Origin: an uncultured Pseudomonadota bacterium
Lineage (GTDB): Bacteria; Pseudomonadota; Alphaproteobacteria; Rs-D84; CACZYB01
Direction: 5' to 3'
NCBI GenBank assembly: GCA_963541275.1
Contig: CAUTSC010000001.1
Coordinates: 329,879 to 393,878 of the forward strand
Length of the DNA stretch: 64,000 nucleotides
The position numbers and the translations under genes are program-made. The number at the start of each line of letters is the position of its first letter. The first letter of the stretch is position 1. A model generated the notes under the pieces. The model had not been told where the DNA came from and ran no database searches. It saw only the letters and a list, made by a program, of their open reading frames with translations. Below are positions 1-64,000 of this stretch, one piece after another.

Positions 1-558
1 TTCAACTTTTTCTGTATCTTTATTTTCTTCTGCTTTTACAACTTCTTTTTCAGGTTTTTTAGCAGCATCTTTTTTCTCAGCTTTTAACTTTTGCTCTGTT
101 GCCTTTGCTTCTTCCTCTGTTCTTGCAACATTAATTTTTATTGTTTCAATAACTTCTGGATGAAGTGCAACTTTAACAGAATAAATTCCAATTTCTCTAA
201 TAGGTGTATCAATTGTAATTTTTGAATAACTAACAACAACACCAGCAGTTTTTAATATTTCTGCAATATCTCTGCTGTTCACAGAACCATAAAGATGTCC
301 AGTATCGCCAGCTTGTCTTATTGCTATAAAGGTTTTACCTTTAATTTTTTCTGCATCTGCAGCAGCTGTGATCTTTGCTGTATTATTTGCAGTTTCAAGT
401 TCTTGTTTTTTTGTTTCAAAATATTCAAGGTTAGCTTTGTTTACGCGAAGTGCTTTTTTAAAAGGGATAAGGAAATTTCTTGCATATCCATTTTTAACAA
501 CAACTTTGTCGCCAAGATTTCCAAGCCTACCAATTTTTTCAAGTAAAATAACTTCCAT
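1..558 (-). CDS. rplI: 50S ribosomal protein L9 (gene runs off the window start; N-terminal part present)
   Basis: Minus-strand translation from the ATG at 556-558 gives MEVILLEKIGRLGNLGDKVVVKNGYARNFLIPFKKALRVNKANLEYFE..., the canonical L9 N-domain. An AGGAG Shine-Dalgarno sits upstream. A K/E-rich C-terminal tail continues past position 1. It lies directly downstream of rpsR, as in rpsF-rpsR-rplI operons. The plus-strand ORFs 295..546 and 368..589 are antisense artefacts. Confidence 0.85.
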   Translation of the reverse strand, partial: MEVILLEKIGRLGNLGDKVVVKNGYARNFLIPFKKALRVNKANLEYFETKKQELETANNTAKITAAADAEKIKGKTFIAIRQAGDTGHLYGSVNSRDIAEILKTAGVVVSYSKITIDTPIREIGIYSVKVALHPEVIETIKINVARTEEEAKATEQKLKAEKKDAAKKPEKEVVKAEENKDTEKVE

Positions 559-567
559 CATTAACTC

Positions 568-792
568 CTATTCATTGTTTGCTACATAAGGAAGAAGTGC
601 AATATATCTTGCCCTTTTAATAGCGTTTGCAAGTTGTCTTTGTCCTTTTGCCGTTGTTCCAGAAAGACGTCTTGGAATAATTTTACCTCTTTCTGTTGTA
701 AATTTACGAAGAAGTCTTGCATCCTTGTAATCAACAATTATGCCTTTTAAAGGATCAGCTTTCACTCTTATAATTTTATCTTGTCCTTGCAT
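568..792 (-). CDS. rpsR: 30S ribosomal protein S18
   Basis: The 74-aa protein [69 protein letters not shown] is a typical S18. Confidence 0.9.
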
Positions 793-794
793 TT

Positions 795-1154
795 CTATTT
801 CCTTTCTTCTTTTGCGTCTCTGTAATCTTTTTGTGTCATAGCAGGAGATGACGCATCACTTTTTGCTTTTCTTTTCACTGTCATATAACGAAGCACATCT
901 TCATTTAAACCAAGTTTTCTTTCAAACTCTTTGATTGCAGGAACAGGAGCTTCCATTTCAATTAAAATGTAATGTCCTTTTCTGTTTTTTTTGATTTTAT
1001 ATGCAAGGTTTCTTAAACCCCAATTTTCTTCTTTAAATATTTTTGAACCATTGTCGGTCAAAATTTGTTTATACTCTTTTACAAAATCTGCAACTTGTTG
1101 AGTTGTAAGATCTTGCCTTAGAACACAAACTGTTTCATAAATAGCCATAATCAC
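795..1154 (-). CDS. rpsF: 30S ribosomal protein S6
   Basis: It contains ...[12 protein letters not shown]...[29 protein letters not shown]..., the S6 fold signature, with an acidic/K-rich tail. It is the first gene of the rpsF-rpsR-rplI order. Confidence 0.9.
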
Positions 1155-1289
1155 TCCTTGTGGATCATCAAAGGTGTAAATTTTAAATTTTTATACTTAT
1201 AAAAATCCTTTGATACATCTGTTTTAACAATTTCAAAACAGAAAGGTAATACAAAATTATACTACCTAAACAAAAAAATCAAGTATTTT

Positions 1290-2390
1290 TTATGGTTTAT
1301 AGTTAGCAAAGATCTCTTTTAAAATATTGTTATATTTTTTTAAATCTGTGATAGTTATAAATTCATTGTCTGTATGCGCCAGTTTTTGATCCCCACATCC
1401 AAAAACAATTGTCTCTATTCCTAAATCCTGCATATAACCCGCCTCGGTTGAATAAGGAAGTGTTATAAAATCAGTTTTTACAATAGATTTTACAAAATTT
1501 GCAAACACTTTATTCTCATTATAAAAAGGAACAAGTTCTTCTTTCTCTTCTGTTATAATTGTAGAGCCAGGATATTTTTCTTGTAATTTTAAAGCTTCAT
1601 TTAAAATATGACTATTCATAGTTTCCAATATTTTTTTATCAAAAACTCTGGCTAGCCAATTTATAACAGCTTTGTCTGCTACAATATTTGCTTGCGTTCC
1701 ACCATTTATTTCACCAACACTTAATGTTGATTTATTTTCTTTTAAAATTTCAACTTCTTTTTCCAAAAAATTAACTAGATGTGATGCAATATATATCGCA
1801 TTTACGCCAAGTTCTGGAGCACTGGAATGAGCAGATTTTCCAGTGATAATAGTTTCAAACCTTTTACAACCTTTTGTTCCAACACATATATTAAAATTTG
1901 TAGGTTCACCAACAATACAAGCATTAGGTAAAATATTGTTGTTTTTGAAAAATTCTTGGATCATTGGAATCCCATTAGACAAAGTTTCTTCATCAAATGT
2001 GAAAACTAAAATCACAGGATAATTTAAAGTGTAAATTTCTGGCAGTAAATTTAAAACACAAGCTGAAAATGATTTCATATCAACTGTGCCTCGTCCATAA
2101 ACTTTATCATCTTTTATTGTTGCAGAAAAAGGGGGAGTGTTCCATTTTGTTTCATCTGCTTTTACAACATCCAAATGCCCAAACAAAACCAAACCATTAT
2201 TTATGTTTTCAAGTTTATATTTATTTGATATTGCAATTATATGGTTTTGAACCCCATCATAAACAAGCTTAAAAATAAATCCATTTTTTGCAAGTAAATC
2301 ACAAACATAATGACAACATTCTGTATGAGAAATTGTTTCTATATCTGTTTTAAAATTTATTAAATCACATAAAATATTTTTTGCAGTCAT
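1290..2390 (-). CDS. M20-family metallopeptidase (ArgE/DapE-like deacylase)
   Basis: The 366-aa protein carries HLDVV (metal-binding H), GRGTVDMKS, FDEE and a C-terminal AHTDNEF motif, which together are typical of acetylornithine deacetylase / succinyl-DAP desuccinylase. Confidence 0.7.
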   Translation of the reverse strand: MTAKNILCDLINFKTDIETISHTECCHYVCDLLAKNGFIFKLVYDGVQNHIIAISNKYKLENINNGLVLFGHLDVVKADETKWNTPPFSATIKDDKVYGRGTVDMKSFSACVLNLLPEIYTLNYPVILVFTFDEETLSNGIPMIQEFFKNNNILPNACIVGEPTNFNICVGTKGCKRFETIITGKSAHSSAPELGVNAIYIASHLVNFLEKEVEILKENKSTLSVGEINGGTQANIVADKAVINWLARVFDKKILETMNSHILNEALKLQEKYPGSTIITEEKEELVPFYNENKVFANFVKSIVKTDFITLPYSTEAGYMQDLGIETIVFGCGDQKLAHTDNEFITITDLKKYNNILKEIFANYKP

Positions 2391-2394
2391 AGTT

Positions 2395-3147
2395 TTATCC
2401 TTTTATTTTTTGTTTTTGATTTATTATAAATTTTGTCATATTTGTTATATGTGCTTTTTGTGGCAAATTCTTCATTTTTTGCTTCTTGTTTTTATGTGTA
2501 ATCATACTATACATATATCCAAAAGATTCAAGTTCATTGGTGTTTGCAAAATATAATTGCTTTTTTGCCTTTGGCTCTTTTGTATAAACAAAAGCATAAC
2601 TTTTTGCATGAAACACAGGATCAAAATATACATGACTTATGCCAAATCCCATTTGGTGAAAATTTGTATAACTTTTTGGATTATCACCATCTATATAAGA
2701 AATGAAATTTTCTATGCCAAATTTTTCTTTTACTTGTTGCATTATATGGTTAATCATATATTGAGTAATTTTATTATTTCTGTATTCTTTTTGAACCATT
2801 AAAGAACCAAGACATCCAAAATCTTTTTCATTAAGATATATATCTTTCACATTTACTTCAAAATCATGATTTTTTTTGAAACTTATTGTTCCAATTATTT
2901 GATCTTTATCAAATGCCCCAACAATAAAACCTTCATCCATATATTTTTTGAAATCTTCTTTTGAATGATCATTTATTAAAGTTTGATCTGGACCAAGTTC
3001 ATGTAAAACATTATTTTGAAGTTGATATAAACTGTCTATATCTTTTTCAGTTAATGTTTTTATTTTTATTTGTTTTGGTGAGGTAAGTTTTTCACCATTG
3101 TAATTTTTTATAAATAATTCTGTTGAATTAAAGTTTACTATTTTCAT
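2395..3147 (-). CDS. hypothetical protein, possibly GNAT-fold acyltransferase
   Basis: A 250-aa ORF with no strong motif. A central segment, GCLGSLMVQKEYRNNKITQYMINHIMQ, resembles a GNAT acetyl-CoA binding core. The assignment is weak. Confidence 0.3.
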   Translation of the reverse strand: MKIVNFNSTELFIKNYNGEKLTSPKQIKIKTLTEKDIDSLYQLQNNVLHELGPDQTLINDHSKEDFKKYMDEGFIVGAFDKDQIIGTISFKKNHDFEVNVKDIYLNEKDFGCLGSLMVQKEYRNNKITQYMINHIMQQVKEKFGIENFISYIDGDNPKSYTNFHQMGFGISHVYFDPVFHAKSYAFVYTKEPKAKKQLYFANTNELESFGYMYSMITHKNKKQKMKNLPQKAHITNMTKFIINQKQKIKG

Positions 3148-3407
3148 TTTTTTATCCTTCGTTTAATTGTTTTTTTATCTCTTACTTACAAACTTTACTA
3201 ACCAGAACCTAATCTGTTAGAGGCAAGCGAATTTTCTGTTGAGATAAAAAGAACAATTCACCGCCGGCTAAATTCGGCGGAAACTACGGATAACAAGAAT
3301 ATCAATACTAAAATCGTTCATAATAAACGAATCTATATGGAAAATAAAATTATGTCAAGCATTTTTTTACTGCGAGTACTTTCATACCCGCAATAACTTA
3401 ACAAGGT

Positions 3408-3917
3408 TTAATCTTTTTTAAAAATACCTTCAATTTTATTTATTTCTTTACAACTTCCTGTGGAAGAGGTGGTTTTTGTATTATTTATATTTATTGAGAT
3501 TGCATGTTTTTGTTCCAACACATTAAACACAACGTTGCAATCTTTTTGATTTAATCCATTAAAAGTTAATTTTATGGTATCTGGAACTGGAACATTGTTT
3601 CCCGTTGCCTTTATGCCCGGTTTAACACCAACTTTTACTTCTTGTCCATTCCAAGGACTTTTAAGGGAAATATCACCCATCTTTGTTTTAACTATGCCTG
3701 TGATATCTTGCTCTGTTGTAAAACTTCTTCCTAAATAATAATTATTTACTTTTTCAACCACATCGCCAACCAAAGTGTCTGTTTTTATTCTGTTTGTTTT
3801 TTGCACTGCTTCGGAATAAGTTTGTATGATACCAGTTCCAATAACAATTGTTATTCCAAGATAAAGCAACATTTCCATCATTGAACGACCAGAATCATTT
3901 TTATATTTTAATTTCAT
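3408..3917 (-). CDS. type IV pilin / pseudopilin-like protein (prepilin-type N-terminus)
   Basis: The N-terminus MKLKYKNDSG|RSMMEMLLYLGITIVIGTGII has Gly at -1 and Glu at +5 relative to the predicted cleavage site, followed by a hydrophobic helix. This is the prepilin peptidase signature. Two C-terminal Cys (CNVV...GSCKE) suggest a disulfide loop as in type IVa pilins. Confidence 0.6.
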   Translation of the reverse strand: MKLKYKNDSGRSMMEMLLYLGITIVIGTGIIQTYSEAVQKTNRIKTDTLVGDVVEKVNNYYLGRSFTTEQDITGIVKTKMGDISLKSPWNGQEVKVGVKPGIKATGNNVPVPDTIKLTFNGLNQKDCNVVFNVLEQKHAISININNTKTTSSTGSCKEINKIEGIFKKD

Positions 3918-3981
3918 AATTTCTCCTTTTCTTTAAAATAAGGATATTATACAATGAATTTAACTTAAAAACAAATTAAAT

Positions 3982-4848
3982 ATGACAGAATATCTAAATA
4001 ATTTTTATGATAAATTACCCCCAGTTTCATATTATATAGAAAAATATGAATTAAATGCCCTTAAATCATTGGGGCAAAATTTTATTTTAGATCTTAATAT
4101 CACAAATAAAATAGCAAAAAATTTAAATGATATTTCAAATTCTGTTATTTTGGAAATTGGGTCTGGACCTTGTGGGTTAACAAGAGCAATTTTGCATCAA
4201 AACCCTAAAAAACTTATTGCAATAGAATTTGATAAAAGGGCAATTGAAATTTTACATGAATTGCAAAAAGTTTATAAAGACAAGTTGGTTATTATAAATG
4301 CCGATGCTTTACAGGTTGATTATAATGAATTAAAACAGCAATATGCAAAACATGATAGTTTCAAAATATGTGCAAATTTGCCATATAATATTTCTATACC
4401 TTTGACTATTAAATGGTTGTATCATACTGATATAATAGATCAAATGTTGCTTATGTATCAATTAGAGGTAGGCAACCGAATTACAGCAAAGCCCGATTCC
4501 AAAGATTATGGACGTATTTCAGTGATGAGTTCACTTAATTATAATACAAATATTTTATTTAAAGTATCAAAATCTTGTTTTGTGCCTCAACCAAAAATCA
4601 CATCTTGTATAGTAAATTTTGAAAAAAAATTATCTTATCCAACAAAGGATGAATTATTAAAAATTGAAAACCTTGTCAAAATTGCTTTCTCACAAAGACG
4701 AAAAATGTTAAAAACAACATTACTGCCAGCATTCAAAAATCAAAATGAGATGGATAAAATTTTAACACTTTTAAATATTTCTGGAAAAAATCGTGCAGAA
4801 AATTTAACACCAGAACAATTTTATGAACTTTCAAAATATGTCTTGTAA
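3982..4848 (+). CDS. rsmA: 16S rRNA (adenine1518/1519-N6)-dimethyltransferase
   Basis: GQNFILDLNITNKI, the SAM motif EIGSGPCGLT, and overall KsgA length and organisation. Confidence 0.9.
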   Translation: MTEYLNNFYDKLPPVSYYIEKYELNALKSLGQNFILDLNITNKIAKNLNDISNSVILEIGSGPCGLTRAILHQNPKKLIAIEFDKRAIEILHELQKVYKDKLVIINADALQVDYNELKQQYAKHDSFKICANLPYNISIPLTIKWLYHTDIIDQMLLMYQLEVGNRITAKPDSKDYGRISVMSSLNYNTNILFKVSKSCFVPQPKITSCIVNFEKKLSYPTKDELLKIENLVKIAFSQRRKMLKTTLLPAFKNQNEMDKILTLLNISGKNRAENLTPEQFYELSKYVL

Positions 4849-4926
4849 TTAAAATATAAGTTGCAAAAAATATGATAAAATTGTATCCTTGCTTTTTATA
4901 TAAGAGAGAAAATTTTAATAAAAATT

Positions 4927-5532
4927 ATGAAAGTAAAAACATTTATAGAGGGACGCCTTGCCAATAATAACTATCTAGTTATTGATGAAGCAACAAATAA
5001 AACTATTCTTATTGATGCAACAAAACCAGATGAAAATATTGTAAAATATATAAAAGATAACAATCTTGAACTTCAATATATTTTATTAACACATGCTCAT
5101 TTTGATCATGTTATGGGTATAAATTATATTGTGGAAAATTTTAAAGTTCCTTGTTTTTTACATGAAAATGATGATCCAGTTTTACAAAACCTGCCATCTT
5201 ATATAACAATAAAAATGGGAGATATCCCAAAGGTTCAATTGTTTGATGAAGATGCGAAATTTTTTGTTGGAAATATTCCTGTTAAAATAATACATACACC
5301 AGGACATTCACCTGGCAGTTGTTGTTTTTTAATTGAAAATTATTTGTTTTCTGGTGATACAATGTTTTTTGAAACTTATGGCAGGACCGATTTACTGGGT
5401 GGAAATTATAAAGATATGAGAAATAGTTTGAAAAGATTATTAACTTTGAATGATGTCATAGCTGTATTTCCTGGTCATAATGAAACAACAACTATTGGAC
5501 ACGAAAAATTGACTTATAAAGGAATATTTTGA
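4927..5532 (+). CDS. MBL-fold metallo-hydrolase (glyoxalase II-like)
   Basis: A THAHFDH metal-binding motif, HTPGHSPG, and a later His/Asp; 201 aa. Confidence 0.75.
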   Translation: MKVKTFIEGRLANNNYLVIDEATNKTILIDATKPDENIVKYIKDNNLELQYILLTHAHFDHVMGINYIVENFKVPCFLHENDDPVLQNLPSYITIKMGDIPKVQLFDEDAKFFVGNIPVKIIHTPGHSPGSCCFLIENYLFSGDTMFFETYGRTDLLGGNYKDMRNSLKRLLTLNDVIAVFPGHNETTTIGHEKLTYKGIF

Positions 5533-5533
5533 T

Positions 5534-6955
5534 ATGTTTAAATTTATAGTTTTGATTTTGTTTTTTCTTTCTGTAAATGTTAAGGCAGAAGAAATAAAAG
5601 ATGCCAATAATATAGAGGCAGGTAAACTTGTAGCAACAACAATGAAAGCTGTTGAAAATAAAGAAAGTGAGAAAAAAGAAGAAAAACAAGAAGCAGAAAA
5701 CACAAAAGATAAAAAGGATACAATAGAATTAAAACATGAAGATTTTTTGCCTCTTGCAAAAGTATTGATTTCCAAAAAAAAATATGATGAAGCAGAAAAA
5801 ATTTTAACAATTGAACCATATAATGTTTTGGAATTGGAACTTGAAAGATTAAATTTACTGGCAGAAGTTTATAAGGGTAAAGGACAGCTTGATAAAGCAG
5901 AAGAAACCTATCGTTTTATTTTGGATTTTCAACCAAATCTTACTCCTATCAGGTTGAAACTTGCAGAAATTGCCTTTATGAAGGGAAATTTTGTAAGTGC
6001 AGATTATCATTTTAAATTGGTGCTTACAGATAAGGATGTTCCAGATACAGTAAGGCAAAATATAAATATGGTAAGATATCTTATAAGAAAAAATAAAAAT
6101 TGGAATGTTTGGGTTGATTTTGGAATTGCTCCAGATACCAATTTCAATAATACATCTTATAATAAATGTATAACTATTTTAGGGTTGGAACTTTGTAATA
6201 AAAGCGAAGAAGAGTTGGTTATAGGTTTTAACACTGCCGCTGGTTTAAACTATGAACTTAAATTTGGAAATAATTGGCAGATAAGAAATGAGTTTATAAT
6301 TCAAAAAAACACTTATAATAAGCCAGAATACAATGATTTATATCTTGCTTATAATGTTGGGCCAAAATTTGTTCATAAAAGAGGAGAAACTTTTTTATCA
6401 CTTACAACAAACAAACAATATTTTGATGGTAAACCATACAGCTATTCCATAGGTGGGCGTTTATCAAACACTTTTGATATAACAGATAAATTATCCAATT
6501 CTGTGTCAATTGCATACAGCCCAATTTATTTCAGTGAATCACCAGAACAAGATAAAAAAATCTATTCTGCAAATTATGCTTTCTCTTATAGTTTGAATGC
6601 TTCGCAATATTTAATGTTAAAAAACAGATATAATTGGAACAAACCAAATAATCCAAAATATATTGGAAATAACAGTAAAAGTTTTTCAATTGGTTTTGGT
6701 ACAAGTTTATTTTGGGGATTTTCCGCTTATATGGAACCAAGCATAACATTTACAGACTACAGCAAAGCATTTTTTTCAAAAGGAAAAAGAAAAGATATAA
6801 CTTATAAATATGATTTATCATTATCTAATAATAAAATTTCATTTTGGGGATTTACACCAAATATAGGTATTGGTTATATTTATAATACTTCTAACAGCAG
6901 TATAAAAGAATATAAAAAACCAACATTTGAATTTAGTATCAATCAAAGATTATAA
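5534..6955 (+). CDS. outer-membrane protein: N-terminal TPR-like helical region plus C-terminal beta-barrel (Slam/DUF560-like or YaiO-like architecture)
   Basis: There is a signal peptide, MFKFIVLILFFLSVNVKA. The N-terminal 180 aa or so are helical and repeat-like (TPR-like). The C-terminal 290 aa are rich in alternating aromatic/polar residues, Asn/Tyr/Gly, and end in a terminal F-x-x-x-x-x-x motif (FEFSINQRL), typical of OM barrels. Confidence 0.5.
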   Translation: MFKFIVLILFFLSVNVKAEEIKDANNIEAGKLVATTMKAVENKESEKKEEKQEAENTKDKKDTIELKHEDFLPLAKVLISKKKYDEAEKILTIEPYNVLELELERLNLLAEVYKGKGQLDKAEETYRFILDFQPNLTPIRLKLAEIAFMKGNFVSADYHFKLVLTDKDVPDTVRQNINMVRYLIRKNKNWNVWVDFGIAPDTNFNNTSYNKCITILGLELCNKSEEELVIGFNTAAGLNYELKFGNNWQIRNEFIIQKNTYNKPEYNDLYLAYNVGPKFVHKRGETFLSLTTNKQYFDGKPYSYSIGGRLSNTFDITDKLSNSVSIAYSPIYFSESPEQDKKIYSANYAFSYSLNASQYLMLKNRYNWNKPNNPKYIGNNSKSFSIGFGTSLFWGFSAYMEPSITFTDYSKAFFSKGKRKDITYKYDLSLSNNKISFWGFTPNIGIGYIYNTSNSSIKEYKKPTFEFSINQRL

Positions 6956-7011
6956 ATAAAATTTTTTTACTTGATTTAAAAATATTTTATTTATATAATC
7001 TTGAAATCTTT

Positions 7012-7088
7012 GGGTGATTAGCTCAGTTGGCTAGAGCATCTCGTTTACACCGAGGAGGTCTGGGGTTCGAGTCCCTAATCACCCACCA
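7012..7088 (+). tRNA. tRNA-Val (anticodon TAC)
   Basis: GGGTGATTAGCTCAGTTGGCTAGAGCATCTCGTTTACACCGAGGAGGTCTGGGGTTCGAGTCCCTAATCACCCACCA folds into a cloverleaf, with anticodon loop TTTACAC and an encoded CCA. Confidence 0.9.
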
Positions 7089-7294
7089 TTTAGTAAATAA
7101 AATTTATCCTTGACAAAATACTTTTTGTTTTATACTATTTTGCCAACTATCCGAGAAGTAGATTTGAGTAGGACATATCTCGTCTGATAAGAATCTCTGC
7201 CACTTATTTTTTTATTTGTGGAATATTGGAACAAACAAGGTGTTTAAACTCAAAGATACCTTGTAAAAATAAACTTTAAATTAAGGAGATAAAA

Positions 7295-7909
7295 ATGAGT
7301 TTAAGATTGAAATCAAAATATAAAATTGACAGACGATATGGTGTTAACACTTGGGGTAGACCAAAATCACCATTTAATAAAAGAAAATATAAACCTGGGC
7401 AACATGGTCCTGTATCTCGTGGCAGAAGAACCGATTATGGTATGCAGCTTGCTGCAAAACAATTATTAAGAGGTTATTATGGAACTATCACAGAAAAAAA
7501 ATTCCATGCTTATTATAAAGAAGCTATGAGAAGAAAAGGTGATACCGCAAGCAATATTATTGCACAGCTTGAATCTCGTCTTGATACAATAGTATATAGA
7601 GCAAATTTTGTGCCAACTGTTTTTGCCGCAAGACAAGTTGTAAGTCATAAACATATTTTAGTTAATGGTAAAACAGTAAATATTCCATCTTACCAAGTAA
7701 AAGTTGGTGATGTTATTACATTGAAACAAAATGCTCGTGAAATCCCTATGGTGGTTCAAGTGAGAAATAATAAAGAAAGAGAAGTGCCAGATTATATTTC
7801 AGTAAATGATAAATATGAAGCAACTTTTTTAAGAGTGCCAGCAATAGACGAAGTTCCGTATCCAGTTAAAATGGAACCAAACTTGGTTGTTGAATTTTAT
7901 TCACGATAA
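7295..7909 (+). CDS. rpsD: 30S ribosomal protein S4
   Basis: [38 protein letters not shown]... plus [35 protein letters not shown] (S4 domain). Confidence 0.95.
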
Positions 7910-7931
7910 TTTATTTTTTATACCTTTGCAT

Positions 7932-7967
7932 AAAACAAGGAATCTTAATAGTTCCTTGTTTTTTTAT
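7932..7967 (+). terminator. rho-independent terminator after rpsD
   Basis: A hairpin AAACAAGGAA-tcttaatag-TTCCTTGTTT followed by a T7 run. Confidence 0.6.
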
Positions 7968-8546
7968 GAAAAAATTTATTCCAAAAATTATTAATTTAGG
8001 ATTTTATAAAAGAGATCTTTTAAATATAGATTCATTCAAATATTTTTTTGTAAAAATATTCGCCAGAAACGTAGTATCTTAAATATATAATGAATAGGTG
8101 AAGTTTAATTTAAAAAATCATACAAATATTTTGTGATAACCAAAATATTTGCCAATTTTTGTTTATAAAAATTATATATAAATTTTTTTAGATAATTTTA
8201 TGAGTTTAAGAATTCTTGTTTAGTAAATAAATGGGGATATTTTTTTATATGTTATTTTAATATGTGTCATTGAAATATTTTATTTAAGCAACATATTTAA
8301 CAATTTTTGCTTGCAAAAATTATATAACAATACAGATTTTTTTCATTGTAAGATGTATTTTATTTAATCTATATGCATTCAAATATCATTATTGTAAAGA
8401 TATTTGCCAATTTTTACAAAGTAAAAATTATATAAATATAAATAAGTACATATATTTACTTTCCAATCATCCCTAGATATTTTTGCTCTTTCTATCTATA
8501 TACTCTCCCTTTTCTTCCACGTCTCAAAAAATCGCAGATTTCTGCC

Positions 8547-8626
8547 ATTTTGAAAATTTTTATAAAAAAATGTAAAAAATTTGCATTTTGTTCTTGACTT
8601 TTAAAAAATAATGATTATACTATAAT
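8547..8626 (+). repeat. about 80-nt intergenic repeat element, copy 1 (carries a consensus sigma70-like promoter)
   Basis: TTGAAAATTTTTATAAAAAAATGTAAAAAATTTGCATTTTGTTCTTGACTTTTAAAAAATAATGATTATACTATAAT. About 80 % identical to 19878..19957. Confidence 0.55.
8594..8621 (+). promoter_or_regulatory. candidate orphan sigma70 promoter (TTGACT-16 nt-TATACT)
   Basis: It has a perfect -35 TTGACT, a 16-nt spacer and a -10 TATACT within the repeat element. No ORF follows; a small hairpin, GGGTAaagtaTACCC, lies at about 8636-8650. Confidence 0.4.
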
Positions 8627-8715
8627 TAACCAAAGGGTAAAGTATACCCAAAATTTCCAGAGAATAGATTTTTTATTTGCTATGGTGCGGACGCAGCTCG
8701 TTGTTGCTATGTGAA

Positions 8716-8790
8716 TTTTATTAAATATTTCATCCCAATATTTTTCTAAAGAAAAATGTTGGCCGCAAACTTTGTTTGCAAAAAAAACTA
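8716..8790 (+). repeat. direct repeat copy A (ATTTCATCCCAATATTTTTCTAAAGAAAAATGTTGG...TTTGCAAAAA)
   Basis: It pairs with 8945..9020 (about 85 % identity). Confidence 0.5.
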
Positions 8791-8944
8791 GAGAATAGAA
8801 AAATTTTAAAAAAAAGTAAAAAAAATTACTTTCCCTCTTGAAATTTAAAAATCGGGTACATATATATAAAATACGGCAGGGGTGAAGTCTGCAAAAATCA
8901 ATGATAGGGATTTATTATTTCAAAAAATTACTAGTTTGTGTGAT

Positions 8945-9020
8945 ATGAATTTAAATATATCATTCCAATATTTTTCTAAAGAAAAATGTTGGCGAGTTTT
9001 TGCTTGCAAAAATTATACTT
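8945..9020 (+). repeat. direct repeat copy B (ATATCATTCCAATATTTTTCTAAAGAAAAATGTTGG...TTGCTTGCAAAAATT)
   Basis: It pairs with 8716..8790. Confidence 0.5.
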
Positions 9021-9069
9021 TAATTTTATCATGAATGTGGATAGAAGGGTCTGAAAGCCCTATTAAATG

Positions 9070-9190
9070 GTGTGCTGTAAAGCATAGTACAAAAAGGGTA
9101 TATTCCTACTGTAATGGTAGGAAGGTGTAGGAATATTCAAATACTATACACTATTTCCATTTAATATAGTTTTCAGCTTCCTATCGCTAA
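9070..9190 (+). promoter_or_regulatory. conserved leader / operator-like element, copy 1 (TAGGAA/TTCCTA repeat array) upstream of cassette 1
   Basis: ...TTCCTACTGTAATGGTAGGAAGGTGTAGGAATATTCAAATACTATACACTATTT....CTTCCTATC is near-identical to 61849..61952. It contains an inverted repeat TTCCTAC/GTAGGAA and four TAGGAA half-sites. Confidence 0.55.
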
Positions 9191-9221
9191 TGATTAGTGA
9201 TGAAAAACAAGGAGAGACTAT

Positions 9222-9707
9222 ATGAAAAAATCAAAAATTAAGTATGCGATTTTACTTGGGTTGTTATTGTATAAATCCAGTTCTTTTGCTGCAAGCGATG
9301 CAACAAAAAAGCTTATACATGAAACCCTTGCAAAATATGGAATAAGTTCCGGCGGGAAAGAAGTATGCGGTACGGGACGAGAGCCAGAATATAACAATCA
9401 AACGGGAGTGGTAAAATGTAAAAACAATGCTGATGGCGACAGCAATAACTGCTGGGATGCAAGTTCCAGATTATGTAAAGAATGTCCCGTCGGTACAATA
9501 GTTAGTTCAAAAGATCACATAACCTGCAGACAAATTGTATGTCCAGATGGATTTGAGCTGAAAGAAATTATAAACAATGAATGTCCAGATGGTTTTGAAA
9601 TCAAATGGTTTGATGAAACTTGTGATGCAGAAACCTACGGCTTTAATGAAGTTATGGCAACAAAAAATTACACCACACAATCAACAAATTGTAAAAACAT
9701 AAAATAA
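9222..9707 (+). CDS. Cys-rich secreted protein, cassette 1 gene A (conserved N-module ATKKLIHETLAKYGISSGGKEVCG plus variable CPxG[FYM]E[LI] repeats)
   Basis: It has a signal peptide, MKKSKIKYAILLGLLLYKSSSFA, and a GGAGAG RBS. The N-terminal 24 aa after the signal are almost identical to the 61966 ORF. The C-terminal half is Cys-rich with CPDGFEL/CPDGFEI repeats. Confidence 0.7.
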   Translation: MKKSKIKYAILLGLLLYKSSSFAASDATKKLIHETLAKYGISSGGKEVCGTGREPEYNNQTGVVKCKNNADGDSNNCWDASSRLCKECPVGTIVSSKDHITCRQIVCPDGFELKEIINNECPDGFEIKWFDETCDAETYGFNEVMATKNYTTQSTNCKNIK

Positions 9708-9718
9708 AGGAGGAGAAT

Positions 9719-10576
9719 ATGAAAAAACATAAAATAAGTAAATTAGCATTGTTAACAGGATTGTTAATGATAAACACAAACACAAAAGGTTTCTATCAAT
9801 GCGTTCCTAAACAGGATTGGTTTAAGAAACAATATTATATCTTGACATTAGAGGATAAATTTAGAGTTGCTAAAACACAGATAAATAATCATAATCTGTG
9901 GATATTAGTTGAAGAAAATAAAACAAGTGGGAGTTTAGGTATCGGGATATATAAAGTAATAGTTGCAGGTGGGTGTGGAGGTGGTGGTGGAAGTGCAGGG
10001 AAAGATTATGAGGAGTATAATGTGTATTATTATCGTAGTGGTGGTGCTGGAGCAGTAGGGGAAATATCAATGAAACTATTTTATATTGATAGGTTAATGT
10101 CATATGCTGCCTGTATAGGATTAAAGGGTAGAAATGGAAGTGTTGGAGCTGGGGATGGAGGAAGTGGTGGTGGAGGAGGTGCAGGGTCTGCATTTAAAAT
10201 TAATGATTTAGAAATAATGGTTTCTGGAGGAGGTGGTGGAGGAGGTGCTTCTTCTCCTCATGGGGGAGGTGGTGGCGGTGGTGGCGGATATGGATGTGAA
10301 ATAGGAGGAAGAGGAGGATGGGGAAATAATAGTTATGATCATGTAAGTGGAGGAAATATTGTTAGAGATAGATATTTAGGTGGTGCTAAAGGGATAGATG
10401 GAGGAGAAGATTATGGAAACAATGGTGGAAGTGGTGGAAAAGGTGGTAGACCATGTGCAAATGGGGGTGTTGGAGGTACAGATTTGGGAAGTGGAGTAGG
10501 TGGTAATAGTTGTGCTACAAAAGGAAATGGCAATACTGGTGATGGTTATGTTAAAATTTACAAATATATTGGATAA
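9719..10576 (+). CDS. Gly-rich secreted protein, cassette 1 gene B
   Basis: It has a signal peptide and the conserved FYQCVPK..W start. Long GGGGGGG/GGSGG tracts give a local GC spike from GGN codons. The conserved C-terminus is GDGYVKIYKYIG. It is a paralog of 62523..63080. The RBS is AAGGAGGAG. Confidence 0.7.
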   Translation: MKKHKISKLALLTGLLMINTNTKGFYQCVPKQDWFKKQYYILTLEDKFRVAKTQINNHNLWILVEENKTSGSLGIGIYKVIVAGGCGGGGGSAGKDYEEYNVYYYRSGGAGAVGEISMKLFYIDRLMSYAACIGLKGRNGSVGAGDGGSGGGGGAGSAFKINDLEIMVSGGGGGGGASSPHGGGGGGGGGYGCEIGGRGGWGNNSYDHVSGGNIVRDRYLGGAKGIDGGEDYGNNGGSGGKGGRPCANGGVGGTDLGSGVGGNSCATKGNGNTGDGYVKIYKYIG

Positions 10577-10579
10577 TGT

Positions 10580-10608
10580 GTAAGATAGTATTTACTATCT
10601 TACTTTTC
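10580..10608 (+). terminator. hairpin terminator after cassette 1 (overlaps the glgB stop)
   Basis: GTAAGATAGTA-tt-TACTATCTTAC followed by TTTTC. Confidence 0.5.
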
Positions 10609-12793
10609 ATTCCATATTCATAAGTATAACACAGCTAAGGGGTGGTAGGGTTATATTGATTGAAAATTGTTTATTGTGCCATGGGGTGTTTTCTGTTTCT
10701 ATTGTCATTCGGTTTTTAACTCCACTGCCACCATACATAATGTCATCGCTGTTAAAAATTTCTTTTAAAATTGTATCTTTTGTGATACCAACTCTGTAAT
10801 CATATCTTACAACCGGAGTCATATTTACAACTATTATAACAAAATTATTTTTGCTGCTGTCATATCTTATATAACTGAAAATTTGATTATTTATATCATC
10901 TCCACAAATCCATTCAAAAAGATCTTTATTAGAGTCACCCTGATATAAACATTTATTGGTTGTATAAAGTAAATTTAAATCTTTTACCAGGTTTTGGATT
11001 CCTTTGTGTTTTGGATCATTTAATAAATGCCAATCAAGACTTTGTTCTTTATTCCATTCGTTATATTGACCAAACTCCCCCCCCATAAATAATAATTTTT
11101 TTCCAGGGTAAGACCACATGAAAGATAAAAATAACCTTAAATTTGCAAATTTTTGCCATTCATCACCTGGCATTTTTGAAAGCAAACTTTGTTTTCCATA
11201 AACAACTTCATCATGAGAAATTGGAAGCACAAAATTTTCACTGAACGCATAATGAAATGTAAATCCAATTAAATGTTGATGATATTTTCTGTAAACTGGA
11301 TCTTTTGTAAAATAGGAAAGTATGTCATGCATCCAACCCATATTCCATTTATAACCAAAACCCAGTCCTCCACAATTAACTGGTTTTGAAACATCTTTCC
11401 AACTGGTGGATTCTTCGGCATATGATGCAAAATGTGGACATTTTTCATAAAGTAAAATGTTGGTGTTTTTTAAAAAATCTATTGCTTCTAAATTATCGTG
11501 CCCACCATATTTATTTGGCGTCCATTCACCTGGACTTTTTGAATAGTCAAGATATAACATAGATGCAACCGCATCAAAGCGAAGTCCGTCAACTTTATAT
11601 TCTGTTAACCAAAAAAGGGCAGAGGAAAATAAAAAATTAACAACTTCTTTTTTAGAGTAGTCATAAATTTTTGTACCCCAATCTTTATGTTCACCTTTTT
11701 TAGTATCCGCATATTCATAAAGTGGTGTTCCATCAAAATTAGCAAGTCCGTGCGGATCCTTTGGAAAATGTGCCGACACCCAATCAAGTATAACGGCAAT
11801 ACCAGCCTTATGACATTCATTTATAAAATATTTAAAATCTGTTGGTGTACCATATCTGGATGTTGGGGCAAACATGCCAATTGTTTGATAACCCCATGAA
11901 TCATCAAATGGATATTCCATAACAGGCATTATTTCAATATGTGTGAAACCCATATATTTAACATAAGGGATAAGTTCGTTTGCAAGATCGCGATAAGTAA
12001 GCCAAAAATAACCATCCTTTTTTCGCCAAGAACCAAGATGAACTTCGTAAATTGAGATAGGTTTTGAAATGGAGTTAATAGTGTCTTTTTTTAGATTCCA
12101 TTCTGGTGTTTCATCCCAATTAAAATTTTTTATATCCCAAACAATAGAAGCATTTTTTGGTCTCATTTCTTGAAAAAAACCAAAAGGATCAGTTTTAAAT
12201 GGAAGTAGTTTTTTATTTTTATCCAAGAGTTCAAATTTGTAAAGCTCACCATCACCAATGTCAGGAATAAATATATCCCACAAACCACTTGTTAAATGTT
12301 TTCTCATAACATTAACACGCCCATCCCAATTATTAAAATTGCCAATCACACTTACCCTGTGTGCGTTTGGTGCCCAAAGTGCGAATGAAACACCCTTTAT
12401 TCCATTAAGGGTTATTGTTTGCGCACCAAGTTTGTTAAATAATTCAAAATGACGACCTTCACAAAATAAATAATCATCTATATCGCCAATTATGGATGGA
12501 AAATTATAAACATCATTTTTAATTGTTTCATTATTATTATAATCAATGATTTTTAATTTATAATTAGTGATTGCTTCTGTAAATTGTAGTTCAAATAATC
12601 CAAACTCGTGAATTTTTTGCATTTGAAATTCAGTGTTGTTTTTGATTATAAAAATTGATTTTGCAGTTGGAATAAAAACTCTTATCACACAAGCTGTATC
12701 AAAATTATGAAGTCCCAAAACAGAAAATGGATCAGTATGAAAACCATTTACAATAGCATCAATTTCTTGATTGTTTAAAACTTGTGCTGACAA
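10607..12793 (-). CDS. glgB: 1,4-alpha-glucan (glycogen) branching enzyme
   Basis: A 728-aa protein with GH13 catalytic motifs: GLRFDAV, HFPKD, YAESHD-like, and the GFGYKWNMGWMHD block typical of GlgB. Confidence 0.95.
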   Translation of the reverse strand: MSAQVLNNQEIDAIVNGFHTDPFSVLGLHNFDTACVIRVFIPTAKSIFIIKNNTEFQMQKIHEFGLFELQFTEAITNYKLKIIDYNNNETIKNDVYNFPSIIGDIDDYLFCEGRHFELFNKLGAQTITLNGIKGVSFALWAPNAHRVSVIGNFNNWDGRVNVMRKHLTSGLWDIFIPDIGDGELYKFELLDKNKKLLPFKTDPFGFFQEMRPKNASIVWDIKNFNWDETPEWNLKKDTINSISKPISIYEVHLGSWRKKDGYFWLTYRDLANELIPYVKYMGFTHIEIMPVMEYPFDDSWGYQTIGMFAPTSRYGTPTDFKYFINECHKAGIAVILDWVSAHFPKDPHGLANFDGTPLYEYADTKKGEHKDWGTKIYDYSKKEVVNFLFSSALFWLTEYKVDGLRFDAVASMLYLDYSKSPGEWTPNKYGGHDNLEAIDFLKNTNILLYEKCPHFASYAEESTSWKDVSKPVNCGGLGFGYKWNMGWMHDILSYFTKDPVYRKYHQHLIGFTFHYAFSENFVLPISHDEVVYGKQSLLSKMPGDEWQKFANLRLFLSFMWSYPGKKLLFMGGEFGQYNEWNKEQSLDWHLLNDPKHKGIQNLVKDLNLLYTTNKCLYQGDSNKDLFEWICGDDINNQIFSYIRYDSSKNNFVIIVVNMTPVVRYDYRVGITKDTILKEIFNSDDIMYGGSGVKNRMTIETENTPWHNKQFSINITLPPLSCVILMNME

Positions 12794-12941
12794 AATTTTT
12801 CCTTATTTTCAATTTTATTGTAAGGTATATATTTTTTTTATAATATGCAATATGATTTTAAAATAAATTTTGCTATTTTATGCTTGCTATATATAAAAAA
12901 TTGTATTAGAAAATATAACGAAGGAGCGAAAGGAAAAAGGG

Positions 12942-14621
12942 ATGCGCAAAGGTGTAGTGTTATTTTTAATATCTTTTGGTATTGTGAATAATTGCTATGC
13001 GCTTACTTTTACAGGGGTGAAAAATTCTGTTGAAAATTTTGCCCCTAATATCGCAACAATTGATGATATACAAAAGCAACCTTCAAATGTTGCAATGATT
13101 CCTGATGCACCAATTATTTCACAAACACAGACAGAAAAAAATATTGATGGTGAAAAAGATGTTGCAAAATTGGATACAGATATTTTACCTGTTGAAATTG
13201 AGAAGGAGGAAGAAGATAAAGTTGAAAAAGAGTATGTGAAACCTGTTAAACAAGCAGTTATAAAAGCAGCAGAAAAAAAACTTGTAAAGAAGACAAAAAA
13301 AACTATAAAAAAAAATACAAACGATACGTTTGATAGTTTAAAAGTTGGTGATGGCAAAGAAATTTTGGTATCCATGTCTATTCCAAATAATTACAAGGTA
13401 GATGAAAATAAACAGGAAAAGATTGCAGAAAAAAAAGTTGTAAAAAAATATAAAAAAAGAAAGAAAAATTATAAAAGTGAGAATTTAACCACTTCTATAA
13501 CAGAGCCAATAATTTATGATAAACAGATAATTTTAGCAGATAGTATCAAATCAAAAAAGAATCCTATTTTTCCAATATTAAACAAAGCATTTAAAAAGGA
13601 AGAAAATGATATAGTTGAAAAACCAACGCTTGAACCAGTAGCCCCTGTTATACCAGAGACAAAAACTGCTTTTTCAAATTTTGATTCTGATGAATTGCCA
13701 AAATCTTTGGAACCTTTAGTTGATAAAACCACCCAAAAAAAATTGAAAAAAAATAAAAATATTGAGTATATAAATTATGGGGCAGAAATAAAAAATAATC
13801 CTTTTTTAAAGGCATTTTCTGCATTAAGACCAGAAAAAGTTAATGAAAATAAATTTATTCCAACTATTGCAAGTCCAAGGAAAAAACGTGAAAAAACTAT
13901 TGCTTTTGTTCCATCATCTGTTTTAAAAAATGATTTAAAAAAAACTTATTTATCAGATAACAAATATTTATCCCCAGTTGAATCTGTTGATGGTGATGAT
14001 GTTGCTGTGGAAGATGAGGCGCAAGATGAAAATAAAGAAGAAGATACACCCGAAGCAGCTGACACAGATACAATTTTGGAATTAAAGGATACAGATACAA
14101 ATAATACAGAAAAAAAAGAAGAGGAAAAATCAACAGAAAGTAAAAAGACAGAAGATATTGATATTCAAAAGGTAAAAGAGCAGTTAAAGACTTTAAAAAA
14201 AGAGCAAAATATAACGGGGTCTTTAAAAGTATCTGGTCGTGAAGTGTTGCATATGAAAATAGAATTTGATAAAAAAAGCAGTGCTCTTTCAACAGAAAGT
14301 ATAAATTTACTTCGTTCTTTTGGTCAAATTGTTGTTGATAAGCCGACAAACTCTATTGAAATAAGTCTTCCTATGTCTGTTATGAACAACATTGATAAGA
14401 AAAAATTAACTGCTCGTAGGCTTGCCATAGTTGCCAATGTGTTAAGGAATACTGGAATATCCGATAAACAAATAAATCCAGTGTTAAGTAGTCGTGATGA
14501 AGACAGCTTTGCATTCCGTATTATATCAAATGATAAAATTGTTCAACACAAAGTTGGTGGTGGTAAAGACATAATGGGTGATGAAACGAGCAGTAAAATT
14601 TATGACCTTATGAAATGGTAG
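12942..14621 (+). CDS. K/E-rich secreted low-complexity protein with C-terminal OmpA/MotB-like peptidoglycan-binding-like domain
   Basis: It has a signal peptide and long KK.KK/EEE low-complexity stretches. The C-terminus ...SIEISLPMSVMNNIDKKKLTARRLAIVANVLRNTGISDKQI... resembles an OmpA_C-like domain (LSxRRAxxV..L). Confidence 0.45.
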   Translation: MRKGVVLFLISFGIVNNCYALTFTGVKNSVENFAPNIATIDDIQKQPSNVAMIPDAPIISQTQTEKNIDGEKDVAKLDTDILPVEIEKEEEDKVEKEYVKPVKQAVIKAAEKKLVKKTKKTIKKNTNDTFDSLKVGDGKEILVSMSIPNNYKVDENKQEKIAEKKVVKKYKKRKKNYKSENLTTSITEPIIYDKQIILADSIKSKKNPIFPILNKAFKKEENDIVEKPTLEPVAPVIPETKTAFSNFDSDELPKSLEPLVDKTTQKKLKKNKNIEYINYGAEIKNNPFLKAFSALRPEKVNENKFIPTIASPRKKREKTIAFVPSSVLKNDLKKTYLSDNKYLSPVESVDGDDVAVEDEAQDENKEEDTPEAADTDTILELKDTDTNNTEKKEEEKSTESKKTEDIDIQKVKEQLKTLKKEQNITGSLKVSGREVLHMKIEFDKKSSALSTESINLLRSFGQIVVDKPTNSIEISLPMSVMNNIDKKKLTARRLAIVANVLRNTGISDKQINPVLSSRDEDSFAFRIISNDKIVQHKVGGGKDIMGDETSSKIYDLMKW

Positions 14622-15346
14622 AATTTTTAAAATCTGTTTTAAATTTTATTTTTCCACCAAGTTGTATTATTTGTGATTCCAATCTGTTTTTAAATGATGG
14701 TTTGTGCAGTGATTGTTTGAATGAGTTAAAATTTATAACTAAACCATTTTGTAATTGTTGCGGATATCCATTTGATTTACAAGAATACGAAGTTTTAGAC
14801 AGCTTTTTATGTGCAAAATGTCTTGCAAAACATTATAAATTTGATATGGCAAGATCTGTTCTTTGTTATAATGATATATCAAAAAAAATTATTTTGCCCT
14901 TTAAACATGCTGATAAAACTGGCTATAAAAATTTTATTGCAAAATTAATGATAAATGCAGGGACAGATTTATTAAAAGATACAGATATTATAATCCCAGT
15001 TCCAATACATTTTACAAGGCTTTTAAAACGAAAATACAATCAAGCAACTTTGCTTTCTAATATTATAAGTAAAAAAACAAAAATCCCTATGTACTATGAT
15101 GTTTTATTTAGAATCAAAAAAACAAAATCCCAGGGGCATTTAACGACAAAACAAAGACAAGCAAATGTTTTAAATGCTTTTGTTGTTAAAAATGCTTATA
15201 AAATAAAGGGTAAAAAAATACTACTTATAGATGATGTTTTTACAACTGGTGCAACACTTAATGGATGTGCTAAAATCCTTAAAAAAAATGGAGCAGGAAA
15301 AGTTTATGTGTTAACCTTTGCTCGTGTTGTTCATAGCGTAAAATAA
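14615..15346 (+). CDS. comF: ComF-family competence protein (phosphoribosyltransferase domain)
   Basis: An N-terminal Cys4 zinc finger (CIIC...CSDC...CNCC) and a C-terminal PRTase motif, LLIDDVFTTGATL. Confidence 0.75.
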   Translation: MVEFLKSVLNFIFPPSCIICDSNLFLNDGLCSDCLNELKFITKPFCNCCGYPFDLQEYEVLDSFLCAKCLAKHYKFDMARSVLCYNDISKKIILPFKHADKTGYKNFIAKLMINAGTDLLKDTDIIIPVPIHFTRLLKRKYNQATLLSNIISKKTKIPMYYDVLFRIKKTKSQGHLTTKQRQANVLNAFVVKNAYKIKGKKILLIDDVFTTGATLNGCAKILKKNGAGKVYVLTFARVVHSVK

Positions 15347-15403
15347 TTTTTATTTTTTGATTTTAATATTTAAATTTATATTATAGAGTTTAAAAATGAG
15401 GAA

Positions 15404-15967
15404 TTGGTGATGATAAATTATAATGTGTTTTTTGATATGGATGGAGTTTTGGCTGATTTTGATAAATTTGCAAGAAATGTTGTAAATAATAAAGGCATAA
15501 ATAAACCATCAAAAAATTTAACTGAAGATGAAAAAACTAAAAAAGCTCTATTTTGGACTAAAATTATAACAACCTATCCAAAATGTTGGCTTGATTTTGA
15601 ACTTATTGATGGGATTAAAGAAATAGTTGAGAATTTATCAAAACAAAAAAATATCACACTTTATATTTTGTCATCAATACCCAGTTTGAAACATTGCTTG
15701 TTAAAAAATTTTGATACAGAAAGCTACAGAAATCTTGTAAAAATTTATAAAATAGAATGGCTTAAAAAATATAATTTATTTGGTTATTTTAAAAAAATAT
15801 TTTTGGTTGATAATGATAAAACAAATTATATGATAAGTGGCGAAAAAAATATTTTAATTGATGACCGACCAGCAAATATAAATGATTGGAAATTAAGCAA
15901 GGGGATTGGAATATTATTTCAAACGGCAAACCAGTTGGAAACTGATTTAAAGGAGATAATAATATGA
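15404..15967 (+). CDS. HAD-superfamily 5'(3')-deoxyribonucleotidase-like protein
   Basis: The N-terminal FFDMDGVLADF (HAD motif I, DxDxV) is as in NT5C-type deoxynucleotidases; 187 aa. Confidence 0.55.
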   Translation: MVMINYNVFFDMDGVLADFDKFARNVVNNKGINKPSKNLTEDEKTKKALFWTKIITTYPKCWLDFELIDGIKEIVENLSKQKNITLYILSSIPSLKHCLLKNFDTESYRNLVKIYKIEWLKKYNLFGYFKKIFLVDNDKTNYMISGEKNILIDDRPANINDWKLSKGIGILFQTANQLETDLKEIII

Positions 15968-16593
15968 TTAAAAATTTTGAACAAAAAAGACCGCAAGATT
16001 TAATAACAGCATTAAAACAAACTACACTTCTTGGTGATGAAAATATATATCCTTATGAAAATGCAATAATATCATTAAAGACTTTTAATTATAAAGATAT
16101 ATCACCAGTTCAATTTTATTATCTGCTTAACAATGTATTATTGTTAAAAAATTTAAAAAGTGATTTTAAAAATCATAATATTGATATCTTAAATCTTGAT
16201 GGTTATGTAAATTTTGAAGTGGATAACTATGATAAAAAATTAACTATGAGCCCACCAATTATTGAAAATGTGGATGGACAAAATTTACTGGTTGATGGTA
16301 TGCACAGGGTAGTTTTATCAATGATGCTTGGCAAAAATATAAAATGTGCATACATAGAAAATATTAAACCAGAACATTATACTTATGCTGTTTCTAATCC
16401 AAATGGATGGAGAGATGTAAAGTTATTTAGAGAAGAAATTCCAGAAAATTTTAAAACAAGAAACAGCAGATATGATGGAAATTACAGATATTATCGCAGA
16501 ATGTATAATTTTGAGGGTAAGATACAAATTCCACGCGAACATACATTAAAAACAGATTCTTATTTCAGGGAAATGATGTCAAAACAAAGATAA
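15964..16593 (+). CDS. ParB/sulfiredoxin-like nuclease-domain protein (hypothetical)
   Basis: It overlaps the upstream gene by 4 nt (ATGA). The motif LLVDGMHRVVLSMMLG matches the ParB/Srx DGxHR signature. It has a basic/aromatic C-terminus. Confidence 0.45.
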   Translation: MIKNFEQKRPQDLITALKQTTLLGDENIYPYENAIISLKTFNYKDISPVQFYYLLNNVLLLKNLKSDFKNHNIDILNLDGYVNFEVDNYDKKLTMSPPIIENVDGQNLLVDGMHRVVLSMMLGKNIKCAYIENIKPEHYTYAVSNPNGWRDVKLFREEIPENFKTRNSRYDGNYRYYRRMYNFEGKIQIPREHTLKTDSYFREMMSKQR

Positions 16594-16600
16594 CAATGAT

Positions 16601-17089
16601 TTAGATATTTGTTTTTGTTTTACGCTTATTTTTAAAAAAATCTTTTAACATTTTGCTTGCTTGTTTTTCAAGGTATCCACAGGAATATGTTGGTTTATAC
16701 AGATTTTTTTGCTTGTCATATAATTGTATTCCGTTTATAACTGCGCCTCCCTTTATATCACTTGCCCCAAAATAAATGTTTTTTATTTTTGCAAATGATA
16801 TTGCTGTGGCACACAAAGGACAAGGTTCAAGCGTGATAAAAATACTTGTATCAAATAAATATTTTTCTTTTGTTTTTTTTAATGCTTTGTTAATTGCAAT
16901 TATTTCAGCATGTTTTAATGGATTTTGTTTTTTTTCAATCTGATTATATCCTTTTGCAATAATATTTTTATTTTTATCAATTATCACTGCTCCAACTGGG
17001 ACTTCATCATTTTTTAATGCTTTTTTTGCCTCATTTATGGCAAGCTTCATAAAATAATCTATCTCTTTTTGTGATAAGTTTGTATCCAT
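16601..17089 (-). CDS. tadA: tRNA-specific adenosine deaminase
   Basis: HAEIIAI and PCPLCATA zinc-binding CDA motifs; 162 aa. Confidence 0.85.
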   Translation of the reverse strand: MDTNLSQKEIDYFMKLAINEAKKALKNDEVPVGAVIIDKNKNIIAKGYNQIEKKQNPLKHAEIIAINKALKKTKEKYLFDTSIFITLEPCPLCATAISFAKIKNIYFGASDIKGGAVINGIQLYDKQKNLYKPTYSCGYLEKQASKMLKDFFKNKRKTKTNI

Positions 17090-17187
17090 ATAAAATGTTC
17101 TTGTCTATCTTGATTTTTTATAATAAATTACTATACATTATTATATAGTTGAAAATTTTAAATACAATATTGAAAGAGAAGGTTAAA

Positions 17188-19839
17188 ATGCTTGGATTTT
17201 TAACAAAGTTGATTTTTGGAACAGAAAATAACAGACAACTTAAAAAATATAAAAAAATTGTACCTATAATAAATGATTTGGAACCGGAAATTGAAAAGTT
17301 ATCGGATGATGAATTAAAGGGAAAAACCGATTGGTTAAGGACGCGCATAAATAATGGTGAAACATTAAATGATATTTTACCTTATGCTTTTGCACTTGTT
17401 CGTGAGGCAGCAAAAAGAACCCTTGGGCAAAGACATTATGATGTTCAACTTATTGGTGGTATGATTTTACATGATGGAAAAATTACCGAAATGAAAACAG
17501 GCGAGGGTAAAACACTTGTTGCAACACTTCCTGTTTATTTAAATGCTATAATGGGAAAGGGTGTTCACGTTATAACAGTTAATGACTACCTTGCATCTCG
17601 TGATGCGGAAACTATGGGTAAAGTATATAAAAAATTGGGGCTTAGCGTTGGTTGTATTTTAAATGAATATGACGATGTTGAAAGACAGAAAGCATATAAT
17701 TGTGATATTACCTATGGAACCAACCACGAATTTGGATTTGATTATCTTCGCGATAACATGAAATTTAGAAAAGAGACCTTGGTACAAAGACCTTTTAATT
17801 ATTGTATAGTTGATGAAGTAGATTCTATTTTAATTGACGAGGCAAGAACACCTCTTATCATATCCGGTATTGCCGAAGGAACCGCCGATTCTTATAAAGC
17901 AATAAATGATATAATTCCACTTTTATTGCCACAACATTATAAAGTTGATGAAAAGGACAGAACCGCAACCCTAACCGAAGATGGAATGCAATACACAGAA
18001 GATATTTTATATCAAAAAGGTTATACAAAGGTAAAAAATTTATATGATATTGAAAATACAAAAATAGTTCACCATCTTGATAAATGTTTGACTGCACATA
18101 AATTATATAAAAGGGATGTTGATTACCTTGTTAAAAATGGTGAAGTTTATATCATTGACGAATTTACCGGTCGTATTATGGATGGACGTCGTTATTCGGA
18201 CGGCTTGCACCAGGCATTAGAGGCAAAAGAAAATGTTGCTGTGAAAGAGGAATCTCAAACCCTTGCAAGCATCACATATCAAAATTATTTTAGGTTATAT
18301 CCAAAAATCGCTGGGATGACAGGAACAGCCCTTACCGAAGCGCAAGAATTTGATGAAATTTATAAACTGGCTTGCATAGAGGTTCCAACCAATCTTCCAG
18401 TTATAAGAAAAGATTATAACGATGAAATCTATTTAACAGAAGAAGAAAAATTTAATGCAATAATCAAACTTGTTCGCGAATGTCATGACAGAAAACAACC
18501 TGTTTTAATTGGAACTATTTCAATTGAAAAATCCGAAAAATTAAATAAAGCATTAAAAGCCGCTGGTATCACAGCACAAGTTTTAAACGCAAAATATCAT
18601 GAAAAGGAAGCATACATTATTGCCGAAGCCGGTGTCCCAGGTACAATAACAATTGCAACAAATATGGCTGGACGTGGTACTGATATACAGCTGGGTGGAA
18701 ATTTTGATATGCGTTTTAAACAAGAAACGGAAAATATCACTGATGAAAATGAATTAAAGAAAAAAGCCGAAGAAATTAAAAAAGATATAGAAAAGAAAAA
18801 AGAAATTGCTCTTAAAGCTGGTGGTTTGTTTGTGATTGGAACTGAACGTCATGAATCTCGTCGTATTGATAACCAACTTCGTGGCAGAACCGGTCGTCAA
18901 GGAGATCCGGGTGCATCAAAATTCTATCTTTCAATGGAAGATGATTTAATGAGGATTTTTGGTGGCGATAGGATGAAAAATATGCTTGCTCGTTTGGGAC
19001 TTAAAAATGGTGAAGCAATAATTCATTCTTGGGTAACAAAAGCCCTTGAAAAAGCACAAATGAAAGTGGAAGCACAAAATTTTTCCATAAGAAAAAATTT
19101 ACTTAAATATGATGACATAATGAATGAACAAAGAAAGGTTGTATATTCTCAAAGAAAAGAAATAATGATAAGTGAAGATGTTTCAAATCACATAATTGAT
19201 ATGCGAGATGATGTGATAGAAGACATTGTTAATAAACGTATTCCGGAAAAATCATTCATTGATGAATGGCAAATTGATGAATTAGAACAAGATTGTATTG
19301 AATGGTTGAACCTTAAAATAGATATAAAAAAATATATTGCGGATAATAAAGATGTTTCTGCACAAGATATTTTCACGCTCATACAAAATGGCAGTCAAAT
19401 GGTGCTTTCACAAAAAGAAAAAGATTATGGTGCGGATTTTATGCGCTATGTTGAAAAATCAATTTTCTTGCAACATCTTGATATAGTGTGGAAAGATCAC
19501 TTACAAACACTTGATTTTTTAAGACAGGGAATAGGTCTTCGCGCGTACGGACAAAAAGATCCATTAAACGAATATAAAAGAGAGGCATTTTCCATATTTG
19601 AAGAAAATATGCTTAAAATAAAATACAAAACAACCGAAGGAATCCACAAAGTATATTTAAATGATGACAGCGAAAATTTAATAACAAAGATGGAAGAGGA
19701 TGCTGGTGTAGACGATTTTAATTATAATGATGGTAATTTAAATAATGCTGGTATTATTGATGATAAAATAGGTCGCAACACTCCATGCCCTTGCGGTTCC
19801 GGAAAAAAATATAAACATTGCTGTGGTAAAATTGTGTAA
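17188..19839 (+). CDS. secA: preprotein translocase ATPase SecA
   Basis: MLGFLTKLIFG... gives the SecA N-terminus. There are DEAD-like motifs, and the C-terminal zinc finger CPCGSGKKYKHCCG. The start is chosen at the internal Met 17188 (GAAGG RBS), not the track start 17149. Confidence 0.95.
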   Translation: MLGFLTKLIFGTENNRQLKKYKKIVPIINDLEPEIEKLSDDELKGKTDWLRTRINNGETLNDILPYAFALVREAAKRTLGQRHYDVQLIGGMILHDGKITEMKTGEGKTLVATLPVYLNAIMGKGVHVITVNDYLASRDAETMGKVYKKLGLSVGCILNEYDDVERQKAYNCDITYGTNHEFGFDYLRDNMKFRKETLVQRPFNYCIVDEVDSILIDEARTPLIISGIAEGTADSYKAINDIIPLLLPQHYKVDEKDRTATLTEDGMQYTEDILYQKGYTKVKNLYDIENTKIVHHLDKCLTAHKLYKRDVDYLVKNGEVYIIDEFTGRIMDGRRYSDGLHQALEAKENVAVKEESQTLASITYQNYFRLYPKIAGMTGTALTEAQEFDEIYKLACIEVPTNLPVIRKDYNDEIYLTEEEKFNAIIKLVRECHDRKQPVLIGTISIEKSEKLNKALKAAGITAQVLNAKYHEKEAYIIAEAGVPGTITIATNMAGRGTDIQLGGNFDMRFKQETENITDENELKKKAEEIKKDIEKKKEIALKAGGLFVIGTERHESRRIDNQLRGRTGRQGDPGASKFYLSMEDDLMRIFGGDRMKNMLARLGLKNGEAIIHSWVTKALEKAQMKVEAQNFSIRKNLLKYDDIMNEQRKVVYSQRKEIMISEDVSNHIIDMRDDVIEDIVNKRIPEKSFIDEWQIDELEQDCIEWLNLKIDIKKYIADNKDVSAQDIFTLIQNGSQMVLSQKEKDYGADFMRYVEKSIFLQHLDIVWKDHLQTLDFLRQGIGLRAYGQKDPLNEYKREAFSIFEENMLKIKYKTTEGIHKVYLNDDSENLITKMEEDAGVDDFNYNDGNLNNAGIIDDKIGRNTPCPCGSGKKYKHCCGKIV

Positions 19840-19877
19840 AAAAATGGATTTTAATAATTTTTGCAGCAGATTTTTAT

Positions 19878-19957
19878 TGTTTTTAAAATTTTTATAAAAA
19901 AATACAAAAAATTTTCATTTTGTTCTTGGTTTTTTTTTTAATAATGACTATGTTGGA
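19878..19957 (+). repeat. about 80-nt intergenic repeat element, copy 2 (degenerate promoter version)
   Basis: TTTAAAATTTTTATAAAAAAATACAAAAAATTTTCATTTTGTTCTTGGTTTTTTTTTTAATAATGACTATGTTGG. It lies in the convergent gap after secA. Confidence 0.5.
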
Positions 19958-20015
19958 ACTAATAAAGATAGGTTAAAAAGTGTAAGAAGCTTTTTTATAG
20001 TATGTAAATTTAATT

Positions 20016-21032
20016 TTATATCACAGATTTTATTTCTTTTTGATTTATGAAATCCAGGATATTTTTATATGCTCCGTCAAGGATACGGATATTTGCCTCT
20101 ATAGAATTAAATGCTATGTGTGGAGTTATAATGATATTATTTAATTGCAATAGTTTTTGATTTACAACCGAATAAGATAAGAATTTGTTATCTTTATTTT
20201 GTATTAAATTTATATCATTTTTTACAATTATGTCTTCATCTTCTAAAGCATCCAATGCTGCACCTTTTATTTTACCAGATAATAAATTGTTATATAATGA
20301 AAAAGCATCAATTAAATTGCCACGTGCTGTATTAATTATATAAACTCCATCTTTCATTTTTGCGATAGTTTTATCATTTATCATGTGATAATTTTCTTTT
20401 GTTGCCGGGCAATTAAGGCTTATGATATCAGCAGTTTTAAAAATATTATCAAGGGTTGTATATTTTAAAATATCCTTTTCTTCCAATTCTTTATTTTGAT
20501 ATATGTCATAGGCAATAACTTTACAACCAAATGCTTTTACCAGTTTTGCAAAATGTGCACCAATAGATCCAGTTCCAATAACCCCAATAGTTTTATCACA
20601 TAGATCTATACCCATATCTTCTGGTACATTTACTATACCTTTTTTTAACTTTTCAAATGAAAATCCAATTTTACGAGTCAGATTTAAAATAGTGCCAATT
20701 GCAAATTCAGCAACAGTTTTTTCACCATATCCAAAAACATTTGTGATTTTGATTTTATTTTTTTTACAATATTCTAGATCAATATTGTTATATCCTGTTG
20801 AACGACAAGCAATAAGTTTTAGTTTTGTAAATTTTTTAAGTAAATCACTTGATAATGTTGAATAAACAAAAGGTGATATGATAGCAGTATCTTTATAATG
20901 AGGTTTCAGTTCAGCATCACTTAAATCATTTAAACTTTTTGTAAAAATTACTGCTTCATAACCTTTGGCAAGTTTATGTTTTTTTATATAATTTTTTGTT
21001 AAATCATCAACATCACAAAATAAAATTTTCAT
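20016..21032 (-). CDS. D-isomer-specific 2-hydroxyacid dehydrogenase family protein
   Basis: The NAD-binding motif GVIGTGSIGAHFAKLVKAFGCKVIAYD and a catalytic His near the C-terminus (TPHIAF). Confidence 0.8.
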   Translation of the reverse strand: MKILFCDVDDLTKNYIKKHKLAKGYEAVIFTKSLNDLSDAELKPHYKDTAIISPFVYSTLSSDLLKKFTKLKLIACRSTGYNNIDLEYCKKNKIKITNVFGYGEKTVAEFAIGTILNLTRKIGFSFEKLKKGIVNVPEDMGIDLCDKTIGVIGTGSIGAHFAKLVKAFGCKVIAYDIYQNKELEEKDILKYTTLDNIFKTADIISLNCPATKENYHMINDKTIAKMKDGVYIINTARGNLIDAFSLYNNLLSGKIKGAALDALEDEDIIVKNDINLIQNKDNKFLSYSVVNQKLLQLNNIIITPHIAFNSIEANIRILDGAYKNILDFINQKEIKSVI

Positions 21033-21047
21033 CTTATACTATCCTTT

Positions 21048-21500
21048 TTATTTTGTTTTTATATTGCCACAAACAAATTTACCATTTGTTTCTTGTTGCA
21101 ACTTTTCAAGATCTTTACCTGTGATATTTATATCATATTTTTGGGGATCTGTATTTTTGCAGGCTATATTGCAAATTTTATTATCTTTGCTGCAATAAAC
21201 ATAAGTTGCATTTTGTGTTGATACAACAGAGCGAACATCACCAGTTGAAATATAGCTGTCGCTTGCAGTTAACATTCCTTGAGAATAAAAACTATAAACA
21301 ATTTCTGTATCTGTGATTTTGTTTGCCCAAATACCATTTGCAAGTGTTATGCCATCTTTTTCACACATAAAATTCATGTATTTTTGGTCGCTACAAGGAA
21401 CAAGGGCATCTTTTCCTTCGTAACGAAAATGATACTCAGTCTTGTTATTATTACATGCGCTTAGTCCAAGTAAAATTGTAAGTATAGTTAATTTTTTCAT
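21048..21500 (-). CDS. Cys-containing lipoprotein (hypothetical)
   Basis: A lipobox LLGLSAC after the signal peptide, and 8 Cys in 150 aa. Confidence 0.5.
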   Translation of the reverse strand: MKKLTILTILLGLSACNNNKTEYHFRYEGKDALVPCSDQKYMNFMCEKDGITLANGIWANKITDTEIVYSFYSQGMLTASDSYISTGDVRSVVSTQNATYVYCSKDNKICNIACKNTDPQKYDINITGKDLEKLQQETNGKFVCGNIKTK

Positions 21501-21508
21501 ATATCCTC

Positions 21509-22573
21509 CTATTGTTTATATTGTTTTATGAAATCTTGTCGCAAGTTATCTATTGTCATTTTTTTATCTGTATTTAAATGCCAATATTTCCATCCATTGC
21601 AAGTTGGTGTTTTTTGTAAATGTGCGCCAACTTTGTGTATTGAACCTTGAAAATTATTTGTTTTAAGACTGCCATCTGCAAGTATTATTGCGGTGTTGCC
21701 TTTATCATCTGTTAATGTTTCGCCAACCTTTAAAATACCGCATTCAATTAAATTTCCAAACGGAACACGAATTTGTTTTTGTTTTGTTGTGATTTCTGTT
21801 GTTGTTTGTTTTGTTATATTTTTAATTCGTTCAGTTGCATATTTTATATAAGTTTCATCTTGTTCTATGCCTATGAAATTTCTGTTTAATTTTTTTGCAA
21901 CTGCCCCTGTTGTTCCGGTTCCAAAAAATGGATCTAAAATTACATCATTTTCTTTTGTGGAAGATAAAATTACTCTGTAAAGTAAATGTTCTGGTTTTTG
22001 TGTTGAATGAACTTTTTCACCCAGATCATTTTTTAATCTTTCAGCTTTTGGACATATTGGCATATTCCAATCGGATCTCATTTGTAAGTCATCATTTAAT
22101 GCTTTCATTGCTTCATAATTAAAAAGATATTTTGAAGTTTGATTTTTTGATGCCCATATAAGAGTTTCGTGTGCATTAGTAAAACGTGTCCCCTTGAAAT
22201 TTGGCATGGGGTTATCTTTTATCCATATAATATCATTTAATATCCAAAAACCAAGATTTTGTAAAATTGAACCAACACGAAAAATATTATGATAAGAACC
22301 TATGATCCAGATTGTTGCGTTATCTTTCATTATGCGGTGAATTTCTTTTAGCCAGTTATAAGTAAAATCATCATAATCACTGAAAGATTTGAATTTATCC
22401 CAAGTGTCATTTACTCCATTTACAACAGAATCATCTGGTCTTGATAATCTGTTATTTAATTGTAGATTGTATGGAGGATCGGCAAATACCATGTCAACCG
22501 ATTTGTCTGGTATTGATTTTAGCTTTTCAATACAATCTCCTGCAATAATTGTGTTTAATTTTAATTTGTCCAT
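21509..22573 (-). CDS. ccrM: CcrM-type N6-adenine DNA methyltransferase (GANTC)
   Basis: The N-terminus ...IAGDCIEKLKSIPDKSVDMVFADPPYNLQL... carries the DPPY motif. A C-terminal non-catalytic extension is present as in CcrM. This is an alphaproteobacterial hallmark. Confidence 0.8.
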   Translation of the reverse strand: MDKLKLNTIIAGDCIEKLKSIPDKSVDMVFADPPYNLQLNNRLSRPDDSVVNGVNDTWDKFKSFSDYDDFTYNWLKEIHRIMKDNATIWIIGSYHNIFRVGSILQNLGFWILNDIIWIKDNPMPNFKGTRFTNAHETLIWASKNQTSKYLFNYEAMKALNDDLQMRSDWNMPICPKAERLKNDLGEKVHSTQKPEHLLYRVILSSTKENDVILDPFFGTGTTGAVAKKLNRNFIGIEQDETYIKYATERIKNITKQTTTEITTKQKQIRVPFGNLIECGILKVGETLTDDKGNTAIILADGSLKTNNFQGSIHKVGAHLQKTPTCNGWKYWHLNTDKKMTIDNLRQDFIKQYKQ

Positions 22574-22716
22574 TTCCTTATTCTCTATTTTTCTATGATA
22601 TCATAAAATTGAAGTTAAAAAAAGTGGAAAAAGAAAAAAATGTTAATATTTTTTTTAATGCTCTTGATTTTCTAGAAATAGTACATATATAATTAAGGTG
22701 TTATTTAGGAGGTTAT

Positions 22717-23439
22717 ATGAATTTAAATAAAATAAAAGAAGCAGAAGTTGTTGTTGGCAATGAAGGACTTAAAGCTTATATTTTAAAAGTTTATAATTAT
22801 ATGATGGTAAGTTTGGGTTTGACCGGAGTTGTATCATATCTTATGTTAAGGACGGGTTTATATAATAGTTTGATAACTGTATCAAAAGGGCGAGTAAGCT
22901 ATTCTGGTTTGGGATGGGTTGTTATTTTAGCCCCGCTTGTTGTTAATTTTTTTATGGCTTTTAAATTTGATTCTGTTTCGGCAAAACAACTTAAGGTTAG
23001 CGTTTTTACAATGGCTGCTTTATATGGTGCTTCTATATCACTTCTTATAAAGTTTGCTGGGGTTCATAATGCATTCCAGGCATTTTTCTTAACTGGTATT
23101 TTATTTGGAACTATGTCTCTTTATGGATACACAACAAAGAAAGATTTATTGGGTTGGGGCAATATTTTAAGAATGCTTTTGTGGGGTAGTTTGATAGTAT
23201 CGTTATTTAGTTTATTTTTTGGTGGTGTTGGGATTTGGTTTTCATATTTAATGGTTTTTGTATTTACTGGACTTGTTGCTTATGAAACACAAATGATAAA
23301 AAATATTTATTATGAAGTTGGTGATTATACAGAAGATTCAGATAAGATTGCTGTATGGTGTGCATATAGTCTTTATTTAGATTTCATAAATATATTTATT
23401 CATTTACTTAGAATTTTATCAAGCTCTCGTAATAGATAA
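22717..23439 (+). CDS. BAX inhibitor-1/YccA family membrane protein
   Basis: ...LKAYILKVYNYMMVSLGLTGVVSY... followed by 7 TM segments. Confidence 0.8.
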   Translation: MNLNKIKEAEVVVGNEGLKAYILKVYNYMMVSLGLTGVVSYLMLRTGLYNSLITVSKGRVSYSGLGWVVILAPLVVNFFMAFKFDSVSAKQLKVSVFTMAALYGASISLLIKFAGVHNAFQAFFLTGILFGTMSLYGYTTKKDLLGWGNILRMLLWGSLIVSLFSLFFGGVGIWFSYLMVFVFTGLVAYETQMIKNIYYEVGDYTEDSDKIAVWCAYSLYLDFINIFIHLLRILSSSRNR

Positions 23440-23491
23440 TAAATTTTTATATTTATATTGAGAATGATTTTGCGTGATATATAGTTTAATT

Positions 23492-24616
23492 ATGAAAAAT
23501 TATATATCACGTTTGATACTTACGAATTTTCGTTCTTATGAAAAGTCAGTTTTTGATACTGGCGGTTCAAAAATAGTTATAGTTAGTGGAAATAATGGGA
23601 TAGGTAAGACAAATTTACTTGAGGCTGTGTCTTTGTTGTCTCCTTATGGTCCGTTTAGAAAAGCAAAATTAAATCAATTATTAAATAATAATATTGATGC
23701 AGATAAATTTGTTCTGTTTTTTAATTTTGTGAGTGATGATAACGATATAAATATTGGAATTTCATATAATAATATAAATGATGCTGAAAAAGAAGTTGCT
23801 GAAAGTCGTAAAGTAGTTGTTAATAACAAGGATGTAAATATTTTTTCTTTACAAAATTATGTGAAAATTGTTTGGATTACTCCATTTATGGACAGATTAT
23901 TTTCCGAGAATGGAACAGAAAGACGGAAATTTTTTGATAATTTAATTATAAATTTTTATCCTGGTTATTCAAAAATTTTGTTAAATTATAATAATTTATT
24001 GAAACAAAGATCAAAAATTTTAAAAAATACAACTTATGATGAAAAATGGTTGTCTGTGATAGAAACGGAAATAGTAAAAAATGGTGTTGCAATTGCAGGT
24101 TATAGAATAGAGTTTGAAGAAAAATTGAATAATATCTTGGCAAAGCAAGATTGTGGAATATTTCCCAAAATACAAATTAAAATAATTGGAGATATAGAAG
24201 ATAGTTTGAAAATAAATAAATCAGTTGTTGTTGAAGATTATTATAAAAAATTATTATTTCAAAACAGGGAAATGTTTAAATATAACTTTGCTCCATCAGT
24301 AGAAGGTGTTCACAGAACAGATTTTTCAGCCTTTAATTTAACAAAAAATATAAGTGTGGATCAAACTTCGGCTGGGGAACAAAAATGTGCGGTGATTTCA
24401 ATTATACTTTCATATACTGAAATGTTGTTTTTATATTATAACACTTATCCTATTATTTTAATAGATGATGTTTTATCGCATCTTGATAATTTCAAGATAA
24501 ATGAATTGTTTAAATTTTTAGATAAAATACCAACACAAATATGGCTTAGTGGCGTTAATAGATCTGATTTTGCTTTTTTTGAAAAAGATTATGTAAAGTT
24601 TATAGAATTAAAATGA
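23492..24616 (+). CDS. recF: DNA replication and repair protein RecF
   Basis: The start is chosen at MKNYISRL. It has a Walker A (GNNGIGKTNLLEAV), an SMC-like signature and a Walker B (LIDDV). Confidence 0.85.
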   Translation: MKNYISRLILTNFRSYEKSVFDTGGSKIVIVSGNNGIGKTNLLEAVSLLSPYGPFRKAKLNQLLNNNIDADKFVLFFNFVSDDNDINIGISYNNINDAEKEVAESRKVVVNNKDVNIFSLQNYVKIVWITPFMDRLFSENGTERRKFFDNLIINFYPGYSKILLNYNNLLKQRSKILKNTTYDEKWLSVIETEIVKNGVAIAGYRIEFEEKLNNILAKQDCGIFPKIQIKIIGDIEDSLKINKSVVVEDYYKKLLFQNREMFKYNFAPSVEGVHRTDFSAFNLTKNISVDQTSAGEQKCAVISIILSYTEMLFLYYNTYPIILIDDVLSHLDNFKINELFKFLDKIPTQIWLSGVNRSDFAFFEKDYVKFIELK

Positions 24617-24652
24617 TACTTAAATAATCTTTCTTTTTTTATTTTTGTTTTT

Positions 24653-26788
24653 GTGTTATTATTTTATGGTAGAGAGAATAAAATGGCATTTTTTAAAAAT
24701 ATTTTTGAAGATAAGGAAATGGGGGAGTATAACAAGGCTGCCCGATGGCTTTTGTCTGCTTATATACTTCTTGGAATTTTTTATTGGTTTTGGCTTGTTT
24801 CTATTTTCCCTATCTCATATTGGATAAATCATAATTTTGATAATAGTGTTTTTTATTCTCATGCAATGAAAGTTTATTTTAGCAATATTTATAAAACTGC
24901 TGGATTTTATGTGTTGTATGAATATTGGTTGTGGGGTTTTTCCTTTCTACATGGTGAGACAACAACAATTATTCCAGTTATTCCAATTATGGCATATCCG
25001 TCGTTGCAACTTATGATAAAGAAAAAGAATCCTTATAAGATGATGGTTGTGCAGGATACTGCGAAAAAAGCTAATGAATCTATACTTAAAAAAATGAAAG
25101 TTTGGGATGGATTTATCATAGTTCTTGGTAAATTTAAAAAACGATTTTTAAAATTAAGTGAAACTTTATCTGTGCTTGCTTTTGCTCCACCTGGAACTGG
25201 TAAAACAGTTGGTATTGTTGTCCCTACAATTTTTGAATGTGATACGGTCAGCATGATTGTTAATGATCCAAAACCTGAACTTTGTTATATAACAAGTGGT
25301 TATAGAGCAAAAATCGGACCTGTGTTTATTATAAATTGGGGTGAAGAGGATGATCCAGAAAATAATATTTATTATCCATCCTGGAATCCTTTGTCCCCTG
25401 GAACTATTCCAAAACAAGGACCAGAAAGGGATATGTATGTTGATAGTATGGTTAATGTTTTTGTGCAAGATCCCGCTGGCTCATCTGCAGATCCGCATTG
25501 GACCAAAACTGGACGAAATGCTTTGTCTGGATTTATACATTTTATAGTTTCAAAGTGTGAAAGAGCAAAAATAAATGATTATTTTTATTCACGCCTTTTA
25601 AATGGGGAATTTAATTCAAACGATGCAATAAAACTTGAAACATATTATTCCAATATGAATACAACATATGCAAAGGCTGCTCTTTCTTTACTGAGAACTG
25701 GTGAGATGACAATAAATAATTACGTCCCGGTTGGAACATGGGATAATATTCCAGAGGAATGGGTTGGACGCGAAGCAAGTATACCACTTCTTTTAGATTG
25801 GTTAAATGAATCACAGGTTCAAATAAGTAAAAATATTACGAAAAGGAAAGAAGAGGGGGATCAAATGGCATCTCTTGCAGATCCTATGAAAGAGATGTTA
25901 GAAGATGCAGTAAGCGAATCTTTAAATTATGGTTATGCACACAGGGCTGTTTTAGAGTTGACACAGCTTGCAAATACTCCTGATAAAGAAAGGGGATCTA
26001 TTTTATCAACTGCACTTACAGGAATAGGAATTTTTAAAAACCAGGCGGTAAGGCAAAGAACGGATCACAGTGATTTTACATTTAAAGATTTACGTGGAAT
26101 GGTTGATCCAACTGATGGAAAAATTAAACCTATAACTGTTTATTTATCTGTTAATCAGGCTGATGCAAGGGCTCTTAATGTTATAACAGGTGTTTTTGTA
26201 GAGCTTATGTCAAATTTTTTAATTTCTAATCCTCCAAATAAAGTTGTAAATTTTAAAGGTGATAAGATAGGCCCTTATCCAGTTTTATTTGTGCTTGATG
26301 AATTTCCGCAAATGCCAAAATTAAATGCGGTAATAGATGGACCAGCAATAGGAAGAGGACAAAAAGTTTCATATTTATTGATAGCTCAGGATTTTGCTCA
26401 GGTAGAAGCTGGGTATGGTAAAGAAGCTGTTGAAACTTTGATGTCAACTACTGCTGCAAAAATACTTCTTACACAAAATAATGAAAATACTGCAAGGCGT
26501 TTTTCGGAAATTATGGGTAAAGAATCATTTAGTAAAGAAGTATATAAAAATGAAAGTCACAAAGATAAATTTAATTTAGATTCAGAGGAAAGTCTTGATT
26601 CAAAATCACTTTATTCAACATCAGATATAATGAAATTATCACCTGATAAGCAAATAGTTTTAATGCAAGGTTATCCAACAAATCCAATTGAGGCAGAAAG
26701 CCCAAGGTATTATAAGGATCCAGATCTTCTTGCAAAATCAAAGATTCCAGCTGCAACTCCTATTCCAAAATGGTTATTTAAAAAATAA
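24653..26788 (+). CDS. virD4: type IV secretion coupling protein (VirD4/TraG family)
   Basis: It has N-terminal TM helices, a Walker A (APPGTGKTVGIVVP), a Walker B (PVLFVLDEFPQMPKL) and an acidic C-terminal tail; 711 aa. Confidence 0.75.
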   Translation: MLLFYGRENKMAFFKNIFEDKEMGEYNKAARWLLSAYILLGIFYWFWLVSIFPISYWINHNFDNSVFYSHAMKVYFSNIYKTAGFYVLYEYWLWGFSFLHGETTTIIPVIPIMAYPSLQLMIKKKNPYKMMVVQDTAKKANESILKKMKVWDGFIIVLGKFKKRFLKLSETLSVLAFAPPGTGKTVGIVVPTIFECDTVSMIVNDPKPELCYITSGYRAKIGPVFIINWGEEDDPENNIYYPSWNPLSPGTIPKQGPERDMYVDSMVNVFVQDPAGSSADPHWTKTGRNALSGFIHFIVSKCERAKINDYFYSRLLNGEFNSNDAIKLETYYSNMNTTYAKAALSLLRTGEMTINNYVPVGTWDNIPEEWVGREASIPLLLDWLNESQVQISKNITKRKEEGDQMASLADPMKEMLEDAVSESLNYGYAHRAVLELTQLANTPDKERGSILSTALTGIGIFKNQAVRQRTDHSDFTFKDLRGMVDPTDGKIKPITVYLSVNQADARALNVITGVFVELMSNFLISNPPNKVVNFKGDKIGPYPVLFVLDEFPQMPKLNAVIDGPAIGRGQKVSYLLIAQDFAQVEAGYGKEAVETLMSTTAAKILLTQNNENTARRFSEIMGKESFSKEVYKNESHKDKFNLDSEESLDSKSLYSTSDIMKLSPDKQIVLMQGYPTNPIEAESPRYYKDPDLLAKSKIPAATPIPKWLFKK

Positions 26789-26792
26789 ACTA

Positions 26793-27986
26793 TTAAAATA
26801 TTTTTGAGTTGCTGTTTATAAGATTTATGCTTTTGGTTTTATTTTTGAAATTTTTTAATCCATTTTCAATTATTAAACTTATAAGTTCAGTATAGTTTAA
26901 TTTATATTTTGATTTTTCCCACAAATAAAATGCAAAAGATCCAGGTATAGGATTAACTTCGTTTAACCATAATTCACCAGTTTTTGCATTAGATAAAAAA
27001 TCAATTCTTGGATTCCCAGTTGCATTCATATAATCAAACAATTTTACAACTGAATCTTTTATAAATGTTTCCTGCTCTTTTGTTAAGCTAGGATTAAATT
27101 CTCGTCTTGATTCCAGTGTTTTTGTATCTGGCAAGGCAAGTTTCATGGTTGTTTTTTTTGCTCCTTTTTTTGACAGATATTTATCACTGAAAGTTAAAAA
27201 ATCATTTTTATTTGTTGGTGTTTCAATTGCTGATGTTATTATTTTATCATCTTTATTTAATATAACTGCAATATTATATTCTTTTAAATTTTCAACAAAT
27301 GGTTCAATAATTATTTCGGTATCTATTTTAAAAATAGACAGAATTGCAGAGTTTAATTCATCTTTATTTGTTGCTTTATAAACACCAACTGAACTGCCAA
27401 GGTTTACAGGTTTTAAACATACAGGATAGGTTATTTTTAAATTTTTTGTGATTTCATTTATATCAATAAAAGTTTCATTTTTCGGTTTTTTGATAATTGT
27501 TTCATCAAGAACTTTTATATTTAATTTACGACAAATATCTTTTGTTTTTATTTTATCCATATAAATTGCAGATGATAAAACATTCGCTCCAGTATAAGGA
27601 ATGTTTGCCATTTCCATTAAACCTTGGATTGCGCCTGTTTCACCAAAATCACCATGTAAAGCAAAAAGAGCTATATCAAATTCAATTGTTTTTTTACAAA
27701 ATAGTTTAGAATTGTTTATATATAATGTTGGTTTAGAATTTTTTTTACCAGTATTTATACTTATATTATATAAATTTTTGTATGTATCATCTGTTATAGG
27801 ATAATTTTTTAAATTAAGTAATTGTTTGCCACTCCACCAGTTGCCATTTGTATCAATATATACTGGAACAGCCTCGTATTTTGTGATATCCAAAACTTGA
27901 ATTGCCTGTAGTCCCGTTAAAATACTTACATCATGCTCATAGGATTTTCCGCCAAAAAATATTGCAACTTTTGTTCTGTTTGTCAT
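26793..27986 (-). CDS. ddl: D-alanine--D-alanine ligase
   Basis: VAIFFGGKSYEHDVSILTG and a C-terminal ATP-grasp domain; long form, 397 aa. Confidence 0.9.
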   Translation of the reverse strand: MTNRTKVAIFFGGKSYEHDVSILTGLQAIQVLDITKYEAVPVYIDTNGNWWSGKQLLNLKNYPITDDTYKNLYNISINTGKKNSKPTLYINNSKLFCKKTIEFDIALFALHGDFGETGAIQGLMEMANIPYTGANVLSSAIYMDKIKTKDICRKLNIKVLDETIIKKPKNETFIDINEITKNLKITYPVCLKPVNLGSSVGVYKATNKDELNSAILSIFKIDTEIIIEPFVENLKEYNIAVILNKDDKIITSAIETPTNKNDFLTFSDKYLSKKGAKKTTMKLALPDTKTLESRREFNPSLTKEQETFIKDSVVKLFDYMNATGNPRIDFLSNAKTGELWLNEVNPIPGSFAFYLWEKSKYKLNYTELISLIIENGLKNFKNKTKSINLINSNSKIF

Positions 27987-27995
27987 AAATACTCC

Positions 27996-30629
27996 TTATA
28001 ATTTTGATAAAATATTTTTTATATTTTCAATAGAATCTGGAATTTTTGTTGTATCTGTTCCACCAGCTTGTGCAAGATTTGGTTTTCCACCACCGCCATT
28101 TCCATTTAGTATATTTGAAGTTTGTTTTACCAGCTCTATTGCAGAAATTTTATTTATTAAATTATCACTTATACTTATAACAACAGAAACTTTGTTATCA
28201 TTTATTGTGAAAAGAGAGATAATAGTATCTTTATTATTTTCAATTTTTATTTTATCAATAACATTTTTTATGGTTGCTGTATCAATGTTATTATAAACAC
28301 TATGAATGAAATTTATATCAGAGATAGTATCAGATTCAATTTTAAGTAAGCAATTATTTATTATTTGATTTTTATTTTTGCTTGCTTGTTCTTTTTGAAT
28401 TTGCAATCTTTCTTTTTCTTTCTCTTGTTTTTTTAAATTTTCTGTGTCAATTGTAGTTTGCAATTCAACAATTAAATCTTTTGCAGGTTTGTTTGTATTT
28501 GATATATATTTTTTTGCAAAATTTAAGGCAGCATTTCCGGCTATTCCTTCAATTCTTCTTATTCCTGCAGCAATAGATTCTTCTTTTATTATTTTGAAAA
28601 ATTTAATTGCAGATGTATTTTGAGAGTGAGTTCCACCACAAAGTTCAATTGAAATATCTCCCATTTTTACAACTCTTACTATACCTTTGTATTTTTCACC
28701 AAACAAAGCAATTGCATTTGTTTTTTTTGCCTCTGCTAATGTCATTTCAGATGATGTAATTTCTATATTTTCATCAATATAGGTGTTTATCATTATTTCA
28801 ATTTGTTTTATTTCATCAGGTGTCATTGCTCTTTGACTTGTAAAATCAAAACGGAAATTATTTGGTCCAACCCAAGAGCCTTTTTGACTTGTGCTTTCTC
28901 CTAGTATTTGTTTTAAAGCAGAATGTAATAAATGGACTGCAGAATGGTTTGACATAGTGTTTAATCTGTTATCTCTGTCAACCGACATTTTTATAGTGTC
29001 TCCCACCTTTAAATTATAGTTGGAATCTGTTTTTATTTTATGTAAGAAAACATTATCTAAAACTTTTTGAACATCAATAACTTGATATATATTGTTATTG
29101 CTGTCAATGATAGTTCCAATATCTGCAATTTGTCCACCACTTTCACCATAAAATGGGGTAGTGTCAGTTGTTATAAAAAACTCATGCTCATTTGAAATTT
29201 CATTTAATTTTTTATCATTAAAAATAATTGACGTTATTTGTGATGTAGTTTCTAAATTATCATATCCAACGAATTTCGTTTCACCAACTTCATTTTTTAT
29301 TTTGTAATATATTTCTTTGTTGCCTGCTTCACCTTTGAATTTGGATGATTTTTGTGAAAGCTCTTTCTGTTTTTGCATCTCGTCATTAAATTCATTTATA
29401 TTAACAGAAATATTTTTACCCCTTAAAATATCAGTTGTTAAATCAAGTGGAAAACCATAAGTGTCATAAAGTTTAAATGCTGTTTTACCACTGAAAATTT
29501 TGCCAGATGTATTTGTAAGTTCTTGTTCTAAAATTTTAATTCCTTGATCAAGTGTTGTGATAAAATTTTCTTCTTCTGTTTTAATTGTTTCTTTTATAAA
29601 TACATCTTGTTTATACAATTCATCATAGGTATCACCCATTTCATTTTTTACAGCTTCTGTTATTTTATAAAATACAGGTTCTTTTATCCCAAGCATATTT
29701 ATATATCTTAATGCTCTCCTTATAATCCTGCGAAGTACATAACCTCTGCCTTCATTTGATGGTATAACTCCATCTGCTATTAAAAAAGAGCAAGCCCTTA
29801 TGTGATCTGTGATTATTTTAAAAGACGCAATATTATCATTGGTTCTTTTTATGTGCAAAACATCTTCGGTATAGTTTATAAGGTTTTGAAATAAATCTAT
29901 ATCAAAATTATCAGTTTTGTTTTGTAATACAGATGCAATTCGTTCAAGCCCCATTCCTGTATCAATATTTTTATTTTTTAACTCTACTTTTTCTCCAGTT
30001 GGTAAAGTTTCATATTGCATAAAAACATTGTTCCAGATTTCAATATATCTGTCGCCATCTTCATCTGGAGTCCCAGGCAGTCCGCCAGAGATATTTTCAC
30101 CTTTATCATAAAAAATTTCTGTATCAAAACCGCAAGGTCCAATATCTCCCATGCTCCAAATATTATCTTTTATATCAAGGATTCTGTTATCATCAACCAT
30201 TGCAATTTTTTTCCATAAATTCCTTGCTTCTGTATCTTCTGGATATATGGTAAAATAAAGCTTATCTTTTGGTAGTTTTAAAATTGTTGATAAAAATTCC
30301 CATGCATAACTGATTGCTTGTTCTTTGAAATAGTCGCCAAAGGAAAAATTGCCAAGCATTTCAAAAAATGTATGATGTCTTGTTGTATAACCAACATTAT
30401 CAAGATCGTTATGTTTACCTCCGGCTCTAACACATTTTTGAGATGTTGTTGCACGGGTATAAGGTCTTGTTTCTTTACCTGTAAAAACATCTTTGAATTG
30501 ATTCATTCCTGCATTGGTAAAAAGAAGTGTTGGGTCATTTTCTGGGACAAGAGAACTTGATTTTACAAGAGTGTGATTTTTTGAAACAAAAAAATCTGTA
30601 TAAATTTTTCTTATATCTTTTAGATTCAT
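27996..30629 (-). CDS. alaS: alanine--tRNA ligase
   Basis: An 877-aa protein with class II motifs, the editing-domain HxxxH...CGGTH, and a C-terminal DHHA1-like region. Confidence 0.95.
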   Translation of the reverse strand: MNLKDIRKIYTDFFVSKNHTLVKSSSLVPENDPTLLFTNAGMNQFKDVFTGKETRPYTRATTSQKCVRAGGKHNDLDNVGYTTRHHTFFEMLGNFSFGDYFKEQAISYAWEFLSTILKLPKDKLYFTIYPEDTEARNLWKKIAMVDDNRILDIKDNIWSMGDIGPCGFDTEIFYDKGENISGGLPGTPDEDGDRYIEIWNNVFMQYETLPTGEKVELKNKNIDTGMGLERIASVLQNKTDNFDIDLFQNLINYTEDVLHIKRTNDNIASFKIITDHIRACSFLIADGVIPSNEGRGYVLRRIIRRALRYINMLGIKEPVFYKITEAVKNEMGDTYDELYKQDVFIKETIKTEEENFITTLDQGIKILEQELTNTSGKIFSGKTAFKLYDTYGFPLDLTTDILRGKNISVNINEFNDEMQKQKELSQKSSKFKGEAGNKEIYYKIKNEVGETKFVGYDNLETTSQITSIIFNDKKLNEISNEHEFFITTDTTPFYGESGGQIADIGTIIDSNNNIYQVIDVQKVLDNVFLHKIKTDSNYNLKVGDTIKMSVDRDNRLNTMSNHSAVHLLHSALKQILGESTSQKGSWVGPNNFRFDFTSQRAMTPDEIKQIEIMINTYIDENIEITSSEMTLAEAKKTNAIALFGEKYKGIVRVVKMGDISIELCGGTHSQNTSAIKFFKIIKEESIAAGIRRIEGIAGNAALNFAKKYISNTNKPAKDLIVELQTTIDTENLKKQEKEKERLQIQKEQASKNKNQIINNCLLKIESDTISDINFIHSVYNNIDTATIKNVIDKIKIENNKDTIISLFTINDNKVSVVISISDNLINKISAIELVKQTSNILNGNGGGGKPNLAQAGGTDTTKIPDSIENIKNILSKL

Positions 30630-30746
30630 TTTTTTATCCTTAGTCTTGAAAATTATAATAACATATATTTAAAAAGCTATTAAATTTTTATATAGTTGAA
30701 AATTATATAGGTTTTATGTATTATGTTTTATGAGGTAGAGAAAATT

Positions 30747-32024
30747 ATGAAATTCTATAGAAGTTTTTTAAGATTTTTTATTCTTTTTTTTGTTATGCTT
30801 TTTGCTTTTGAAAATTATTCTTTTTCACAATCAAAAGGTAAGTCAAATTCTAGAAACAGGAAGAGAAAAAAGAATGTAGAATCAATTGAACAAATAAAAG
30901 AAGATTGTGCGACAAAATATATTCTTGGACTTGATAGGGAATGTTATAATCCAGATAAAGTTCATAAAGGTGGTGTATATACAGATTGCAGTGAGAAAAC
31001 AACAGCTGATTATTATGATATAATGGATATGCAATTGTCTGCACTTGTTGGAATTTCACAATTTCAAATGTATAAAATAAAATGTAGTCCTTATAAAAGT
31101 TTTGCATTAAATCGTTGGATTACAAGTAAAGGTATTGTTGAAAAATCTGTTGTAAAGGGATCACCTGAATGTCTGCTTGCGACTAAGAAATTGGATGCTG
31201 CAAAGCAATGTTATTCGGTTGCTTTGGCTCATGATGGAAGCTTTGTAGATTTTAAAAGTGTCATGATGCAAACATGTGGCAAGATGCCAGATGTGGCTGA
31301 CAGGTTTGCAAAAGCAGGGGATATCGGTTATGCAAATTTACCAAAATTGATTGAAAATTATGCAAGTTTGCAATTTACAAGGAAAAGTGAAGATTGGAGG
31401 AAGGCAGTTGAAGCTGTGTTTACTGGATATCTTTATGATGCAAGACAAAAATGTGGTGAAGAAACCTATAAAGTTATAACTGGCAACAAATATTCTCTTG
31501 ATAAAAGGGAAAATTTACTTTCAACACTTAATAAATCTTTTGTAGATTCTGTTGTTGGAAACACGAGGAGGAATGGACGAATTGTTACTATGTCGCCTTC
31601 TTCTTATGAAATGATTCCAAGTGCAGGTATTACAGGTGGAATATATAGTGATGAAATGGGACGAAATATTAAAAACAGATATATTGGTATAAATACTTAT
31701 TTAATATCACCTGTAAATAGTATTGCTGTTGCAGTTGCAAAGTTGGCTGGACTTTTAGTTGGGATGGCAGTAAATCTTGATTATGATACAACCGAAAAGG
31801 CAATACTTGCAGGTATAGGTGCGTCGATTAATGATATAAATTCTGTTAATAGTTCTTTGAATAATTTGCGAGTTGGAGATTATTTTATTATAAAGCAGAC
31901 TGATTATACTTGTCAAGTTTATGTATTGGAAAATAATGATAAATTGATTCCTGTATCACAAAATGAGATTATGAATAATGCAAGGTTATCAAAGTTAATT
32001 TTTGATTGTCAAAAGGTTCTATAA
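30747..32024 (+). CDS. secreted hypothetical protein, paralog family member 1
   Basis: It has a signal peptide. It shares blocks with the 34799..36979 ORF: AKQCYSVALAHDGSF/AKKCYAAMISSDGSF, RFAKAGDIGYANL/RFFNAGDYGLSDL, and CGEETYKVITGNKY/CGEEDYQITKVNDY. Its stop overlaps the prfB start (TAATG). Confidence 0.6.
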   Translation: MKFYRSFLRFFILFFVMLFAFENYSFSQSKGKSNSRNRKRKKNVESIEQIKEDCATKYILGLDRECYNPDKVHKGGVYTDCSEKTTADYYDIMDMQLSALVGISQFQMYKIKCSPYKSFALNRWITSKGIVEKSVVKGSPECLLATKKLDAAKQCYSVALAHDGSFVDFKSVMMQTCGKMPDVADRFAKAGDIGYANLPKLIENYASLQFTRKSEDWRKAVEAVFTGYLYDARQKCGEETYKVITGNKYSLDKRENLLSTLNKSFVDSVVGNTRRNGRIVTMSPSSYEMIPSAGITGGIYSDEMGRNIKNRYIGINTYLISPVNSIAVAVAKLAGLLVGMAVNLDYDTTEKAILAGIGASINDINSVNSSLNNLRVGDYFIIKQTDYTCQVYVLENNDKLIPVSQNEIMNNARLSKLIFDCQKVL

Positions 32025-33095
32025 TGGTTGTTGATGATATAAAAAAGATATTGGATGATTTATGGAGGTATCTTTGATATTTCATCTTTACAAGAAAAAA
32101 TTGTAAAGTTGGAACAACAAATAAATCAATCTGATTTTTGGGATAATTCTGATGCCGCAGTTAAGATTTTAGCGGAAAAAAAAGATATAGAAAATAAAAT
32201 TTCTTTTTATAATAAGGTGTCAAAAGAATTTGATAATTTAAATGAGTTGTTAGAGTTATCCAAAACAGAATCAGATGATGAAATGCTTTTGGAAGTTGAA
32301 AATCAACTAGTTGAATTTTATAAAAATTTAAAAATTGACTCCCTTTCATATTTTATGAATGACAAAGAAGATAAATGTTGTGCCTTTTTGGAGATTCATA
32401 GTGGTGCGGGTGGAACGGAAGCATGTGATTGGGCAGATATGTTAAAAAGAATGTATCTTATGTGGGCTGAAAAACATAAGCATAAAATTGAAATACTTGA
32501 GGAACATGCAGGTGATGTTGTAGGTATAAAATCAACTTTGATACAAATAAGTGGAGACAGAGTTTATGGATGGCTTAAAAATGAAAGTGGGATACACAGA
32601 CTTGTTCGTATCTCTCCATTTGACAGCAATGCCAGACGTCATACTAGTTTTGCATCTGTTTGGGTTTATCCAGTTATAAATAATGATATAGTTATAAATA
32701 TAGATACAAAAGATTTAAAAATTGATACTTACAGAGCAAGTGGTGCCGGTGGACAACATGTTAATAAAACAGACAGTGCCGTAAGGATTACTCATATTCC
32801 AACAGGTATTGTTGTACAATGTCAAAATGAAAGATCTCAATTTAAAAATAAAGATATTGCAATGTCTCTTTTAAAATCAAAACTTTATAATTTAGAACTT
32901 GAAAAACAACAAAAAGAAAAGAAAAAAATAAATGATGAAAAAAAAGATATTTCATGGGGAGAACAGATAAGATCCTATGTTTTACAACCATATCAACTGG
33001 TTAAAGATTTAAGAAATGGTGTTGAAAATACAAATGTTGATGCAGTATTAAATGGTGATATTGATTGTTTTTTAACTGAAATGCTTGTGAATTAA
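32024..33095 (+). CDS. prfB: peptide chain release factor 2 (programmed +1 frameshift at 32072-32078)
   Basis: Frame 0: ATG at 32024 to ...GAT TTA TGG AGG TAT CTT TGA, with an internal SD GGAGG and the slippery CTT-TGA-T. The +1 frame then continues DISSLQEKIVKLEQ... and carries SPF and GGQ (ASGAGGQHVNKT). Confidence 0.9.
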
Positions 33096-33166
33096 ATGTT
33101 ATAACTTCTTGACAAGAATTGTTTATTTTAATATACTTTATAAGTTTTTATTGGAGGTTTTTAATA

Positions 33167-34093
33167 ATGAAAAAAAATATAATATCTTTGGTTTTAAGTT
33201 CTTTTTTATTTGTTGCAGGTTATGATGTAAAGGCAGCAGTTGAAAATAATGTTGCAGACAATGTAAAACCAGCAACTGAAGTTGTTGATGTAAAGGATGC
33301 ACCAGTTGAAACAATAGAAAATTATCCAACAGAAAAATGGTATGAGGGGGTGTCATTTGGTGGTGGAGTTGGTTTACTTGGTGGTGTTAATTTACAACTA
33401 GGATACAGATTCCCTGGGGATCAAAGTTTTCTTAAAAACAGATTAGGTTTTAGGGTTGAATATAATACCTTGTCTCCGGTTTGGAATTATTTTAAAAATC
33501 ATTTAGATGGAAAATTAAAGTTTGGTGATAATACATTGGAGCCAAAAGTTTCAGCTAGAAATTTAGGGTTAAATCTTGATTTTTATCCTTTTGGTAAATT
33601 GTGGTTTCTTGGAAATATGAGGTTGTCAACAGGGTATTATTTTGGTAAATTTGAATTGGGTGGAATTTATAGAAAAAAGATAGATGTTGGTGATCAAATA
33701 GATATGGCTGGTGCAAAATGGGAAGCTGTTGTAGGTGAAGAACCATCTATTATTTTTGATGTTGCGTTAAAAGACAAAGTTATAGGACCTTATTTAGGAG
33801 CAGGTTGGGATTTTTCATTTCCTTTTGGCTTCAAGTTGTTTGTTGATGGTGGTCTTGTATTTACATCTGAACCAGAAATTGTTGCAGATATAAGGGGTAC
33901 AGGTAAAGTTAAAATAACTTTAGAGGATGGAACAGTACTTCCTACTATAGATTTAGCAAATAGTGCAGAATTGCAAGAACTTAGAGATAGAATAAAAGAG
34001 CTTCAAAGCCAGTTTGATGATAAGATTAAAGATTATAAAAAATATATGAAATATTTCCCTATGTTAAAAGTTGGTCTTATTTACAGATTTTAG
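33167..34093 (+). CDS. outer-membrane beta-barrel protein (Omp25/OmpA-TM-like; hypothetical)
   Basis: It has a signal peptide, MKKNIISLVLSSFLFVAGYDVKA, and Gly/aromatic-rich amphipathic strands. The C-terminal ...KVGLIYRF ends in Phe. There is an internal coiled-coil segment. Confidence 0.55.
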   Translation: MKKNIISLVLSSFLFVAGYDVKAAVENNVADNVKPATEVVDVKDAPVETIENYPTEKWYEGVSFGGGVGLLGGVNLQLGYRFPGDQSFLKNRLGFRVEYNTLSPVWNYFKNHLDGKLKFGDNTLEPKVSARNLGLNLDFYPFGKLWFLGNMRLSTGYYFGKFELGGIYRKKIDVGDQIDMAGAKWEAVVGEEPSIIFDVALKDKVIGPYLGAGWDFSFPFGFKLFVDGGLVFTSEPEIVADIRGTGKVKITLEDGTVLPTIDLANSAELQELRDRIKELQSQFDDKIKDYKKYMKYFPMLKVGLIYRF

Positions 34094-34116
34094 TTCTTTA
34101 TAATTTTTTATTCTAA

Positions 34117-34149
34117 AAAGATACATAAGTTTTTATGTATCTTTTTTTC
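34117..34149 (+). terminator. rho-independent terminator
   Basis: AAAGATACATAagtttTTATGTATCTTT followed by TTTTT. Confidence 0.55.
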
Positions 34150-34251
34150 TTGTATAAATTTTATTTATATTTGAGATATATTATGCTTTGATAAGCATTT
34201 AAAATAGAAATTATTGTATGAATAATAAAGTTGTATTAAATATTTTTATCT

Positions 34252-34698
34252 TTAATTTTGGTTATTTAGGCTGCCTTGTTTAAATTTGCCTATATGACCG
34301 AAAAGTTCCTGAAAAAAGCTTAATTTTATTTCTGCTGGGAAATTGGTTGAGGCGTCAACTTTACTTTTTAAATCTTTATTTTTTAAATCTTTAAGGGTTA
34401 TATTTTGAACTTTATTTTTATTAAAACTTATAACAATTATATCATATTTTGTGAATTTTGGTTCTAAAAAAGCAAGTATTTTTCCCTCCATCATATGATA
34501 GATCCATTTTTCTTGTCCTATGATAGTTTTTGCGGATGGTTGTCCCAATATATCCACAACATTTTGTTTTGTTGCTGCGTGTTGTACTTGGTTATATTCT
34601 AGCTCTCTTACCGGGATGCCAGATTTGTATTCTTTATAAATACACCCACTTAACAAAAAAAGAATTATACTTATCTTAATTATTTTTTTCATTTTCAA
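34252..34698 (-). CDS. BamE/SmpA-OmlA-like lipoprotein
   Basis: It has a lipobox LLSGC. The middle ...QNVVDILGQPSAKTIIGQEKWIYHM... matches the BamE fold pattern. Confidence 0.45.
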   Translation of the reverse strand: MKMKKIIKISIILFLLSGCIYKEYKSGIPVRELEYNQVQHAATKQNVVDILGQPSAKTIIGQEKWIYHMMEGKILAFLEPKFTKYDIIVISFNKNKVQNITLKDLKNKDLKSKVDASTNFPAEIKLSFFQELFGHIGKFKQGSLNNQN

Positions 34699-34798
34699 TC
34701 CTGCATTTTATTATACAGATAATATTTTGGATGTCTATTTTTTTATTGAGAAAAGATTTTTTCTTACATATTATTCTATATAAAGGAGAGATTTAAAG

Positions 34799-36979
34799 AT
34801 GTTTGATAGATTTTGTAAAATAATTTTTGTTTTAAGTTTGATTTTTACAAATTCCGTATTTGCCAAAAAAACAAAAAGGCAGATAAGAAAAGAAAAATTT
34901 ATTTATCCTATGCCTGTTGATGCAGAATGTTATAGCGAAATAGATTATTGTTTTAACAGATATTGTTTTGATAAAAAAACTTTGACTGATGGTGTTTATT
35001 CAAAATGTTCTGCTGTGTCTCCTGCAAATATTTTAATAAATGTAGAGGAATGTTTGAAAACCAGATCTGTTGTTAAAGAGTTGGATTTAACAAAAGGTTG
35101 TAAAAAAGTTTCTTATAATAGAGTTTTAACTTTGCTTGAAAATAAGGATAAGATGGAAAAAGGTTTGAAAAAAAATTCTGCCAGTTGTCAATATGCAACA
35201 AATATGTTGCAATCCGCAAAAAAATGTTATGCTGCAATGATAAGTTCAGATGGATCTTTTTCACGAGATTTGTATGATAAATTGAATAATTTATGTGGTG
35301 AGCACATAAGTGGTGAACCAGATATGGTAAAGCGCTTTTTTAATGCTGGTGATTATGGTTTATCGGATCTTGATATGGTAGATGCTTTACGAGCATCAGG
35401 TCAAAATACGGTGAAAAGAGAAAATTGGCGTCAGGTTGTTGATGCAACTTTGGCAGGATATACAGAAATTGCAGAGTTGTCATGTGGAGAAGAAGATTAT
35501 CAAATAACAAAAGTGAATGATTATTTACTAGATAGCAGGAATAATTTGACAATGATAAAAATGAAAGAAGAAGCAAAACAAATAGGTAAAAAATTGGGGG
35601 ATAAGTTTGTGGACAGGATGTATCCGGGACAAACATGTAAATCACAACCTTTGCCAGAAAACGCTTTGATGTGGTATTATAGTCCAAATTCAAATCCAAG
35701 TTGTAGAATAGTTTGTAAAGAGGGTTATGTTGTTTCAAAATCTTTTACAAAATGTGTTGAACCAGTGGATAGTGAACCAGTATTTAATGGAATAAATTTA
35801 GGTTATGGTAAGTCAAAAATTAGTGGTAGTGTTGTAGCATTTCCAGGTGGGGGAGGTGGTGCTAGTGGAAGCGAAAATGTTGATGTAAGTAAAAATGGTG
35901 ATAAAAATACTGGGGCACCAGAAAAGTCAGATATCTCTGTAAGATGTAGGAATAACAAGAATCCTGTACGTTTAAAATATTCTGATACTAAAAAAGATAT
36001 TTGTGCTTTATTTTTCCCAAATAGTGTTGCAAATGGTAAGGAATATGAAAGATGTAGTGATGCACCAGAAAGATTTTATATAGATGGGAAATGGTATGAT
36101 ATGACTATAGCTAAGTTAAATAAAACTTTTGATCAAAATTTTGAAATTATGGGGGATAAATATGCTTCCAATATGTCAAAATATTTAAAGGATAATTGTG
36201 AAAAAATTTTGAAAGAGGACGATCCACAAGAAGGAGGAGAAACTGAAGCTTCAGGAAAAGATGGATGTATAACCGTTAAAAAATTTAAAGCATTGTTTGA
36301 TATGTTGGATAAAAGTTATAAAAATGAATTTATAGATGCAGAGTATAAGTTTAAAACAATGTTTAATTTGAATAATGTAAATGATTTGCAAAAAGGTATT
36401 GGTTCATTTAATATTTATAATCCAAAATATATTGATCAAATATATTTTATGCAGAATTTAGTAAAGAAGTATATACAAAGTTTTACAGAATTAAAAAATA
36501 AAAATATTTGTGATAAAACGTCTAAAAAAGTTGCTCAAATTTATAAACAATTGGATGAATTTTTATCTTATTTAAATAATCAAAATTATAAAATTAATTA
36601 TAGCAGATGTAATGTAGTATCTTTGAGATTTTTAAAACAAAATTTAGAAAATTTATTGGATAATAAATTAAATATATTAAAAGGTTGGAAGTCGGAATTA
36701 AAAGGAGATGGTGGTTTATTATATTATGAAAAATCAGATAAACTTTTTGATAATGATGAGAGATATTGTGCTGTTGGTAAATGTATTGAAGTTATAAATA
36801 TGAATCTTAATAGTGTTTGTTTTGAACGTTGTAATGGAAAAGTTTGGTTTGGAAATGATATGTTATCAAAATATTTTTCACAAGAGGATAGTAATGGAAG
36901 GAGATATTTACAAAAAGAAAAAGTTCAAAAAGATATTGATTTTTTACAATGTGTGTTGAATAGAGCAGGTGTTAATTGA
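34799..36979 (+). CDS. secreted hypothetical protein, paralog family member 2 (726 aa, Cys-rich)
   Basis: It has a signal peptide. The N-terminal 250 aa are paralogous to the 30747 ORF. It carries a long extra C-terminal region with a poly-Gly linker (PGGGGGASGSEN). Confidence 0.6.
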   Translation: MFDRFCKIIFVLSLIFTNSVFAKKTKRQIRKEKFIYPMPVDAECYSEIDYCFNRYCFDKKTLTDGVYSKCSAVSPANILINVEECLKTRSVVKELDLTKGCKKVSYNRVLTLLENKDKMEKGLKKNSASCQYATNMLQSAKKCYAAMISSDGSFSRDLYDKLNNLCGEHISGEPDMVKRFFNAGDYGLSDLDMVDALRASGQNTVKRENWRQVVDATLAGYTEIAELSCGEEDYQITKVNDYLLDSRNNLTMIKMKEEAKQIGKKLGDKFVDRMYPGQTCKSQPLPENALMWYYSPNSNPSCRIVCKEGYVVSKSFTKCVEPVDSEPVFNGINLGYGKSKISGSVVAFPGGGGGASGSENVDVSKNGDKNTGAPEKSDISVRCRNNKNPVRLKYSDTKKDICALFFPNSVANGKEYERCSDAPERFYIDGKWYDMTIAKLNKTFDQNFEIMGDKYASNMSKYLKDNCEKILKEDDPQEGGETEASGKDGCITVKKFKALFDMLDKSYKNEFIDAEYKFKTMFNLNNVNDLQKGIGSFNIYNPKYIDQIYFMQNLVKKYIQSFTELKNKNICDKTSKKVAQIYKQLDEFLSYLNNQNYKINYSRCNVVSLRFLKQNLENLLDNKLNILKGWKSELKGDGGLLYYEKSDKLFDNDERYCAVGKCIEVINMNLNSVCFERCNGKVWFGNDMLSKYFSQEDSNGRRYLQKEKVQKDIDFLQCVLNRAGVN

Positions 36980-36981
36980 TT

Positions 36982-37890
36982 TTATTTTCTATTATGTGGG
37001 TGGGTTTTAAGGTAGGTTTTGGTTATTTTTGTTAGGTCGCTTTTGGTATAGATTTGAGTTGTAGAAAGTGATGAGTGTCCCAACAATTCTTGGATAGTTC
37101 GTAGATCTGTTCCATTTTTTAAAAGCGTTGTTGCAAAGCTGTGTCTTAATGTGTGAGGTGTTGTGGTTTCTTTAAATCCGTTCAGCTCTCGTGCATTTTT
37201 TATGGTTCTTTGTGCTATACGTGGGGATAATCTTGCTCCCATTGTTCCACGAAATAATGGAGAATTTGGTTTAAAATTAAAAGGTGCAATTTTTAAATAG
37301 TCATTTATTGCTGTTTTTACAATTGGCAATATTGGAACAATTCTGGTTTTATTTCCTTTTCCTGTTATTCGTAAAAAATCATTTTCTATATCAATAATAT
37401 TTAAATTTAATGCTTCACTTATTCTTAAACCTGTTGAATAAATAAGTGTGAAAAGGGCTATGTTTAATTTTGCTTGCCATTTTTGTTTGAATATTTGATT
37501 AAAGCTATTCAGCAAAGTTATAACATCTTCATTTTCAAGTACGCTTGCAATTTTTTTTGTTTGTTTTGGTGATTTCAAAATTAAAATAGCAGAATTATTT
37601 GCAATATTGTTTATTTGTAAATATTTAAAAAAGGTTTTAAGACTGCTGATATTTCTTGCTATTGTTTTGTTTGTTTTATTGTTGGTTGCAAGGTTTGTTA
37701 TAAAGCTCCTAAATTCGGCAATAGTTATGTTTTCTAAAACTTTTTTATCTGTTGTTTGTTTGTTTAGATCATTTTGTAAAAACTTGATGAAAGTTTGTAA
37801 ATCACGTTTGTAATTTGATATAGTATTTTGTGATAATCTTTTTTCAGTTTGTAAAAAAACTAGCCAATCATTTAAAATTTTCTTTATCAT
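36982..37890 (-). CDS. tyrosine recombinase XerC/XerD
   Basis: A C-terminal catalytic box, HTLRHSFATTLLKNGTDLRTIQELLGHSSLSTTQIYT, and an N-terminal SAM-like domain. Confidence 0.85.
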   Translation of the reverse strand: MIKKILNDWLVFLQTEKRLSQNTISNYKRDLQTFIKFLQNDLNKQTTDKKVLENITIAEFRSFITNLATNNKTNKTIARNISSLKTFFKYLQINNIANNSAILILKSPKQTKKIASVLENEDVITLLNSFNQIFKQKWQAKLNIALFTLIYSTGLRISEALNLNIIDIENDFLRITGKGNKTRIVPILPIVKTAINDYLKIAPFNFKPNSPLFRGTMGARLSPRIAQRTIKNARELNGFKETTTPHTLRHSFATTLLKNGTDLRTIQELLGHSSLSTTQIYTKSDLTKITKTYLKTHPHNRK

Positions 37891-37959
37891 AATTTTATTG
37901 TTTTTTTTTATTTTTGTTCTTATATTATATCATAATTATAATAAAAAGAGTATAATAAT

Positions 37960-38503
37960 ATGACAGATAATAAAATTGAAAAAGATGATATAAAAAAATA
38001 TCTTGATTTAACAGAGCAAGTTGCAAAAAATTCAAAAGATCCGTCAACACAGGTGGGGGGCAGTGATAGTTGATAAGTTGGGTAATGAAATATCAAGAGG
38101 TTGTAATAATTTTGTTGCTGGTGGGGATGAAAAATTTATGACTTGGAATTTAAGACCTATGAAATATAGTTTGGTAGTACATGCGGAAATGTCAGCAATA
38201 ATATCTGCAAAGCAAGATTTAACAGATTGTTCTATTTATACTTTGTATGCTCCATGTTCCAATTGTTTAAAACATATATTGCAAGCTGGTATAACAAAAA
38301 TATTTTATAAAAATTTGTTAGTGAATAGTCAAGCTATTATGAAATCTGATGAAAAAGAAGCTATTGCAAGATTGATCCTTTCAAAACCTGGGGTTATTTG
38401 TAAAAATTGTAATGGTGATGATTGGATAAATGAGTTAGGTATACTTGAAGACACATATATAAGCAACTCTGTAAAGAAATGTGTTTTACAAAAACAAAAA
38501 TAA
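37960..38503 (+). pseudogene. dCMP deaminase (ComEB-like) interrupted by a +1 frameshift in a G6 tract at 38055-38060
   Basis: From the ATG at 37960, frame A gives MTDNKIEKDDIKKYLDLTEQVAKNSKDPSTQVGGSDS* (stop at 38071). Frame B (38021 onward) continues ...GAVIVDKLGNE...HAEMSAI...PCSNCLKHI. Removing one G restores a single 181-aa ORF. Confidence 0.6.
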
Positions 38504-38506
38504 TTT

Positions 38507-38881
38507 TTATTCTTCATCCATGTTATCTTCATTATTATCTGTGCTTTCTTCTATATTATCAGTTTCTGTATTATCGCTTATTTTCCCTTTTGTAGTGTGT
38601 TTTGATGAATGAATTTCTTTCATTGAATAAGTTGGAACAAGGTTATATTTATCTTTTTCAACAGATTTTTTATTGTTTTTTGTTAGATAGTAAGGTTTTT
38701 GTGGTTCTTCGCCAGTTCCTTTTGCAAAATTATCATTGAAATTGTTTGTAAGTTCAGTTGTTTTTTCATCATATTTAACACGTCCTTTATCATCCATGTT
38801 ATATGTGAAACCACCAAATCTGCCGGGATTTGCAGATGCTATGTTGCTTATTAAACAAAAAATTACAGCTAAATATTTCAT
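38507..38881 (-). CDS. small secreted acidic protein (hypothetical)
   Basis: A signal peptide, MKYLAVIFCLISNIASA, and an acidic C-terminus. Confidence 0.45.
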   Translation of the reverse strand: MKYLAVIFCLISNIASANPGRFGGFTYNMDDKGRVKYDEKTTELTNNFNDNFAKGTGEEPQKPYYLTKNNKKSVEKDKYNLVPTYSMKEIHSSKHTTKGKISDNTETDNIEESTDNNEDNMDEE

Positions 38882-38936
38882 AAATTGTATTATAGCATAA
38901 TAAACTTGATTTTGTTAATAAAAAATATAGTATGTA

Positions 38937-39230
38937 AGTGGGGATAGTTGAAGAACTGCTGTATATTATAGGTATATATAGAGGAAAGTCTGGACACCTC
39001 AAGAGAAAGATAACGGATAACGTCCGTCTGTAGTAATACGAGGATTAGAGCCACAGAGACGAGTCTGGAAACAGAGTGAAACGGGCAATCTCTATCTGGT
39101 GCAAGACTAAATAGAAGGGTGTTGAGTGCTCTTGTGAACCCTTGGGTGAGTCGCATGAAATATGTAGTAATATATATTCAAGATAAATAGTTCTTTTTAA
39201 CAGAATCCAGCTTACAGACTATCCCTTGTA
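38937..39230 (+). ncRNA. rnpB: RNase P RNA (reduced type A)
   Basis: P4 5' strand is GAGGAAAGTCTGGAC and P4 3' strand is ACAGAATCCAGCTTA, with a compensatory CTGG/CCAG change versus the consensus CCGG/CCGG. P1 pairs GGGATAGT (38941) with ACTATCCC (39218). Internal ...ACAGAGTGAAACGGGCAAT... and GGTGCAAGACTAAATAGAAGGGTG blocks match conserved regions. It lies in a gap with no ORF. Confidence 0.7.
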
Positions 39231-39240
39231 GAGTTTTTAT

Positions 39241-39900
39241 ATGGTTGCAATTTCAAAGAAAATAAGAGTAAAGGTGAAAACTGCCAAGTATAGAAAAATT
39301 TCTTCTACTAGGTGGTTGGACAGACAATTAAATGATGTGTATGTGCAAAAATCAAAAGAGTTAGGTTATAGATCCAGGGCCACATTTAAAATCTTGGAAA
39401 TAGATAATAAGTTTCATATTTTTAAAACTGGGATGAAAGTTGTTGATATAGGTTCTGCCCCAGGTGGATGGAGTGATGTGATAGTTAAAAAAGTTGGAAA
39501 AAATAATATTGTTGCAATTGATATTTTGCCTATGAATGAAATTGATGGAGTTAAATTTAAACAAATTGATTTTAATGATGAAGGTGCAAAAGATTTTATA
39601 ACAGAAAGTTTACATGGAAAAGCTGATGTTGTGATGAGTGATATTGCACCAAATACAACTGGAAATGTTAGCTTGGATCATTTACAAATAATGGCACTTG
39701 TTGAGCAAGCTTTTAATTTTGCAATAACAATTTTAAAACAAAATGGAAGTTTTATTGCAAAGGTAAGGCAAGGGGGGACCGAAAATCAACTTCTTACAGA
39801 AATAAAACAAAACTTTAAAATTGTAAAACATTTTAAACCAGAATCATCAAGAAAAGAAAGCAGCGAGACTTATCTTATCGCAATGGGATTTAAAGCTTAA
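39241..39900 (+). CDS. rlmE: 23S rRNA (uridine2552-2'-O)-methyltransferase
   Basis: The FtsJ motifs RSRATFKILEID and VVDIGSAPGGWS, then DVVMSDIAPN. Confidence 0.85.
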   Translation: MVAISKKIRVKVKTAKYRKISSTRWLDRQLNDVYVQKSKELGYRSRATFKILEIDNKFHIFKTGMKVVDIGSAPGGWSDVIVKKVGKNNIVAIDILPMNEIDGVKFKQIDFNDEGAKDFITESLHGKADVVMSDIAPNTTGNVSLDHLQIMALVEQAFNFAITILKQNGSFIAKVRQGGTENQLLTEIKQNFKIVKHFKPESSRKESSETYLIAMGFKA

Positions 39901-39908
39901 GTTTGAAA

Positions 39909-41642
39909 TTATTCAACTCTTACAGCAGGTGGTCTTACACAATAAACACAAGTTAGTTTTTTATTAAATAACATCCATGAAGTATTCGATGGACAACATC
40001 TTTCTTTTGCTCCATTTATTGATGCAAGTGGTGGCAATTTATTATTGCACCATTTTGTATAACATTGACCATCAATTAAAACTTGGTATTCTGTGGAACA
40101 ACCTTTTGGAAAACATTTTCCCATATTTGTTTGGCTGCAATTACCAATAGTGATATTTGTTATATCCATTCCACAAGAATGCTTTTGTCTTTCAGATGTT
40201 ATTTTGCAAGCATTGTTATAAGAATTGGAATCACAATTAAAACAATTCCATACTCTGGTCGTTTTATTATATGAAAGTCCCCAATTATTTTCATTAAAAG
40301 TTCCTCCCTTGATTTTATCAATTTGTTCAGGAGTACAATTTGAAAAACAACTTTCTATTTTTTTATCATTTTTCTTTTTGTCTTTATCACCTATCAATTC
40401 ATCTATAAGAGTAGAATTCAGATCTTTAAATTCTGGATAAGGTTTGCATTGCCATTTTTTATCTTTAAATTCTGTTGTTTCACAAACAGAACAATTTTCA
40501 ATTGCGTTGGAATTTTTTTTGTATGCAAGTTCGCATATTGGTTTATTCATTGATGCTTGTCCACTTTTTACAATTTCTCCATCTGTTTCTTTATCTATAT
40601 TCTTAACACCTAAATATCTATAGTCGCCTTGGCTTTTCTTCTTACATTCTTCTATATATTTTTCTTTATTGTGTACGCAATAAAATTTATTTGATTTATA
40701 TTTTGGGAACCAAGCATCTGTAATTGACAGCTCTGTAAAAATATTCTTGCCCTTGTCATCATTAAAAATCATAAATCCATTTTTATTTTGGCAAAATTCT
40801 GTTCCATCAGAGCAAGTATAAAATCTTGTTTGTGAGTTCCAAACCGTTTTTTGTGGAGCGGTACAACCAATAGAAACAGATTCTTTTGCACAGCAATATT
40901 TATACTCGGAGATCTTGGTACAATTTTCTTTACCTTTTGCTTCACTTGCTGTGTATTCATTTTCGTGGTTGGTACAAGGTTTTACATTAGAAGCGTTAAC
41001 ACATTTAAAAGTATTATCCGCTTGTTTTAAAGCATATTCACCTTCTTTACACTTATAAAGAGTATTTATGTTTGAAAGTTCTTGTTGTTTTATACAAGAA
41101 ACAAGACCTATTCCTATTACTTGTTCTTTATCATTTGCTGGTGTTGGTTTATTATCTGGCATAATAACATATTTACCATCTGCTTTATTTTCATTATCTT
41201 TTAATATAAACAGACCTTTTTGTAAGATCTGGGATGTAAGATACATATCTTTTTTATTTAAAATTTTCCAAGTGGTAGTTGAAAGACAATGTTCACTAAC
41301 ATCTGGTGAAATTTGATCATTTTGTTTACATTCAACATTATCACCTGCAGTATTTATACAATATTTTTTTATGGATATATTTTCATCACCTTGGCAAGAA
41401 AAAGATTTATTATTTGTGATGATTGCTTTTAAATCTTCTTGATATTCATATGCTGTACTATTAGCAAGAGATGTTCTGTCGTTTGTGAATGCTTTTTCAT
41501 GAAATTGTTTTATACAATTTATATTTGCATTTAACAATAATTCTTGTTTATCAAGCTTTGTATTGCTGTCTGTTCTTTTTGAAACAAAATATTGATAAGA
41601 TGCAAGCATCAAACCCATTATAAGTATAATAAAAATATTCAC
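39909..41642 (-). CDS. large Cys-rich secreted/surface protein (hypothetical; about 50 Cys in 577 aa)
   Basis: An N-terminal signal/anchor, MNIFIILIMGLMLASYQYF, and no recognisable enzymatic motif. Confidence 0.45.
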   Translation of the reverse strand: MNIFIILIMGLMLASYQYFVSKRTDSNTKLDKQELLLNANINCIKQFHEKAFTNDRTSLANSTAYEYQEDLKAIITNNKSFSCQGDENISIKKYCINTAGDNVECKQNDQISPDVSEHCLSTTTWKILNKKDMYLTSQILQKGLFILKDNENKADGKYVIMPDNKPTPANDKEQVIGIGLVSCIKQQELSNINTLYKCKEGEYALKQADNTFKCVNASNVKPCTNHENEYTASEAKGKENCTKISEYKYCCAKESVSIGCTAPQKTVWNSQTRFYTCSDGTEFCQNKNGFMIFNDDKGKNIFTELSITDAWFPKYKSNKFYCVHNKEKYIEECKKKSQGDYRYLGVKNIDKETDGEIVKSGQASMNKPICELAYKKNSNAIENCSVCETTEFKDKKWQCKPYPEFKDLNSTLIDELIGDKDKKKNDKKIESCFSNCTPEQIDKIKGGTFNENNWGLSYNKTTRVWNCFNCDSNSYNNACKITSERQKHSCGMDITNITIGNCSQTNMGKCFPKGCSTEYQVLIDGQCYTKWCNNKLPPLASINGAKERCCPSNTSWMLFNKKLTCVYCVRPPAVRVE

Positions 41643-41745
41643 CTTTGACTCCTTATTTTCCTATTTTATTTTTATATTAAAATTTTAGTTTAAAATCAAT
41701 ATAATTTTGTTGTTTTAAAATTTATTTTATATCATTATAAAAATA

Positions 41746-42720
41746 TTGAGAGATTATAAAATGTATAAAAATTTACGAAATAATTTTATGCTTATTTTTG
41801 TGTTTGGAATTTTATTTTTTACTTATTTTTTATATATTCCAGTTGTAAGACAAGATGTTATGATTGAACTTCCGAAGGGAGTTGTTTTACAAAAAGTGAT
41901 AGATGATTTATATAACAGAAAAATCATAACTTTTAAATTCCCACTTAAATTTTGGATGTATTTTACCTGGAATCAGAATGGGTTGAAAATAGGGGAATAT
42001 AAAATACTTAAAAACAGCTCTGTAAATGATATAAAAAATGTTATTACCAGTGGCAGGATTTATAATAAATTTATTACAATTCCAGAGGGGTTAACGATAA
42101 AACAAATAAAGGAAATTTTAAATAATAATCTGGAAATAGAGGGAAAAATTTCAATTGATATAAAGGAAGGAACTTTGCTGCCTCAAACTTATGCATATAA
42201 TAAATCAATAACAAAAAATGATATAATAATAAAAATGCAAGATGCTATGGTTGAAGTTTTGGATAAAGAATGGAAAAAACGTGATGAAAATTTACCACTT
42301 AAAACAAAAGAGGAAGCATTAATTTTGGCATCAATTGTTGAAAAAGAAACTGGTATAAGAGAAGAGCGGGGACTTGTTGCATCGGTGTTTATAAACAGGT
42401 TAAGAAAAAATATGAGACTGCAAAGTGATCCAACCATTGTCTATGCTATAACAAATAAATATGGGAATATGAAAGGAAAAAGATTGTATTCTTCTCAGTT
42501 GAAAATAAATTCTCCTTTTAATACCTATAAAATCAAAGGTTTACCAATAACAGCAATTTGCAATCCCGGGATTGAAAGTATAAAAGCAGTTTTACATCCA
42601 ATAAAAACAGATTATTTATATTTTGTTGCAGATGGAACGGGAGGCCATAAATTCGCATCCACTTTGGATGAACATAATGAAAATGTTAAAGTTTGGAGGA
42701 AAATAAAAAATAATTTATAA
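41746..42720 (+). CDS. mltG: endolytic murein transglycosylase MltG (YceG family)
   Basis: An N-terminal TM segment, then IPEGLTIKQI and the LQSDPTIVYA motif typical of YceG/MltG. Confidence 0.7.
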   Translation: MRDYKMYKNLRNNFMLIFVFGILFFTYFLYIPVVRQDVMIELPKGVVLQKVIDDLYNRKIITFKFPLKFWMYFTWNQNGLKIGEYKILKNSSVNDIKNVITSGRIYNKFITIPEGLTIKQIKEILNNNLEIEGKISIDIKEGTLLPQTYAYNKSITKNDIIIKMQDAMVEVLDKEWKKRDENLPLKTKEEALILASIVEKETGIREERGLVASVFINRLRKNMRLQSDPTIVYAITNKYGNMKGKRLYSSQLKINSPFNTYKIKGLPITAICNPGIESIKAVLHPIKTDYLYFVADGTGGHKFASTLDEHNENVKVWRKIKNNL

Positions 42721-42765
42721 ATGTGTTGACTTTTTTATAAATTATGATATATTTCCCTTTGTTTT

Positions 42766-42841
42766 GGGTGATTAGCTCAGTCGGTAGAGCAACTGACTTT
42801 TAATCAGTGGGTCACAGGTTCGAATCCTGTATCACCCACCA
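42766..42841 (+). tRNA. tRNA-Lys (anticodon TTT)
   Basis: GGGTGATTAGCTCAGTCGGTAGAGCAACTGACTTTTAATCAGTGGGTCACAGGTTCGAATCCTGTATCACCCACCA folds into a cloverleaf, with anticodon loop CTTTTAA and an encoded CCA. Confidence 0.9.
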
Positions 42842-43070
42842 TTTTTTTTTGTATGTAAAATCAATAACTTGCAATGTTTTAATACTTTTAGAATTTTATC
42901 TATAAAAACTCCGTTGCCTAATTTAAAAACAATAAAATTAATTATCACAGCTTTTGTTAAAAGCTTTAATTAGAAACTTTTTTTCAAATATTAATAAAAA
43001 AATCTTGATATTAAAAGTAAGTTTTGTTATACTATTCATACGAATCATACTTGAACCTAGAGGAGAAAAA

Positions 43071-43295
43071 ATGAAACACCCAGAGGGAAAATACGCTTGG
43101 ACTGTTAAGGTAGGAGAAAAGGGTCAGTTTGTTATACCAAAAGAAGCCCGTGATGTTTTTAATATTAAACCTGGTGATACTTTAATAGTTCTTGCAGATA
43201 TAAATAAAGGGATTGCCATTCCACCTAAACATGAGTTTGCATATTTGATGGATACTATTTTCAATCAAAATACAAAAGAGGAGGACAAAGAATGA
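43071..43295 (+). CDS. AbrB/MazE/SpoVT-family DNA-binding protein
   Basis: MKHPEGKYAWTVKVGEKGQFVIPKEARDVFNIKPGDTLIVL is a swapped-hairpin AbrB-like domain. An AGGAG RBS and a TTGATA-17-TATACT promoter lie upstream. The track start 42954 is rejected. Confidence 0.65.
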   Translation: MKHPEGKYAWTVKVGEKGQFVIPKEARDVFNIKPGDTLIVLADINKGIAIPPKHEFAYLMDTIFNQNTKEEDKE

Positions 43296-44017
43296 ATGCT
43301 ATTATCATAAAAAATCTTACAAAAAAATATGGAAATGTGCTTGCAGTAAATAATCTTAATTTGACTATTAAAGCGGGAGAATTATTTGCTTTGCTTGGTG
43401 TAAATGGTGCAGGAAAAACCACGACAATTAAAATGTTATCTTGCCTTATAAAACCAACAAGTGGTGATGCTTTTCTTCTTGGAGATAGTATTATCTCAAA
43501 TCTGCATGCAATAAAAGAAAAAATCAATATTTCACCACAAGAAACGGCAATAGCCGCAAATTTATCAGTACTGGAAAATTTAAAACTTATCGCTGGAATA
43601 TACGGACAAGATGACAAAATAGCAAATAACAATGCTTATGAAATAGCAGAAAAATTTGGTTTGAAAAATGAATTAAATAAAAGGGCTAAAAATTTATCTG
43701 GTGGAATGCAACGTCGTCTTGCTATTGCTATGGCTTTGATTTCCAAACCTAAAATTTTATTTTTGGATGAACCTACACTGGGAATTGATGTCTTGGCTAG
43801 GCGTGAATTGTGGGCTTCTATCAAATCATTAAAAGGAAAAATTACAATAATTCTTACCACTCATTATATGGATGAGGTTGAAAATTTATCTGATCGCGTG
43901 GGGATAATGGCTGCTGGAAAATTGATTGCCGTTGGAACTGTGGCAGAGTTAACCAAACAAACAGGTACTTTGAAATTAGAAGATGTTTTTGTTGCTCTTG
44001 TAGGAGGTGTGATATGA
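43292..44017 (+). CDS. ABC transporter ATP-binding protein
   Basis: Walker A GVNGAGKTT, signature LSGGMQRRL and Walker B ILFLDEPT. It overlaps the upstream gene by 4 nt. Confidence 0.85.
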   Translation: MNAIIIKNLTKKYGNVLAVNNLNLTIKAGELFALLGVNGAGKTTTIKMLSCLIKPTSGDAFLLGDSIISNLHAIKEKINISPQETAIAANLSVLENLKLIAGIYGQDDKIANNNAYEIAEKFGLKNELNKRAKNLSGGMQRRLAIAMALISKPKILFLDEPTLGIDVLARRELWASIKSLKGKITIILTTHYMDEVENLSDRVGIMAAGKLIAVGTVAELTKQTGTLKLEDVFVALVGGVI

Positions 44018-44763
44018 GAATGTTTTTATTTGCAAAACGTAATATAAAAGAAATTTTACGTGATCCTGTAAATCTTTTTTTTAGTCTCGGTTTCCCGCTT
44101 GTTTTATTGGTTTTGTTATCTATTATCAATGCTGCTATTCCACCAGAGGTAAAAAATACTATGTTTCAAATAAAAAATCTTGCACCAGGTCTTGCAATGT
44201 TTGGTAGTGTGTTTATGGCATTATTTGCAGGTATGTTGTTATCAAAAGATAGGACATCATCTTTTTTGATGCGTTTGTTTACATCTCCAATGACTGCAAA
44301 GGATTTTATTTTGGGCTATACTTTGCCTATGATAGTTATGACAATAATGCAAGCAACAATAACATTATTGGTGGCTGGATTTTTTGGATTTGATATAAAT
44401 GTCAATATTATTTTTGCAATTATTATGACAGCATTAAGTTCATTGTTTTTTATCGGTACAGGTTTATTTTTTGGAAGTATTTTGAATGATAAAGCGGTCA
44501 GTGGTGTTTGTGGAGCGTTATTAACCAATATTGCAGGTTGGTTGTCTGGAGTTTTTATTCCTGTTGATTTAATAGGGGGTACTTTTAAAACAATAACACA
44601 TATGTTGCCATTTTATCACAGCGTTGAAGTAATAAGAATAAGTTTAAGTGGCAATTTCAATTCTATTTTTACTCATTTGATTATTGTTGTGGGATATATA
44701 GTTGTTATTTTCACCCTTGCCATCATGACTTTCAATCGCAAAATGACCGGTGAAAAAGAGTAA
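44014..44763 (+). CDS. ABC-2 type transporter permease
   Basis: Six TM segments, and it overlaps the ATPase stop. Confidence 0.7.
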   Translation: MRMFLFAKRNIKEILRDPVNLFFSLGFPLVLLVLLSIINAAIPPEVKNTMFQIKNLAPGLAMFGSVFMALFAGMLLSKDRTSSFLMRLFTSPMTAKDFILGYTLPMIVMTIMQATITLLVAGFFGFDINVNIIFAIIMTALSSLFFIGTGLFFGSILNDKAVSGVCGALLTNIAGWLSGVFIPVDLIGGTFKTITHMLPFYHSVEVIRISLSGNFNSIFTHLIIVVGYIVVIFTLAIMTFNRKMTGEKE

Positions 44764-44790
44764 AATTAACACCCTAGTAATCAATAAGAA

Positions 44791-45903
44791 TTGTTTCACA
44801 AGTTTGTAAGGATATACTTTGCTCTGTCCCGTTTTTATCTAATATTTTTTTATTGCATTCTACTTTATATCCACATACACTTTTATAAAATACAGGAGAG
44901 AGAGATGAGAAATAGTTTAGAAAAAATCACAACTGATAAAAATGTAGTTGAAAAATTGTATGATGGTGCGCACATCTCTATGGAAACAAGACAAATGTTG
45001 CTTGATTTATTGTATCCAAACGACAAGTTGGGGTTGTGGGTTTCAAGGATTTTGATGTTGCTTGGACTTGTTCTTACTTTTACAGGAGTTATTTACTTTT
45101 TTGCTTTTAATTGGGTCAAACTTACACCTAGCACAAAATTTGCTTTAATAGAGACAGCAATGTATTGTTGTTTAGCGTTTGCAAACAGAGTGAAAAAGGA
45201 AAATGTCAGTAAAATTTTTTTATTATCAGCAAGTATTTTTGTTGGTATATTTATGGCTGTGTTTGGTCAAATATATCAAACTGGGGCAAACGCATATGAA
45301 CTTTTTCTTAATTGGTCAGCACTTATTTTTATTTGGACTATTATATCAAAATACGCTCCACAATGGATATTGTGGCTTCTTATTACAAACATAAGTTTTA
45401 TATTATGGTGGCAACAATCTGGATATGCTGGAAAAATATATTGGATGATTTATACATACCTTATACTATTTGATGGATTTTTTCTTGCTTTAAGAGAATT
45501 TTTAGCAAACAAAAAACATTATGAATTTTTAAAAGCAGAGTGGACAAGAGAATTTATTTTTGTGCCTGTTTCTATTATGGTATCTATTCCTATTATAGTT
45601 TGGATTCTTGATTGGGACAAAGCTGCTATTTCTTGGATGATAAGTGGAATAGTTGGAATAATAACCTATAGCATAATGTTTTATGTTTATCGTTATAAAT
45701 TATGTGATATAAAATCCATAGCATCCATTGTTTTATCAAGTTGTGTTATATTTGATACTTTTATTTATAAGCTGCTGGATATGTTTATAAAAGATAGAGT
45801 ATTGTTAATGTTTTTAATGTCTATTGCTACACTTATTATCTGTGTTTTTGGAGTAAATTACATAACAACAATAATGAAAAGAAAGGAATTTAAAAATGCT
45901 TAA
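44791..45903 (+). CDS. DUF2157-like integral membrane protein
   Basis: It is polytopic. The short cytoplasmic N-domain is MRNSLEKITTDKNVVEKLYDGAHISMETRQMLLDL. It is the first of the conserved DUF2157/DUF4401/GDYXXLXY triad. The true start may be 44906. Confidence 0.5.
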   Translation: MFHKFVRIYFALSRFYLIFFYCILLYIHIHFYKIQEREMRNSLEKITTDKNVVEKLYDGAHISMETRQMLLDLLYPNDKLGLWVSRILMLLGLVLTFTGVIYFFAFNWVKLTPSTKFALIETAMYCCLAFANRVKKENVSKIFLLSASIFVGIFMAVFGQIYQTGANAYELFLNWSALIFIWTIISKYAPQWILWLLITNISFILWWQQSGYAGKIYWMIYTYLILFDGFFLALREFLANKKHYEFLKAEWTREFIFVPVSIMVSIPIIVWILDWDKAAISWMISGIVGIITYSIMFYVYRYKLCDIKSIASIVLSSCVIFDTFIYKLLDMFIKDRVLLMFLMSIATLIICVFGVNYITTIMKRKEFKNA

Positions 45904-46981
45904 AAAAATAAATATAAAAAATGCTTTTCTTTTATTTGAATTTTTAAAAAGTAAAAAATTATTAAAAAATGAAAAACTAGCACAAAAAACCATTATTGTA
46001 AAAGAAGATGAAAAAGTGCAAGCTTATACAAAAGGTTTCCTTGGATTTGGTGCATTTTTAACTGCACTTTGCATAATGGGAATTTTGCATACAATAAATT
46101 TAGTAAGTTATAATAATACTATAGAGCTTTTTATTTGGGGACTACTATTTATTGTTTTTGCCATTTTATTTAAAAGATCCGCAGGTGATGATAAAGCTAC
46201 AAAAGAATATAGTTTTATAATACAACTTTCATTTGCATTCATGTTTATTGGAAAGTTTTATTTTGTTTGGGGATTTACAGATTTGATTGATACTGATGAG
46301 CCGCCTTATGCAGGATTATTGCTTGCAACTTTGTTGACTTATAATACATATAAAATGCCAGGGGACAGATTTTTATCAACGTTTATAACTTTGATGGCTA
46401 TGTTAATTTCTATAAAAAAAGCATGGATATATAATGTGTTTTTCTTATTCCAGCTTATGATTACGGGATTTTTATTAACAAACAAAAAATTAAAATCAGA
46501 TTATATGCCACTTGCAAAAGCTTTTGTCATGTCGTTTGCAATAACTACTTGGTGGCTAGTTGGAAATCCAGCAAACAGATATTGGGAAATTGGGCAATTA
46601 GGGAATTTATATTTTATAAAAATATCATTGGTGATTAGTTTTATTATGCTATTTTTTACAATTCCAAAAGATATAAAAAAAATAAAAATGGAACCTTTTT
46701 TACTTGCATCTGTTTTATCAATACTACTTGGTATTATTCCAGGAATTTTGCTTGGTATTATTTTAATGTTGCTTGGTTATTTAAAACATGAAAAATTTCT
46801 TATAAGTGTTGGAGGAATTTTCATTCCAATATGCTTATTTACTTTTTATTATAATCTGGATATTACACTTATGACAAAATCAATAATTCTTATTATAAAT
46901 GGAATTGTTTTGATACTGGGAAGTTTTTACATGAAACACAAAGGATGGGATAAAGGAGAAAATTTATGCATAAAAAAATAA
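45896..46981 (+). CDS. DUF4401-like integral membrane protein
   Basis: It has 10 or more TM segments and overlaps its neighbours on both sides. Confidence 0.45.
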   Translation: MLKKINIKNAFLLFEFLKSKKLLKNEKLAQKTIIVKEDEKVQAYTKGFLGFGAFLTALCIMGILHTINLVSYNNTIELFIWGLLFIVFAILFKRSAGDDKATKEYSFIIQLSFAFMFIGKFYFVWGFTDLIDTDEPPYAGLLLATLLTYNTYKMPGDRFLSTFITLMAMLISIKKAWIYNVFFLFQLMITGFLLTNKKLKSDYMPLAKAFVMSFAITTWWLVGNPANRYWEIGQLGNLYFIKISLVISFIMLFFTIPKDIKKIKMEPFLLASVLSILLGIIPGILLGIILMLLGYLKHEKFLISVGGIFIPICLFTFYYNLDITLMTKSIILIINGIVLILGSFYMKHKGWDKGENLCIKK

Positions 46982-47466
46982 TGATGTGGTGGGGATTTTT
47001 TATTATTTTATTTTTTAATTATAATATTTATAAAAAAGAGCAAATAAAGAAAAGCAAAGATATTGTTTTATTGGAACTTGCACCTGTGGATCCAAGATCC
47101 TTGATGCAAGGTGATTATATGAGATTAAATTATGCAATAACAAATGACAGCAAAATTAAACTTAATTTAAAATCAAGAAAAGATGGTAAAATAGTTATTG
47201 CTCCAGATAAAAATAATGTGGCACAATTTATAAAAATTTATGAAGGAGAACAGTTAAAAGCAGGAGAAAAATTATTATCCTATTACAGAAATTATCACAG
47301 AATTAAAATTGTTCCAAATAGTTTTATGTTTCAAGAAGGACACGGAAAATTCTATGATAAAGCAAAATATGCAATATTTAAATTTAACTCAGATGGAAAA
47401 TATTTATTAACTGGTCTTGCCGATAAAGATGGAAAAGAAATAATTCCAACGGATAACAGCAAATAA
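46966..47466 (+). CDS. GDYXXLXY-motif protein
   Basis: An N-terminal TM anchor, then ...DPRSLMQGDYMRLNYAITND..., which matches GDYxxLxY exactly. Confidence 0.7.
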   Translation: MHKKIMMWWGFFIILFFNYNIYKKEQIKKSKDIVLLELAPVDPRSLMQGDYMRLNYAITNDSKIKLNLKSRKDGKIVIAPDKNNVAQFIKIYEGEQLKAGEKLLSYYRNYHRIKIVPNSFMFQEGHGKFYDKAKYAIFKFNSDGKYLLTGLADKDGKEIIPTDNSK

Positions 47467-47471
47467 AAATT

Positions 47472-48200
47472 TTATCTAGTTTTTGTTAGCTTATATCTTG
47501 CAAGTACATTTACCATATCACTATGTAAAACTTGCCTAGTTATTTTTTGTTGTTCAGTTATTAATTTTGCAAGAAGTATTTTTTTTGCGATATGAGCGAT
47601 TTTAGCATTCTTATTTTCTTTTAACTTATCTTGATTTATTTTTTCTTCATCATAAAAGTTAACAAGTAAGTAAGGATTCTCTTTACTTCTAAAATCAATA
47701 ACGAAAGGAGCAAAACCTTGATTAACAAGGAGAGCATTTGCAACTAAAACAGCAGTTTTTTTATTATCATAATCAAAAAATTGGGACTTTGCTATATCTA
47801 AACACAATTCTAACTCTCTTATACCAACATTTTTACTAGATTTATAATCGTTAGACAAGTCCATAAACACATTTGATAATTGATAAACTTTATATCCTGT
47901 CCATTTTGTTCTATCAATTGTAATATTCCTTTCTCTAAATTTCCATGCAGTTGCCCTATTATACATAGAAACCATACAATGTATTTTACAAACTTCATCT
48001 TGAGATAGAAAAAATTTATTTTTCAAAACTTTTTCAATAATATATTCTTTTACTTGTTCTATTAAATTTTCCTTTTCCTTTCCTTCACCAAAAGAAAGAA
48101 TTTTGGAAAACTCCTTAAAATCTTGCAATGTTTTTACAGCTTTATTTTTACCTATTTTTAATAATTTTTCTTCTGTTTCAATTATATTCATACTTTTCAA
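47472..48200 (-). CDS. hypothetical protein with degenerate Fic/Doc-like core
   Basis: QFFDYDNKKTAVLVANALLVNQGFAPFVI aligns with the Fic core HPFxDGNGRTARLLxNxxLxxxGYPPxxI, but lacks the catalytic His and GNGR. Confidence 0.3.
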   Translation of the reverse strand: MKSMNIIETEEKLLKIGKNKAVKTLQDFKEFSKILSFGEGKEKENLIEQVKEYIIEKVLKNKFFLSQDEVCKIHCMVSMYNRATAWKFRERNITIDRTKWTGYKVYQLSNVFMDLSNDYKSSKNVGIRELELCLDIAKSQFFDYDNKKTAVLVANALLVNQGFAPFVIDFRSKENPYLLVNFYDEEKINQDKLKENKNAKIAHIAKKILLAKLITEQQKITRQVLHSDMVNVLARYKLTKTR

Positions 48201-48356
48201 TCCTTAAAATATGGGAAAGATAAAAAATATTTTACCTAAAATCAATAAGAATTTGCCTTATAGTATTGAAATTATAAAAATAATTACTATATAAAAGAAA
48301 ATTGACATATATATTATGTTTTGATAGTTTATTTTTATATCAAAGGAAATTTTATC

Positions 48357-50909
48357 ATGAATGAAATAATAGCAGATTCTAAGACAGAAATAGTTGAAGA
48401 TATTATTATTAAAGAGCAAGATAATAATCAAACTTACCCTCAAGAAAAGGTGAATTATTGTTTATTACCACTTCGTGATTTGGTTGTATTTCCTGGTATG
48501 GTTATTCCAATTTTTGTTGGTCGTGGCAAATCAATTGCAACAATACAAGAAGCAATGAAAAGAAATAAAGAAATTGTTCTTGTCGCTCAAAAAGATTCCA
48601 ATGTTAATTTCCCAAAAGAAACAGATTTATTTACAATTGGTGTAAAAGCAAACATTGTTCAAATGGTAAGATTGCAAGATAATACCGTGAAAATATTGGT
48701 AGAGGCAAAATATAAAGTAAAAATTTCAGATTTTGTAAATTCTAAACCTTTTTGGGAGGTTATGGCAGAAACTATTCCAGAAATAAAAGATAATTGGGTG
48801 GAAGAAGAGATTGAACCACTTTTAAAATCAGTAAGACACAGCTTTATAAGATATTTAAAATTAAACAGAGATTTTTTTATAGATAACATTTCTGGTATAG
48901 ATAAAATCACAAATCCAATTATATTGATAGATACCATTATAATGGGTATGAATGTAAAAATTGAAAAAAAACAAGAAGTTTTAGAAACCAATACATTAAA
49001 AGAAAAATTGGAAAAACTTTATTTAATGATAGAAACAGAACTTGATTTTTTAAAAATGGACAGAAAAATCAGACAAAAAGTTAAAAAAAATATAGATAAG
49101 ACACAAAAAGATTTTTATTTGCAAGAACAAATGAAAGTAATAAGAAAAGAATTGGGTGATGATGAAAACGAATATGAAGATGTTGAAAGTTATAAATCAA
49201 AAATTGAAAAGGCGGGATTATCAAAGGAGGCATATGTAAAGGCAAAAGCAGAAGTTAAAAAATTATCCAATATCTCATCTCATTATCCAGAATACAATTT
49301 AATTTGTAATTGGCTTGATACAATTTTGGAACTTCCTTGGAAAAAATCAACCGAGCTTACAACAACTTTACTAGAGGCAGAAAAAAAATTAAATCAAGCT
49401 CATTATGGACTTGAAAAAATAAAGGACAGAATACTTGAATTTTTGGCAGTTCAAAAAAGGGTAGGTACAAACAAAGGAACAATACTTTGTTTTATGGGAC
49501 CTCCTGGGGTTGGTAAAACATCTCTTGGTCGTGCAATAGCAACAAGTACAGGCAGAGTTTTTGAAAAAATATCTCTTGGTGGTGTATATGATGAAGCAGA
49601 AATCAGGGGACATAGAAAAACGTATATTGGTGCAATGTGTGGAAAAATTATTTCAACAATCAAAAAAGCAGGTGTAAATAATCCTATAATAATGCTTGAT
49701 GAAATTGACAAATTAAGTTCAAACTTTCATGGTGATCCAGCAAGTGCATTATTGGAAGTTTTGGATCCTGAACAAAATACTAATTTTAACGATCATTATT
49801 TAGATTTAGATTTTGATCTTTCAAATGTGATGTTTATTGCAACATCAAATTCATATAATATTCCAAGACCTTTACTAGATCGTATGGAAGTTATTGAAAT
49901 TTCTGGTTATACAGAAAATGAAAAAATTGAAATAACAAAACAACACATAATTCCAAAATTATTTACAAAAAATGGAATAAGTAAAGATGAATTGCTAATA
50001 AAAGATAGCGCAATCACAGATATAATAAGATATTATACAAAAGAATCTGGTGTTCGTGGTCTTGAAAGAGCAATAGATAAGTTAATCCGTAAAGTAATAA
50101 GAAAGATAGTAGAAAATGAAAAACCAGATGATAGTTCTTTATTTTCATTAACAGCAGAAAAAAGTGAAGAAGCGAAAGAAAAAGATAAAGTTATAATCAC
50201 AACGGAAAATTTAAAAGATTATTTGGGTGTTCCAAGATTTGATTTCGGTAAAATTGAAAAACAAGATTCCGTTGGTACAATAACAGGTCTTGCATGGACG
50301 GAAGTTGGTGGTGAATTATTATCAATTGAATCTGTTGTTATGGCTGGAACTGGTAAATCTGTATTTACTGGAAAACTTGGTGATGTAATGAAAGAATCAA
50401 TTGAAACAGCAAAATCTTTTGTAAGAAGTAAATCAACAGAATTTGGTATTAACCCAGAAATATGGGATAAAATTGACATACATATACATGTGCCAGAGGG
50501 GGCAACTCCAAAGGATGGACCATCCGCTGGTCTTGCTATGATGACATCTATTGTTTCAACTCTTACAAATATTCCTGTACATAAGGATGTTGCAATGACT
50601 GGTGAAATAACTCTTCGTGGAAATGCTCTTACAATTGGTGGTTTAAAAGAAAAACTGCTTGCTGCAATTCGTGGTGGTATAAAAACAGTTATAATTCCAC
50701 AAGATAATGTAAAAGATTTAGAGGAAATGCCAGAAATAATTGGAAAATCTTTAAACATAATTCCTGTTTCAACTGCAATGGAAGTTTTAAAAATTGCCCT
50801 TATAAAAGATTTTACTCCTATTGAAACAAACGGAGATTTTTTTGAAAATATCTTACAAGCATCTAAACTAAAAGAAGAAAGAATGTTTGGACTTCGTTCT
50901 ATGTCCTAA
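48357..50909 (+). CDS. lon: ATP-dependent Lon protease
   Basis: A LON N-domain, an AAA+ Walker A (GPPGVGKTS), and the protease Ser-Lys dyad (PKDGPSAGLAM...K). The start is chosen at MNEIIADSK. Confidence 0.95.
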   Translation: MNEIIADSKTEIVEDIIIKEQDNNQTYPQEKVNYCLLPLRDLVVFPGMVIPIFVGRGKSIATIQEAMKRNKEIVLVAQKDSNVNFPKETDLFTIGVKANIVQMVRLQDNTVKILVEAKYKVKISDFVNSKPFWEVMAETIPEIKDNWVEEEIEPLLKSVRHSFIRYLKLNRDFFIDNISGIDKITNPIILIDTIIMGMNVKIEKKQEVLETNTLKEKLEKLYLMIETELDFLKMDRKIRQKVKKNIDKTQKDFYLQEQMKVIRKELGDDENEYEDVESYKSKIEKAGLSKEAYVKAKAEVKKLSNISSHYPEYNLICNWLDTILELPWKKSTELTTTLLEAEKKLNQAHYGLEKIKDRILEFLAVQKRVGTNKGTILCFMGPPGVGKTSLGRAIATSTGRVFEKISLGGVYDEAEIRGHRKTYIGAMCGKIISTIKKAGVNNPIIMLDEIDKLSSNFHGDPASALLEVLDPEQNTNFNDHYLDLDFDLSNVMFIATSNSYNIPRPLLDRMEVIEISGYTENEKIEITKQHIIPKLFTKNGISKDELLIKDSAITDIIRYYTKESGVRGLERAIDKLIRKVIRKIVENEKPDDSSLFSLTAEKSEEAKEKDKVIITTENLKDYLGVPRFDFGKIEKQDSVGTITGLAWTEVGGELLSIESVVMAGTGKSVFTGKLGDVMKESIETAKSFVRSKSTEFGINPEIWDKIDIHIHVPEGATPKDGPSAGLAMMTSIVSTLTNIPVHKDVAMTGEITLRGNALTIGGLKEKLLAAIRGGIKTVIIPQDNVKDLEEMPEIIGKSLNIIPVSTAMEVLKIALIKDFTPIETNGDFFENILQASKLKEERMFGLRSMS

Positions 50910-50980
50910 GGTATTAAAATCTGCTGGTAAATATTTACATTTTGTGATAATCTATTCTTGTTATTATTTACAGGAAAGGT

Positions 50981-52246
50981 ATGTTTTTCAAAAAATATGA
51001 ATTGATGATTGCTTGGCGATATCTTAAATCAAAAAGAAAAGATGGTTTTATTTCTGTAATCTCATTTTTATCTTTTATAGGTATCACTCTTGGTGTTGCA
51101 ACTTTGATTGTTGTTATGTCTGTTATGAATGGATTTCGTGAGGAAATGTTGTCTAAAATCTTGGGGATGAACGGACATATAACAATTTTATCAAAATATG
51201 CTGGTAAAAATATCACAAATCATAAACAGCTTGCAAATAAAATTGAAAATATAACAGAAATTAAAGATAAAATAATTTCAAATGTTCCATCAATTGAAAT
51301 GCAAGTTATGGGTTCTAGTAATAATAATTCTTATGGAATTATGGTTCGTGGAGTTGAGTTTGATGATATAAAAAAAATAAAACCTCTTTTTGAAAGTATA
51401 AAAACAACAATAGATAAAAATAAATTTAATTCTGGTGAAATTATAGTAGGTGAAAGCCTTGCAAAAAAAATGGGTGTATGGATAGGTGATGAAATAACAA
51501 TTGCAACCGCAAAAGGAAATATCACTGCATTTGGTACAATTCCACGAATAAAATCTTATACAATTGTTGATGTATTTAAAACAGGAATGTCATCTTATGA
51601 TGCCAATTATATTTACATGAGTTTAAATGAAGCACAAATGTTTTTTAACATGAAGGGTCAAATTGAATTTATAGAAATATTTTTGCAAAATCCAGATATA
51701 GCAGTCAAAATGACAGAAGTATTAAATAAAAATTTAAGTGATTTATATATTGCAACCAACTGGAAAAATCAAAATTCTTCTTTTGTCTCAGCTCTTGATG
51801 TTGAACGTAATGTGATGTTTTTGATTTTGTCCCTTATAATTCTTATTGCATCATTTAATATTGTTTCAAGTTTGGTAATGCTTGTCAAAGATAAATCTTT
51901 TGATATTGCAATACTTCGTACAATTGGCGCGACAAAAACAAGTATAATGAAAATATTTTTACTTTCGGGTGGAATAATAGGTTTTGTTGGAACAATAAGT
52001 GGTGGAATATTGGGTTTAATTGTAAGTTATAATATAGAGGATATAAGGCAATTTTTACAAAAAATTCTTGGTAAAGAATTGTTTTCAAGTGATGTTTATT
52101 TTCTATCAACTTTACCATCAAAAATAGATTATGTTGAATTTTTTTGGGTTATTGTGTCTTCATTTATAATATCTTTGCTTGCAACAATTTATCCATCAAA
52201 AAAAGCTTCAAAACAAGAACCAGTAAATGTTTTAAGGTATGAATAA
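50981..52246 (+). CDS. lolE: lipoprotein-releasing system permease LolC/E
   Basis: The FtsX/MacB-like topology: TM1, a large periplasmic domain, then 3 TM segments. It is adjacent to lolD. Confidence 0.8.
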   Translation: MFFKKYELMIAWRYLKSKRKDGFISVISFLSFIGITLGVATLIVVMSVMNGFREEMLSKILGMNGHITILSKYAGKNITNHKQLANKIENITEIKDKIISNVPSIEMQVMGSSNNNSYGIMVRGVEFDDIKKIKPLFESIKTTIDKNKFNSGEIIVGESLAKKMGVWIGDEITIATAKGNITAFGTIPRIKSYTIVDVFKTGMSSYDANYIYMSLNEAQMFFNMKGQIEFIEIFLQNPDIAVKMTEVLNKNLSDLYIATNWKNQNSSFVSALDVERNVMFLILSLIILIASFNIVSSLVMLVKDKSFDIAILRTIGATKTSIMKIFLLSGGIIGFVGTISGGILGLIVSYNIEDIRQFLQKILGKELFSSDVYFLSTLPSKIDYVEFFWVIVSSFIISLLATIYPSKKASKQEPVNVLRYE

Positions 52247-52988
52247 AATGGTTTTAAGTTTACAAAATATTTTTAAATCTTATGGATTTAACAATAATAA
52301 AATTGATATTTTACAAGGTTGCAATCTGGATATAAAAGAACAAGAAATGGTGGCTCTTATCGGGCCATCAGGAAGTGGTAAATCTACACTTTTATATACG
52401 GCTGGTCTTCTTGATACGTTTGAAAGTGGTGAAGTTGTCATTTATAACAAAAAAACAAAAAATTTAACAGATAGTGAAAAAACAAAATTAAGACTTAATA
52501 ATATTGGTTTTATTTATCAACAACATAATTTATTTGCAGATTTTACTGCACTTGAAAATGTAATGTTGCCAATGATTATAAAAGGAGAAAAAAAAGAAAT
52601 TGCAATTCAAAAAGCAACAGAAAAATTAAAACTTATGGAGCTTGGGACAAGAATAAATCACAGACCAGCAGAGTTATCAGGGGGAGAACAGCAACGAGTT
52701 GCAATAGCACGAAGTCTTGCCAACAATCCAAAATTATTGTTAGGTGATGAACCAACTGGAAATCTTGATCCATATAATGCAGAACTTGTTTTACATTTAC
52801 TTTTAAATCTGGTTCGTGATACAAAAATAACAGCCCTTATTGCAACGCATAATCCATATCTTGCATCTCAAATGACCAGAAAAATTGCACTAGTATCTGG
52901 AAAATTATATGATCTTGAAAAGGAAGAAGATGTAAAATTTTTAAAAACAAATGAAACAGGAAAAAAGATTTTAAAATCATTTAGCTAG
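52239..52988 (+). CDS. lolD: lipoprotein-releasing system ATP-binding protein LolD
   Basis: GPSGSGKST, LSGGEQQRVAIARSL and LLLGDEPTGNLD. Confidence 0.8.
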   Translation: MNKMVLSLQNIFKSYGFNNNKIDILQGCNLDIKEQEMVALIGPSGSGKSTLLYTAGLLDTFESGEVVIYNKKTKNLTDSEKTKLRLNNIGFIYQQHNLFADFTALENVMLPMIIKGEKKEIAIQKATEKLKLMELGTRINHRPAELSGGEQQRVAIARSLANNPKLLLGDEPTGNLDPYNAELVLHLLLNLVRDTKITALIATHNPYLASQMTRKIALVSGKLYDLEKEEDVKFLKTNETGKKILKSFS

Positions 52989-52998
52989 GAGAGTAAAA

Positions 52999-54642
52999 AT
53001 GAATTTTCAAAACACAAGTACTTATAATCAACTTAAAAAGGAACAAGAATTTTTAAGTGATACCTATATAAAAGATTTATTTAAAAATGATAATGAAAGA
53101 TTTTCAAAATTTTCAAAAAGTTATAAAGACATAGTTTTTGATTTTTCAAAAAATTTAATAACTGAAAAAATTTTAAATCTGCTTATTAAAACATTGGAAC
53201 AACTTAATTTACAAGAAAAAATCAAAGATATGTTCCAAGGTGTAAAAATAAATATAACTGAAAAACGAGCTGTTTTACATACTCTTTTAAGAAGTAATGA
53301 AACAAGTTTTATTTTTGATGGTAAAGATATAAAAAAAGAAATAGATACAACAAAAAATAATATTTTTGAATTTGCAGAAAAAATAAGAAATGGAGAATTT
53401 AAAGGTCATACAGGTAAAAGAATTTTGGATGTTGTAAATATTGGAATAGGGGGCAGTTATCTTGGACCTTTAATGGCAATAGAAGCTTTGAAATATTATA
53501 AAACTCCACTTATTAACTTTCATTTTGTATCAAATGTTGATGCTACTGATATTATGGAAGTATTAAAAAAAGTTTCACCAGAAACAACATTATTTATAGT
53601 GGCAAGTAAAACTTTTACAACTGATGAAACTATGACTAATGCAATAACTGCAAAAAATTGGTTAGTTGATAAATTGGGACTTGAAGCTGTAAGTGATCAT
53701 TTTTGTGCTGTAAGCTCTGCACCAATTCTTGCAGTACAATTTGGAATAAAAAAAGAAAATGTTTTTGGATTTGGTGATTATGTTGGTGGACGTTATTCTT
53801 TGTGGGGTCCAATTGGACTTCCGGTTATCATAAGTATTGGAGCAAAATTATTTCAAAATTTTTTGGATGGTACAAACGATGCTGATATCCATTTTAAAAA
53901 TACAGAATTTAAAGATAATATTCCTGTTTTAATGGCTCTTATTTCTGTATGGAATATAAATTTTCTTAAAAATACGACATCTGCAATTTTGCCATATGAT
54001 AATTATTTAAAATATTTACCACTTTATTTACAACAACTTGTTATGGAAAGTAATGGTAAATCAACAGATATAAATGGAAATAAAATAGATTATAAAACAT
54101 CAGCTGTTGTTTTTGGAGAAATAGGGACAAATTCACAACATTCTTTTTATCAGCTATTGCACCAAGGAACAGAAAAAGTTTTATGTGATTTTATTTTGCC
54201 TATTATTTCATTTAACGAGACAGGCGACCATCAACAAAAATTGCTGGCAAATGGTGTTGCACAAACTGAAGCACTTTTAAATGGTAAGACCAAAATGGAA
54301 GTAATAGAAGAGTTAAAACTACAAAAAATTTCAGTGGCAGAAATAGAAAAAATAGTTAATTTTAAAATGTTTGAAGGAAACAGACCATCAAACACTTTTT
54401 TAATAAAAAAAATAACACCTTATAATCTCGGTATGTTAATTGCTTTTTATGAACATAAAACATTTGTTGAAGGTGTATTTTGGAACATAAATTCTTTTGA
54501 TCAATTTGGTGTAGAACTTGGCAAACAACTTGCAAAGCGAGTTTATAAAGATATAACAAATACAGAAGATAATTTAATAAATGAATATGATAATTCAACT
54601 GCCAGTCTTATTAAAATCATAAAAGATATAAGAAAAGTTTAA
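52999..54642 (+). CDS. pgi: glucose-6-phosphate isomerase
   Basis: DFSKN, ITEKRAVLHTLLR, GIGGSYLGP, and sugar-isomerase signature regions; 547 aa. Confidence 0.9.
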   Translation: MNFQNTSTYNQLKKEQEFLSDTYIKDLFKNDNERFSKFSKSYKDIVFDFSKNLITEKILNLLIKTLEQLNLQEKIKDMFQGVKINITEKRAVLHTLLRSNETSFIFDGKDIKKEIDTTKNNIFEFAEKIRNGEFKGHTGKRILDVVNIGIGGSYLGPLMAIEALKYYKTPLINFHFVSNVDATDIMEVLKKVSPETTLFIVASKTFTTDETMTNAITAKNWLVDKLGLEAVSDHFCAVSSAPILAVQFGIKKENVFGFGDYVGGRYSLWGPIGLPVIISIGAKLFQNFLDGTNDADIHFKNTEFKDNIPVLMALISVWNINFLKNTTSAILPYDNYLKYLPLYLQQLVMESNGKSTDINGNKIDYKTSAVVFGEIGTNSQHSFYQLLHQGTEKVLCDFILPIISFNETGDHQQKLLANGVAQTEALLNGKTKMEVIEELKLQKISVAEIEKIVNFKMFEGNRPSNTFLIKKITPYNLGMLIAFYEHKTFVEGVFWNINSFDQFGVELGKQLAKRVYKDITNTEDNLINEYDNSTASLIKIIKDIRKV

Positions 54643-54699
54643 GATTGTATAAGAAATATAAAATTGCTATAACTTTTTATATATAAAGAAAGAATAATT

Positions 54700-57678
54700 A
54701 TGGCTCAAGTTTTTAATATATCTCCAAGATTTCCATTTTTAGAAGTGTTGGCAGAGTATATTTTAAAGACTGCTTTACAGCAAAATATAAATATTGCAGA
54801 TGATATAATTTTACTTCCAACTCGTCGTTCATGCCGTCATTTAAAAGAAATATTTTTAAAATTAAATGATTTTAAACCATTGATGCTTCCAAAAATTATT
54901 CCTCTCGGTGATATGGATGAAGATGAAATATCAATTACTGATTTTGAAAATAATGATTTATTTGATGATTTACCAGAAACTATTTCGAAACTTGAAAGGA
55001 CCCTTGTTTTATCAAAATTTATAAAAGAATCAAATTATCTTGATAATGATAAACAAAAAATAACTGATGAACAAATTTATTCTTTGGCTGATAATTTAAC
55101 CCACCTTATGGATATGGTTGAAATGGAAGAGTTAGATTTTAAAAATCTCTCCTCAATTGTTCCAGATGAATATGCAGCAAATTGGCAAGAGACATTAAAA
55201 TTTTTAAAAATCATAACAGATATTTATCCACAATTTTTAAAAACAATTCACAAAATAAATCCAGTTGAAAAAAAGGTCAAGTTAATAAGAAAGCAAGTTA
55301 ATATATGGAACAATAATAAATATCAAGGACGTATTTTTGCAGCTGGATCTACGGGGTCAATGATACCTATTTCTTACATGTTGCAAAATATTGCAAGGTT
55401 GAAAAATGGTTTTTTAATTTTACCGGGACTTGATAAAAACTTAACACAAAAAGATATAGAATTTTTAACATCAACAAATAATTTAAATCAAAGCCATCCA
55501 CAATATAATATTGTAAATCTTATTTCTAAACTTAACTTACTGCCAAATGATATTCCTGAATTGCCACTTTTTAAAGATTATAAAATTGCAAGTAAAGATA
55601 GAGAGTTTTTTGCAACAAAAATAATGGCACAAACAGAAATGAATAATAATTTAACAATAAAACAAAATTTTACAGATGATGTTTTAAATGGAGTGTCAAT
55701 TATTAAATCATATAAACAACAAGATGAGAGTTTTGCCATTTCTTGTTTTTTAAGGATAGTTGTTGAAGAAAATAAAACAGCAATAGTAATAACTCCAGAT
55801 AAAAATCTTGCAAAGTTTATAAAAGCAGATTTATTAAAATGGAATATAAAAGTTGACGATTCTGCTGGTATAACAGGTATAGATACAATAACAGGAAATT
55901 ATTTTGTATTAGTTTTAAAAATGATACAGAAAAATTTTTCACCATATAATTTATTGGAAGTTTTAAAACATCCATACACAAAAGTGGGTTATAATAAAGA
56001 AATTTTAAATAATATTGTAAAAGATTTAGAAAGCATTTTACGTGGTATTTATGAACCAAAAAGTTTGTTGGAAATAATAGATAAATCTTTTGAATATCCA
56101 GATGTTCAAGAAATGTTAAGAAAACTTGGCAATTTAACAAGTGGATTTACAGAAATTTTAAAATACGAGAAAACATATCATTTACAGGAATTGTTAACAA
56201 AACATATAAAGTTAGTTGAAAGTTTTGTTTTTGAAAATGATAATACAGATATTGAAAAAACACTTTACAATACAGATTATGATGCACAACTAGCAGATGA
56301 ATTGTCAAATATTTTGACTGAATTTACAAAAATAGAAAAAGAATATAAACAAATGCCAATTGATATAATAAGAGGCATTTCATATTTTTCTTTTATAATA
56401 AAATTATTAAATTCAATATCACTTCGTCCACGAGAAAAATTAAATCCAAATATAATTATAACCAACTCAATAGAAGCAAGATTATTATCCGCAGATTATT
56501 ATATCATGGCTGGTTTAAATGAAGGAATTTTTCCAAAACAAACTTCGGAAGATCCATGGATGAACAGAAGCATGAAAAAAGAATTTAAATTGCCACTTCC
56601 AGAAAAAAAGATAGGTTTATCTGGACATGATTTTACAGAGTTTTTTTGTAAGCCAAATGTGATTTTAACTTATTCTGAAACAATAGATGGAAAACCAGTT
56701 ATGATGGCAAGATGGCTTAATAAACTGGATGCAATAAAAGAAATAAATAACATTCATTTTGAAAATCCGTTAGAAGATAAAATTGAAGTTTGGAAAGATT
56801 ATTTTTATAATAAGTCAGCTAAAATTTTTGAACGTGCAAGATTTAATCCCAAGGGTAATGATGTTTTCCCAAAAAAATTATCTGCAACAAATATTGAAAC
56901 TTGGTATCAAGATCCATACAGCATTTTTGCAAAAAAAATTTTAAAACTAAACAAACTTGATGAAATAAATCAAATTAAAAATAGTGAGTTTGGAAATATT
57001 ATTCATGAAGGAATAAAAAATTTTGAAGAGAAAAAAAAATCAACACAGGAAGAATTATATAATATATTTATTTTGCGATCTGTTAAATTTTCAAACCTTT
57101 TAAGTTTTAATTTTTGGAAAATAAAATTCAAAGATATCGCAAAATATTATATTGATTTTAAAAATTCTATAAAAGATGAAGTTAAAAAAACTTATGTGGA
57201 AATAGAGGGTTGTTGGAAAATTCCTGATACAAATATTACTATCACCGCCAAAGCAGACAGAATAGATATTTTAAATGATGGTACAGCAATAATTTATGAT
57301 TTTAAAACTGGTGAATTTCCATCAAAAAAAGATGTTGAAAGTGGATATTATCCACAACTTTTAATAGAAGCTTTAATATTAAAACATGATGGATTTAAAG
57401 GGATAGAAAAAATCAAGGTTTCAAACATAAAATATATAAAATTGGCATTGTTATCAGCATGTGAAATAACAAATGCAATAAATTCTAAAACTTCACTGGA
57501 TGATCTGTTGCAAGAAACAGAAATAAATCTTATAAAAACAGTTAAATTATTTGAAAATAACAATCAAGAATATGTATCTTATCCTAATCCAGATATTGTT
57601 GGTGATAATATAAAAAAATATGGTGAATATAATCATCTGGCAAGAGTGGATGATTGGTTAGTATTGGATGATGAATAA
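54700..57678 (+). CDS. addB: double-strand break repair protein AddB (alphaproteobacterial type, C-terminal RecB-family nuclease)
   Basis: A 992-aa protein. The N-terminus is ISPRFPFLEVLAEYIL. It has a degenerate helicase-like region. The C-terminal nuclease motif is AKADRIDIL...IIYDFKTG. Confidence 0.7.
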   Translation: MAQVFNISPRFPFLEVLAEYILKTALQQNINIADDIILLPTRRSCRHLKEIFLKLNDFKPLMLPKIIPLGDMDEDEISITDFENNDLFDDLPETISKLERTLVLSKFIKESNYLDNDKQKITDEQIYSLADNLTHLMDMVEMEELDFKNLSSIVPDEYAANWQETLKFLKIITDIYPQFLKTIHKINPVEKKVKLIRKQVNIWNNNKYQGRIFAAGSTGSMIPISYMLQNIARLKNGFLILPGLDKNLTQKDIEFLTSTNNLNQSHPQYNIVNLISKLNLLPNDIPELPLFKDYKIASKDREFFATKIMAQTEMNNNLTIKQNFTDDVLNGVSIIKSYKQQDESFAISCFLRIVVEENKTAIVITPDKNLAKFIKADLLKWNIKVDDSAGITGIDTITGNYFVLVLKMIQKNFSPYNLLEVLKHPYTKVGYNKEILNNIVKDLESILRGIYEPKSLLEIIDKSFEYPDVQEMLRKLGNLTSGFTEILKYEKTYHLQELLTKHIKLVESFVFENDNTDIEKTLYNTDYDAQLADELSNILTEFTKIEKEYKQMPIDIIRGISYFSFIIKLLNSISLRPREKLNPNIIITNSIEARLLSADYYIMAGLNEGIFPKQTSEDPWMNRSMKKEFKLPLPEKKIGLSGHDFTEFFCKPNVILTYSETIDGKPVMMARWLNKLDAIKEINNIHFENPLEDKIEVWKDYFYNKSAKIFERARFNPKGNDVFPKKLSATNIETWYQDPYSIFAKKILKLNKLDEINQIKNSEFGNIIHEGIKNFEEKKKSTQEELYNIFILRSVKFSNLLSFNFWKIKFKDIAKYYIDFKNSIKDEVKKTYVEIEGCWKIPDTNITITAKADRIDILNDGTAIIYDFKTGEFPSKKDVESGYYPQLLIEALILKHDGFKGIEKIKVSNIKYIKLALLSACEITNAINSKTSLDDLLQETEINLIKTVKLFENNNQEYVSYPNPDIVGDNIKKYGEYNHLARVDDWLVLDDE

Positions 57679-57693
57679 AAAAAAAGGAAAATA

Positions 57694-58512
57694 ATGAATA
57701 AAAAAATAGCAGTAATAACAATGGCAAGAAATGATAATTTATTTTTAACTAAATGGATAGATTATTATGGGACTAGTTTGGGATTTGAAAATTTATATGT
57801 GTATCTGGATGGATTAGATCAAAATTTTCAAGATGAAAGAGTTAATATAACTAAAGTGGAACATAAACAATTATCAAGAGCAAAAGGTGATAAATACAGG
57901 ATAACACTTTTAAATAAACTTGCAAAATCATTGTTTGAAAAAGGTTATGAAATACTGGTTGGATGTGATTGTGATGAGTTTTTGATTGTTGATACAAATA
58001 CAAATTTAGATTTATATAGTTATTTATCAAATTTAAAAATAAAAGGTTGTATTTCTGGACTTGGTTTAGATGTGGGGCAAAATTTAAAAGAAGAGACAGA
58101 TTTAGATTTTTCAAAAAACTTACTATCTCAACGAAATTATGCTTTACTTTCAACCCGTTATACAAAACCAGTTATTTTAAATAAAGCATTAAATTGGGGC
58201 AGTGGTTTTCATTCTGTAAAAGGGAAAAGAGTGAATATTGATAAAAATTTATATTTACTACATTTTGGTGGAGCAGATTTGAAAACATTAAAAAATAAAA
58301 ACAGAGAAATTGATTGGCAAAATCATTTAAAACGAAGGGCAAAAACAATCTATCTTACAACTAATTCAAAAAAATATGGTGAAAAAATTATAAAAATAGC
58401 AAGATTTTTACAAAATATTTTATTTCCAATCTATTCCTGGCAAAAACCAGCAATGCTATTCTTAAAACCAGTCATAAAAATTCCAGAAAGATTTAAAAAG
58501 GTAAAGATATAG
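57694..58512 (+). CDS. putative glycosyltransferase (GT-A-like; hypothetical)
   Basis: VITMARND and a DxD-like CDCDEF motif. Confidence 0.35.
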   Translation: MNKKIAVITMARNDNLFLTKWIDYYGTSLGFENLYVYLDGLDQNFQDERVNITKVEHKQLSRAKGDKYRITLLNKLAKSLFEKGYEILVGCDCDEFLIVDTNTNLDLYSYLSNLKIKGCISGLGLDVGQNLKEETDLDFSKNLLSQRNYALLSTRYTKPVILNKALNWGSGFHSVKGKRVNIDKNLYLLHFGGADLKTLKNKNREIDWQNHLKRRAKTIYLTTNSKKYGEKIIKIARFLQNILFPIYSWQKPAMLFLKPVIKIPERFKKVKI

Positions 58513-58519
58513 AATATTT

Positions 58520-59482
58520 TCAAATATTTTTAATCTTTTTTATATGATAATCTGTTAATAAATTTTCTTTTTTTAATTCATTTAAAACAGATTTTCCTTG
58601 TAAAATTTCTTCTTTATCTTTTAAGTGATTAAAGTGATTTATTATATAACTTACAAAAGGATATATATAATTTTCCTTTACTTTTTCAAAATTTGTACTT
58701 TTTTTATATATTTCAACAACTTTTTTTAACCCTATATGTAAATTGATAATTTTTTTTAACTGATTATTGCTTGCCATAATAGAATTAAAATTTGGAATAT
58801 AATAATATAAATTTAAGCTTGTAATAGTAATAAGAGGCTTTTTTGCAAATACTTCAAGAAGCCAAGGAAAATCTTCAAAAATAATTCCTTTCATAAATGG
58901 AATATTTTCTATTAACTTTTTACTATAAAACCCCTGCCAAACATAACAATGTTTTAATTGTAATTTTTCTCCTTTTATCTTTTTTTCACTAGCATAAGAA
59001 AAAATATCATTGCTGGTAATATAGTCTATATTTCTATAATCATAATTTTTATTTAAATTAAATGGCTTTACATCAGTTGATAAATGTAGGGCCTGTCTTA
59101 TAAGTAATCTAGTTCTATAATTGGTATGTTTTTTTATAAAAACAATATCAGATTTTTCTTGTTCTGCCAAATTAACACATATCTCTAATAAATTTTTATG
59201 TATAAAATCATCACTATCTAAAAAATAAATATAATCTCCATTTGCTTTTTCAACACCATAATTTCTTGCATCTGAAAGGCCACCATTTTCTTTTGTAAAA
59301 ACCTTGATCCTATCATCTTTTTTTGCATATTCATTCGCAATATTTAAAGAGTTATCAGGGGAACCATCATTAACACAAATAATTTCAAAATCTCTAAAGG
59401 TTTGATTTAAGACGGAATCTAAACAGCTTGCTAAATATTTTTCTACATTATAAATTGGAATTATGACTGAAATTTTTGGCAT
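58520..59482 (-). CDS. family 2 glycosyltransferase
   Basis: ISVIIPIYNVEKYLASCLDSVLNQTF...NDGSPD...YIYFLDSDD, the classic GT2 motifs. Confidence 0.8.
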   Translation of the reverse strand: MPKISVIIPIYNVEKYLASCLDSVLNQTFRDFEIICVNDGSPDNSLNIANEYAKKDDRIKVFTKENGGLSDARNYGVEKANGDYIYFLDSDDFIHKNLLEICVNLAEQEKSDIVFIKKHTNYRTRLLIRQALHLSTDVKPFNLNKNYDYRNIDYITSNDIFSYASEKKIKGEKLQLKHCYVWQGFYSKKLIENIPFMKGIIFEDFPWLLEVFAKKPLITITSLNLYYYIPNFNSIMASNNQLKKIINLHIGLKKVVEIYKKSTNFEKVKENYIYPFVSYIINHFNHLKDKEEILQGKSVLNELKKENLLTDYHIKKIKNI

Positions 59483-59512
59483 ACTTTTTTATAAATCACA
59501 TATATACAAAAA

Positions 59513-59589
59513 TGGTCGGGGAGACAAGATTTGAACTTGCGGCACCTAGTTCCCAAAACTAGTACTCTACCAGACTGAGCTACTCCCCG
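59513..59589 (-). tRNA. tRNA-Pro (anticodon TGG)
   Basis: The reverse complement CGGGGAGTAGCTCAGTCTGGTAGAGTACTAGTTTTGGGAACTAGGTGCCGCAAGTTCAAATCTTGTCTCCCCGACCA folds into a cloverleaf with anticodon loop TTTGGGA. Confidence 0.9.
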
Positions 59590-59654
59590 AACAAACCTTA
59601 ATTATATATAATGTTTTTTTTATTTCAACAATTTTTAATGGAACTGAATATTTA

Positions 59655-61763
59655 TTGATTTTAATAATATTTTATTTTAATTTAAACAAAATGTTAAGAT
59701 TGTCAAGATACATCACTTATACTTCAAAACAAATTGAAAAAGAATATTTTCAATATGTCTTTTTTATTCCTGTTTTAATCTCTATTGGTATTTTAATTTA
59801 CTTTAATCTTAATTTTGAACCCAATATTCACAATACATTTTTGATTTTGTTATTAAGCATTTTTTCTCTGTTCATTGATTTGCCAAAAAGAAAAAAATAT
59901 TTTATTTTTAAAGTTTTAAAATTTGCACTTTTATTTATTATTTTGGGATTTTTCATTATTACAATCAAAGCCAATTTTTTAAATACATTTTTACTAAATA
60001 AAAAAGCAAATGATAAAATTATTACTGGAAGGGTTATAAGGATAGAACAAAATCAAAAATATAATAAGATAGTTGTTGATAATGTAAAAATTTTAAATAT
60101 TGGGATTTATTCTGTTTTAAATAAAATCAAAAAATTGCAGATAAATTTTAATACTTCACATAAACTGCCAGAAATAGGTAAAGATATTATTGTAAAAGCA
60201 GATATTAGACCCTTTTTATATCCTATCACAAATAAAAGTTTTAATTTCCGTCGTTATTATTATTTTAATGAAATATCAGGCAAAGCTTTTCTAAAATCAA
60301 ATTGGCAATATAATTTACAACAAAAAGATAACAATATTTTTGATAAGATTATTTTCAAAATTTACAAACTACGTCAAAAGATAAATGAAAAAATTTCATC
60401 AATAATAAAAAACGATAATAAAGAAATTATTATGTCAATTATGACAGGTAAAAGATATTTTGAAAATAAAATAACAGAACAATATAAAGCTGCAGGTGTC
60501 AGTCATATTTTATCTATTTCTGGGCTTCATTTTGGAATTATAATGGGATTTATCTTTTTTATTATAAGATATTTTTTGCTACTTTTCTCATATATTCAAA
60601 ATAAATATGATATAAAAAAATTAACAGCAATTATCACATTTTTAATAAGCATAATTTATTTAATTATAAGTGGAGCACGTATTCCAACAATTCGTGCATT
60701 TATAATGTTTTCTTTTATGATGCTTGCAATTTTAACAGATAAAAATCCAGTATCAATAAGGATAGTGGTGTTAAGTATGTTAATAATACTTTTGTTATAT
60801 CCAGAATCTTTAATAACCGCAGGTTTTCAATTATCATTCATTGCAACAATAACAATATTAAAATTTTTTGAAATAAAAGATCTATGGATGATAAATATAA
60901 ATAATCATACGGGATTTCATAAATACCTATTTAAAAGTATCAACTTTGTAAATGGAATTATTTTATCATCAATTGCGGTGTCTATTTTTACAATGCCAAT
61001 AATAATTTATCATTTTAATACAATACAATTATATGGATTTTTAGGAAATTTACTCATTGTGCCAATTTTCACATTTTTTGTAATGCCAACAATTTTACTA
61101 ACTTTTATTTTTATGCCATTTAATTTTTATAAAATATTTTTATATCTACTTGATTTTGAAATAAATATTATAAATTTTTTAACAGAAATTATTTCAAAAT
61201 TTCCATTTACTAATATCAAATTTTATGGCATTTCAAATATATCACTTGTTTTAATATATCTTGGGATTGCTATAAGGTTGATTTTTAAAACTAACCTAAA
61301 AAATATGGGATATGTTTTTATTTTTATTGGAATGAGTTGCAATTTTTTTAATAAAACCCCAGATATAATAATAAACAAATTTGGAAATATTTTTGCTATT
61401 AAACAAGATAATAAAATACACATTTTAAATTTAAGTAATTATAAAATAAAAGAATATGAAATTGCTGAATATAAAAAAGTTTTTAAAAGTAATATAGTTG
61501 TAAATACAGATAAAAAAAACTGGATAATAAATAACACAAAAATTGCATTTATAAATGATAACAAAGATTATGAAATTGCATGCAAAGAAAATACTTTAAT
61601 TTTTATAACTAACCCAAAATATACGATGAATTTTATTTGTAATAAAAGAGTGTTTGATAATATTTTTTCTCTTACTACTAAAGGCGCAGAATTTTACATA
61701 AACAATAATAAATATAAAGTAAAACCAATTATTGATATAGACAATAAAAGTATTTGGGATTAA
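59655..61763 (+). CDS. comEC: ComEC/Rec2-family DNA internalisation channel protein (no C-terminal MBL domain)
   Basis: A DUF4131-like N-domain and a competence domain with AAGVSHILSISGLHFGII, on a polytopic membrane protein. The start may be the internal Met at 59691. Confidence 0.8.
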   Translation: MILIIFYFNLNKMLRLSRYITYTSKQIEKEYFQYVFFIPVLISIGILIYFNLNFEPNIHNTFLILLLSIFSLFIDLPKRKKYFIFKVLKFALLFIILGFFIITIKANFLNTFLLNKKANDKIITGRVIRIEQNQKYNKIVVDNVKILNIGIYSVLNKIKKLQINFNTSHKLPEIGKDIIVKADIRPFLYPITNKSFNFRRYYYFNEISGKAFLKSNWQYNLQQKDNNIFDKIIFKIYKLRQKINEKISSIIKNDNKEIIMSIMTGKRYFENKITEQYKAAGVSHILSISGLHFGIIMGFIFFIIRYFLLLFSYIQNKYDIKKLTAIITFLISIIYLIISGARIPTIRAFIMFSFMMLAILTDKNPVSIRIVVLSMLIILLLYPESLITAGFQLSFIATITILKFFEIKDLWMININNHTGFHKYLFKSINFVNGIILSSIAVSIFTMPIIIYHFNTIQLYGFLGNLLIVPIFTFFVMPTILLTFIFMPFNFYKIFLYLLDFEINIINFLTEIISKFPFTNIKFYGISNISLVLIYLGIAIRLIFKTNLKNMGYVFIFIGMSCNFFNKTPDIIINKFGNIFAIKQDNKIHILNLSNYKIKEYEIAEYKKVFKSNIVVNTDKKNWIINNTKIAFINDNKDYEIACKENTLIFITNPKYTMNFICNKRVFDNIFSLTTKGAEFYINNNKYKVKPIIDIDNKSIWD

Positions 61764-61848
61764 TATAAAAATATTTTTCTTGTATAAAAATCTTTTTAAT
61801 ATTATCATAAAATTTAAAGAAAGGGTGTGACAACCCATGTACTAATAA

Positions 61849-61952
61849 AGTGCTGAATAGCACAAAGTGTTTTCCTACTGCAAGGTAGGAAGGTATAGGA
61901 ATATCCAATACTATACACTATTTTAGTACATAGTTGTCAACTTCCTATCAAA
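61849..61952 (+). promoter_or_regulatory. conserved leader / operator-like element, copy 2 (TAGGAA/TTCCTA repeat array) upstream of cassette 2
   Basis: GTGCTGAATAGCAC hairpin, then TTCCTACTGCAAGGTAGGAAGGTATAGGAATATCCAATACTATACACTATTT...CTTCCTATC. Confidence 0.55.
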
Positions 61953-61965
61953 AAAGGAGGATTAG

Positions 61966-62502
61966 ATGAAAAACTATATAAAAAATCATGGCAAAATTTT
62001 GCTGTTTGCTACGGGGATTTTATTTTCGCACAAAGCATTTTCAGCAAGTGAGGCAACTAAGAAGTTGATACACGAAACCCTTGCAAAATATGGAATAAGT
62101 TCCGGTGGTAAGGAAGTTTGCGGGGGTGATGAAGAACCAATTTGTAATGAACCAGGTTGCAAAGTTAAATGCAACAGGGTAGATGCAACAACTGGATTAA
62201 AGGCAAACAATTTCTGGTCGCCAAGTGATAGGTTATGTAAATCTTGTCCGGTTGGAACAATACTCAACAAAACCTCATTCCAAAGTTGTAATCAAGTTGT
62301 GTGTCCAGAAGGGACAACTGGGATAAAAGTGAGTGGTGGAAATTGTCCCACTGGGATGGATTTATTTGCTCCCAGCAAAGGAATCTGCCCCGAGGGATAT
62401 GAACTTATCAAAATTACAAATGGAAAATGCCCGGATGGGATGGAGCTTATTGATTTAAGAAACAACTGCCCATCAGGATATGAAATGTTTAAACAATCAT
62501 AA
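61966..62502 (+). CDS. Cys-rich secreted protein, cassette 2 gene A
   Basis: A signal peptide, then SEATKKLIHETLAKYGISSGGKEVCG (identical to cassette 1 apart from the first residue, which is D in cassette 1 and E here). The repeats are CPEGYEL, CPDGMEL, CPSGYEM and CPTGMDL. Confidence 0.7.
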   Translation: MKNYIKNHGKILLFATGILFSHKAFSASEATKKLIHETLAKYGISSGGKEVCGGDEEPICNEPGCKVKCNRVDATTGLKANNFWSPSDRLCKSCPVGTILNKTSFQSCNQVVCPEGTTGIKVSGGNCPTGMDLFAPSKGICPEGYELIKITNGKCPDGMELIDLRNNCPSGYEMFKQS

Positions 62503-62522
62503 TAAAAGGAAAGGAGAAAACT

Positions 62523-63080
62523 ATGATGAAAAAACAAATAAGTAAAATAAGTTTATTAAGTGCAATGCTTGTTGCAACTATGGTAAACGCCCAAGAATTC
62601 TACACCTGCGTTCCAAAAAGGAATTGGTGGAGTGATCTTATAAAAGATGGAGTAGAAAAAGGAGTTACAGAAGGTAAGAAAGAAATAGAAGAAAATAAAT
62701 GGGAAACTATTATAGATCTTACTACGGACAGTAATCCTGTTGAATTAAAACAGGCATTGTTGCCAGGCAAATACAGAGTGACAGTTGCTGTTGCAGGAGT
62801 AGGTATGGACGGAGAGAAGAAAGTAAGAATATTTACCCTTGATAAGAAAGAAGAATTTAAAGCATGTATAGAAGTAAGTGGAGGAAATGGGGGAGATAAA
62901 TATAGTATTGGTAAAGCAACATATATTGGTGGTGGCGGTGGGGGTGGTGGGGGAAGTTATTTTGAAATAGGTGAAGTTAAACTTTTATTAAAAGGTGGTG
63001 ACGGAGAAGATGCCACTCAAGAAAAAGCAGGTAAAGGTGCCAGTCCAGATGGATATATTAAAATAGAAAAATGGAAATAG
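62523..63080 (+). CDS. Gly-rich secreted protein, cassette 2 gene B
   Basis: A signal peptide, EFYTCVPK..W, a GGGGGGGGG tract, and a C-terminal PDGYIKIEKWK (cf. GDGYVKIYKYIG in cassette 1). Confidence 0.7.
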   Translation: MMKKQISKISLLSAMLVATMVNAQEFYTCVPKRNWWSDLIKDGVEKGVTEGKKEIEENKWETIIDLTTDSNPVELKQALLPGKYRVTVAVAGVGMDGEKKVRIFTLDKKEEFKACIEVSGGNGGDKYSIGKATYIGGGGGGGGGSYFEIGEVKLLLKGGDGEDATQEKAGKGASPDGYIKIEKWK

Positions 63081-63103
63081 ACTAAATAACTTCTATACAC
63101 AGT

Positions 63104-63131
63104 CTCTCCTGTTTTTTGCAGGAGTTTTTGT
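63104..63131 (+). terminator. rho-independent terminator after cassette 2
   Basis: TCTCCTGttttttGCAGGAG followed by TTTTTGTTT. Confidence 0.6.
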
Positions 63132-63138
63132 TTATAAT

Positions 63139-64000
63139 TTATTTAATTAAATCCAATTGTGTGTTGTATAGATCTATGTATTGTGAGGCGGATTTGTTCC
63201 ATGAAAAATCTTGGTTCATTGCTTGTTTTATTATGTTATTCCATATTTTTTTATCATTTTGATATAAATCAAGCGTACGAATTGTCGTATATATAAGATC
63301 ATGTACAGAATAATTTTCAAACAAGAAGCCCGTTGCATCATGTGAAACTATGGTATGAGTAAAATCTGCATTTATAATTGAATCGGCAAGTCCTCCAGTT
63401 TTGCGAGCAATAGGAATTGTACCATATTTCATTGCAAAAATTTGTGTCAGTCCGCAAGGTTCATAAAGTGCTGGATTTATTAAAATATCCGATCCTGCAA
63501 TTAAAAGATGTGATAAATCTTCATCAAAATCTGTGATTACAATTTGATTTGGATGATTGTTTTGCAACATTTTTAACTTTGGAACGTATCCACCTTGATC
63601 TGTTCCCATAATTATAATTTGTATGTTATGCATTACAAGAGCAGGTATCGCCTCTATTAAAATATCTATCCCTTTTTGTGTGGCAAGACGGCTTAATACA
63701 CAAAACACAGGAATATTTGGATTTTGTATTATGTTAAATCTTTTTTGCAATTCCAATTTATTTTGTTGTTTGCCAGTTTTAAAAGTTTTTTTATCATAAT
63801 TTGTAAGAATAGTTTTATCAGTTTCTGGATTCCAAACACTATAATCAACTCCATTTAAAATCCCAGTTAGCTGATTTTTTCTTTGTATCATATCATGATG
63901 AAGTCCATAGCCATAAAATTCAGTTTGTATTTCATTTGCATAATTTGGACTTACTGTTGTGATTTTATCTGCAAAATGAATCCCAGCTTTTAAAAAAGAA
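63139..64000 (-). CDS. glgA: glycogen synthase (C-terminal part; gene continues past the window end)
   Basis: The minus-strand frame reads continuously from 64000: ...FLKAGIHFADKITTVSPNYANEIQTEFYGYGLHHDMIQRKNQLTGILNGVDYSVWNPETD...YEPCGLTQIFAMKYGTIPIARKTGGLADSI, which are GT5 GlgA motifs. The track start at 63891 is an internal Met. Confidence 0.85.
   Translation of the reverse strand, partial: SFLKAGIHFADKITTVSPNYANEIQTEFYGYGLHHDMIQRKNQLTGILNGVDYSVWNPETDKTILTNYDKKTFKTGKQQNKLELQKRFNIIQNPNIPVFCVLSRLATQKGIDILIEAIPALVMHNIQIIIMGTDQGGYVPKLKMLQNNHPNQIVITDFDEDLSHLLIAGSDILINPALYEPCGLTQIFAMKYGTIPIARKTGGLADSIINADFTHTIVSHDATGFLFENYSVHDLIYTTIRTLDLYQNDKKIWNNIIKQAMNQDFSWNKSASQYIDLYNTQLDLIK

Follow-up and report, generated by a model that had tools for sequence, protein, structure and literature searches.

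The NT5C enzymes are dNMP phosphatases, and in mammals they form, together with deoxynucleoside kinases, substrate cycles that regulate dNTP pools. T4 gp56 (a dCTPase-dUTPase), human DCTPP1 (MazG-like), and Dut convert triphosphates to dCMP or dUMP, feeding dCMP deaminase or thymidylate synthase. The classical regulators of dCMP deaminases are dCTP and dTTP, and certain Dcd enzymes combine dCTP deaminase and dUTPase activities. Among proteins with the ParB fold, the known hydrolases (ParB and Noc) are slow switches, and the true enzymes (SerK, SbnI, and sulfiredoxin [Srx]) are phosphotransferases; Srx carries a (D/G)GxHR motif where ParB has GERR.

One family with this fold, Pfam PF24392 (“ParB CE domain”), reportedly originates in a survey of nucleotide-targeting immune effectors by Nicastro, Burroughs, Iyer, and Aravind (2023, NAR). 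Its name, which we take to stand for ParB-like catalytic/conflict effector, presumably denotes a nucleotide-degrading effector in immune systems with sensor or regulator partners. The family is catalogued yet uncharacterized, with no report found in the literature searched on the biochemistry of any member. More generally, ParB folds bind CTP, ATP, or GTP (PMC12704722). In the PUA-Calcineurin-CE-HAD system, dNTP is first dephosphorylated to dNDP by the HAD protein and then to dNMP by the effector, for which MazG can substitute (PMC12871103).

Here, we describe a locus in a 64,000-nucleotide stretch of DNA from an uncultured Pseudomonadota bacterium (this entire stretch is referred to as the window), in which a gene for an NT5C-type HAD protein is coupled to a gene of the PF24392 family (ParB-CE) downstream of comF.

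Genes of the locus

The three open reading frames of the preliminary description (14615-15346, 15404-15967, and 15964-16593, all on the plus strand) are all present (Table 1). The first encodes, as proposed, a ComF-family PRTase: its product matches the Pfam profiles DZR_2 (51 bits) and Pribosyltran (33 bits), and it scores about 110 bits against the NCBIfam models TIGR00201 (109.9; cut-off, 233.55) and GntX (111.5; cut-off, 304), both below the trusted cut-offs, with alignments that are full-length in a genome that is very AT-rich. The protein shares with ComF, ComFC, and GntX the N-terminal Cys-rich zinc ribbon(s) and the C-terminal type I PRTase with its PRPP-binding loop (ILLIDDVFTTGAT) and differs from them in these sub-threshold scores. 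Translational coupling of comF is not to HAD but to a 559-aa gene upstream, with which comF shares a 7-nt overlap. The promoter scan returned 34 sites where 32 were expected, i.e., no enrichment.

Table 1. Positions of genes, motifs, and signals in the window
Feature	Position	Strand	Description
comF-family gene	14615..15346	+	243 aa; double zinc ribbon and type I PRTase
comF-HAD spacer	15347..15409	+	One weak promoter-like match, 15357-15384; AGGA before HAD start
NT5C-type HAD 5'(3')-deoxyribonucleotidase-like gene	15410..15967	+	185 aa from ATG 15410; ORF-call start, TTG 15404
HAD motif I, DMDGVLADF	15434..15460	+	Translation; nucleophile Asp and Asp+2
HAD motif IV, DDRPA (D151, D152)	15860..15874	+	Translation; invariant in family alignment
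Translational coupling signal	15950..15967	+	AAGGAG ribosome-binding site, then ATGA
ParB-CE gene	15964..16593	+	209 aa; stand-alone ParB/Srx fold, family-specific conserved C-terminal tail
Core ParB/Srx motif, PPIIE...DGMHR	16252..16308	+	PPIIENVDGQNLLVDGMHR; translation
tadA (tRNA adenosine deaminase)	16601..17089	-	Convergent with ParB-CE; 7 bp between stops
ComEB-like cytidine/dCMP deaminase	38021..38503	+	21 kb away; Pfam dCMP_cyt_deam_1, 61 bits

For the HAD gene, ATG 15410 is a more likely start than TTG 15404, because the resulting 185 aa is the length of the closest homologs (73 to 94% identical); the exact 185-aa product is already on record. From that start, the gap after comF is 63 nt, and the 57 nt given originally holds for the TTG start. 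The earlier assignment to the NT5C type stands: the product scores above the gathering cut-off of Pfam NT5C (PF06941; 28.7 bits, cut-off of 24.8) and matches the PHROG 5'-3' deoxyribonucleotidase (2.6e-13). The single sequence, used without a profile, matched no PDB structure; the family profile matched mdN, cdN, and a bacterial putative dNT (E values of 1e-11 to 1e-9), which places the protein in the nucleotidase subfamily, and the sole non-deoxyribonucleotidase structure that it matched is one designed protein. All HAD motifs, I to IV, were found, including the Ser/Thr of motif II, and D9, M10, D11, G12, V13, K114, D151, and D152 show no variation among 52 homologs. Judged by sequence, the protein is a member of the NT5C-type 5'(3')-deoxyribonucleotidase family and a putative dNMP phosphatase. 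It shares the DMDGVLAD signature and the full set of motifs with mammalian cdN and mdN (NT5C/NT5M), is about 25 to 35% identical to other bacterial and phage members, and differs from the family in being paired and translationally coupled with a ParB-fold protein.

The ParB-CE product matches PF24392 at 91.1 bits (E value of 9e-26; cut-off of 23), with profile positions 1 to 146 of 147 aligned to residues 12 to 152; an Arg- and aromatic-rich conserved C-terminal tail (R169, R175, and R191) lies outside the model. Every ParB-CE relative among the matches listed contains the same domain, and a representative library holds 650 relatives. When the AF2 model (pLDDT of 89.3) was searched with Foldseek, almost all PDB matches and most of the named BFVD matches were of the ParB/Srx type, with probabilities of up to 0.99 to 1.0 but E values of only about 1e-4 to 1e-2 and TM scores of about 0.3. 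They include ParB-CDP, Noc, SerK, SbnI, and Srx, the highest identities among the best structural matches (16 to 19%) being to SerK (5x0k/5x0b) and SbnI (5uje). Sequence similarity to the enzymes and switches of this fold was not detected, either by profile against the PDB or by hhalign against Srx. The ParB/Srx fold and DGxHR motif recognized previously are thus backed by the PF24392 profile and the fold searches. Overall, the domain assignments at this locus greatly exceed chance expectation.

In an alignment of 98 family sequences, P97, E101, D111, G112, M113, H114, and R115 are invariant, and 17 polar, aromatic, Pro, and Gly positions, the acidic E101 included, are invariant in very divergent members. 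The DGMHR motif, which resembles (D/G)GxHR, sits in the model at a strand-to-helix junction. ParB-CE has in common with SerK, SbnI, sulfiredoxin, ParB, and Noc a core of about 100 residues and a GxxR-type phosphate-binding motif at this junction; it differs in that roughly half of it is specific to its own family and in lacking the HTH and dimerization domains and a parA neighbor. Pfam searches yielded no match to PF02195 or to any HTH, and no DNA-binding module was seen. The label “nuclease domain” that the protein first received therefore finds no support, the family being catalogued as nucleotide-targeting, not DNA-targeting. A canonical CTP switch of the ParB/Noc/KorB type was also considered and rejected: the protein has no HTH, no GERRxRA (it has DGMHR instead), and no parA nearby.

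Recurrence of the HAD-ParB-CE pair

HAD and ParB-CE are translationally coupled: the ATGA overlap noted at the outset is real, with the HAD stop overlapping the ParB-CE start at 15964-15967 and AAGGAG located 8 nt upstream. As had been suspected at first, the pair is conserved elsewhere, without comF, in many bacteria and some phages. HAD genes next to ParB-CE recur across phyla in either orientation, and they come from two families of HAD that are unrelated to each other. Pairs with an NT5C-type HAD, in tandem or divergent arrangement, occur in four separate lineages with different surroundings, as follows: (i) the window with loci L001 and L097; (ii) L005 to L007, near cspA-like and lysS genes; (iii) L008, L010, and L101, between rpsK and rpoA; and (iv) a Levybacteria locus (L044), in which the NT5C partner carries a fused thymidylate-kinase-like (Tmk) domain. 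In the ParB-CE tree, the proteins with an NT5C-type partner form one clade. The other family is a HAD_2-type protein (228 aa). At 49 of 80 genome loci, its gene is no more than 3 kb from ParB-CE and shares its strand; in most cases it immediately precedes ParB-CE, and the two frequently overlap. About 31 of the 80 have no adjacent HAD.

The order comF-HAD-ParB-CE recurs only in a close relative (L097), whose HAD is 80% identical. Outside the narrow lineage of the window, comF adjoins ParB-CE in none of approximately 100 other loci examined, and nothing found there ties comF functionally to the pair. In our reading, the functional unit is the HAD-ParB-CE pair without comF, which is a neighbor outside the conserved module. 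The initial judgment that these genes are not a standard competence operon is borne out, and the link to comF and transformation drawn at the same time fails, given the 7-nt overlap of comF with its upstream gene and its presence beside the pair only in L097.

Gene neighborhood of ParB-CE

The distribution of ParB-CE is patchy, with 315 confirmed matches among 185,579 species genomes. In most other lineages, the gene is flanked on one side by a deaminase of deoxycytidylate (or dCTP) and on the other by a thymidylate synthase. A ComEB-like dCMP deaminase is part of the block at 57 of the 80 genome loci; at four more, a Dcd-like dCTP deaminase fills its slot, and at a fifth Dcd locus the dCTP deaminase is directly downstream of ParB-CE, with dCMP deaminase absent from all five. 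A methanogen-type thymidylate synthase with a pterin-binding fusion is present at 39 of these loci and glyA at 16; Peptococcaceae-type loci have glyA...wecB-atp operon surroundings in 14 of 16 cases. None of these partners is seen at 12 of the 80, some of which are truncated contigs. The same block is found on a 287-kb viral contig, and on AT-rich phage-like contigs ParB-CE adjoins a stand-alone ThyA-like gene. Compared with the presumed immune effectors after which PF24392 is named, the window protein and most sampled relatives differ in that they are stand-alone, sensor-less, and located in housekeeping-like pyrimidine-metabolism operons.

In the window, the surroundings of the pair are comF...tadA-secA. 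The convergent gene, whose best NCBIfam match is TadA (117.6 bits, below the 150-bit cut-off), is probably an incidental neighbor. The more distant ComEB-like deaminase (36.6 bits against NCBIfam ComEB, well below the cut-off) is a possible pathway partner of the pair.

Discussion

Because the pair usually lies beside thymidine-synthesis genes and, outside the window lineage, never beside comF, it most likely adjusts DNA-precursor pools. We consider it probable that HAD and ParB-CE form a deoxynucleotide-pool module unrelated to comF. That they act, more narrowly, in pyrimidine deoxynucleotide metabolism, as a module without a sensor at the dUMP/dTMP node, is a reading to which we give equal measures of belief and doubt, and the assignment of ParB-CE specifically as a phosphohydrolase, though the most plausible of the roles considered, is tentative, with doubt having the upper hand. 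Also in favor of the module are the Tmk-NT5C fusion, the viral and phage-like copies, and the PUA-Calcineurin-CE-HAD cascade as a precedent; weighing against it are the slow switching of the known hydrolases of the fold and the phosphotransferase nature of its true enzymes, the loci without partners or an adjacent HAD, and the patchy distribution and immune-effector name of the family.

As such a phosphohydrolase, ParB-CE would use its ParB/Srx pocket, with PPxxE...DGxHR and conserved Arg, Tyr, and Trp residues, to bind the di- or triphosphate of a pyrimidine (deoxy)nucleoside and strip phosphate(s), converting dCTP to dCMP ahead of dCMP deaminase or, alternatively, dUTP to dUMP after dCTP deaminase; if Dcd is itself bifunctional, replacement of ComEB by Dcd forces no dUTPase role on ParB-CE. 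HAD would perform the neighboring dephosphorylation, NTP to NDP, as in PUA-Calcineurin-CE-HAD, a step not simply transferable to the window protein because NT5C enzymes act on dNMPs; the NT5C-type HAD may instead convert dNMP to deoxynucleoside. The analogy that we propose to T4 gp56, DCTPP1, and Dut is functional and drawn from gene neighborhood: their folds are unrelated to that of ParB-CE, whose activity is a prediction.

It is rather unlikely that ParB-CE is instead a small-molecule kinase, e.g., a deoxynucleoside or dNMP kinase using ATP or ADP, that operates in a cycle or route with HAD. The two proteins would then constitute either a kinase/phosphatase substrate cycle, for which the mammalian cycles of NT5C enzymes and deoxynucleoside kinases are a precedent, or the steps by which a route from deoxycytidine through dCMP and dUMP to dTMP is entered and left. 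Enzymes of this fold with demonstrated catalysis are phosphotransferases and rank among the best structural matches (SerK and SbnI), the (D/G)GxHR-like motif is like that of Srx and unlike the GERR of ParB, and the dCMP deaminase and thymidylate synthase neighbors are compatible with a kinase. The exchange of ComEB for Dcd, however, fits a kinase poorly because Dcd acts on the triphosphate; the NT5C partner in Levybacteria is already fused to a P-loop Tmk-like kinase, so that a second kinase would be less necessary; and a kinase and phosphatase co-translated to act on one substrate would be futile.

A noncatalytic role, in which ParB-CE is a nucleotide sensor or activator that reads the (d)NTP level and switches the adjacent HAD or deaminase, appears distinctly unlikely. 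Its 17 invariant positions, including E101 and DGMHR, form a pattern more typical of a catalytic site, and its partner varies (HAD, deaminase, thymidylate synthase, or none), such that no single regulated target is evident. Set against this are the translational coupling, which suggests a HAD/ParB-CE complex, the example of ParB and Noc as switches, and the known regulation of dCMP deaminases by dCTP and dTTP. There is also the precedent of a phage ParB-fold protein that is an obligatory activator of 5-methylpyrimidine dioxygenase and whose activating function is left intact by mutation of NTP-binding/hydrolysis residues (PMC13229309), and 17 of the 28 ParB-fold proteins tested in one survey bound no NTP (PMC12704722).

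Very unlikely, in our estimate, is an anti-phage nucleotide-depletion module in which ParB-CE, as a “conflict effector,” would collapse dNTP pools upon infection. The name of PF24392, a family that reportedly stems from an Aravind-lab survey, points to immune effectors, and the pair parallels PUA-Calcineurin-CE-HAD in its two-gene layout of HAD phosphatase and nucleotide phosphoesterase, with HAD beside the effector; it differs in having no PUA sensor, an effector of ParB rather than calcineurin fold, a HAD of another subfamily (NT5C), no known filament or trigger, and a context that is not one of defense. A patchy distribution that extends to phages and the reported existence of cytidine-deaminase defense would also be in keeping with immunity, but PADLOC matched neither HAD nor ParB-CE, and the pair has no sensor, toxin-antitoxin, or regulator gene as a partner. 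Its surroundings are those of housekeeping genes (glyA...wecB-atp, rpsK...rpoA, and comF...tadA-secA), the co-operonic glyA and thymidylate synthase are a metabolic signature, and the clades of the ParB-CE tree share locus architecture and, judging from record titles, taxon, which suggests vertical descent. An immune or conflict-system context was found neither by PADLOC nor among the neighbors in the window and the related loci examined. The preliminary suggestion of a defense or DNA-modification module inserted behind comF thus runs counter to the lack of PADLOC matches and of Dnd/Dpd-type neighbors and to the housekeeping character of the related loci.

Equally a part of that description was the proposal that the pair works with ComF in the salvage or processing of nucleotides from the strand degraded during transformation, which we regard as highly improbable. 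The gene order kept in L097 says little at 80% identity, comF is coupled to its upstream gene rather than to HAD, and comF is missing near ParB-CE from the remaining loci, some 100 in all, that were examined. Some phage loci are reminiscent of such a link in that nucleotide-processing domains akin to those of competence proteins occur near ParB-CE, with a YspA/SLOG DprA-like protein adjoining it (L093 and L094) or a generic PRTase 2.5 to 4 kb from it (L091 and L092), but these PRTases are without the zinc ribbons of ComF and are encoded on the opposite strand.

Finally, it is barely credible that ParB-CE is a ParB-like DNA nuclease or a DndB/DpdB-like accessory protein of DNA modification, since the fold and DGxHR-like motif that it has in common with proteins annotated “ParB-like nuclease” come with neither an HTH nor any further domain for DNA binding, the substrates of its partners are free nucleotides, and neither the window clade nor the 80 genome loci have dnd, dpd, methyltransferase, or restriction neighbors. 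A Dnd/Dpd-type module, considered as a candidate, was rejected: no dndACDE, dpd, or modification-enzyme genes occur within 10 kb in the window or among the recurrent neighbors in the 80 loci.

Should the pair be a module of pyrimidine deoxynucleotide metabolism, its net effect would be to lower dC and dU triphosphates and to feed or vent the dUMP/dTMP pool, and in this genome, with a GC content of about 27%, dT would be favored over dC.

A translationally coupled gene pair downstream of comF

The three open reading frames of the preliminary description (comF-like, HAD, and ParB-like genes) were all found as described, and translation confirmed the motifs attributed to the latter two products, DMDGVLADF and PPIIENVDGQNLLVDGMHR. 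The HAD stop codon and the ParB-like start codon share the bases ATGA, an overlap reported before and readable in the sequence, with an AAGGAG ribosome-binding site 8 nt upstream, and the two genes are translationally coupled. The true HAD start is probably the ATG at 15410, because the closest homologs (73 to 94% identical) are 185 aa long and the exact product is on record; the gap after comF, previously put at 57 nt, exists but measures 63 nt with this start. On its 5′ side, comF is overlapped by 7 nt by a Lys/Glu-rich gene, an arrangement that, together with the ATGA overlap and the 57- to 63-nt spacer, indicates tight coupling of the upstream gene with comF and, separately, of HAD with the ParB-like gene. 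A promoter/terminator scan showed no enrichment in this AT-rich DNA (~27% GC), with 34 sites against 32 expected.

Coordinates of features in the window and in the loci compared (handles beginning with L)
Feature	Location	Strand	Remarks
285-aa protein	9719-10576	+	Signal-peptide-like N terminus; long Gly-rich runs (GGGGGS and similar)
559-aa Lys/Glu-rich protein	12942-14621	+	N-terminal signal-like segment; weak OmpA-like C terminus
comF-like gene	14615-15346		243 aa
HAD gene	15404/15410-15967		Alternative starts 15404 and 15410
DMDGVLADF motif of HAD	15434-15460		Translation
ParB-like (ParB-CE) gene	15964-16593	+	209 aa
PPIIENVDGQNLLVDGMHR motif of ParB-like protein	16252-16308		Translation
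DNA methyltransferase	21509-22573	-	N6_N4_Mtase + RAMA architecture
Cys-rich, apparently secreted protein	34799-36979	+	726 aa; no Pfam match
ComEB-like deaminase	38021-38503		21 kb from the HAD/ParB-CE pair
Bacterial RNase P RNA class A	38940-39230	+	207 bits; 291 nt vs 367-position model, end-to-end match
Cys-rich, apparently secreted protein	39909-41642	-	577 aa; no Pfam match
dCMP deaminase/HAD/ParB-CE/thymidylate synthase block	L011:4870-8050; L022:3098-9389		Examples
Block with a Dcd-like gene in the ComEB-like slot	L033:2998-6337; L039:4704-8066; L056:4388-6600; L087:4529-8049
ParB-CE with a Dcd-like gene directly downstream	L085:5728-7240		Magnetococcales
Tmk-like/NT5C fusion	L044:4739-5926	-	395 aa; thymidylate-kinase-like domain + NT5C; divergent from ParB-CE
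ParB-CE, then YspA/SLOG-family (DprA-like nucleotide-binding) protein	L093:4989-6415; L094:5010-6004		Large viral contigs

Identities of the proteins

Both members of the pair belong to catalogued families, NT5C and ParB-CE. The HAD protein scores above the Pfam NT5C threshold, matches the PHROG named 5′-3′ deoxyribonucleotidase, and keeps all HAD catalytic motifs in the family alignment. As a single sequence it has no match in the PDB; a family profile was required. Every natural protein of known structure that this profile matched is a 5′(3′)-deoxyribonucleotidase (the human enzymes mdN and cdN and a putative bacterial one), and these lines of evidence agree with its initial reading as a nucleotidase. 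The comF product has a double zinc ribbon and a type I PRTase domain (Pfam) and can be aligned over the full length of the ComF and GntX models, with scores under the trusted cutoffs.

The 209-aa protein is a member of Pfam PF24392 (“ParB CE domain”; 91 bits), and one relative carries the UniRef name “ParB-like catalytic effector.” Nicastro et al. reportedly proposed in 2023 that such ParB versions are nucleotide-degrading immune effectors. A 2026 preprint, which credits the term to those authors, expands CE as “conflict effector” (PMC12871103). For structure comparison we used an AlphaFold model from a 98-sequence alignment (pLDDT of 89.3, compared with 36 for AF2 from a 6-sequence alignment). 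Almost all of its Foldseek matches in the PDB (Noc, ParB-CDP, the free serine kinase SerK, SbnI, sulfiredoxin, and Atu1540) and most named matches in a viral library have the ParB/Srx fold, the matches spanning roughly 100 to 150 alignment columns with modest scores. The family profile found nothing among PDB sequences, and hhalign against human sulfiredoxin gave a probability of 0.6%, so that assignment to the ParB/Srx superfamily derives from the Pfam profile and the fold, which together back the motif noted earlier. The accompanying label of nuclease domain is not supported: the protein has no DNA-binding domain, and its partners are nucleotide enzymes.

Across the family 17 positions are invariant, including E101, D111-G112-M113-H114-R115, Y141, W149, R169, R175, and R191. 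The last three lie in a C-terminal tail of ~55 residues (153 to 209) that falls outside the Pfam domain model, contains other highly conserved positions, and is modeled with decreasing confidence (pLDDT, 76 to 54); it might act as a lid or serve to bind a partner. The identified fusions (DUF6273 and an EF-Ts-N-like tail) are uninformative on function, and a CYTH triphosphatase domain considered in P0164, a long ParB-CE fusion protein, was a guess without Pfam support.

Recurrence of the pair without comF

Locus L097, whose HAD protein is 80% identical to that of the window, keeps the order 558-aa gene, comF, HAD, ParB-CE (there, too, the 559-aa-type gene overlaps comF). Every more distant ParB-CE locus examined is without comF; in about 100 loci, neither phmmer with the window ComF nor a search for the PRPP-loop motif detected a comF-like gene, the sole PRTase-like matches being two generic phage PRTases 2.5 to 4 kb away on the opposite strand. 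Except in the window's own lineage, comF is outside the unit, and the functional link between comF and the pair that the preliminary description had proposed is not borne out.

The HAD/ParB-CE pair is real and, as that description had suggested checking, recurs in other genomes, lacking comF beyond the window lineage. HAD homologs 29 to 36% identical to that of the window adjoin ParB-CE genes in unrelated surroundings: beside a cold-shock gene and lysS in three loci (L005 to L007), between rpsK and rpoA in another three (L008, L010, and L101), and in a third setting in “Candidatus Levybacteria” (L044). These distant neighbors are in divergent orientation, 57 to 68 bp apart, and in the tree their ParB-CEs form one clade with that of the window. 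Two NT5C homologs, in L098 and the phage-like L100, have no ParB-CE, so not every member of the HAD family is accompanied by it. In L044, a 5′-3′ exonuclease gene lies downstream of ParB-CE.

ParB-CE and thymidylate synthesis

A search of 1.84 billion cluster representatives gave 650 relatives of ParB-CE, and at least 315 matches were confirmed among 185,579 species genomes. Eighty of the confirmed genome loci were annotated with HMMs built from their own neighbor clusters, counting genes on the same strand within 3 kb of ParB-CE. A ComEB-like dCMP deaminase occurs in 57 of the 80, a 228-aa HAD_2-type hydrolase in 49 (mostly directly upstream of ParB-CE and often overlapping), a 495-aa thymidylate synthase-type protein in 39, and glyA in 16; the family is persistently tied to enzymes that turn dC nucleotides into dU and dT nucleotides. 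The best description of the 495-aa protein is thymidylate synthase of the methanogen type (TIGR03283, 114 bits, under the cutoff of 174.55), its core flanked at both ends by MtrA-like pterin-binding (DUF4346) domains, of which we found no mention in the literature searched.

Arranged as a conserved block, the genes for dCMP deaminase, HAD, ParB-CE, and thymidylate synthase recur in Armatimonadota, Peptococcaceae, Thermodesulfobacteriota, Nitrospirota, and Actinomycetota (loci L011 to L090), and 14 of the 16 glyA loci have the Peptococcaceae-type order (glyA, deaminase, HAD, ParB-CE, wecB, and then apparent ATP-synthase genes). Cultured carriers of a pair include Desulfofundulus thermobenzoicus DSM 14055 and Desulfocucumis palustris NAW-5, and the block is present in complete genomes such as CP026657.1, OW818698.1, and that of Conexibacter sp. 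CPCC 206217. The literature searched yielded neither a description of this block (a prior computational one in Nicastro et al. 2023 is possible) nor experiments on any ParB-CE. The ComEB-like slot is taken by a Dcd-like dCTP deaminase in four loci, which belong to Nitrospirota and Bacillota, and in a fifth locus this deaminase follows ParB-CE; dCMP deaminase is missing from all five, and the swap looks like non-orthologous displacement. Clades of the ParB-CE tree share locus architecture and also follow taxonomy (taxa of database records set against the tree), a pattern that, taken together with the conservation of gene order, favors vertical inheritance over defense-island mobility.

Phage and viral contigs

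A 287-kb viral contig (L096) carries the whole block, and in two AT-rich phage-like metagenome contigs ParB-CE is followed by a stand-alone ThyA-like gene; a metagenome scan for close relatives returned two phage-like loci only. In L093 and L094, clamp-loader-like genes come after the YspA/SLOG protein, which also occurs near ParB-CE in L091 (2850-3200). The terminase large subunit of L091 has 826 aa (6628-9108), compared with 489 aa in the related L092 (6126-7595); since the extra segment lies within the Walker A region and carries a LAGLIDADG-like motif, this segment resembles an intein that contains a homing endonuclease.

Other features of the window

RNase P RNA and three tRNAs are all that Rfam reports in the window, and the end-to-end match of this RNase P RNA marks it as a compact version; the ComEB-like deaminase gene is just upstream. 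The Gly-rich 285-aa protein has no Pfam match, and in its region local GC reaches 0.43 and GC skew 0.73. The architecture of the methyltransferase is that of the CcrM type, which, along with the rpsK-rpoA gene order in related loci, hints at an alphaproteobacterial source for this AT-rich DNA. A deaminase convergent with ParB-CE was considered as a dCMP-deaminase partner and rejected, its best match being TadA.

Proposed function and alternatives

The pair, which is all that the window holds of the block (with an NT5C-type HAD), is probably a deoxynucleotide-pool module unrelated to comF. ParB-CE would bind a pyrimidine (deoxy)nucleoside tri- or diphosphate and, most simply, strip phosphates, from dCTP to dCMP ahead of ComEB or from dUTP to dUMP following Dcd, with HAD performing the neighboring dephosphorylation step, so that together they might supply or vent the dUMP/dTMP node. 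T4 gp56, human DCTPP1, and Dut would be functional analogues of such an activity. For the module in the window, an effect that would be plausible in a genome of ~27% GC is to lower dC and dU triphosphates and to feed or drain the dUMP/dTMP pool. That ParB-CE is a hydrolase with this specific chemistry is a tentative proposal; the fuller claim, of a first ParB/Srx-fold metabolic hydrolase converting dCTP/dUTP to dCMP/dUMP with a dedicated HAD in a new thymidylate route, is somewhat unlikely as it stands.

A kinase is a weaker prospect: the true enzymes of the ParB/Srx fold are phosphotransferases and rank among the best structural matches, and NT5C/kinase substrate cycles are known, but the Dcd swap and the Tmk fusion fit a kinase less well. 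We think it quite unlikely that ParB-CE is a regulator, as might be suggested by a phage ParB-fold protein that activates a dioxygenase with its NTP-binding residues dispensable (PMC13229309) and by the many ParB folds that bind no NTP (PMC12704722), whereas the set of acidic, His, and Arg residues kept without change and the diversity of partners favor catalysis. A precedent for the proposed mechanism is PUA-Cal-HAD, in which HAD converts dNTP to dNDP and a partner phosphoesterase converts dNDP to dNMP, with MazG able to substitute as the effector (PMC12871103); the pair shares this theme of HAD plus nucleotide phosphoesterase but is sensor-less, with a ParB-fold partner and another HAD subfamily. 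This parallel and the family name would suit an immune effector, a role made improbable by the missing PADLOC match, the absence of any sensor, and surroundings of a housekeeping kind. Coupling to competence, ordinary as an idea and unsupported by any comparison, has very little to recommend it, and a DNA nuclease or modification protein, equally without comparative support, is likewise very unlikely.

Implications

The prospect of a conserved enzyme of the ParB fold acting at the thymidylate node makes a good lead that can be tested. If the hydrolase proposal is true, adjacency to comF would be no sign of a competence function, and “ParB-like nuclease” would be the wrong label for ParB-CE genes; a catalogued conflict effector domain would be a core-metabolism enzyme in most of its occurrences, with a chemistry new to the ParB/Srx fold, and would show how nucleotide-depleting immune effectors can arise from housekeeping pool-balancing enzymes. 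It could identify the poorly defined dCMP/dUMP supply step of dCMP-deaminase-dependent dTMP synthesis, and Armatimonadota, Peptococcaceae, Thermodesulfobacteriota, and Nitrospirota, along with some CPR bacteria, AT-rich gut bacteria like that of the window, and some large phages, would possess an unrecognized thymidylate route, the counterpart of Dcd plus Dut or of DCTPP1 plus dCMP deaminase.

Follow-up and report, generated by a model that had tools for sequence, protein, structure and literature searches.

The six genes downstream of tRNA-Lys in this genome form, with a probability that we put at roughly 85%, two independent three-gene modules that adjoin each other and not one functional six-gene system. 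Module A encodes an AbrB-like protein, an ABC ATPase and an ABC-2 permease, and appears to be a horizontally mobile efflux cassette. Module B is the DUF2157-DUF4401-GDYXXLXY triad, which is distributed independently of module A.

Gene content of the region

In the stretch of DNA that was analysed (64 kb, hereafter the window), all six open reading frames of the region lie on the plus strand and match Pfam families above the curated cut-offs (Table 1), in agreement with the DUF2157, DUF4401 and GDYXXLXY assignments of the first-pass annotation. That annotation had placed overlapping or abutting genes immediately after tRNA-Lys. The tRNA gene and the six reading frames are present, but the AbrB-like gene starts 229 nt past the tRNA (the cassette lies 160 nt downstream of it) and a 141-nt spacer separates the third gene from the fourth. 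The overlaps were described correctly: the ATPase start overlaps the AbrB-like stop, and the permease start the ATPase stop, each by 4 nt in an ATGA junction (43295/43292 and 44017/44014), and DUF4401 overlaps DUF2157 by 8 nt and GDYXXLXY by 16 nt. Overlapping triad reading frames are also seen in the called genes of relatives.

Table 1. Features of the tRNA-Lys region, in coordinates of the window
Feature	Position	Strand	Remarks
tRNA-Lys, anticodon UUU	42766..42841	+	ARAGORN; left edge of variable spot, outside both modules
Module A, putative mobile cassette (1.76 kb): promoter, operator-like repeats, AbrB-like, ABC ATPase, ABC-2 permease	43003..44769	+	blastn
Cassette promoter	43005..43033	+	-35 TTGATA, 17-nt spacer with TG, -10 TATACT
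Candidate operator	43027..43050	+	TTATAC-TAT-TCATAC-GAA-TCATAC, three hexamers at 9-bp spacing
AbrB/MazE/SpoVT-type small DNA-binding protein, 74 aa	43071..43295	+	PF04014, 40.5 bits vs. cut-off 24.7
ABC ATPase, DrrA/ABCA-like class, 241 aa	43292..44017	+	PF00005, E 5e-33
ABC-2 type permease	44014..44763	+	PF01061, 93.9 bits vs. cut-off 26.9; E 1e-26
Spacer between modules A and B, 141 nt	44764..44904	+
Module B, DUF2157-DUF4401-GDYXXLXY triad	44905..47466	+
Triad gene 1, DUF2157 polytopic membrane protein, 332 aa	44905..45903	+	PF09925, E 1e-21
Triad gene 2, DUF4401 polytopic membrane protein, 361 aa	45896..46981	+	PF14351, E 2e-31
Triad gene 3, GDYXXLXY membrane-anchored protein, 166 aa	46966..47466	+	PF14345, E 5e-31

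The N-terminal 43 residues of the AbrB-like protein are the part that matches PF04014 and also TIGR01439 (51.1 bits vs. a cut-off of 28.3). The protein is 56% identical to a homologue on an S. xylosus plasmid and 74% identical to one of C. felsineum, and both homologues are followed by ABC and ABC-2 genes. The best NCBIfam match of the ATPase is the DrrA subfamily, with a score under its cut-off; by sequence, its best matches in the PDB are ATPase domains of ABCA1/3/4/7, and it shares 61% identity with the copy on the S. xylosus plasmid. The permease shares 79-93% identity with 29 of 31 metagenome homologues, 63-66% with the other two, and 45-48% with homologues on plasmids, which occur together with AbrB, TetR or LytTR regulators. 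ATPase and permease, translationally coupled to the AbrB-like gene, would form a DrrAB/ABCA-like exporter of the ABC-2 class (type V). Judged by its families and its genomic company, it would most likely pump out a toxic small molecule or peptide.

Promoter and candidate operator of the cassette

Promoter-like hexamer pairs occur at chance level in this AT-rich region (36 found vs. 38.9 expected). The promoter TTGATA-17-TATACT that the first-pass annotation had noted before the AbrB-like gene was found, and what makes it credible is its conservation in about 30 homologous cassettes rather than its score; in cassettes from eight other genomic contexts it is kept as TTGACA-17-TATACT. The Shine-Dalgarno sequence noted with it, GGAG, precedes the ATG at 43071. 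The candidate operator overlaps the -10 hexamer and the likely transcription start. Its exact TCATAC-N3-TCATAC element occurs once in the window, at the cassette promoter, and is absent upstream of the triad. In 26 cassette loci this element sits shortly before the AbrB-like gene, as it also does in C. felsineum (L086) and Ilyobacter (L088); in Ilyobacter, the gene that follows this regulator and operator encodes a CoA-disulfide reductase.

Because a conserved tandem TCATAC repeat sits on its promoter, the AbrB-like protein is plausibly the autoregulator of the cassette. The proposal that this small swapped-hairpin protein regulates itself thus gains from the presence of the repeats on the promoter of nearly every cassette copy. 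In the proposed mechanism, the repeats would cover the -10 and +1 region of a sigma-70 promoter, and the AbrB/MazE-fold protein would presumably bind them and repress its own operon.

Spread of the cassette and its border with the triad

Module A recurs as a block in about 30 metagenome contigs (L089-L119) at 80-83% nucleotide identity (blastn), with the AbrB-like, ATPase and permease genes all together. The matches begin at 42999-43036 and finish at 44757-44769, so that they extend from the -35 hexamer until a few bases after the stop codon of the permease gene. The copies lie in at least eight unrelated contexts with a flank GC of 0.27 to 0.58, where their own GC stays at about 0.34; over the loci compared, cassette GC is 0.33-0.41 whatever that of the flanks (0.20-0.58). 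Their neighbours include genes for a T4SS coupling protein, a MobA/MobL relaxase and an IS110 transposase. The AbrB-ABC-ABC-2 arrangement is also found on plasmids of S. xylosus, C. felsineum and C. acetobutylicum, beside IS257, IS3 and Tn3 elements. The copy in the window has a GC content of 0.321 (vs. 0.281 ± 0.028 for the window) and a GC3 of 0.20-0.24 (vs. 0.18), a mild deviation, which ranks only within the top 8% of windows. Its borders show neither an integrase nor inverted repeats nor a target duplication.

None of the 31 cassette loci contained a homologue of the triad, MltG or Lon, and the distant Staphylococcus/Clostridium plasmid copies are also without a triad. Furthermore, no AbrB or ABC-2 permease homologue was found within 8 kb of the triad in about 81-82 loci. 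Presence or absence of the cassette was compared with one close relative, a 5.8-kb contig (L120). It is 94.3% identical over 44911-48534, which spans the triad and the genes downstream; an unrelated 690-aa gene stands upstream of its triad and the cassette is absent. The homology borders, at 44757-44769 for the cassette copies and from 44911 for L120, hence fall between the modules. The cassette would have entered this genome at a variable site that lies between tRNA-Lys and the triad.

The spacer sequence is absent from the other cassette copies and from L120. It holds no terminator-like site and no stable fold (z = +1.3), a weak promoter-like match lies at 44864-44891, and AGGAGAGAG is found just upstream of the ATG at 44905. 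As there is no terminator between the modules, cassette transcripts may run on into the triad as a by-product, and the lack of a terminator-like site or stable hairpin in the spacer makes co-transcription of all six genes plausible, and so their co-regulation in this strain possible.

Conservation and architecture of the triad

Of 74 species-representative loci with enough flank, from many phyla, 73 have the complete triad with its gene order unchanged, and the papers searched that name DUF2157, DUF4401 or GDYXXLXY give no function, so the first-pass description of a conserved triad without an assigned function stands. An exhaustive search matched DUF4401 to 493 clusters (50% identity) at E <= 1e-3. 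Natural DUF2157-DUF4401 and DUF4401-GDYXXLXY fusions occur, both in gene order and confirmed with Pfam; a fused two-gene form is present in Pantoea, Ewingella, F. vincentii and A. baumannii. Among 72 immediate upstream or downstream neighbours no Pfam family appeared more than three times, and the triad is not linked to tRNA-Lys in 60 other loci. Its codon usage is typical (z -0.2 to +1.1).

The DUF2157 protein with its start at 44905 is an exact sequence in a public collection. About 8-10 helices are predicted for it, and the family has two invariant intramembrane polar motifs, FFFAYNW and GQxYQTGAD. It shows weak N-terminal similarity to DUF4401 (hhalign probability 61%), for which the predicted structure has a pLDDT of 47.8, too low to be of use. 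The GDYXXLXY protein consists of an N-terminal transmembrane helix and a beta-rich domain; the GDYMRLNY motif seen earlier is present at residues 49-56 (47110-47133), and its predicted structure (pLDDT 88) has no neighbour in the PDB. Most likely, the three products assemble into one cytoplasmic-membrane complex, in which two polytopic subunits with invariant intramembrane polar residues would be joined by a single-pass subunit displaying the highly conserved beta-rich domain. Judged from this architecture alone, our best guess for the role of the triad is transport, or else some membrane machinery associated with the envelope.

Alternative explanations

The first-pass annotation had joined the triad functionally to the ABC-2 exporter and the AbrB-like autoregulator, in one operon for export, resistance or envelope remodelling. 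All six genes share a strand, only one conserved promoter is evident, and a spacer without terminator or stable structure makes read-through likely. Nevertheless, we consider one functional operon unlikely: linkage is missing in both directions (0/82 triad loci and 0/31 cassette loci), so that the recurrent ABC-2 linkage which the first-pass annotation proposed to look for was not found, and the neighbour census gives the triad no recurrent partner. The 94%-identical relative keeps the triad without the cassette, the homology border lies exactly between the modules, and the operator-like repeat is confined to the cassette promoter. The triad and the ABC-2 pump are probably not partners. A single island integrated at tRNA-Lys (42842-47466), also put forward earlier, is very unlikely. 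The tRNA gene adjoins, the spot upstream of the triad varies between close relatives, and homologues of the first three genes are carried by conjugative elements and plasmids; a tRNA-linked island would hold for these three alone, and loosely. The triad, however, has native codon usage, is syntenic with L120 together with the genes downstream at 94% identity, and lies away from tRNA-Lys in the 60 other loci. There is no integrase beside the tRNA, and the nearest tyrosine recombinase, a XerC/D-like one at 36982-37890, is separated from it by RlmE, a Cys-rich ORF and MltG. A repeat of the tRNA 3' end, suggested as island boundary, was found nowhere in the window with up to three mismatches allowed.

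The most improbable reading is that the AbrB/MazE-like protein is the antitoxin, and the ATPase the AAA_21/AbiEii-like toxin, of a toxin-antitoxin or abortive-infection pair. Pfam names PF04014 'MazE_antitoxin', and the ATPase also matches PF13304 (AAA_21) and generic PADLOC ATPase models, e.g. mad3 and AriA. However, it scores far better as ABC_tran and DrrA-like, has ABCA ATPase domains as best PDB matches, and is always translationally coupled to the ABC-2 permease. The same permease family pairs elsewhere with TetR or LytTR regulators, the Ilyobacter regulator and operator precede a reductase, and neither the AbrB-like protein nor the permease has a PADLOC match.

Comparison with known systems

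Like DrrAB-type ABC-2 (type V) exporters with a small repressor of their own, of which daunorubicin-resistance DrrAB and the NodIJ-like pumps are examples, the cassette encodes a separate ATPase of ~240 aa with Walker A, ABC signature and Walker B, translationally coupled to a separate permease of ~250 aa (PF01061), and like many resistance pumps it is carried on mobile elements. Its best NCBIfam matches are DrrA and NodJ/DrrB, but every score falls short of its curated cut-off, which means that the cassette pump is no equivalog of any named pump. In addition, the C-terminal extension of DrrA is missing from the ATPase (241 aa vs. a profile of 302 positions), and the regulator is AbrB-type instead of TetR, GntR or MerR. 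Like AbrB/MazE/SpoVT proteins, this regulator is small, its gene opens the operon, and repeats of a hexamer lie across its own promoter. In contrast to MazE-type antitoxins it has no toxin partner, and in contrast to B. subtilis AbrB it is not a global transition-state regulator; it would form a portable unit with the candidate operator, with ABC-2 pumps or the Ilyobacter CoA-disulfide reductase as cargo. The cassette resembles tRNA-linked genomic islands in lying downstream of a tRNA gene in a spot that varies between close relatives, but it has no integrase or att direct repeat, its compositional shift is mild, and only 1.76 kb are foreign.

LptF-LptG-LptC is one of several membrane complexes of two polytopic subunits and one single-pass beta-domain subunit. 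By analogy only, the triad comprises two polytopic proteins of ~330-360 aa and one transmembrane-helix/beta-rich protein of ~165 aa, encoded together and sometimes fused. Unlike the Lpt complex, it has no ATPase conserved beside it, and none of the solved structures, those of Lpt proteins included, matched it in sequence or fold. The Pfam DUF2157 model has been unified with the LiaI/LiaF transmembrane domain of the Lia/phage-shock envelope-stress system, and PF09925 is assigned to the N-terminal transmembrane helices of LiaF (PMC11237479). The DUF2157 protein of the window matches PF09925 as LiaF does, but the triad protein is much larger than LiaI/LiaF, with ~8-10 predicted helices and its own motifs, and in the neighbour census no PspA/LiaH, LiaRS or Toastrack-domain genes were recurrent beside the triad. 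A stress-sensing role is only a lead.

Because the 94%-identical relative has a different gene upstream of its triad, the cassette is strain-specific cargo of this genome and the triad is resident. The cassette would be a resistance or immunity determinant if its exporter removes a toxic small molecule or peptide, and the triad is an ancient, self-contained and widespread cassette.

Organization of the gene cluster

The window is AT-rich (28% GC), and the six genes that follow the tRNA-Lys gene lie among housekeeping genes. RlmE, a Cys-rich ORF and MltG are found upstream, and a convergent ORF, Lon, a LolC/E-like gene and Pgi downstream. All six ORFs are intact and belong to the families named in the first-pass annotation, each above the Pfam curated cut-off. 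That annotation had also described the six genes as overlapping or abutting. This holds for two ATGA junctions with an overlap of 4 nt each and for the DUF4401 gene, which overlaps the DUF2157 and GDYXXLXY genes by 8 and 16 nt, respectively, but a spacer of 141 nt parts the third gene from the fourth. The six genes thus form two blocks of three: a cassette, consisting of an AbrB-like gene, an ABC ATPase and an ABC-2 permease with their promoter, and a triad of membrane protein genes (DUF2157, DUF4401 and GDYXXLXY).

The Cys-rich ORF between RlmE and MltG encodes 577 aa with an N-terminal hydrophobic segment and had no match in Pfam or NCBIfam. The stop codon of the convergent ORF (242 aa) lies 5 nt from that of the GDYXXLXY gene, and its product had no match in Pfam, NCBIfam or PADLOC. 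In L120, a contig of a close relative (Logan run DRR582173), gene calling gives two ORFs (111 and 136 aa) in the homologous region, and either of the two copies may be disrupted.

Coordinates of the gene cluster, its control elements and neighbouring features
Feature	Position	Strand	Family or remark
Tyrosine recombinase	36982-37890	-	N-terminal SAM-like domain typical of XerC/XerD
Cys-rich ORF	39909-41642	-
tRNA-Lys(UUU)	42766-42841
Cassette promoter	43005-43033		TTGATA-17-TATACT
Exact TCATAC-N3-TCATAC	43036-50
AbrB/MazE-like gene	43071-43295	+	PF04014, above curated cut-off
ABC ATPase	43292-44017	+	PF00005
ATPase/permease overlap	44014-44017		ATGA
ABC-2 permease	44014-44763	+	PF01061
Spacer	44764-44904
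Weak promoter-like match	44864-44891		chance level
DUF2157 gene	44905-45903	+	PF09925
DUF4401 gene	45896-46981	+	PF14351
GDYXXLXY gene	46966-47466	+	PF14345
Convergent ORF	47472-48200	-

The cassette is found in unrelated genetic contexts

When plasmids were searched with the permease (tblastn), homologues at 45-48% identity were found together with three different regulator types: TetR on a Chloroflexota plasmid, LytTR plus DUF3021 in B. tropicus, and an AbrB-like protein on a Staphylococcus xylosus plasmid, beside IS257 and a rep gene. Regulator and ATPase of the S. xylosus plasmid are 56% and 61% identical to their counterparts in the window. A search with the AbrB-like protein led to Clostridium felsineum megaplasmids, with a copy at 74% identity, and to C. 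acetobutylicum pSOL1, with one at 53%. In both cases an ABC ATPase and an ABC-2 permease come next, and IS3 or Tn3 transposases adjoin.

Furthermore, a metagenome scan with the permease yielded 31 loci; amino-acid identity is 79-93% in 29 of these and 63-66% in the other two. The three cassette genes occur together in nearly all of these loci, and none of the 31 contains the triad, MltG or Lon. The DNA of the window is 80-83% identical to that of the cassette loci, and the match is confined to a segment that starts at 42999-43036 and ends at 44757-44769, corresponding to the -35 hexamer and a point just past the permease stop codon. The loci fall into at least eight groups with unrelated flanks; the GC content of the cassette is about 0.34 throughout and that of the flanks ranges from 0.27 to 0.58. 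Among the flanking genes we found those encoding a type IV secretion (T4SS) coupling protein, a MobA/MobL relaxase, an IS110 transposase, a MerR/TipAS regulator and a two-component system. In three cassette loci (L111, L116 and L117) the ATPase or permease is split into two ORFs; such decaying copies would fit a dispensable cargo.

In the window itself, the GC content of the cassette is 0.321 (top 8% of windows) compared to 0.281 +/- 0.028 overall. The cassette also has somewhat more GC at third codon positions and a slightly poorer codon fit, with ATPase and permease at a log-likelihood z of about -0.9 to -1.2. Our literature search on AbrB, ABC and conjugative transposons returned nothing specific to the cassette.

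The cassette encodes a predicted efflux pump and its putative regulator

The ATPase matches PF00005 (E 5e-33), and its translation contains the Walker A, signature and Walker B motifs (GVNGAGKTT, LSGGMQRR and ILFLDEPT). The permease is a separate protein (PF01061, 93.9 bits versus a cut-off of 26.9). No equivalence to a named pump such as DrrAB, NodIJ or NatAB was found, as all NCBIfam models scored below their curated cut-offs: DrrA reached 257.8 bits versus 312.45 for the ATPase, and NodJ and DrrB reached 45 versus 206.65 and 32 versus 223, respectively, for the permease. The ATPase is a member of the DrrA/ABCA class and the permease a generic ABC-2 protein. In PADLOC, neither the AbrB-like protein nor the permease matched a defence system, and the ATPase matched only generic ATPase models. 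The protein family and the company of mobile elements and alternative drug-type regulators favour efflux of a toxic compound or peptide as the most likely predicted role of the cassette.

The AbrB-like protein carries a swapped-hairpin N-terminal domain (PF04014, 40.5 versus 24.7 bits; TIGR01439, 51.1 versus 28.3). We considered whether it could be a MazE-type antitoxin and dropped a toxin-antitoxin reading: no cognate toxin (MazF/PemK, Doc or VapC) adjoins, the next genes being those of the ABC ATPase and ABC-2 permease. The same order of regulator, ATPase and permease is present in about 30 homologous loci.

A good promoter had been noted ahead of the AbrB-like gene, and both the hexamers and a downstream GGAG Shine-Dalgarno sequence are indeed present. 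However, promoter-like matches occur in this region at chance frequency (36 found versus 38.9 expected), so that the consensus score alone says little. We therefore rely on conservation: an alignment of the cassette 5' end from nine contexts and two plasmid relatives revealed a conserved TTGACA-17-TATACT promoter, followed directly by tandem TCATAC hexamers at 9-bp spacing. Across the 64-kb window there is a single exact TCATAC-N3-TCATAC sequence; together with a third, degenerate hexamer that covers the -10 element it occupies 43027-43050. The spacer before the triad lacks the motif. In 26 cassette loci a single copy precedes the AbrB-like gene, and the motif is present as well in two distant relatives, C. 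felsineum and Ilyobacter. The conserved repeats overlap the -10/+1 region of the cassette promoter, and the 74-aa swapped-hairpin protein would repress its own promoter through them. In Ilyobacter polytropus the same regulator and motif precede a CoA-disulfide reductase and not an ABC-2 pump. Regulator and repeat appear to be a portable unit.

The triad is widespread and conserved in gene order

The three triad proteins score well above the Pfam gathering thresholds (PF09925, 77.7 versus 32.4 bits; PF14351, 109.9 versus 30.4; PF14345, 108 versus 27). The GDYMRLNY motif reported earlier was located at residues 49-56 of the GDYXXLXY protein, and according to the alignments the window proteins carry the invariant residues of the family motifs (GDYxxLxY and FQEGH; FFAxNW and GQxYQTGA; YYxL...K). 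Homologues of the GDYXXLXY protein form 5979 clusters that are about 50% identical across phyla. The closest relatives among the matches listed were from a Midichloriaceae (58%) and a Legionellales (54%) metagenome-assembled genome.

Scanning one genome per GTDB species with a GDYXXLXY profile gave at least 534 loci. The best 80 of these were fetched, and their ORFs were searched with profiles made from the window proteins. They span Alpha-, Gamma- and Deltaproteobacteria, Bacteroidota, Fibrobacterota, Planctomycetota, Verrucomicrobiota, Chloroflexota and Elusimicrobia. The order DUF2157, DUF4401, GDYXXLXY on one strand was found in 73 of the 74 loci with enough upstream sequence; in the one remaining locus (L044) the middle position is taken by an ORF of matching size that the profile missed. 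In relatives the called genes overlap too, by the 8 nt seen in the window and by 4 to 16 nt.

In several cases the genes are naturally fused, in the order of the genes. Pfam confirmed DUF2157-DUF4401 fusions in P0247, P0253 and an Ewingella locus, and DUF4401-GDYXXLXY fusions in P0173, P0189, P0248 and locus L057. A two-gene form, in which a fused DUF2157-DUF4401 gene accompanies GDYXXLXY, is present on a Pantoea agglomerans megaplasmid, in A. baumannii (between ribB and panD) and in F. vincentii. Such fusions and two-gene forms are the pattern expected of subunits of a single complex. Several PLSDB records labelled 'plasmid' are chromosome-sized, and in A. baumannii VB1190 the membrane gene appears to be split in the assembly. 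One Gammaproteobacteria metagenome-assembled genome (L018:473-8459) has a tandem array of DUF4401, DUF2157, DUF4401, DUF4401, DUF2157 and DUF4401, followed by a single GDYXXLXY gene. In P0181 (628 aa), a protein from an exhaustive protein search, an N-terminal Rce1-like (CAAX/CPBP) intramembrane protease domain is fused to DUF4401 in the usual place of DUF2157; this single case is a possible functional lead.

Cassette and triad are two modules

The arrangement could be read as one operon, in which the triad is functionally joined to the ABC-2 exporter, as the first-pass annotation had proposed. The spacer is compatible with shared transcription: it contains no terminator-like site and no stable fold (z = +1.3), so cassette transcripts could run into the triad, which has its own ribosome-binding site. 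The distribution of the genes speaks against a functional connection, as linkage was seen in none of 82 triad loci and none of 31 cassette loci. Within 8 kb of the 82 triad loci we found no homologue of the AbrB-like protein or the ABC-2 permease, and ATPase homologues were scattered, generic ABC ATPases in 8 loci. No family occurred more than three times among the immediate neighbours (72 upstream and 72 downstream, scanned with Pfam), and MltG and Lon were never near the triad in the surveyed loci. Any co-transcription of cassette and triad would be a strain-specific accident of insertion and not evidence of shared function.

It had also been suggested that the whole cluster is an island acquired at tRNA-Lys. 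The tRNA gene does precede the cluster, but no integrase adjoins it, a search for a repeat of its 3' end found none in the window with up to three mismatches allowed, and direct repeats around the cluster were short AT-rich matches of chance quality only. We rejected a tRNA island comprising the whole cluster for the lack of an adjoining integrase and of the 3'-end repeat. A tRNA lies near the triad in 8 of 60 loci, and none is tRNA-Lys. The nearest recombinase is a XerC/D-like gene 5 kb upstream of the tRNA, beyond three other genes, and is probably a chromosome-dimer resolvase rather than an island integrase. In L120 the triad proteins are 91-94% identical to those of the window, and the DNA is 94.3% identical from position 44911, six bases into DUF2157, through 48534 in Lon. 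Upstream of 44911 the sequences are unrelated, and the cassette is absent immediately upstream of the triad. This indicates that the triad and the genes downstream are resident in the lineage, that the upstream spot is variable and that the cassette is cargo of this strain. The codon usage of the triad in the window is native. At the position of the cassette, L120 encodes a 690-aa protein (L120:3-2075) with a GHKL-ATPase-like N-terminus (DNGVGF motif) and a weak HSDR_N/PD-(D/E)xK-like, nuclease-like C-terminus. It looks like a defence-type gene, and its presence there points to an insertion hot spot ahead of the triad. The earlier observation was largely correct, and its interpretation was right only in part: a mobile, putatively self-regulated ABC-2 cassette with a predicted role in efflux lies beside a resident copy of a widespread triad, and both belong to known kinds.

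Possible function of the triad

In the GDYXXLXY protein D42, P43, R44, Q48, G49, D50, F122, Q123, E124 and G125 are conserved and H126 is nearly invariant, a pattern that suggests a ligand-binding or catalytic pocket. The FFFAYNW and GQxYQTGAD motifs conserved in DUF2157 lie within hydrophobic segments and suggest an intramembrane polar site. At their N-termini, DUF2157 and DUF4401 are weakly similar (hhalign probability 61%). None of the three families matched a PDB sequence in profile searches, and PADLOC gave no defence-system match for the triad. A word-index search for DUF4401 homologues returned one protein with a single sequence and four with a 112-sequence profile, and the AF2 model of DUF4401 was unusable (pLDDT 47.8). 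Literature searches under the DUF names, Pfam and COG numbers found no functional study.

One paper (PMC11237479) unifies the Pfam DUF2157 model with the transmembrane domain of LiaI/LiaF from envelope-stress systems. Membership of the triad in a Lia/Psp system was rejected, as no PspA, LiaRS or Toastrack neighbours were found. In Fusobacterium, a GDYXXLXY protein was recovered together with FtsX and EnvC in a co-purification of 16 proteins (PMC5915739) and was mildly induced in co-culture with P. gingivalis (PMC9848294). Judging from architecture only, our tentative view is that the three proteins form a membrane complex that takes part in transport or envelope maintenance. A bolder reading, which we hold to be doubtful, is that the triad is an undescribed three-subunit machine of the cytoplasmic membrane with a transport or envelope function and not a diverged known system, which here would also come under read-through from the cassette. 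This reading draws on the presence of the triad in at least 534 species-representative genomes from more than ten phyla, on a single-pass GDYXXLXY subunit whose beta-rich domain keeps about 50% identity between phyla and resembles no solved structure, and on a polytopic subunit with invariant intramembrane N/Q/Y/Q/T/D residues.

Separating the two modules removes a tempting but wrong functional link, since the ABC-2 pump and its regulator are uninformative on the role of the triad. The finding opens no route to triad function, but it does sharpen the case for one complex: the conserved order, overlapping frames and in-order fusions strengthen the view that the three proteins form a single obligate complex. 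It also names tractable hosts that carry the triad and are open to direct functional tests, among them Acinetobacter baumannii, Pantoea agglomerans, Shewanella and Fusobacterium. Moreover, a compact predicted efflux cassette of 1.76 kb is now defined with exact borders, its own regulator and a candidate operator. It circulates among unrelated bacteria on conjugative elements and plasmids and is therefore worth testing as a resistance determinant.

Follow-up and report, generated by a model that had tools for sequence, protein, structure and literature searches.

A dispersed family of two-gene operons with a structured leader RNA and candidate variable binding proteins in an uncultured gut alphaproteobacterium

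Several families of variable surface proteins are multigene families with conserved 5' regions, including pilE/pilS in Neisseria, vlsE in Borrelia, and vsp/vlp/vsa in Mycoplasma. The protein BclA combines a variable glycine-rich region with a TNF-like head. A glycine-rich domain (GRD) also serves as the ligand-binding region of ALK, and as the receptor-recognising tip of phage tail fibres. Fibre tips with a TNF-like domain and a GRD include cyanophage Pam3 gp24 (PDB 7ypx) and mycobacteriophage Bxb1 gp33, the 'tail wing brush' (9d93), and Salmonella phage S16 gp38 is a further such tip (as cited in PMC9608196). Pam3 gp24 consists of an N-terminal helical docking domain, a TNF-like domain, and a GRD with a conserved glycine stem and hypervariable receptor-binding tips, and phage fibres of this kind are encoded beside a helper gene (PMC9608196).

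Here, we analysed a stretch of 64,000 nucleotides (the window) from an uncultured low-GC alphaproteobacterium of the herbivore gut, related to ruminant-gut MAGs. Among its relatives is the Rs-D84/Enterousia lineage, which has reduced genomes and depends on partners. The best match of its RpsD protein among the GTDB representatives was 87%, and the species itself is apparently absent there. We focused on cassette 2, located between comEC and glgA. We propose, with about an even chance of being right, that this cassette is an autonomous member of a dispersed family of two-gene operons, which encodes a variable extracellular binding pair, is diversified by recombination, and is controlled by its leader.

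Cassette 2 is a self-contained two-gene operon at 61780-63134 of the window, and comprises a promoter, a leader of ~157 nt, genes A2 and B2, and an intrinsic terminator (Table 1). The original prediction had drawn this cassette from 61849 to 63131. The unit itself was recognised correctly, but position 61849 falls inside the leader, and the real start is the promoter. Both open reading frames were found at the positions first given for them, and the flanking genes and the cassette's own terminator were likewise confirmed. A glycosyltransferase is located on the far side of comEC, away from cassette 2. In 7/7 cassettes examined, the promoter motif TTG[TC]A[TA]-N16-18-TA[TC][CT]AT precedes the start of gene A by 157-198 nt. 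The cassette 2 promoter is weak by consensus, with 8/12 matches, and stays under the cut-off of a generic scanner. None of the cassettes examined relies on shared signals, as each carries a promoter, a structured leader of 157-198 nt, ribosome-binding sites, and a terminator.

Table 1. Predicted features of the two cassettes and their neighbours (window coordinates)
Feature	Position	Strand	Remarks
Cassette 1 (paralogous, type-1 subfamily)	9004-10603	+	convergent with glgB; between rpsD and glgB, abutting glgB
Cassette 1 promoter	9004-9032		
Cassette 1 leader	9033-9221		
Gene A1	9222-9707	+	161 aa, 10 Cys
Gene B1	9719-10576	+	285 aa
Cassette 1 intrinsic terminator	10580-10603		fold z -4.8
ComEC/Rec2, upstream neighbour of cassette 2	59655-61763	+	
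Predicted promoter, cassette 2 (TTGTAT-N17-TATCAT)	61780-61808	+	sigma-70-type; assigned by conservation
Predicted structured 5' leader RNA, cassette 2	61809-61965	+	folding and covariation
P1a	61828-61834/61933-61939	+	
P1b	61838-61845/61923-61930	+	
P2 hairpin	61850-61863	+	
P3 hairpin	61872-61891	+	
P4	61893-61898/61911-61916	+	
Invariant anti-SD CUUCCUAUC	61941-61949	+	
SD AGGAGG	61955-61960	+	
Gene A2	61966-62502	+	178 aa, 12 Cys
Gene B2	62523-63080	+	185 aa
Intrinsic terminator, cassette 2	63106-63134	+	CTCCTG-loop-CAGGAG (63106-63124) and T-run; fold z -4.6
glgA 3' part, downstream neighbour of cassette 2	63139-63891	-	

The two cassettes in the window were described from the start as divergent copies of one architecture, and we found the same order of promoter, leader, A, B, and terminator in both. 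B2 is shorter than B1 by exactly 100 aa, and the variable content differs, in the number of cysteines in gene A and in the glycine content of gene B (27.7% in B1 and 15.1% in B2). A1 and A2 share 43% identity (E 5e-37), and B1 and B2 share 29% (E 9e-13), indicating paralogy far above chance. Approximately 100 nt of the 5' untranslated sequence are near-identical between the copies, and exactly two occurrences of a 20-nt leader core were counted in the window (0.01 expected).

We computed dN/dS segment by segment on gene A, copy 1 against copy 2. Conservation is lowest in the signal peptide (dN 0.87, dS 0.86), residues 28-53 are almost invariant (dN 0.03, dS 1.12), and the synonymous sites of the variable region are saturated (pS 0.76, dN 0.61). 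The low dN next to the high dS in residues 28-53 indicates that this segment is held by purifying selection. Recent gene conversion was considered as the cause of its conservation, and was ruled out by the dS of ~1.1 there. The similarity thus reaches beyond the signal peptide, as residues 28-53, the cysteine scaffold, and the core of gene B all align. From these sequence distances, cassettes 1 and 2 are old paralogs, not a recent duplicate.

The leader shared by the cassettes is a previously undescribed multi-helix RNA supported by covariation. The cassette 2 leader folds with a z-score of -5.4, and independent MFE folds gave the same architecture in 5/7 homologous leaders. In helix P1a, 48/49 cells are paired, with compensatory changes at 6/7 positions. 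In P1b, 57/63 cells are paired, with compensatory changes at 7/9 positions, compared to 14-32/63 in slid registers. P1a and P1b together have 105/112 cells paired, and the slid and non-cognate controls are much lower. The cognate P1 duplex was the best one in 6/7 rows (mean -15.0 vs -7.1 kcal/mol), and covariation was also seen in P4. This covariation rests on 7 sequences (6 distinct), with helix strands registered manually. Because MAFFT placed the variable helices of the leaders in the wrong register, the helix statistics were derived from anchored strands (Python).

The ribosome-binding site is paired with CUUCCU in the MFE structure of 6/7 leaders, and 0.7-3.8 kcal/mol (ddG) is needed to free it. 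This invariant element is thus predicted to mask the Shine-Dalgarno (SD) sequence. We searched the whole window, including both leaders, against Rfam 15 (4227 families) at gathering thresholds, and found only RNase P and tRNAs. A sensitive E-value scan of the copy-1 leader gave chance-level matches only. The leader core is also unusually conserved in primary sequence and contains four TAGGAA/TTCCTA boxes, which might partly serve a regulator as DNA targets. We regard the leader as a candidate for a new Rfam family, and the masking of the SD by CUUCCU is a testable mechanism.

The protein A2 has a Sec-type signal peptide (residues ~1-26), followed by a near-invariant helix/GGK segment (residues 28-53) and a cysteine-rich body. 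The body carries CPxG(Y/M)EL repeats with 12 cysteines. A2 belongs to the type-2 subfamily, which ends in CPSGYEMFKQS. After the signal peptide, the conserved N-terminal segment of the A proteins reads ...LIHETLAKYGIS(A/S)GGKxxC. We judged the signal peptides of A and B by eye from their n-, h-, and c-regions, with cleavage at AFS/AS and VNA/QE. At the Pfam gathering score, A1 and A2 have no match to PF00020 or PF07699. Relatives of gene A and the fused modules reach PF07699 only below threshold, for example with 20.2 and 18.8 bits (cut-off 23.1). A fold search with a low-confidence model of gene A returned TNFR-like matches that were not significant, and no other match was significant.

In B2, a signal peptide (residues ~1-23) is followed by a conserved QEFYTCVPK..WW motif with a helix, and by a C-terminal TNF-like/glycine-rich domain (residues ~60-185). 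The conserved N-terminal segment after the signal peptide is QEFYTCVPKKSWW. The C-terminal domain is predicted to be a TNF-like beta-sandwich with glycine-rich stretches, and the model contains the TNF-like beta-sandwich (jelly-roll) core at the fold level. Residues 120-145 of the B2 model form non-regular structure. The glycine content of B2 is found in one G8 run, GGNGGD, and KGGDGED, and many more such stretches are found in paralogs; B2 is the shortest glycine-bearing full-length member of the gene B family. The N-terminus of B is conserved and the remainder is highly variable. The glycine-rich insert ranges from none to ~200 residues among the paralogs, and variants without glycine retain the PGKYK strand and the C-terminal strand. 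Some variants have entirely different C-terminal domains. No significant match was found for A1, A2, B1, B2, or their paralogs, including the longer B paralogs, in Pfam, NCBIfam, PHROGs, and PDB sequence profiles. Since Pfam, NCBIfam, and PHROGs miss the family, its genes are currently annotated as hypothetical.

The glycine-rich B and the cysteine-rich A might instead build a surface layer, a hair-like nap, or an extracellular matrix, in which case the variation would be a response to immune or phage pressure and not a matter of binding specificity. BclA, with its variable glycine-rich region and TNF-like head, is the protein to compare here. However, the B model is structurally closest to receptor-binding modules, namely the GRD of ALK and phage fibre tips, and not to BclA. 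The glycine runs are of the GGGGxGG type and lack the collagen-like GXY periodicity, and the proteins are small (~160-360 aa), without obvious anchoring or self-assembly domains. We consider this structural reading unlikely.

The original prediction counted two copies. Both are real, yet they are only 2 members of a family with at least 8 per genome. Gene A fell into 35 clusters and gene B into 38. At least 7 A and at least 9 B paralogs appear to be located on one contig of 401,359 bp, which also carries exact A2 (P0040) and B2 (P0055). The paralogous cassettes are always located between housekeeping genes, at sites after comEC, rpmA, and an ABC/FtsX pair, and near trmD and carD. A functional link between A and B is suggested by the recurrence of the gene pair in a distant relative (L089), and by P0068 and the B-like protein of L089, in which direct fusion joins cysteine-rich repeats and the B domain in one protein. 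No relatives of the family were found in GTDB species representatives, JGI metagenomes, and IMG/VR.

The variability proposed for this locus was seen in a near-identical strain. In L008, comEC is 97-98% identical at the DNA level, and the cassette downstream differs: it is mosaic, and both its gene A body and its gene B are of type 1. Identity to the window falls to 50-73% in the leader, is 100% in the signal peptide of A, and then drops to 35-55%. Accordingly, gene A dS between L008 and the window rises from 0.06 in the signal peptide to 1.1 in the constant region, with a jump near codon 27-30. The L008 leader is also chimeric, and its P1 helix is broken. Two further B genes, L005 B and P0090, are chimeras of a type-2 N-terminus and a type-1 body. 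Mosaic exchange between family members is thus seen between strains.

The suggested modular acquisition, taken as the work of a mobile element, found no support in the neighbourhood, as no mobility genes flank cassette 2 (comEC, the glycosyltransferase beyond it, and glgA). The flanks of cassette 1, between rpsD and glgB, likewise lack mobility genes. A comEC synteny check found a cassette in 4/4 comEC-downstream loci from relatives, and never an empty site. Synteny downstream of rpsD is not conserved in the closest GTDB relatives, and is thus uninformative on the insertion of cassette 1.

A swap of the copies for expression had also been suggested. In programmed antigenic or phase variation, only one cassette would be active at any time, and a dedicated mechanism would move copies into an expression site or turn them on and off. 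Such a program would fit the many copies with their constant 5' regions and divergent bodies, the exchange for a mosaic cassette at the comEC site of a near-identical strain, and the short in-frame GGN repeats of B. However, each copy examined carries its own promoter, leader, SD, and terminator (promoter and leader in 7/7), and no promoterless or truncated donor copies are present in the window. A tblastn search of the window with all family proteins found no silent fragments. Invertase-type flanking inverted repeats and an adjacent recombinase gene are absent, and there is no convincing promoter flanked by inverted repeats. The only inverted repeat near the promoter is a 10-nt AT-rich one that spans the comEC 3' end, and its inversion would disrupt comEC. 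There are no frameshift-prone homopolymer tracts, the GGN repeats being short and in frame. Moreover, the saturated synonymous sites between the window copies indicate that there was no recent intragenomic conversion. Programmed switching is therefore quite unlikely, and the evidence points to recombination as the driver of cassette diversity. At the population level, the source of this diversity is homologous recombination between family members.

The polymorphism could also reflect arms races with competitors, with B as a glycine-rich antimicrobial (microcin- or closticin-like) and A as an accessory or targeting protein. Glycine-rich bacteriocins exist, and conserved N-termini with polymorphic C-termini, including the entirely different C-terminal domains of some B variants, resemble polymorphic toxins. 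Against a toxin pair, there is no immunity-like gene, dedicated exporter, or double-glycine leader, and both proteins carry Sec-type signals. The fold of B is a binding module and no known toxin fold, and there was no PADLOC- or toxin-type Pfam signal, as judged from Pfam matches alone. We regard this reading as very unlikely. Least credible of all is a domesticated or decaying prophage or tailocin remnant that left behind a tail-fibre tip gene and its assembly partner, since the fold match of B to tail-fibre and 'brush' proteins and the helper gene beside phage fibres (PMC9608196) are outweighed by the Sec signal peptides on A and B, which virion proteins lack, by the isolated operons with their own conserved promoter and leader among housekeeping genes, by the absence of other phage genes nearby, of relatives in 2.9 million IMG/VR contigs, and of any PHROG match, and by the strong purifying selection on the constant region. 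The prophage-remnant, toxin, and invertible-promoter ideas were each weighed, and then down-weighted.

The cassette most likely encodes a variable pair of extracellular, surface-binding proteins. A and B would be exported and act together as an adhesin-like pair, in which the CPxGYEL repeats of A would make up a disulfide-rich stalk or partner. The conserved N-termini of both proteins may form a constant docking or assembly part, and specificity would lie in their variable C-termini. In the population, recombination between homologous family members runs through the conserved promoter, leader, and N-terminal segments, and replaces or mosaicises the cassette at a fixed chromosomal site. Folding and covariation further suggest that the leader controls expression, with the invariant CUUCCU sequestering the SD unless the upstream four-helix junction refolds.

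A bolder extension of this binding-pair reading, which we think improbable as a whole, is a self-contained diversification system for a phage-fibre/ALK-like module. In it, the A-B operons, at least 8 per genome and each autonomous, would trade segments via the conserved blocks of promoter, leader, and N-terminus. A new class of riboregulator, a four-helix junction with an invariant anti-SD, would govern them all and respond to one shared signal. With its TNFR-like cysteine-rich repeats, A would join the TNF-like/GRD protein B in a prokaryotic heterocomplex of the ligand-receptor kind, by which a bacterium from a partner-dependent, genome-reduced gut lineage would attach to varying host or partner cells.

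The cassettes would give the glycine-rich binding fold of ALK and phage fibres a new context, that of Sec-exported bacterial proteins in a recombining multigene family. They offer a concrete candidate mechanism by which an uncultured alphaproteobacterium of the gut could vary its surface or the specificity of its attachment. No paradigm is overturned, since examples of both variable adhesin families and GRD-fold proteins were already known.

As in the Mycoplasma, Neisseria, and Borrelia families, there are many dispersed paralogs, a conserved upstream region and N-terminus, a variable remainder, and mosaic exchange. Unlike them, the cassettes have no single expression site, silent copies, invertible or slippage switch, or lipoprotein signal, and each copy looks independently expressible, in contrast to pilE/pilS-type systems. 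The resemblance of gene A to TNFR and ephrin-receptor-like (GCC2_GCC3) cysteine-rich repeats stays under the curated thresholds in all scores, and the CPxGYEL repeat and conserved N-terminal helix are absent from those families.

The resemblance of B to GRD proteins appears at the fold level only. Compared to phage fibre tips, B lacks sequence-level similarity, has a Sec signal peptide, and is encoded on the chromosome in isolated operons without virion genes. Its partner A is encoded upstream, is cysteine-rich, and is itself predicted to be secreted, whereas gp25 of Pam3 is a beta-sandwich/helical chaperone. The likeness to the GRD of ALK/LTK (PDB 7lir, 7lrz, 7ls0, 7nx3) is likewise one of fold. 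There it is part of a receptor tyrosine kinase, whereas B is bacterial, far smaller, and without a kinase or membrane anchor, and B2 has a single long glycine run against the many polyglycine-II helices of ALK.

The leader differs from known SD-sequestering riboregulators in that none of the 4227 Rfam families matched it. It resembles SD-masking riboregulators, such as riboswitches and RNA thermometers, in its long structured 5' UTR and covarying multi-helix junction. Its invariant pyrimidine element is predicted to pair with the SD at a small release cost, as in SD-sequestering riboswitches.

We found that cassette 2, the A2-B2 unit between comEC and glgA, goes beyond a duplicated gene pair and belongs to a lineage-restricted, dispersed and recombining family of autonomous operons. 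The two-gene cassettes were present as originally predicted, and we confirmed the A2/B2 and A1/B1 open reading frames, the comEC, glgA and glgB flanks, and a terminator (hairpin and T-run) at the 3' end of each cassette. Alignment of A1 with A2 gave 43% identity (E 5e-37) and of B1 with B2 29% identity (E 9e-13), with 10 cysteines in A1 and 12 in A2, and glycine contents of 27.7% in B1 and 15.1% in B2. About 100 nt of untranslated upstream DNA is more conserved between the copies than the genes are, and the window holds exactly two copies of a 20-nt core of this sequence, compared with 0.01 expected.

Coordinates of the two cassettes, their flanking genes and the RNA genes in the window
Feature	Position	Strand	Length	Remark
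tRNA gene	7012-7085			ordinary
A1	9222..9707		161 aa	
B1	9719..10576		285 aa	
glgB	10607-12793			adjoins cassette 1
RNase P RNA (class A)	38940-39230			ordinary
tRNA gene	42766-42838			ordinary
tRNA gene	59516-59589			ordinary
ComEC/Rec2	59655..61763			flank of cassette 2
A2	61966..62502	+	178 aa	
B2	62523..63080	+	185 aa	
glgA 3' part	63139..63891	-		flank of cassette 2

The GC content of both cassettes (9222-10576 and 61966-63080) is 37.3%, compared with 28.2% for the window; GC is raised, too, in the leaders (34%) and in the A genes, which are poor in Gly (35-39%). The higher GC may stem from the amino-acid and structural make-up of these sequences, or they may have a different origin. Both cassettes stand tail-to-tail with glycogen genes about 50 kb apart, which is probably a coincidence, because cassettes on other contigs adjoin unrelated genes.

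The prediction of a divergent paralog agrees with dN/dS along gene A. Between the copies, dS was 0.86 and dN 0.87 in the signal peptide, and dS was 1.12 and dN 0.03 in the constant region (residues 28-53); in the variable region dS was saturated (pS 0.76) and dN was 0.61. Copies 1 and 2 are old paralogs, and the constant segment is maintained by purifying selection on the protein. Recent gene conversion as the cause of its conservation was rejected because of the dS of 1.12. Since dS is saturated, the comparison of the two copies gave no usable signal of positive selection in gene A.

Variability at the same locus was borne out by L008, a metagenome locus from a strain whose comEC is 97-98% identical to the window's in DNA (95% in protein) and which bears a different, mosaic cassette. 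Downstream of comEC, identity falls to 50-73% in the leader, returns to 100% in the gene A signal peptide (dS 0.06), and is 35-55% from about 62120 onward, with a constant-region dS of 1.1. In L008, gene A joins the A2 signal peptide to a type-1 (A1-like) body and is followed by a type-1 gene B. Two further loci, L001 and L090, encode ComEC proteins 76-79% identical to the window's and carry a cassette of different content directly after comEC (type-1-like A, 360-aa B); the cassette of L001 is followed by an outer-membrane-protein-like gene, not glgA. A type-2 (A2-like) N-terminus with a type-1 body was found in the gene B chimeras of L005 and P0090. Because of the L008 mosaic, the differing L001/L090 cassettes and these other chimeras, we conclude that the location downstream of comEC is conserved as a place for a cassette, and that what it holds is swapped by recombination. 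The suggestion that the copies have distinct specificities also fits. The proposed modular acquisition was unsupported as stated: no mobility gene adjoins the cassettes, and no empty comEC-glgA junction was found among the relatives' loci recovered. In L090, comEC (1467-3537) lies in two ORFs (413 and 256 aa), either a frameshift/pseudogene or an assembly error.

The idea that the copies are swapped for expression was likewise not supported. All seven cassettes examined carry the promoter motif TTG[TC]A[TA]-N17-TA[TC][CT]AT, which precedes the gene A start by 157-198 nt, and tblastn with all 92 family proteins gave no match in the window beyond the two cassettes, revealing no silent fragments. 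Tandem repeats in the cassettes are short in-frame GGN runs, and neither a recombinase nor a mobility gene lies next to them. The only inverted repeat near the cassette 2 promoter is a perfect 10-nt one, TGATAATATT / AATATTATCA (61655-61664 / 61798-61807), whose second arm overlaps the -10 box. We judged it to be chance, given its AT-richness and its position across the comEC stop codon; its inversion would disrupt comEC.

The family comprises 35 database clusters for gene A and 38 for gene B, nearly all from ENA metagenome assemblies with a few NCBI MAG contigs, and no cluster carries a name. A2 and B2 are identical to database proteins P0040 and P0055, both assigned to a contig of 401,359 bp, a length also recorded for the contig of 6 further type-2 gene A proteins and 8 further gene B proteins; we infer that all of these lie on one contig. 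A-B cassettes follow comEC in L001/L002, L008 and L090, lie downstream of rplU-rpmA with two ORFs in between in L003, follow an ABC/FtsX pair in L004, and lie near trmD in L005/L006 and near carD in L007. Two peptide-pattern scans of JGI metagenomes, IMG/VR and the GTDB representatives, which apparently do not include the window's own species, found no relative. Searching 1.84 billion representative proteins with a profile gave only 54 matches at E up to 1e-3, the more distant being secreted Cys-rich proteins of 130-170 aa in which an L..L.KYCVPK motif is combined with CPxGY repeats.

For the host, the AddB in the window is of the alphaproteobacterial type and the window GC is 28%. Uncultured alphaproteobacterial MAGs, mostly from ruminant or other animal guts, encode RpsD proteins 79-87% identical to the window's; identity to that of Candidatus Enterousia is about 61-64%. 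Enterousia belongs to the order Rs-D84, whose members are described as genome-reduced, partner-dependent gut bacteria (PMC12306168).

The cassettes share a previously undescribed structured leader, which had no match in Rfam. Folds of the two window leaders beat shuffled controls (z -5.4 and -4.8), and independent MFE folds gave the same architecture in 5 of 7 homologous leaders. A long-range helix, P1 (P1a and P1b), encloses a variable hairpin P2 (deleted in L090), a conserved hairpin P3 (UUCCUAC/GUAGGAA) and a hairpin P4 with covariation by RNAalifold. Counted on anchored strands, 48/49 cells were paired in P1a and 57/63 in P1b, with compensatory double changes at 6/7 and 7/9 positions, respectively; sliding the P1b register left only 14-32/63 paired. 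P1b differs in sequence in every leader and its strands stay complementary (AAUGG/CCAUU, ACUAA/UUAGU, UUGAG/CUCAA, ACAGG/CCUGU, UUCG/CGAA). The cognate P1 duplex was the most stable in 6/7 rows (mean -15.0 vs -7.1 kcal/mol). The exception was the L008 leader (1359-1525), whose 5' strand pairs with the 3' strands of other leaders at -13 to -14 kcal/mol and with its own at -2.9, as would be expected of a recombinant. This suggests that the L008 leader is chimeric and that recent recombination broke its P1 helix.

P1 is followed directly on its 3' side by an invariant CUUCCUAU(C) element, which pairs with the Shine-Dalgarno (SD) sequence in 6/7 MFE structures and has GGUAGGAAG or a 5' AAGGG as alternative predicted partners. 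The leader is thereby predicted to have the anatomy of an SD-masking riboregulator, with a predicted cost of freeing the SD of only 0.7-3.8 kcal/mol. Some of the conserved TAGGAA/TTCCTA boxes could instead be protein-binding DNA.

Between rpsD and cassette 1, a region of 1.1 kb without genes (7910-9030) holds several tandem promoter-like modules. We identified a 68-nt repeat family at 8109, 8257 and 8950 with the terminal sequence TTGCTTGCAAAAATTATA, and a 43-nt pair at 8721 and 8951 (95% identical, 230 nt apart) holding a CCAATATTTTTC...GAAAAATGTTGG hairpin. The cassettes in L001, L003 and L004 are likewise preceded by a related module (CTCTTGAAA ... AAGGGGTGAGGT ... hairpin), which cassette 2 lacks. 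The cassette 1 modules may serve as sites for a regulator, encode a small RNA or be scars of recombination.

In an alignment of 37 sequences, gene A showed a variable signal peptide, a near-invariant segment ...LIHETLAKYGIS(A/S)GGKxxC, a conserved Cys scaffold NN(C/Y)W...RLCKxCP, and CPxG(Y/F/M)EL repeats. Type 1 ends in ATNNYTTQSTNCKNIK; type 2 has additional repeats and ends in CPSGYEMFKQS. A and B are always adjacent (spacing 12-21 nt), and gene B carries its own SD. In L089, the only distant locus read, a B-like gene directly follows the A-like gene, so the A-B pairing predates the narrow family. In the L089 B-like protein, a signal peptide and AQTFYQC are accompanied by Cys repeats resembling those of ephrin receptors and by a short Gly stretch. 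Both P0068 and L089 1371-2249 fuse ephrin-receptor/TNFR-like Cys-rich repeats N-terminally to a B-type domain. The N-terminal KYCVPK of distant A relatives resembles the FYTCVPK of B, and this (F/K)Y-x-C-V-P-K likeness hints at a common N-terminal module. From the adjacency, the recurrence in L089, the Cys-repeat fusions and the motif resemblance, we infer that A would stay in the mature assembly, as its stalk or as a partner, and would not act as a transient chaperone. Upstream of the L089 A-like gene (840-940), two tandem copies of a ~45-nt unit, each holding a GGGTGAAGG...CTTCACCC hairpin, sit inside a ~500-nt intergenic leader unlike the window leader.

All gene B members have a signal peptide followed by (A)QEFYTCVPKKSWW (GFYQCVPKQDW in type 1) and are highly variable beyond this motif. 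Most have 185-324 aa, 14-32% Gly and the C-terminal end PDGY(V/I)xIE(K/R)xE; B2, without the central insert, is the shortest of the Gly-bearing full-length members. In some members any Gly-rich region is missing, yet the PGKYK strand is kept and the C-terminal strand is similar. Paralogs without a Gly-rich region (P0078, P0079, P0083, P0085, P0086, P0088, P0089, P0091, P0092) retain the conserved signal peptide and a QEFYTCVPKK motif and terminate in ...LEIYKKNDD or ...ELYKYE, and several are assigned to the 401-kb contig. In these paralogs the beta-sandwich may persist although the Gly insert is missing.

AF2 with the family alignment modelled B2 residues 60-185 confidently (mean pLDDT 92-97 in most 10-residue blocks; 74-88 at residues 91-100 and 121-140). 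Among viral models, Foldseek mainly matched phage and giant-virus entries named 'glycine-rich domain-containing protein'. Taken together, the operon is predicted to export by Sec a Cys-rich protein and a protein with a phage-fibre/ALK glycine-rich binding fold. Fold analogy and the conservation pattern best support a putative role as a variable extracellular binding (adhesin-like) pair. Although B carries a Sec signal that phage Pam3 gp24 does not, and no sequence similarity between them is detectable, its parts stand in the same order as in gp24, which has an N-terminal helical docking domain, a TNF-like domain and a glycine-rich domain with a conserved Gly stem (GGGGxGG) and hypervariable receptor-binding tips, and whose gene adjoins a helper gene (PMC9608196).
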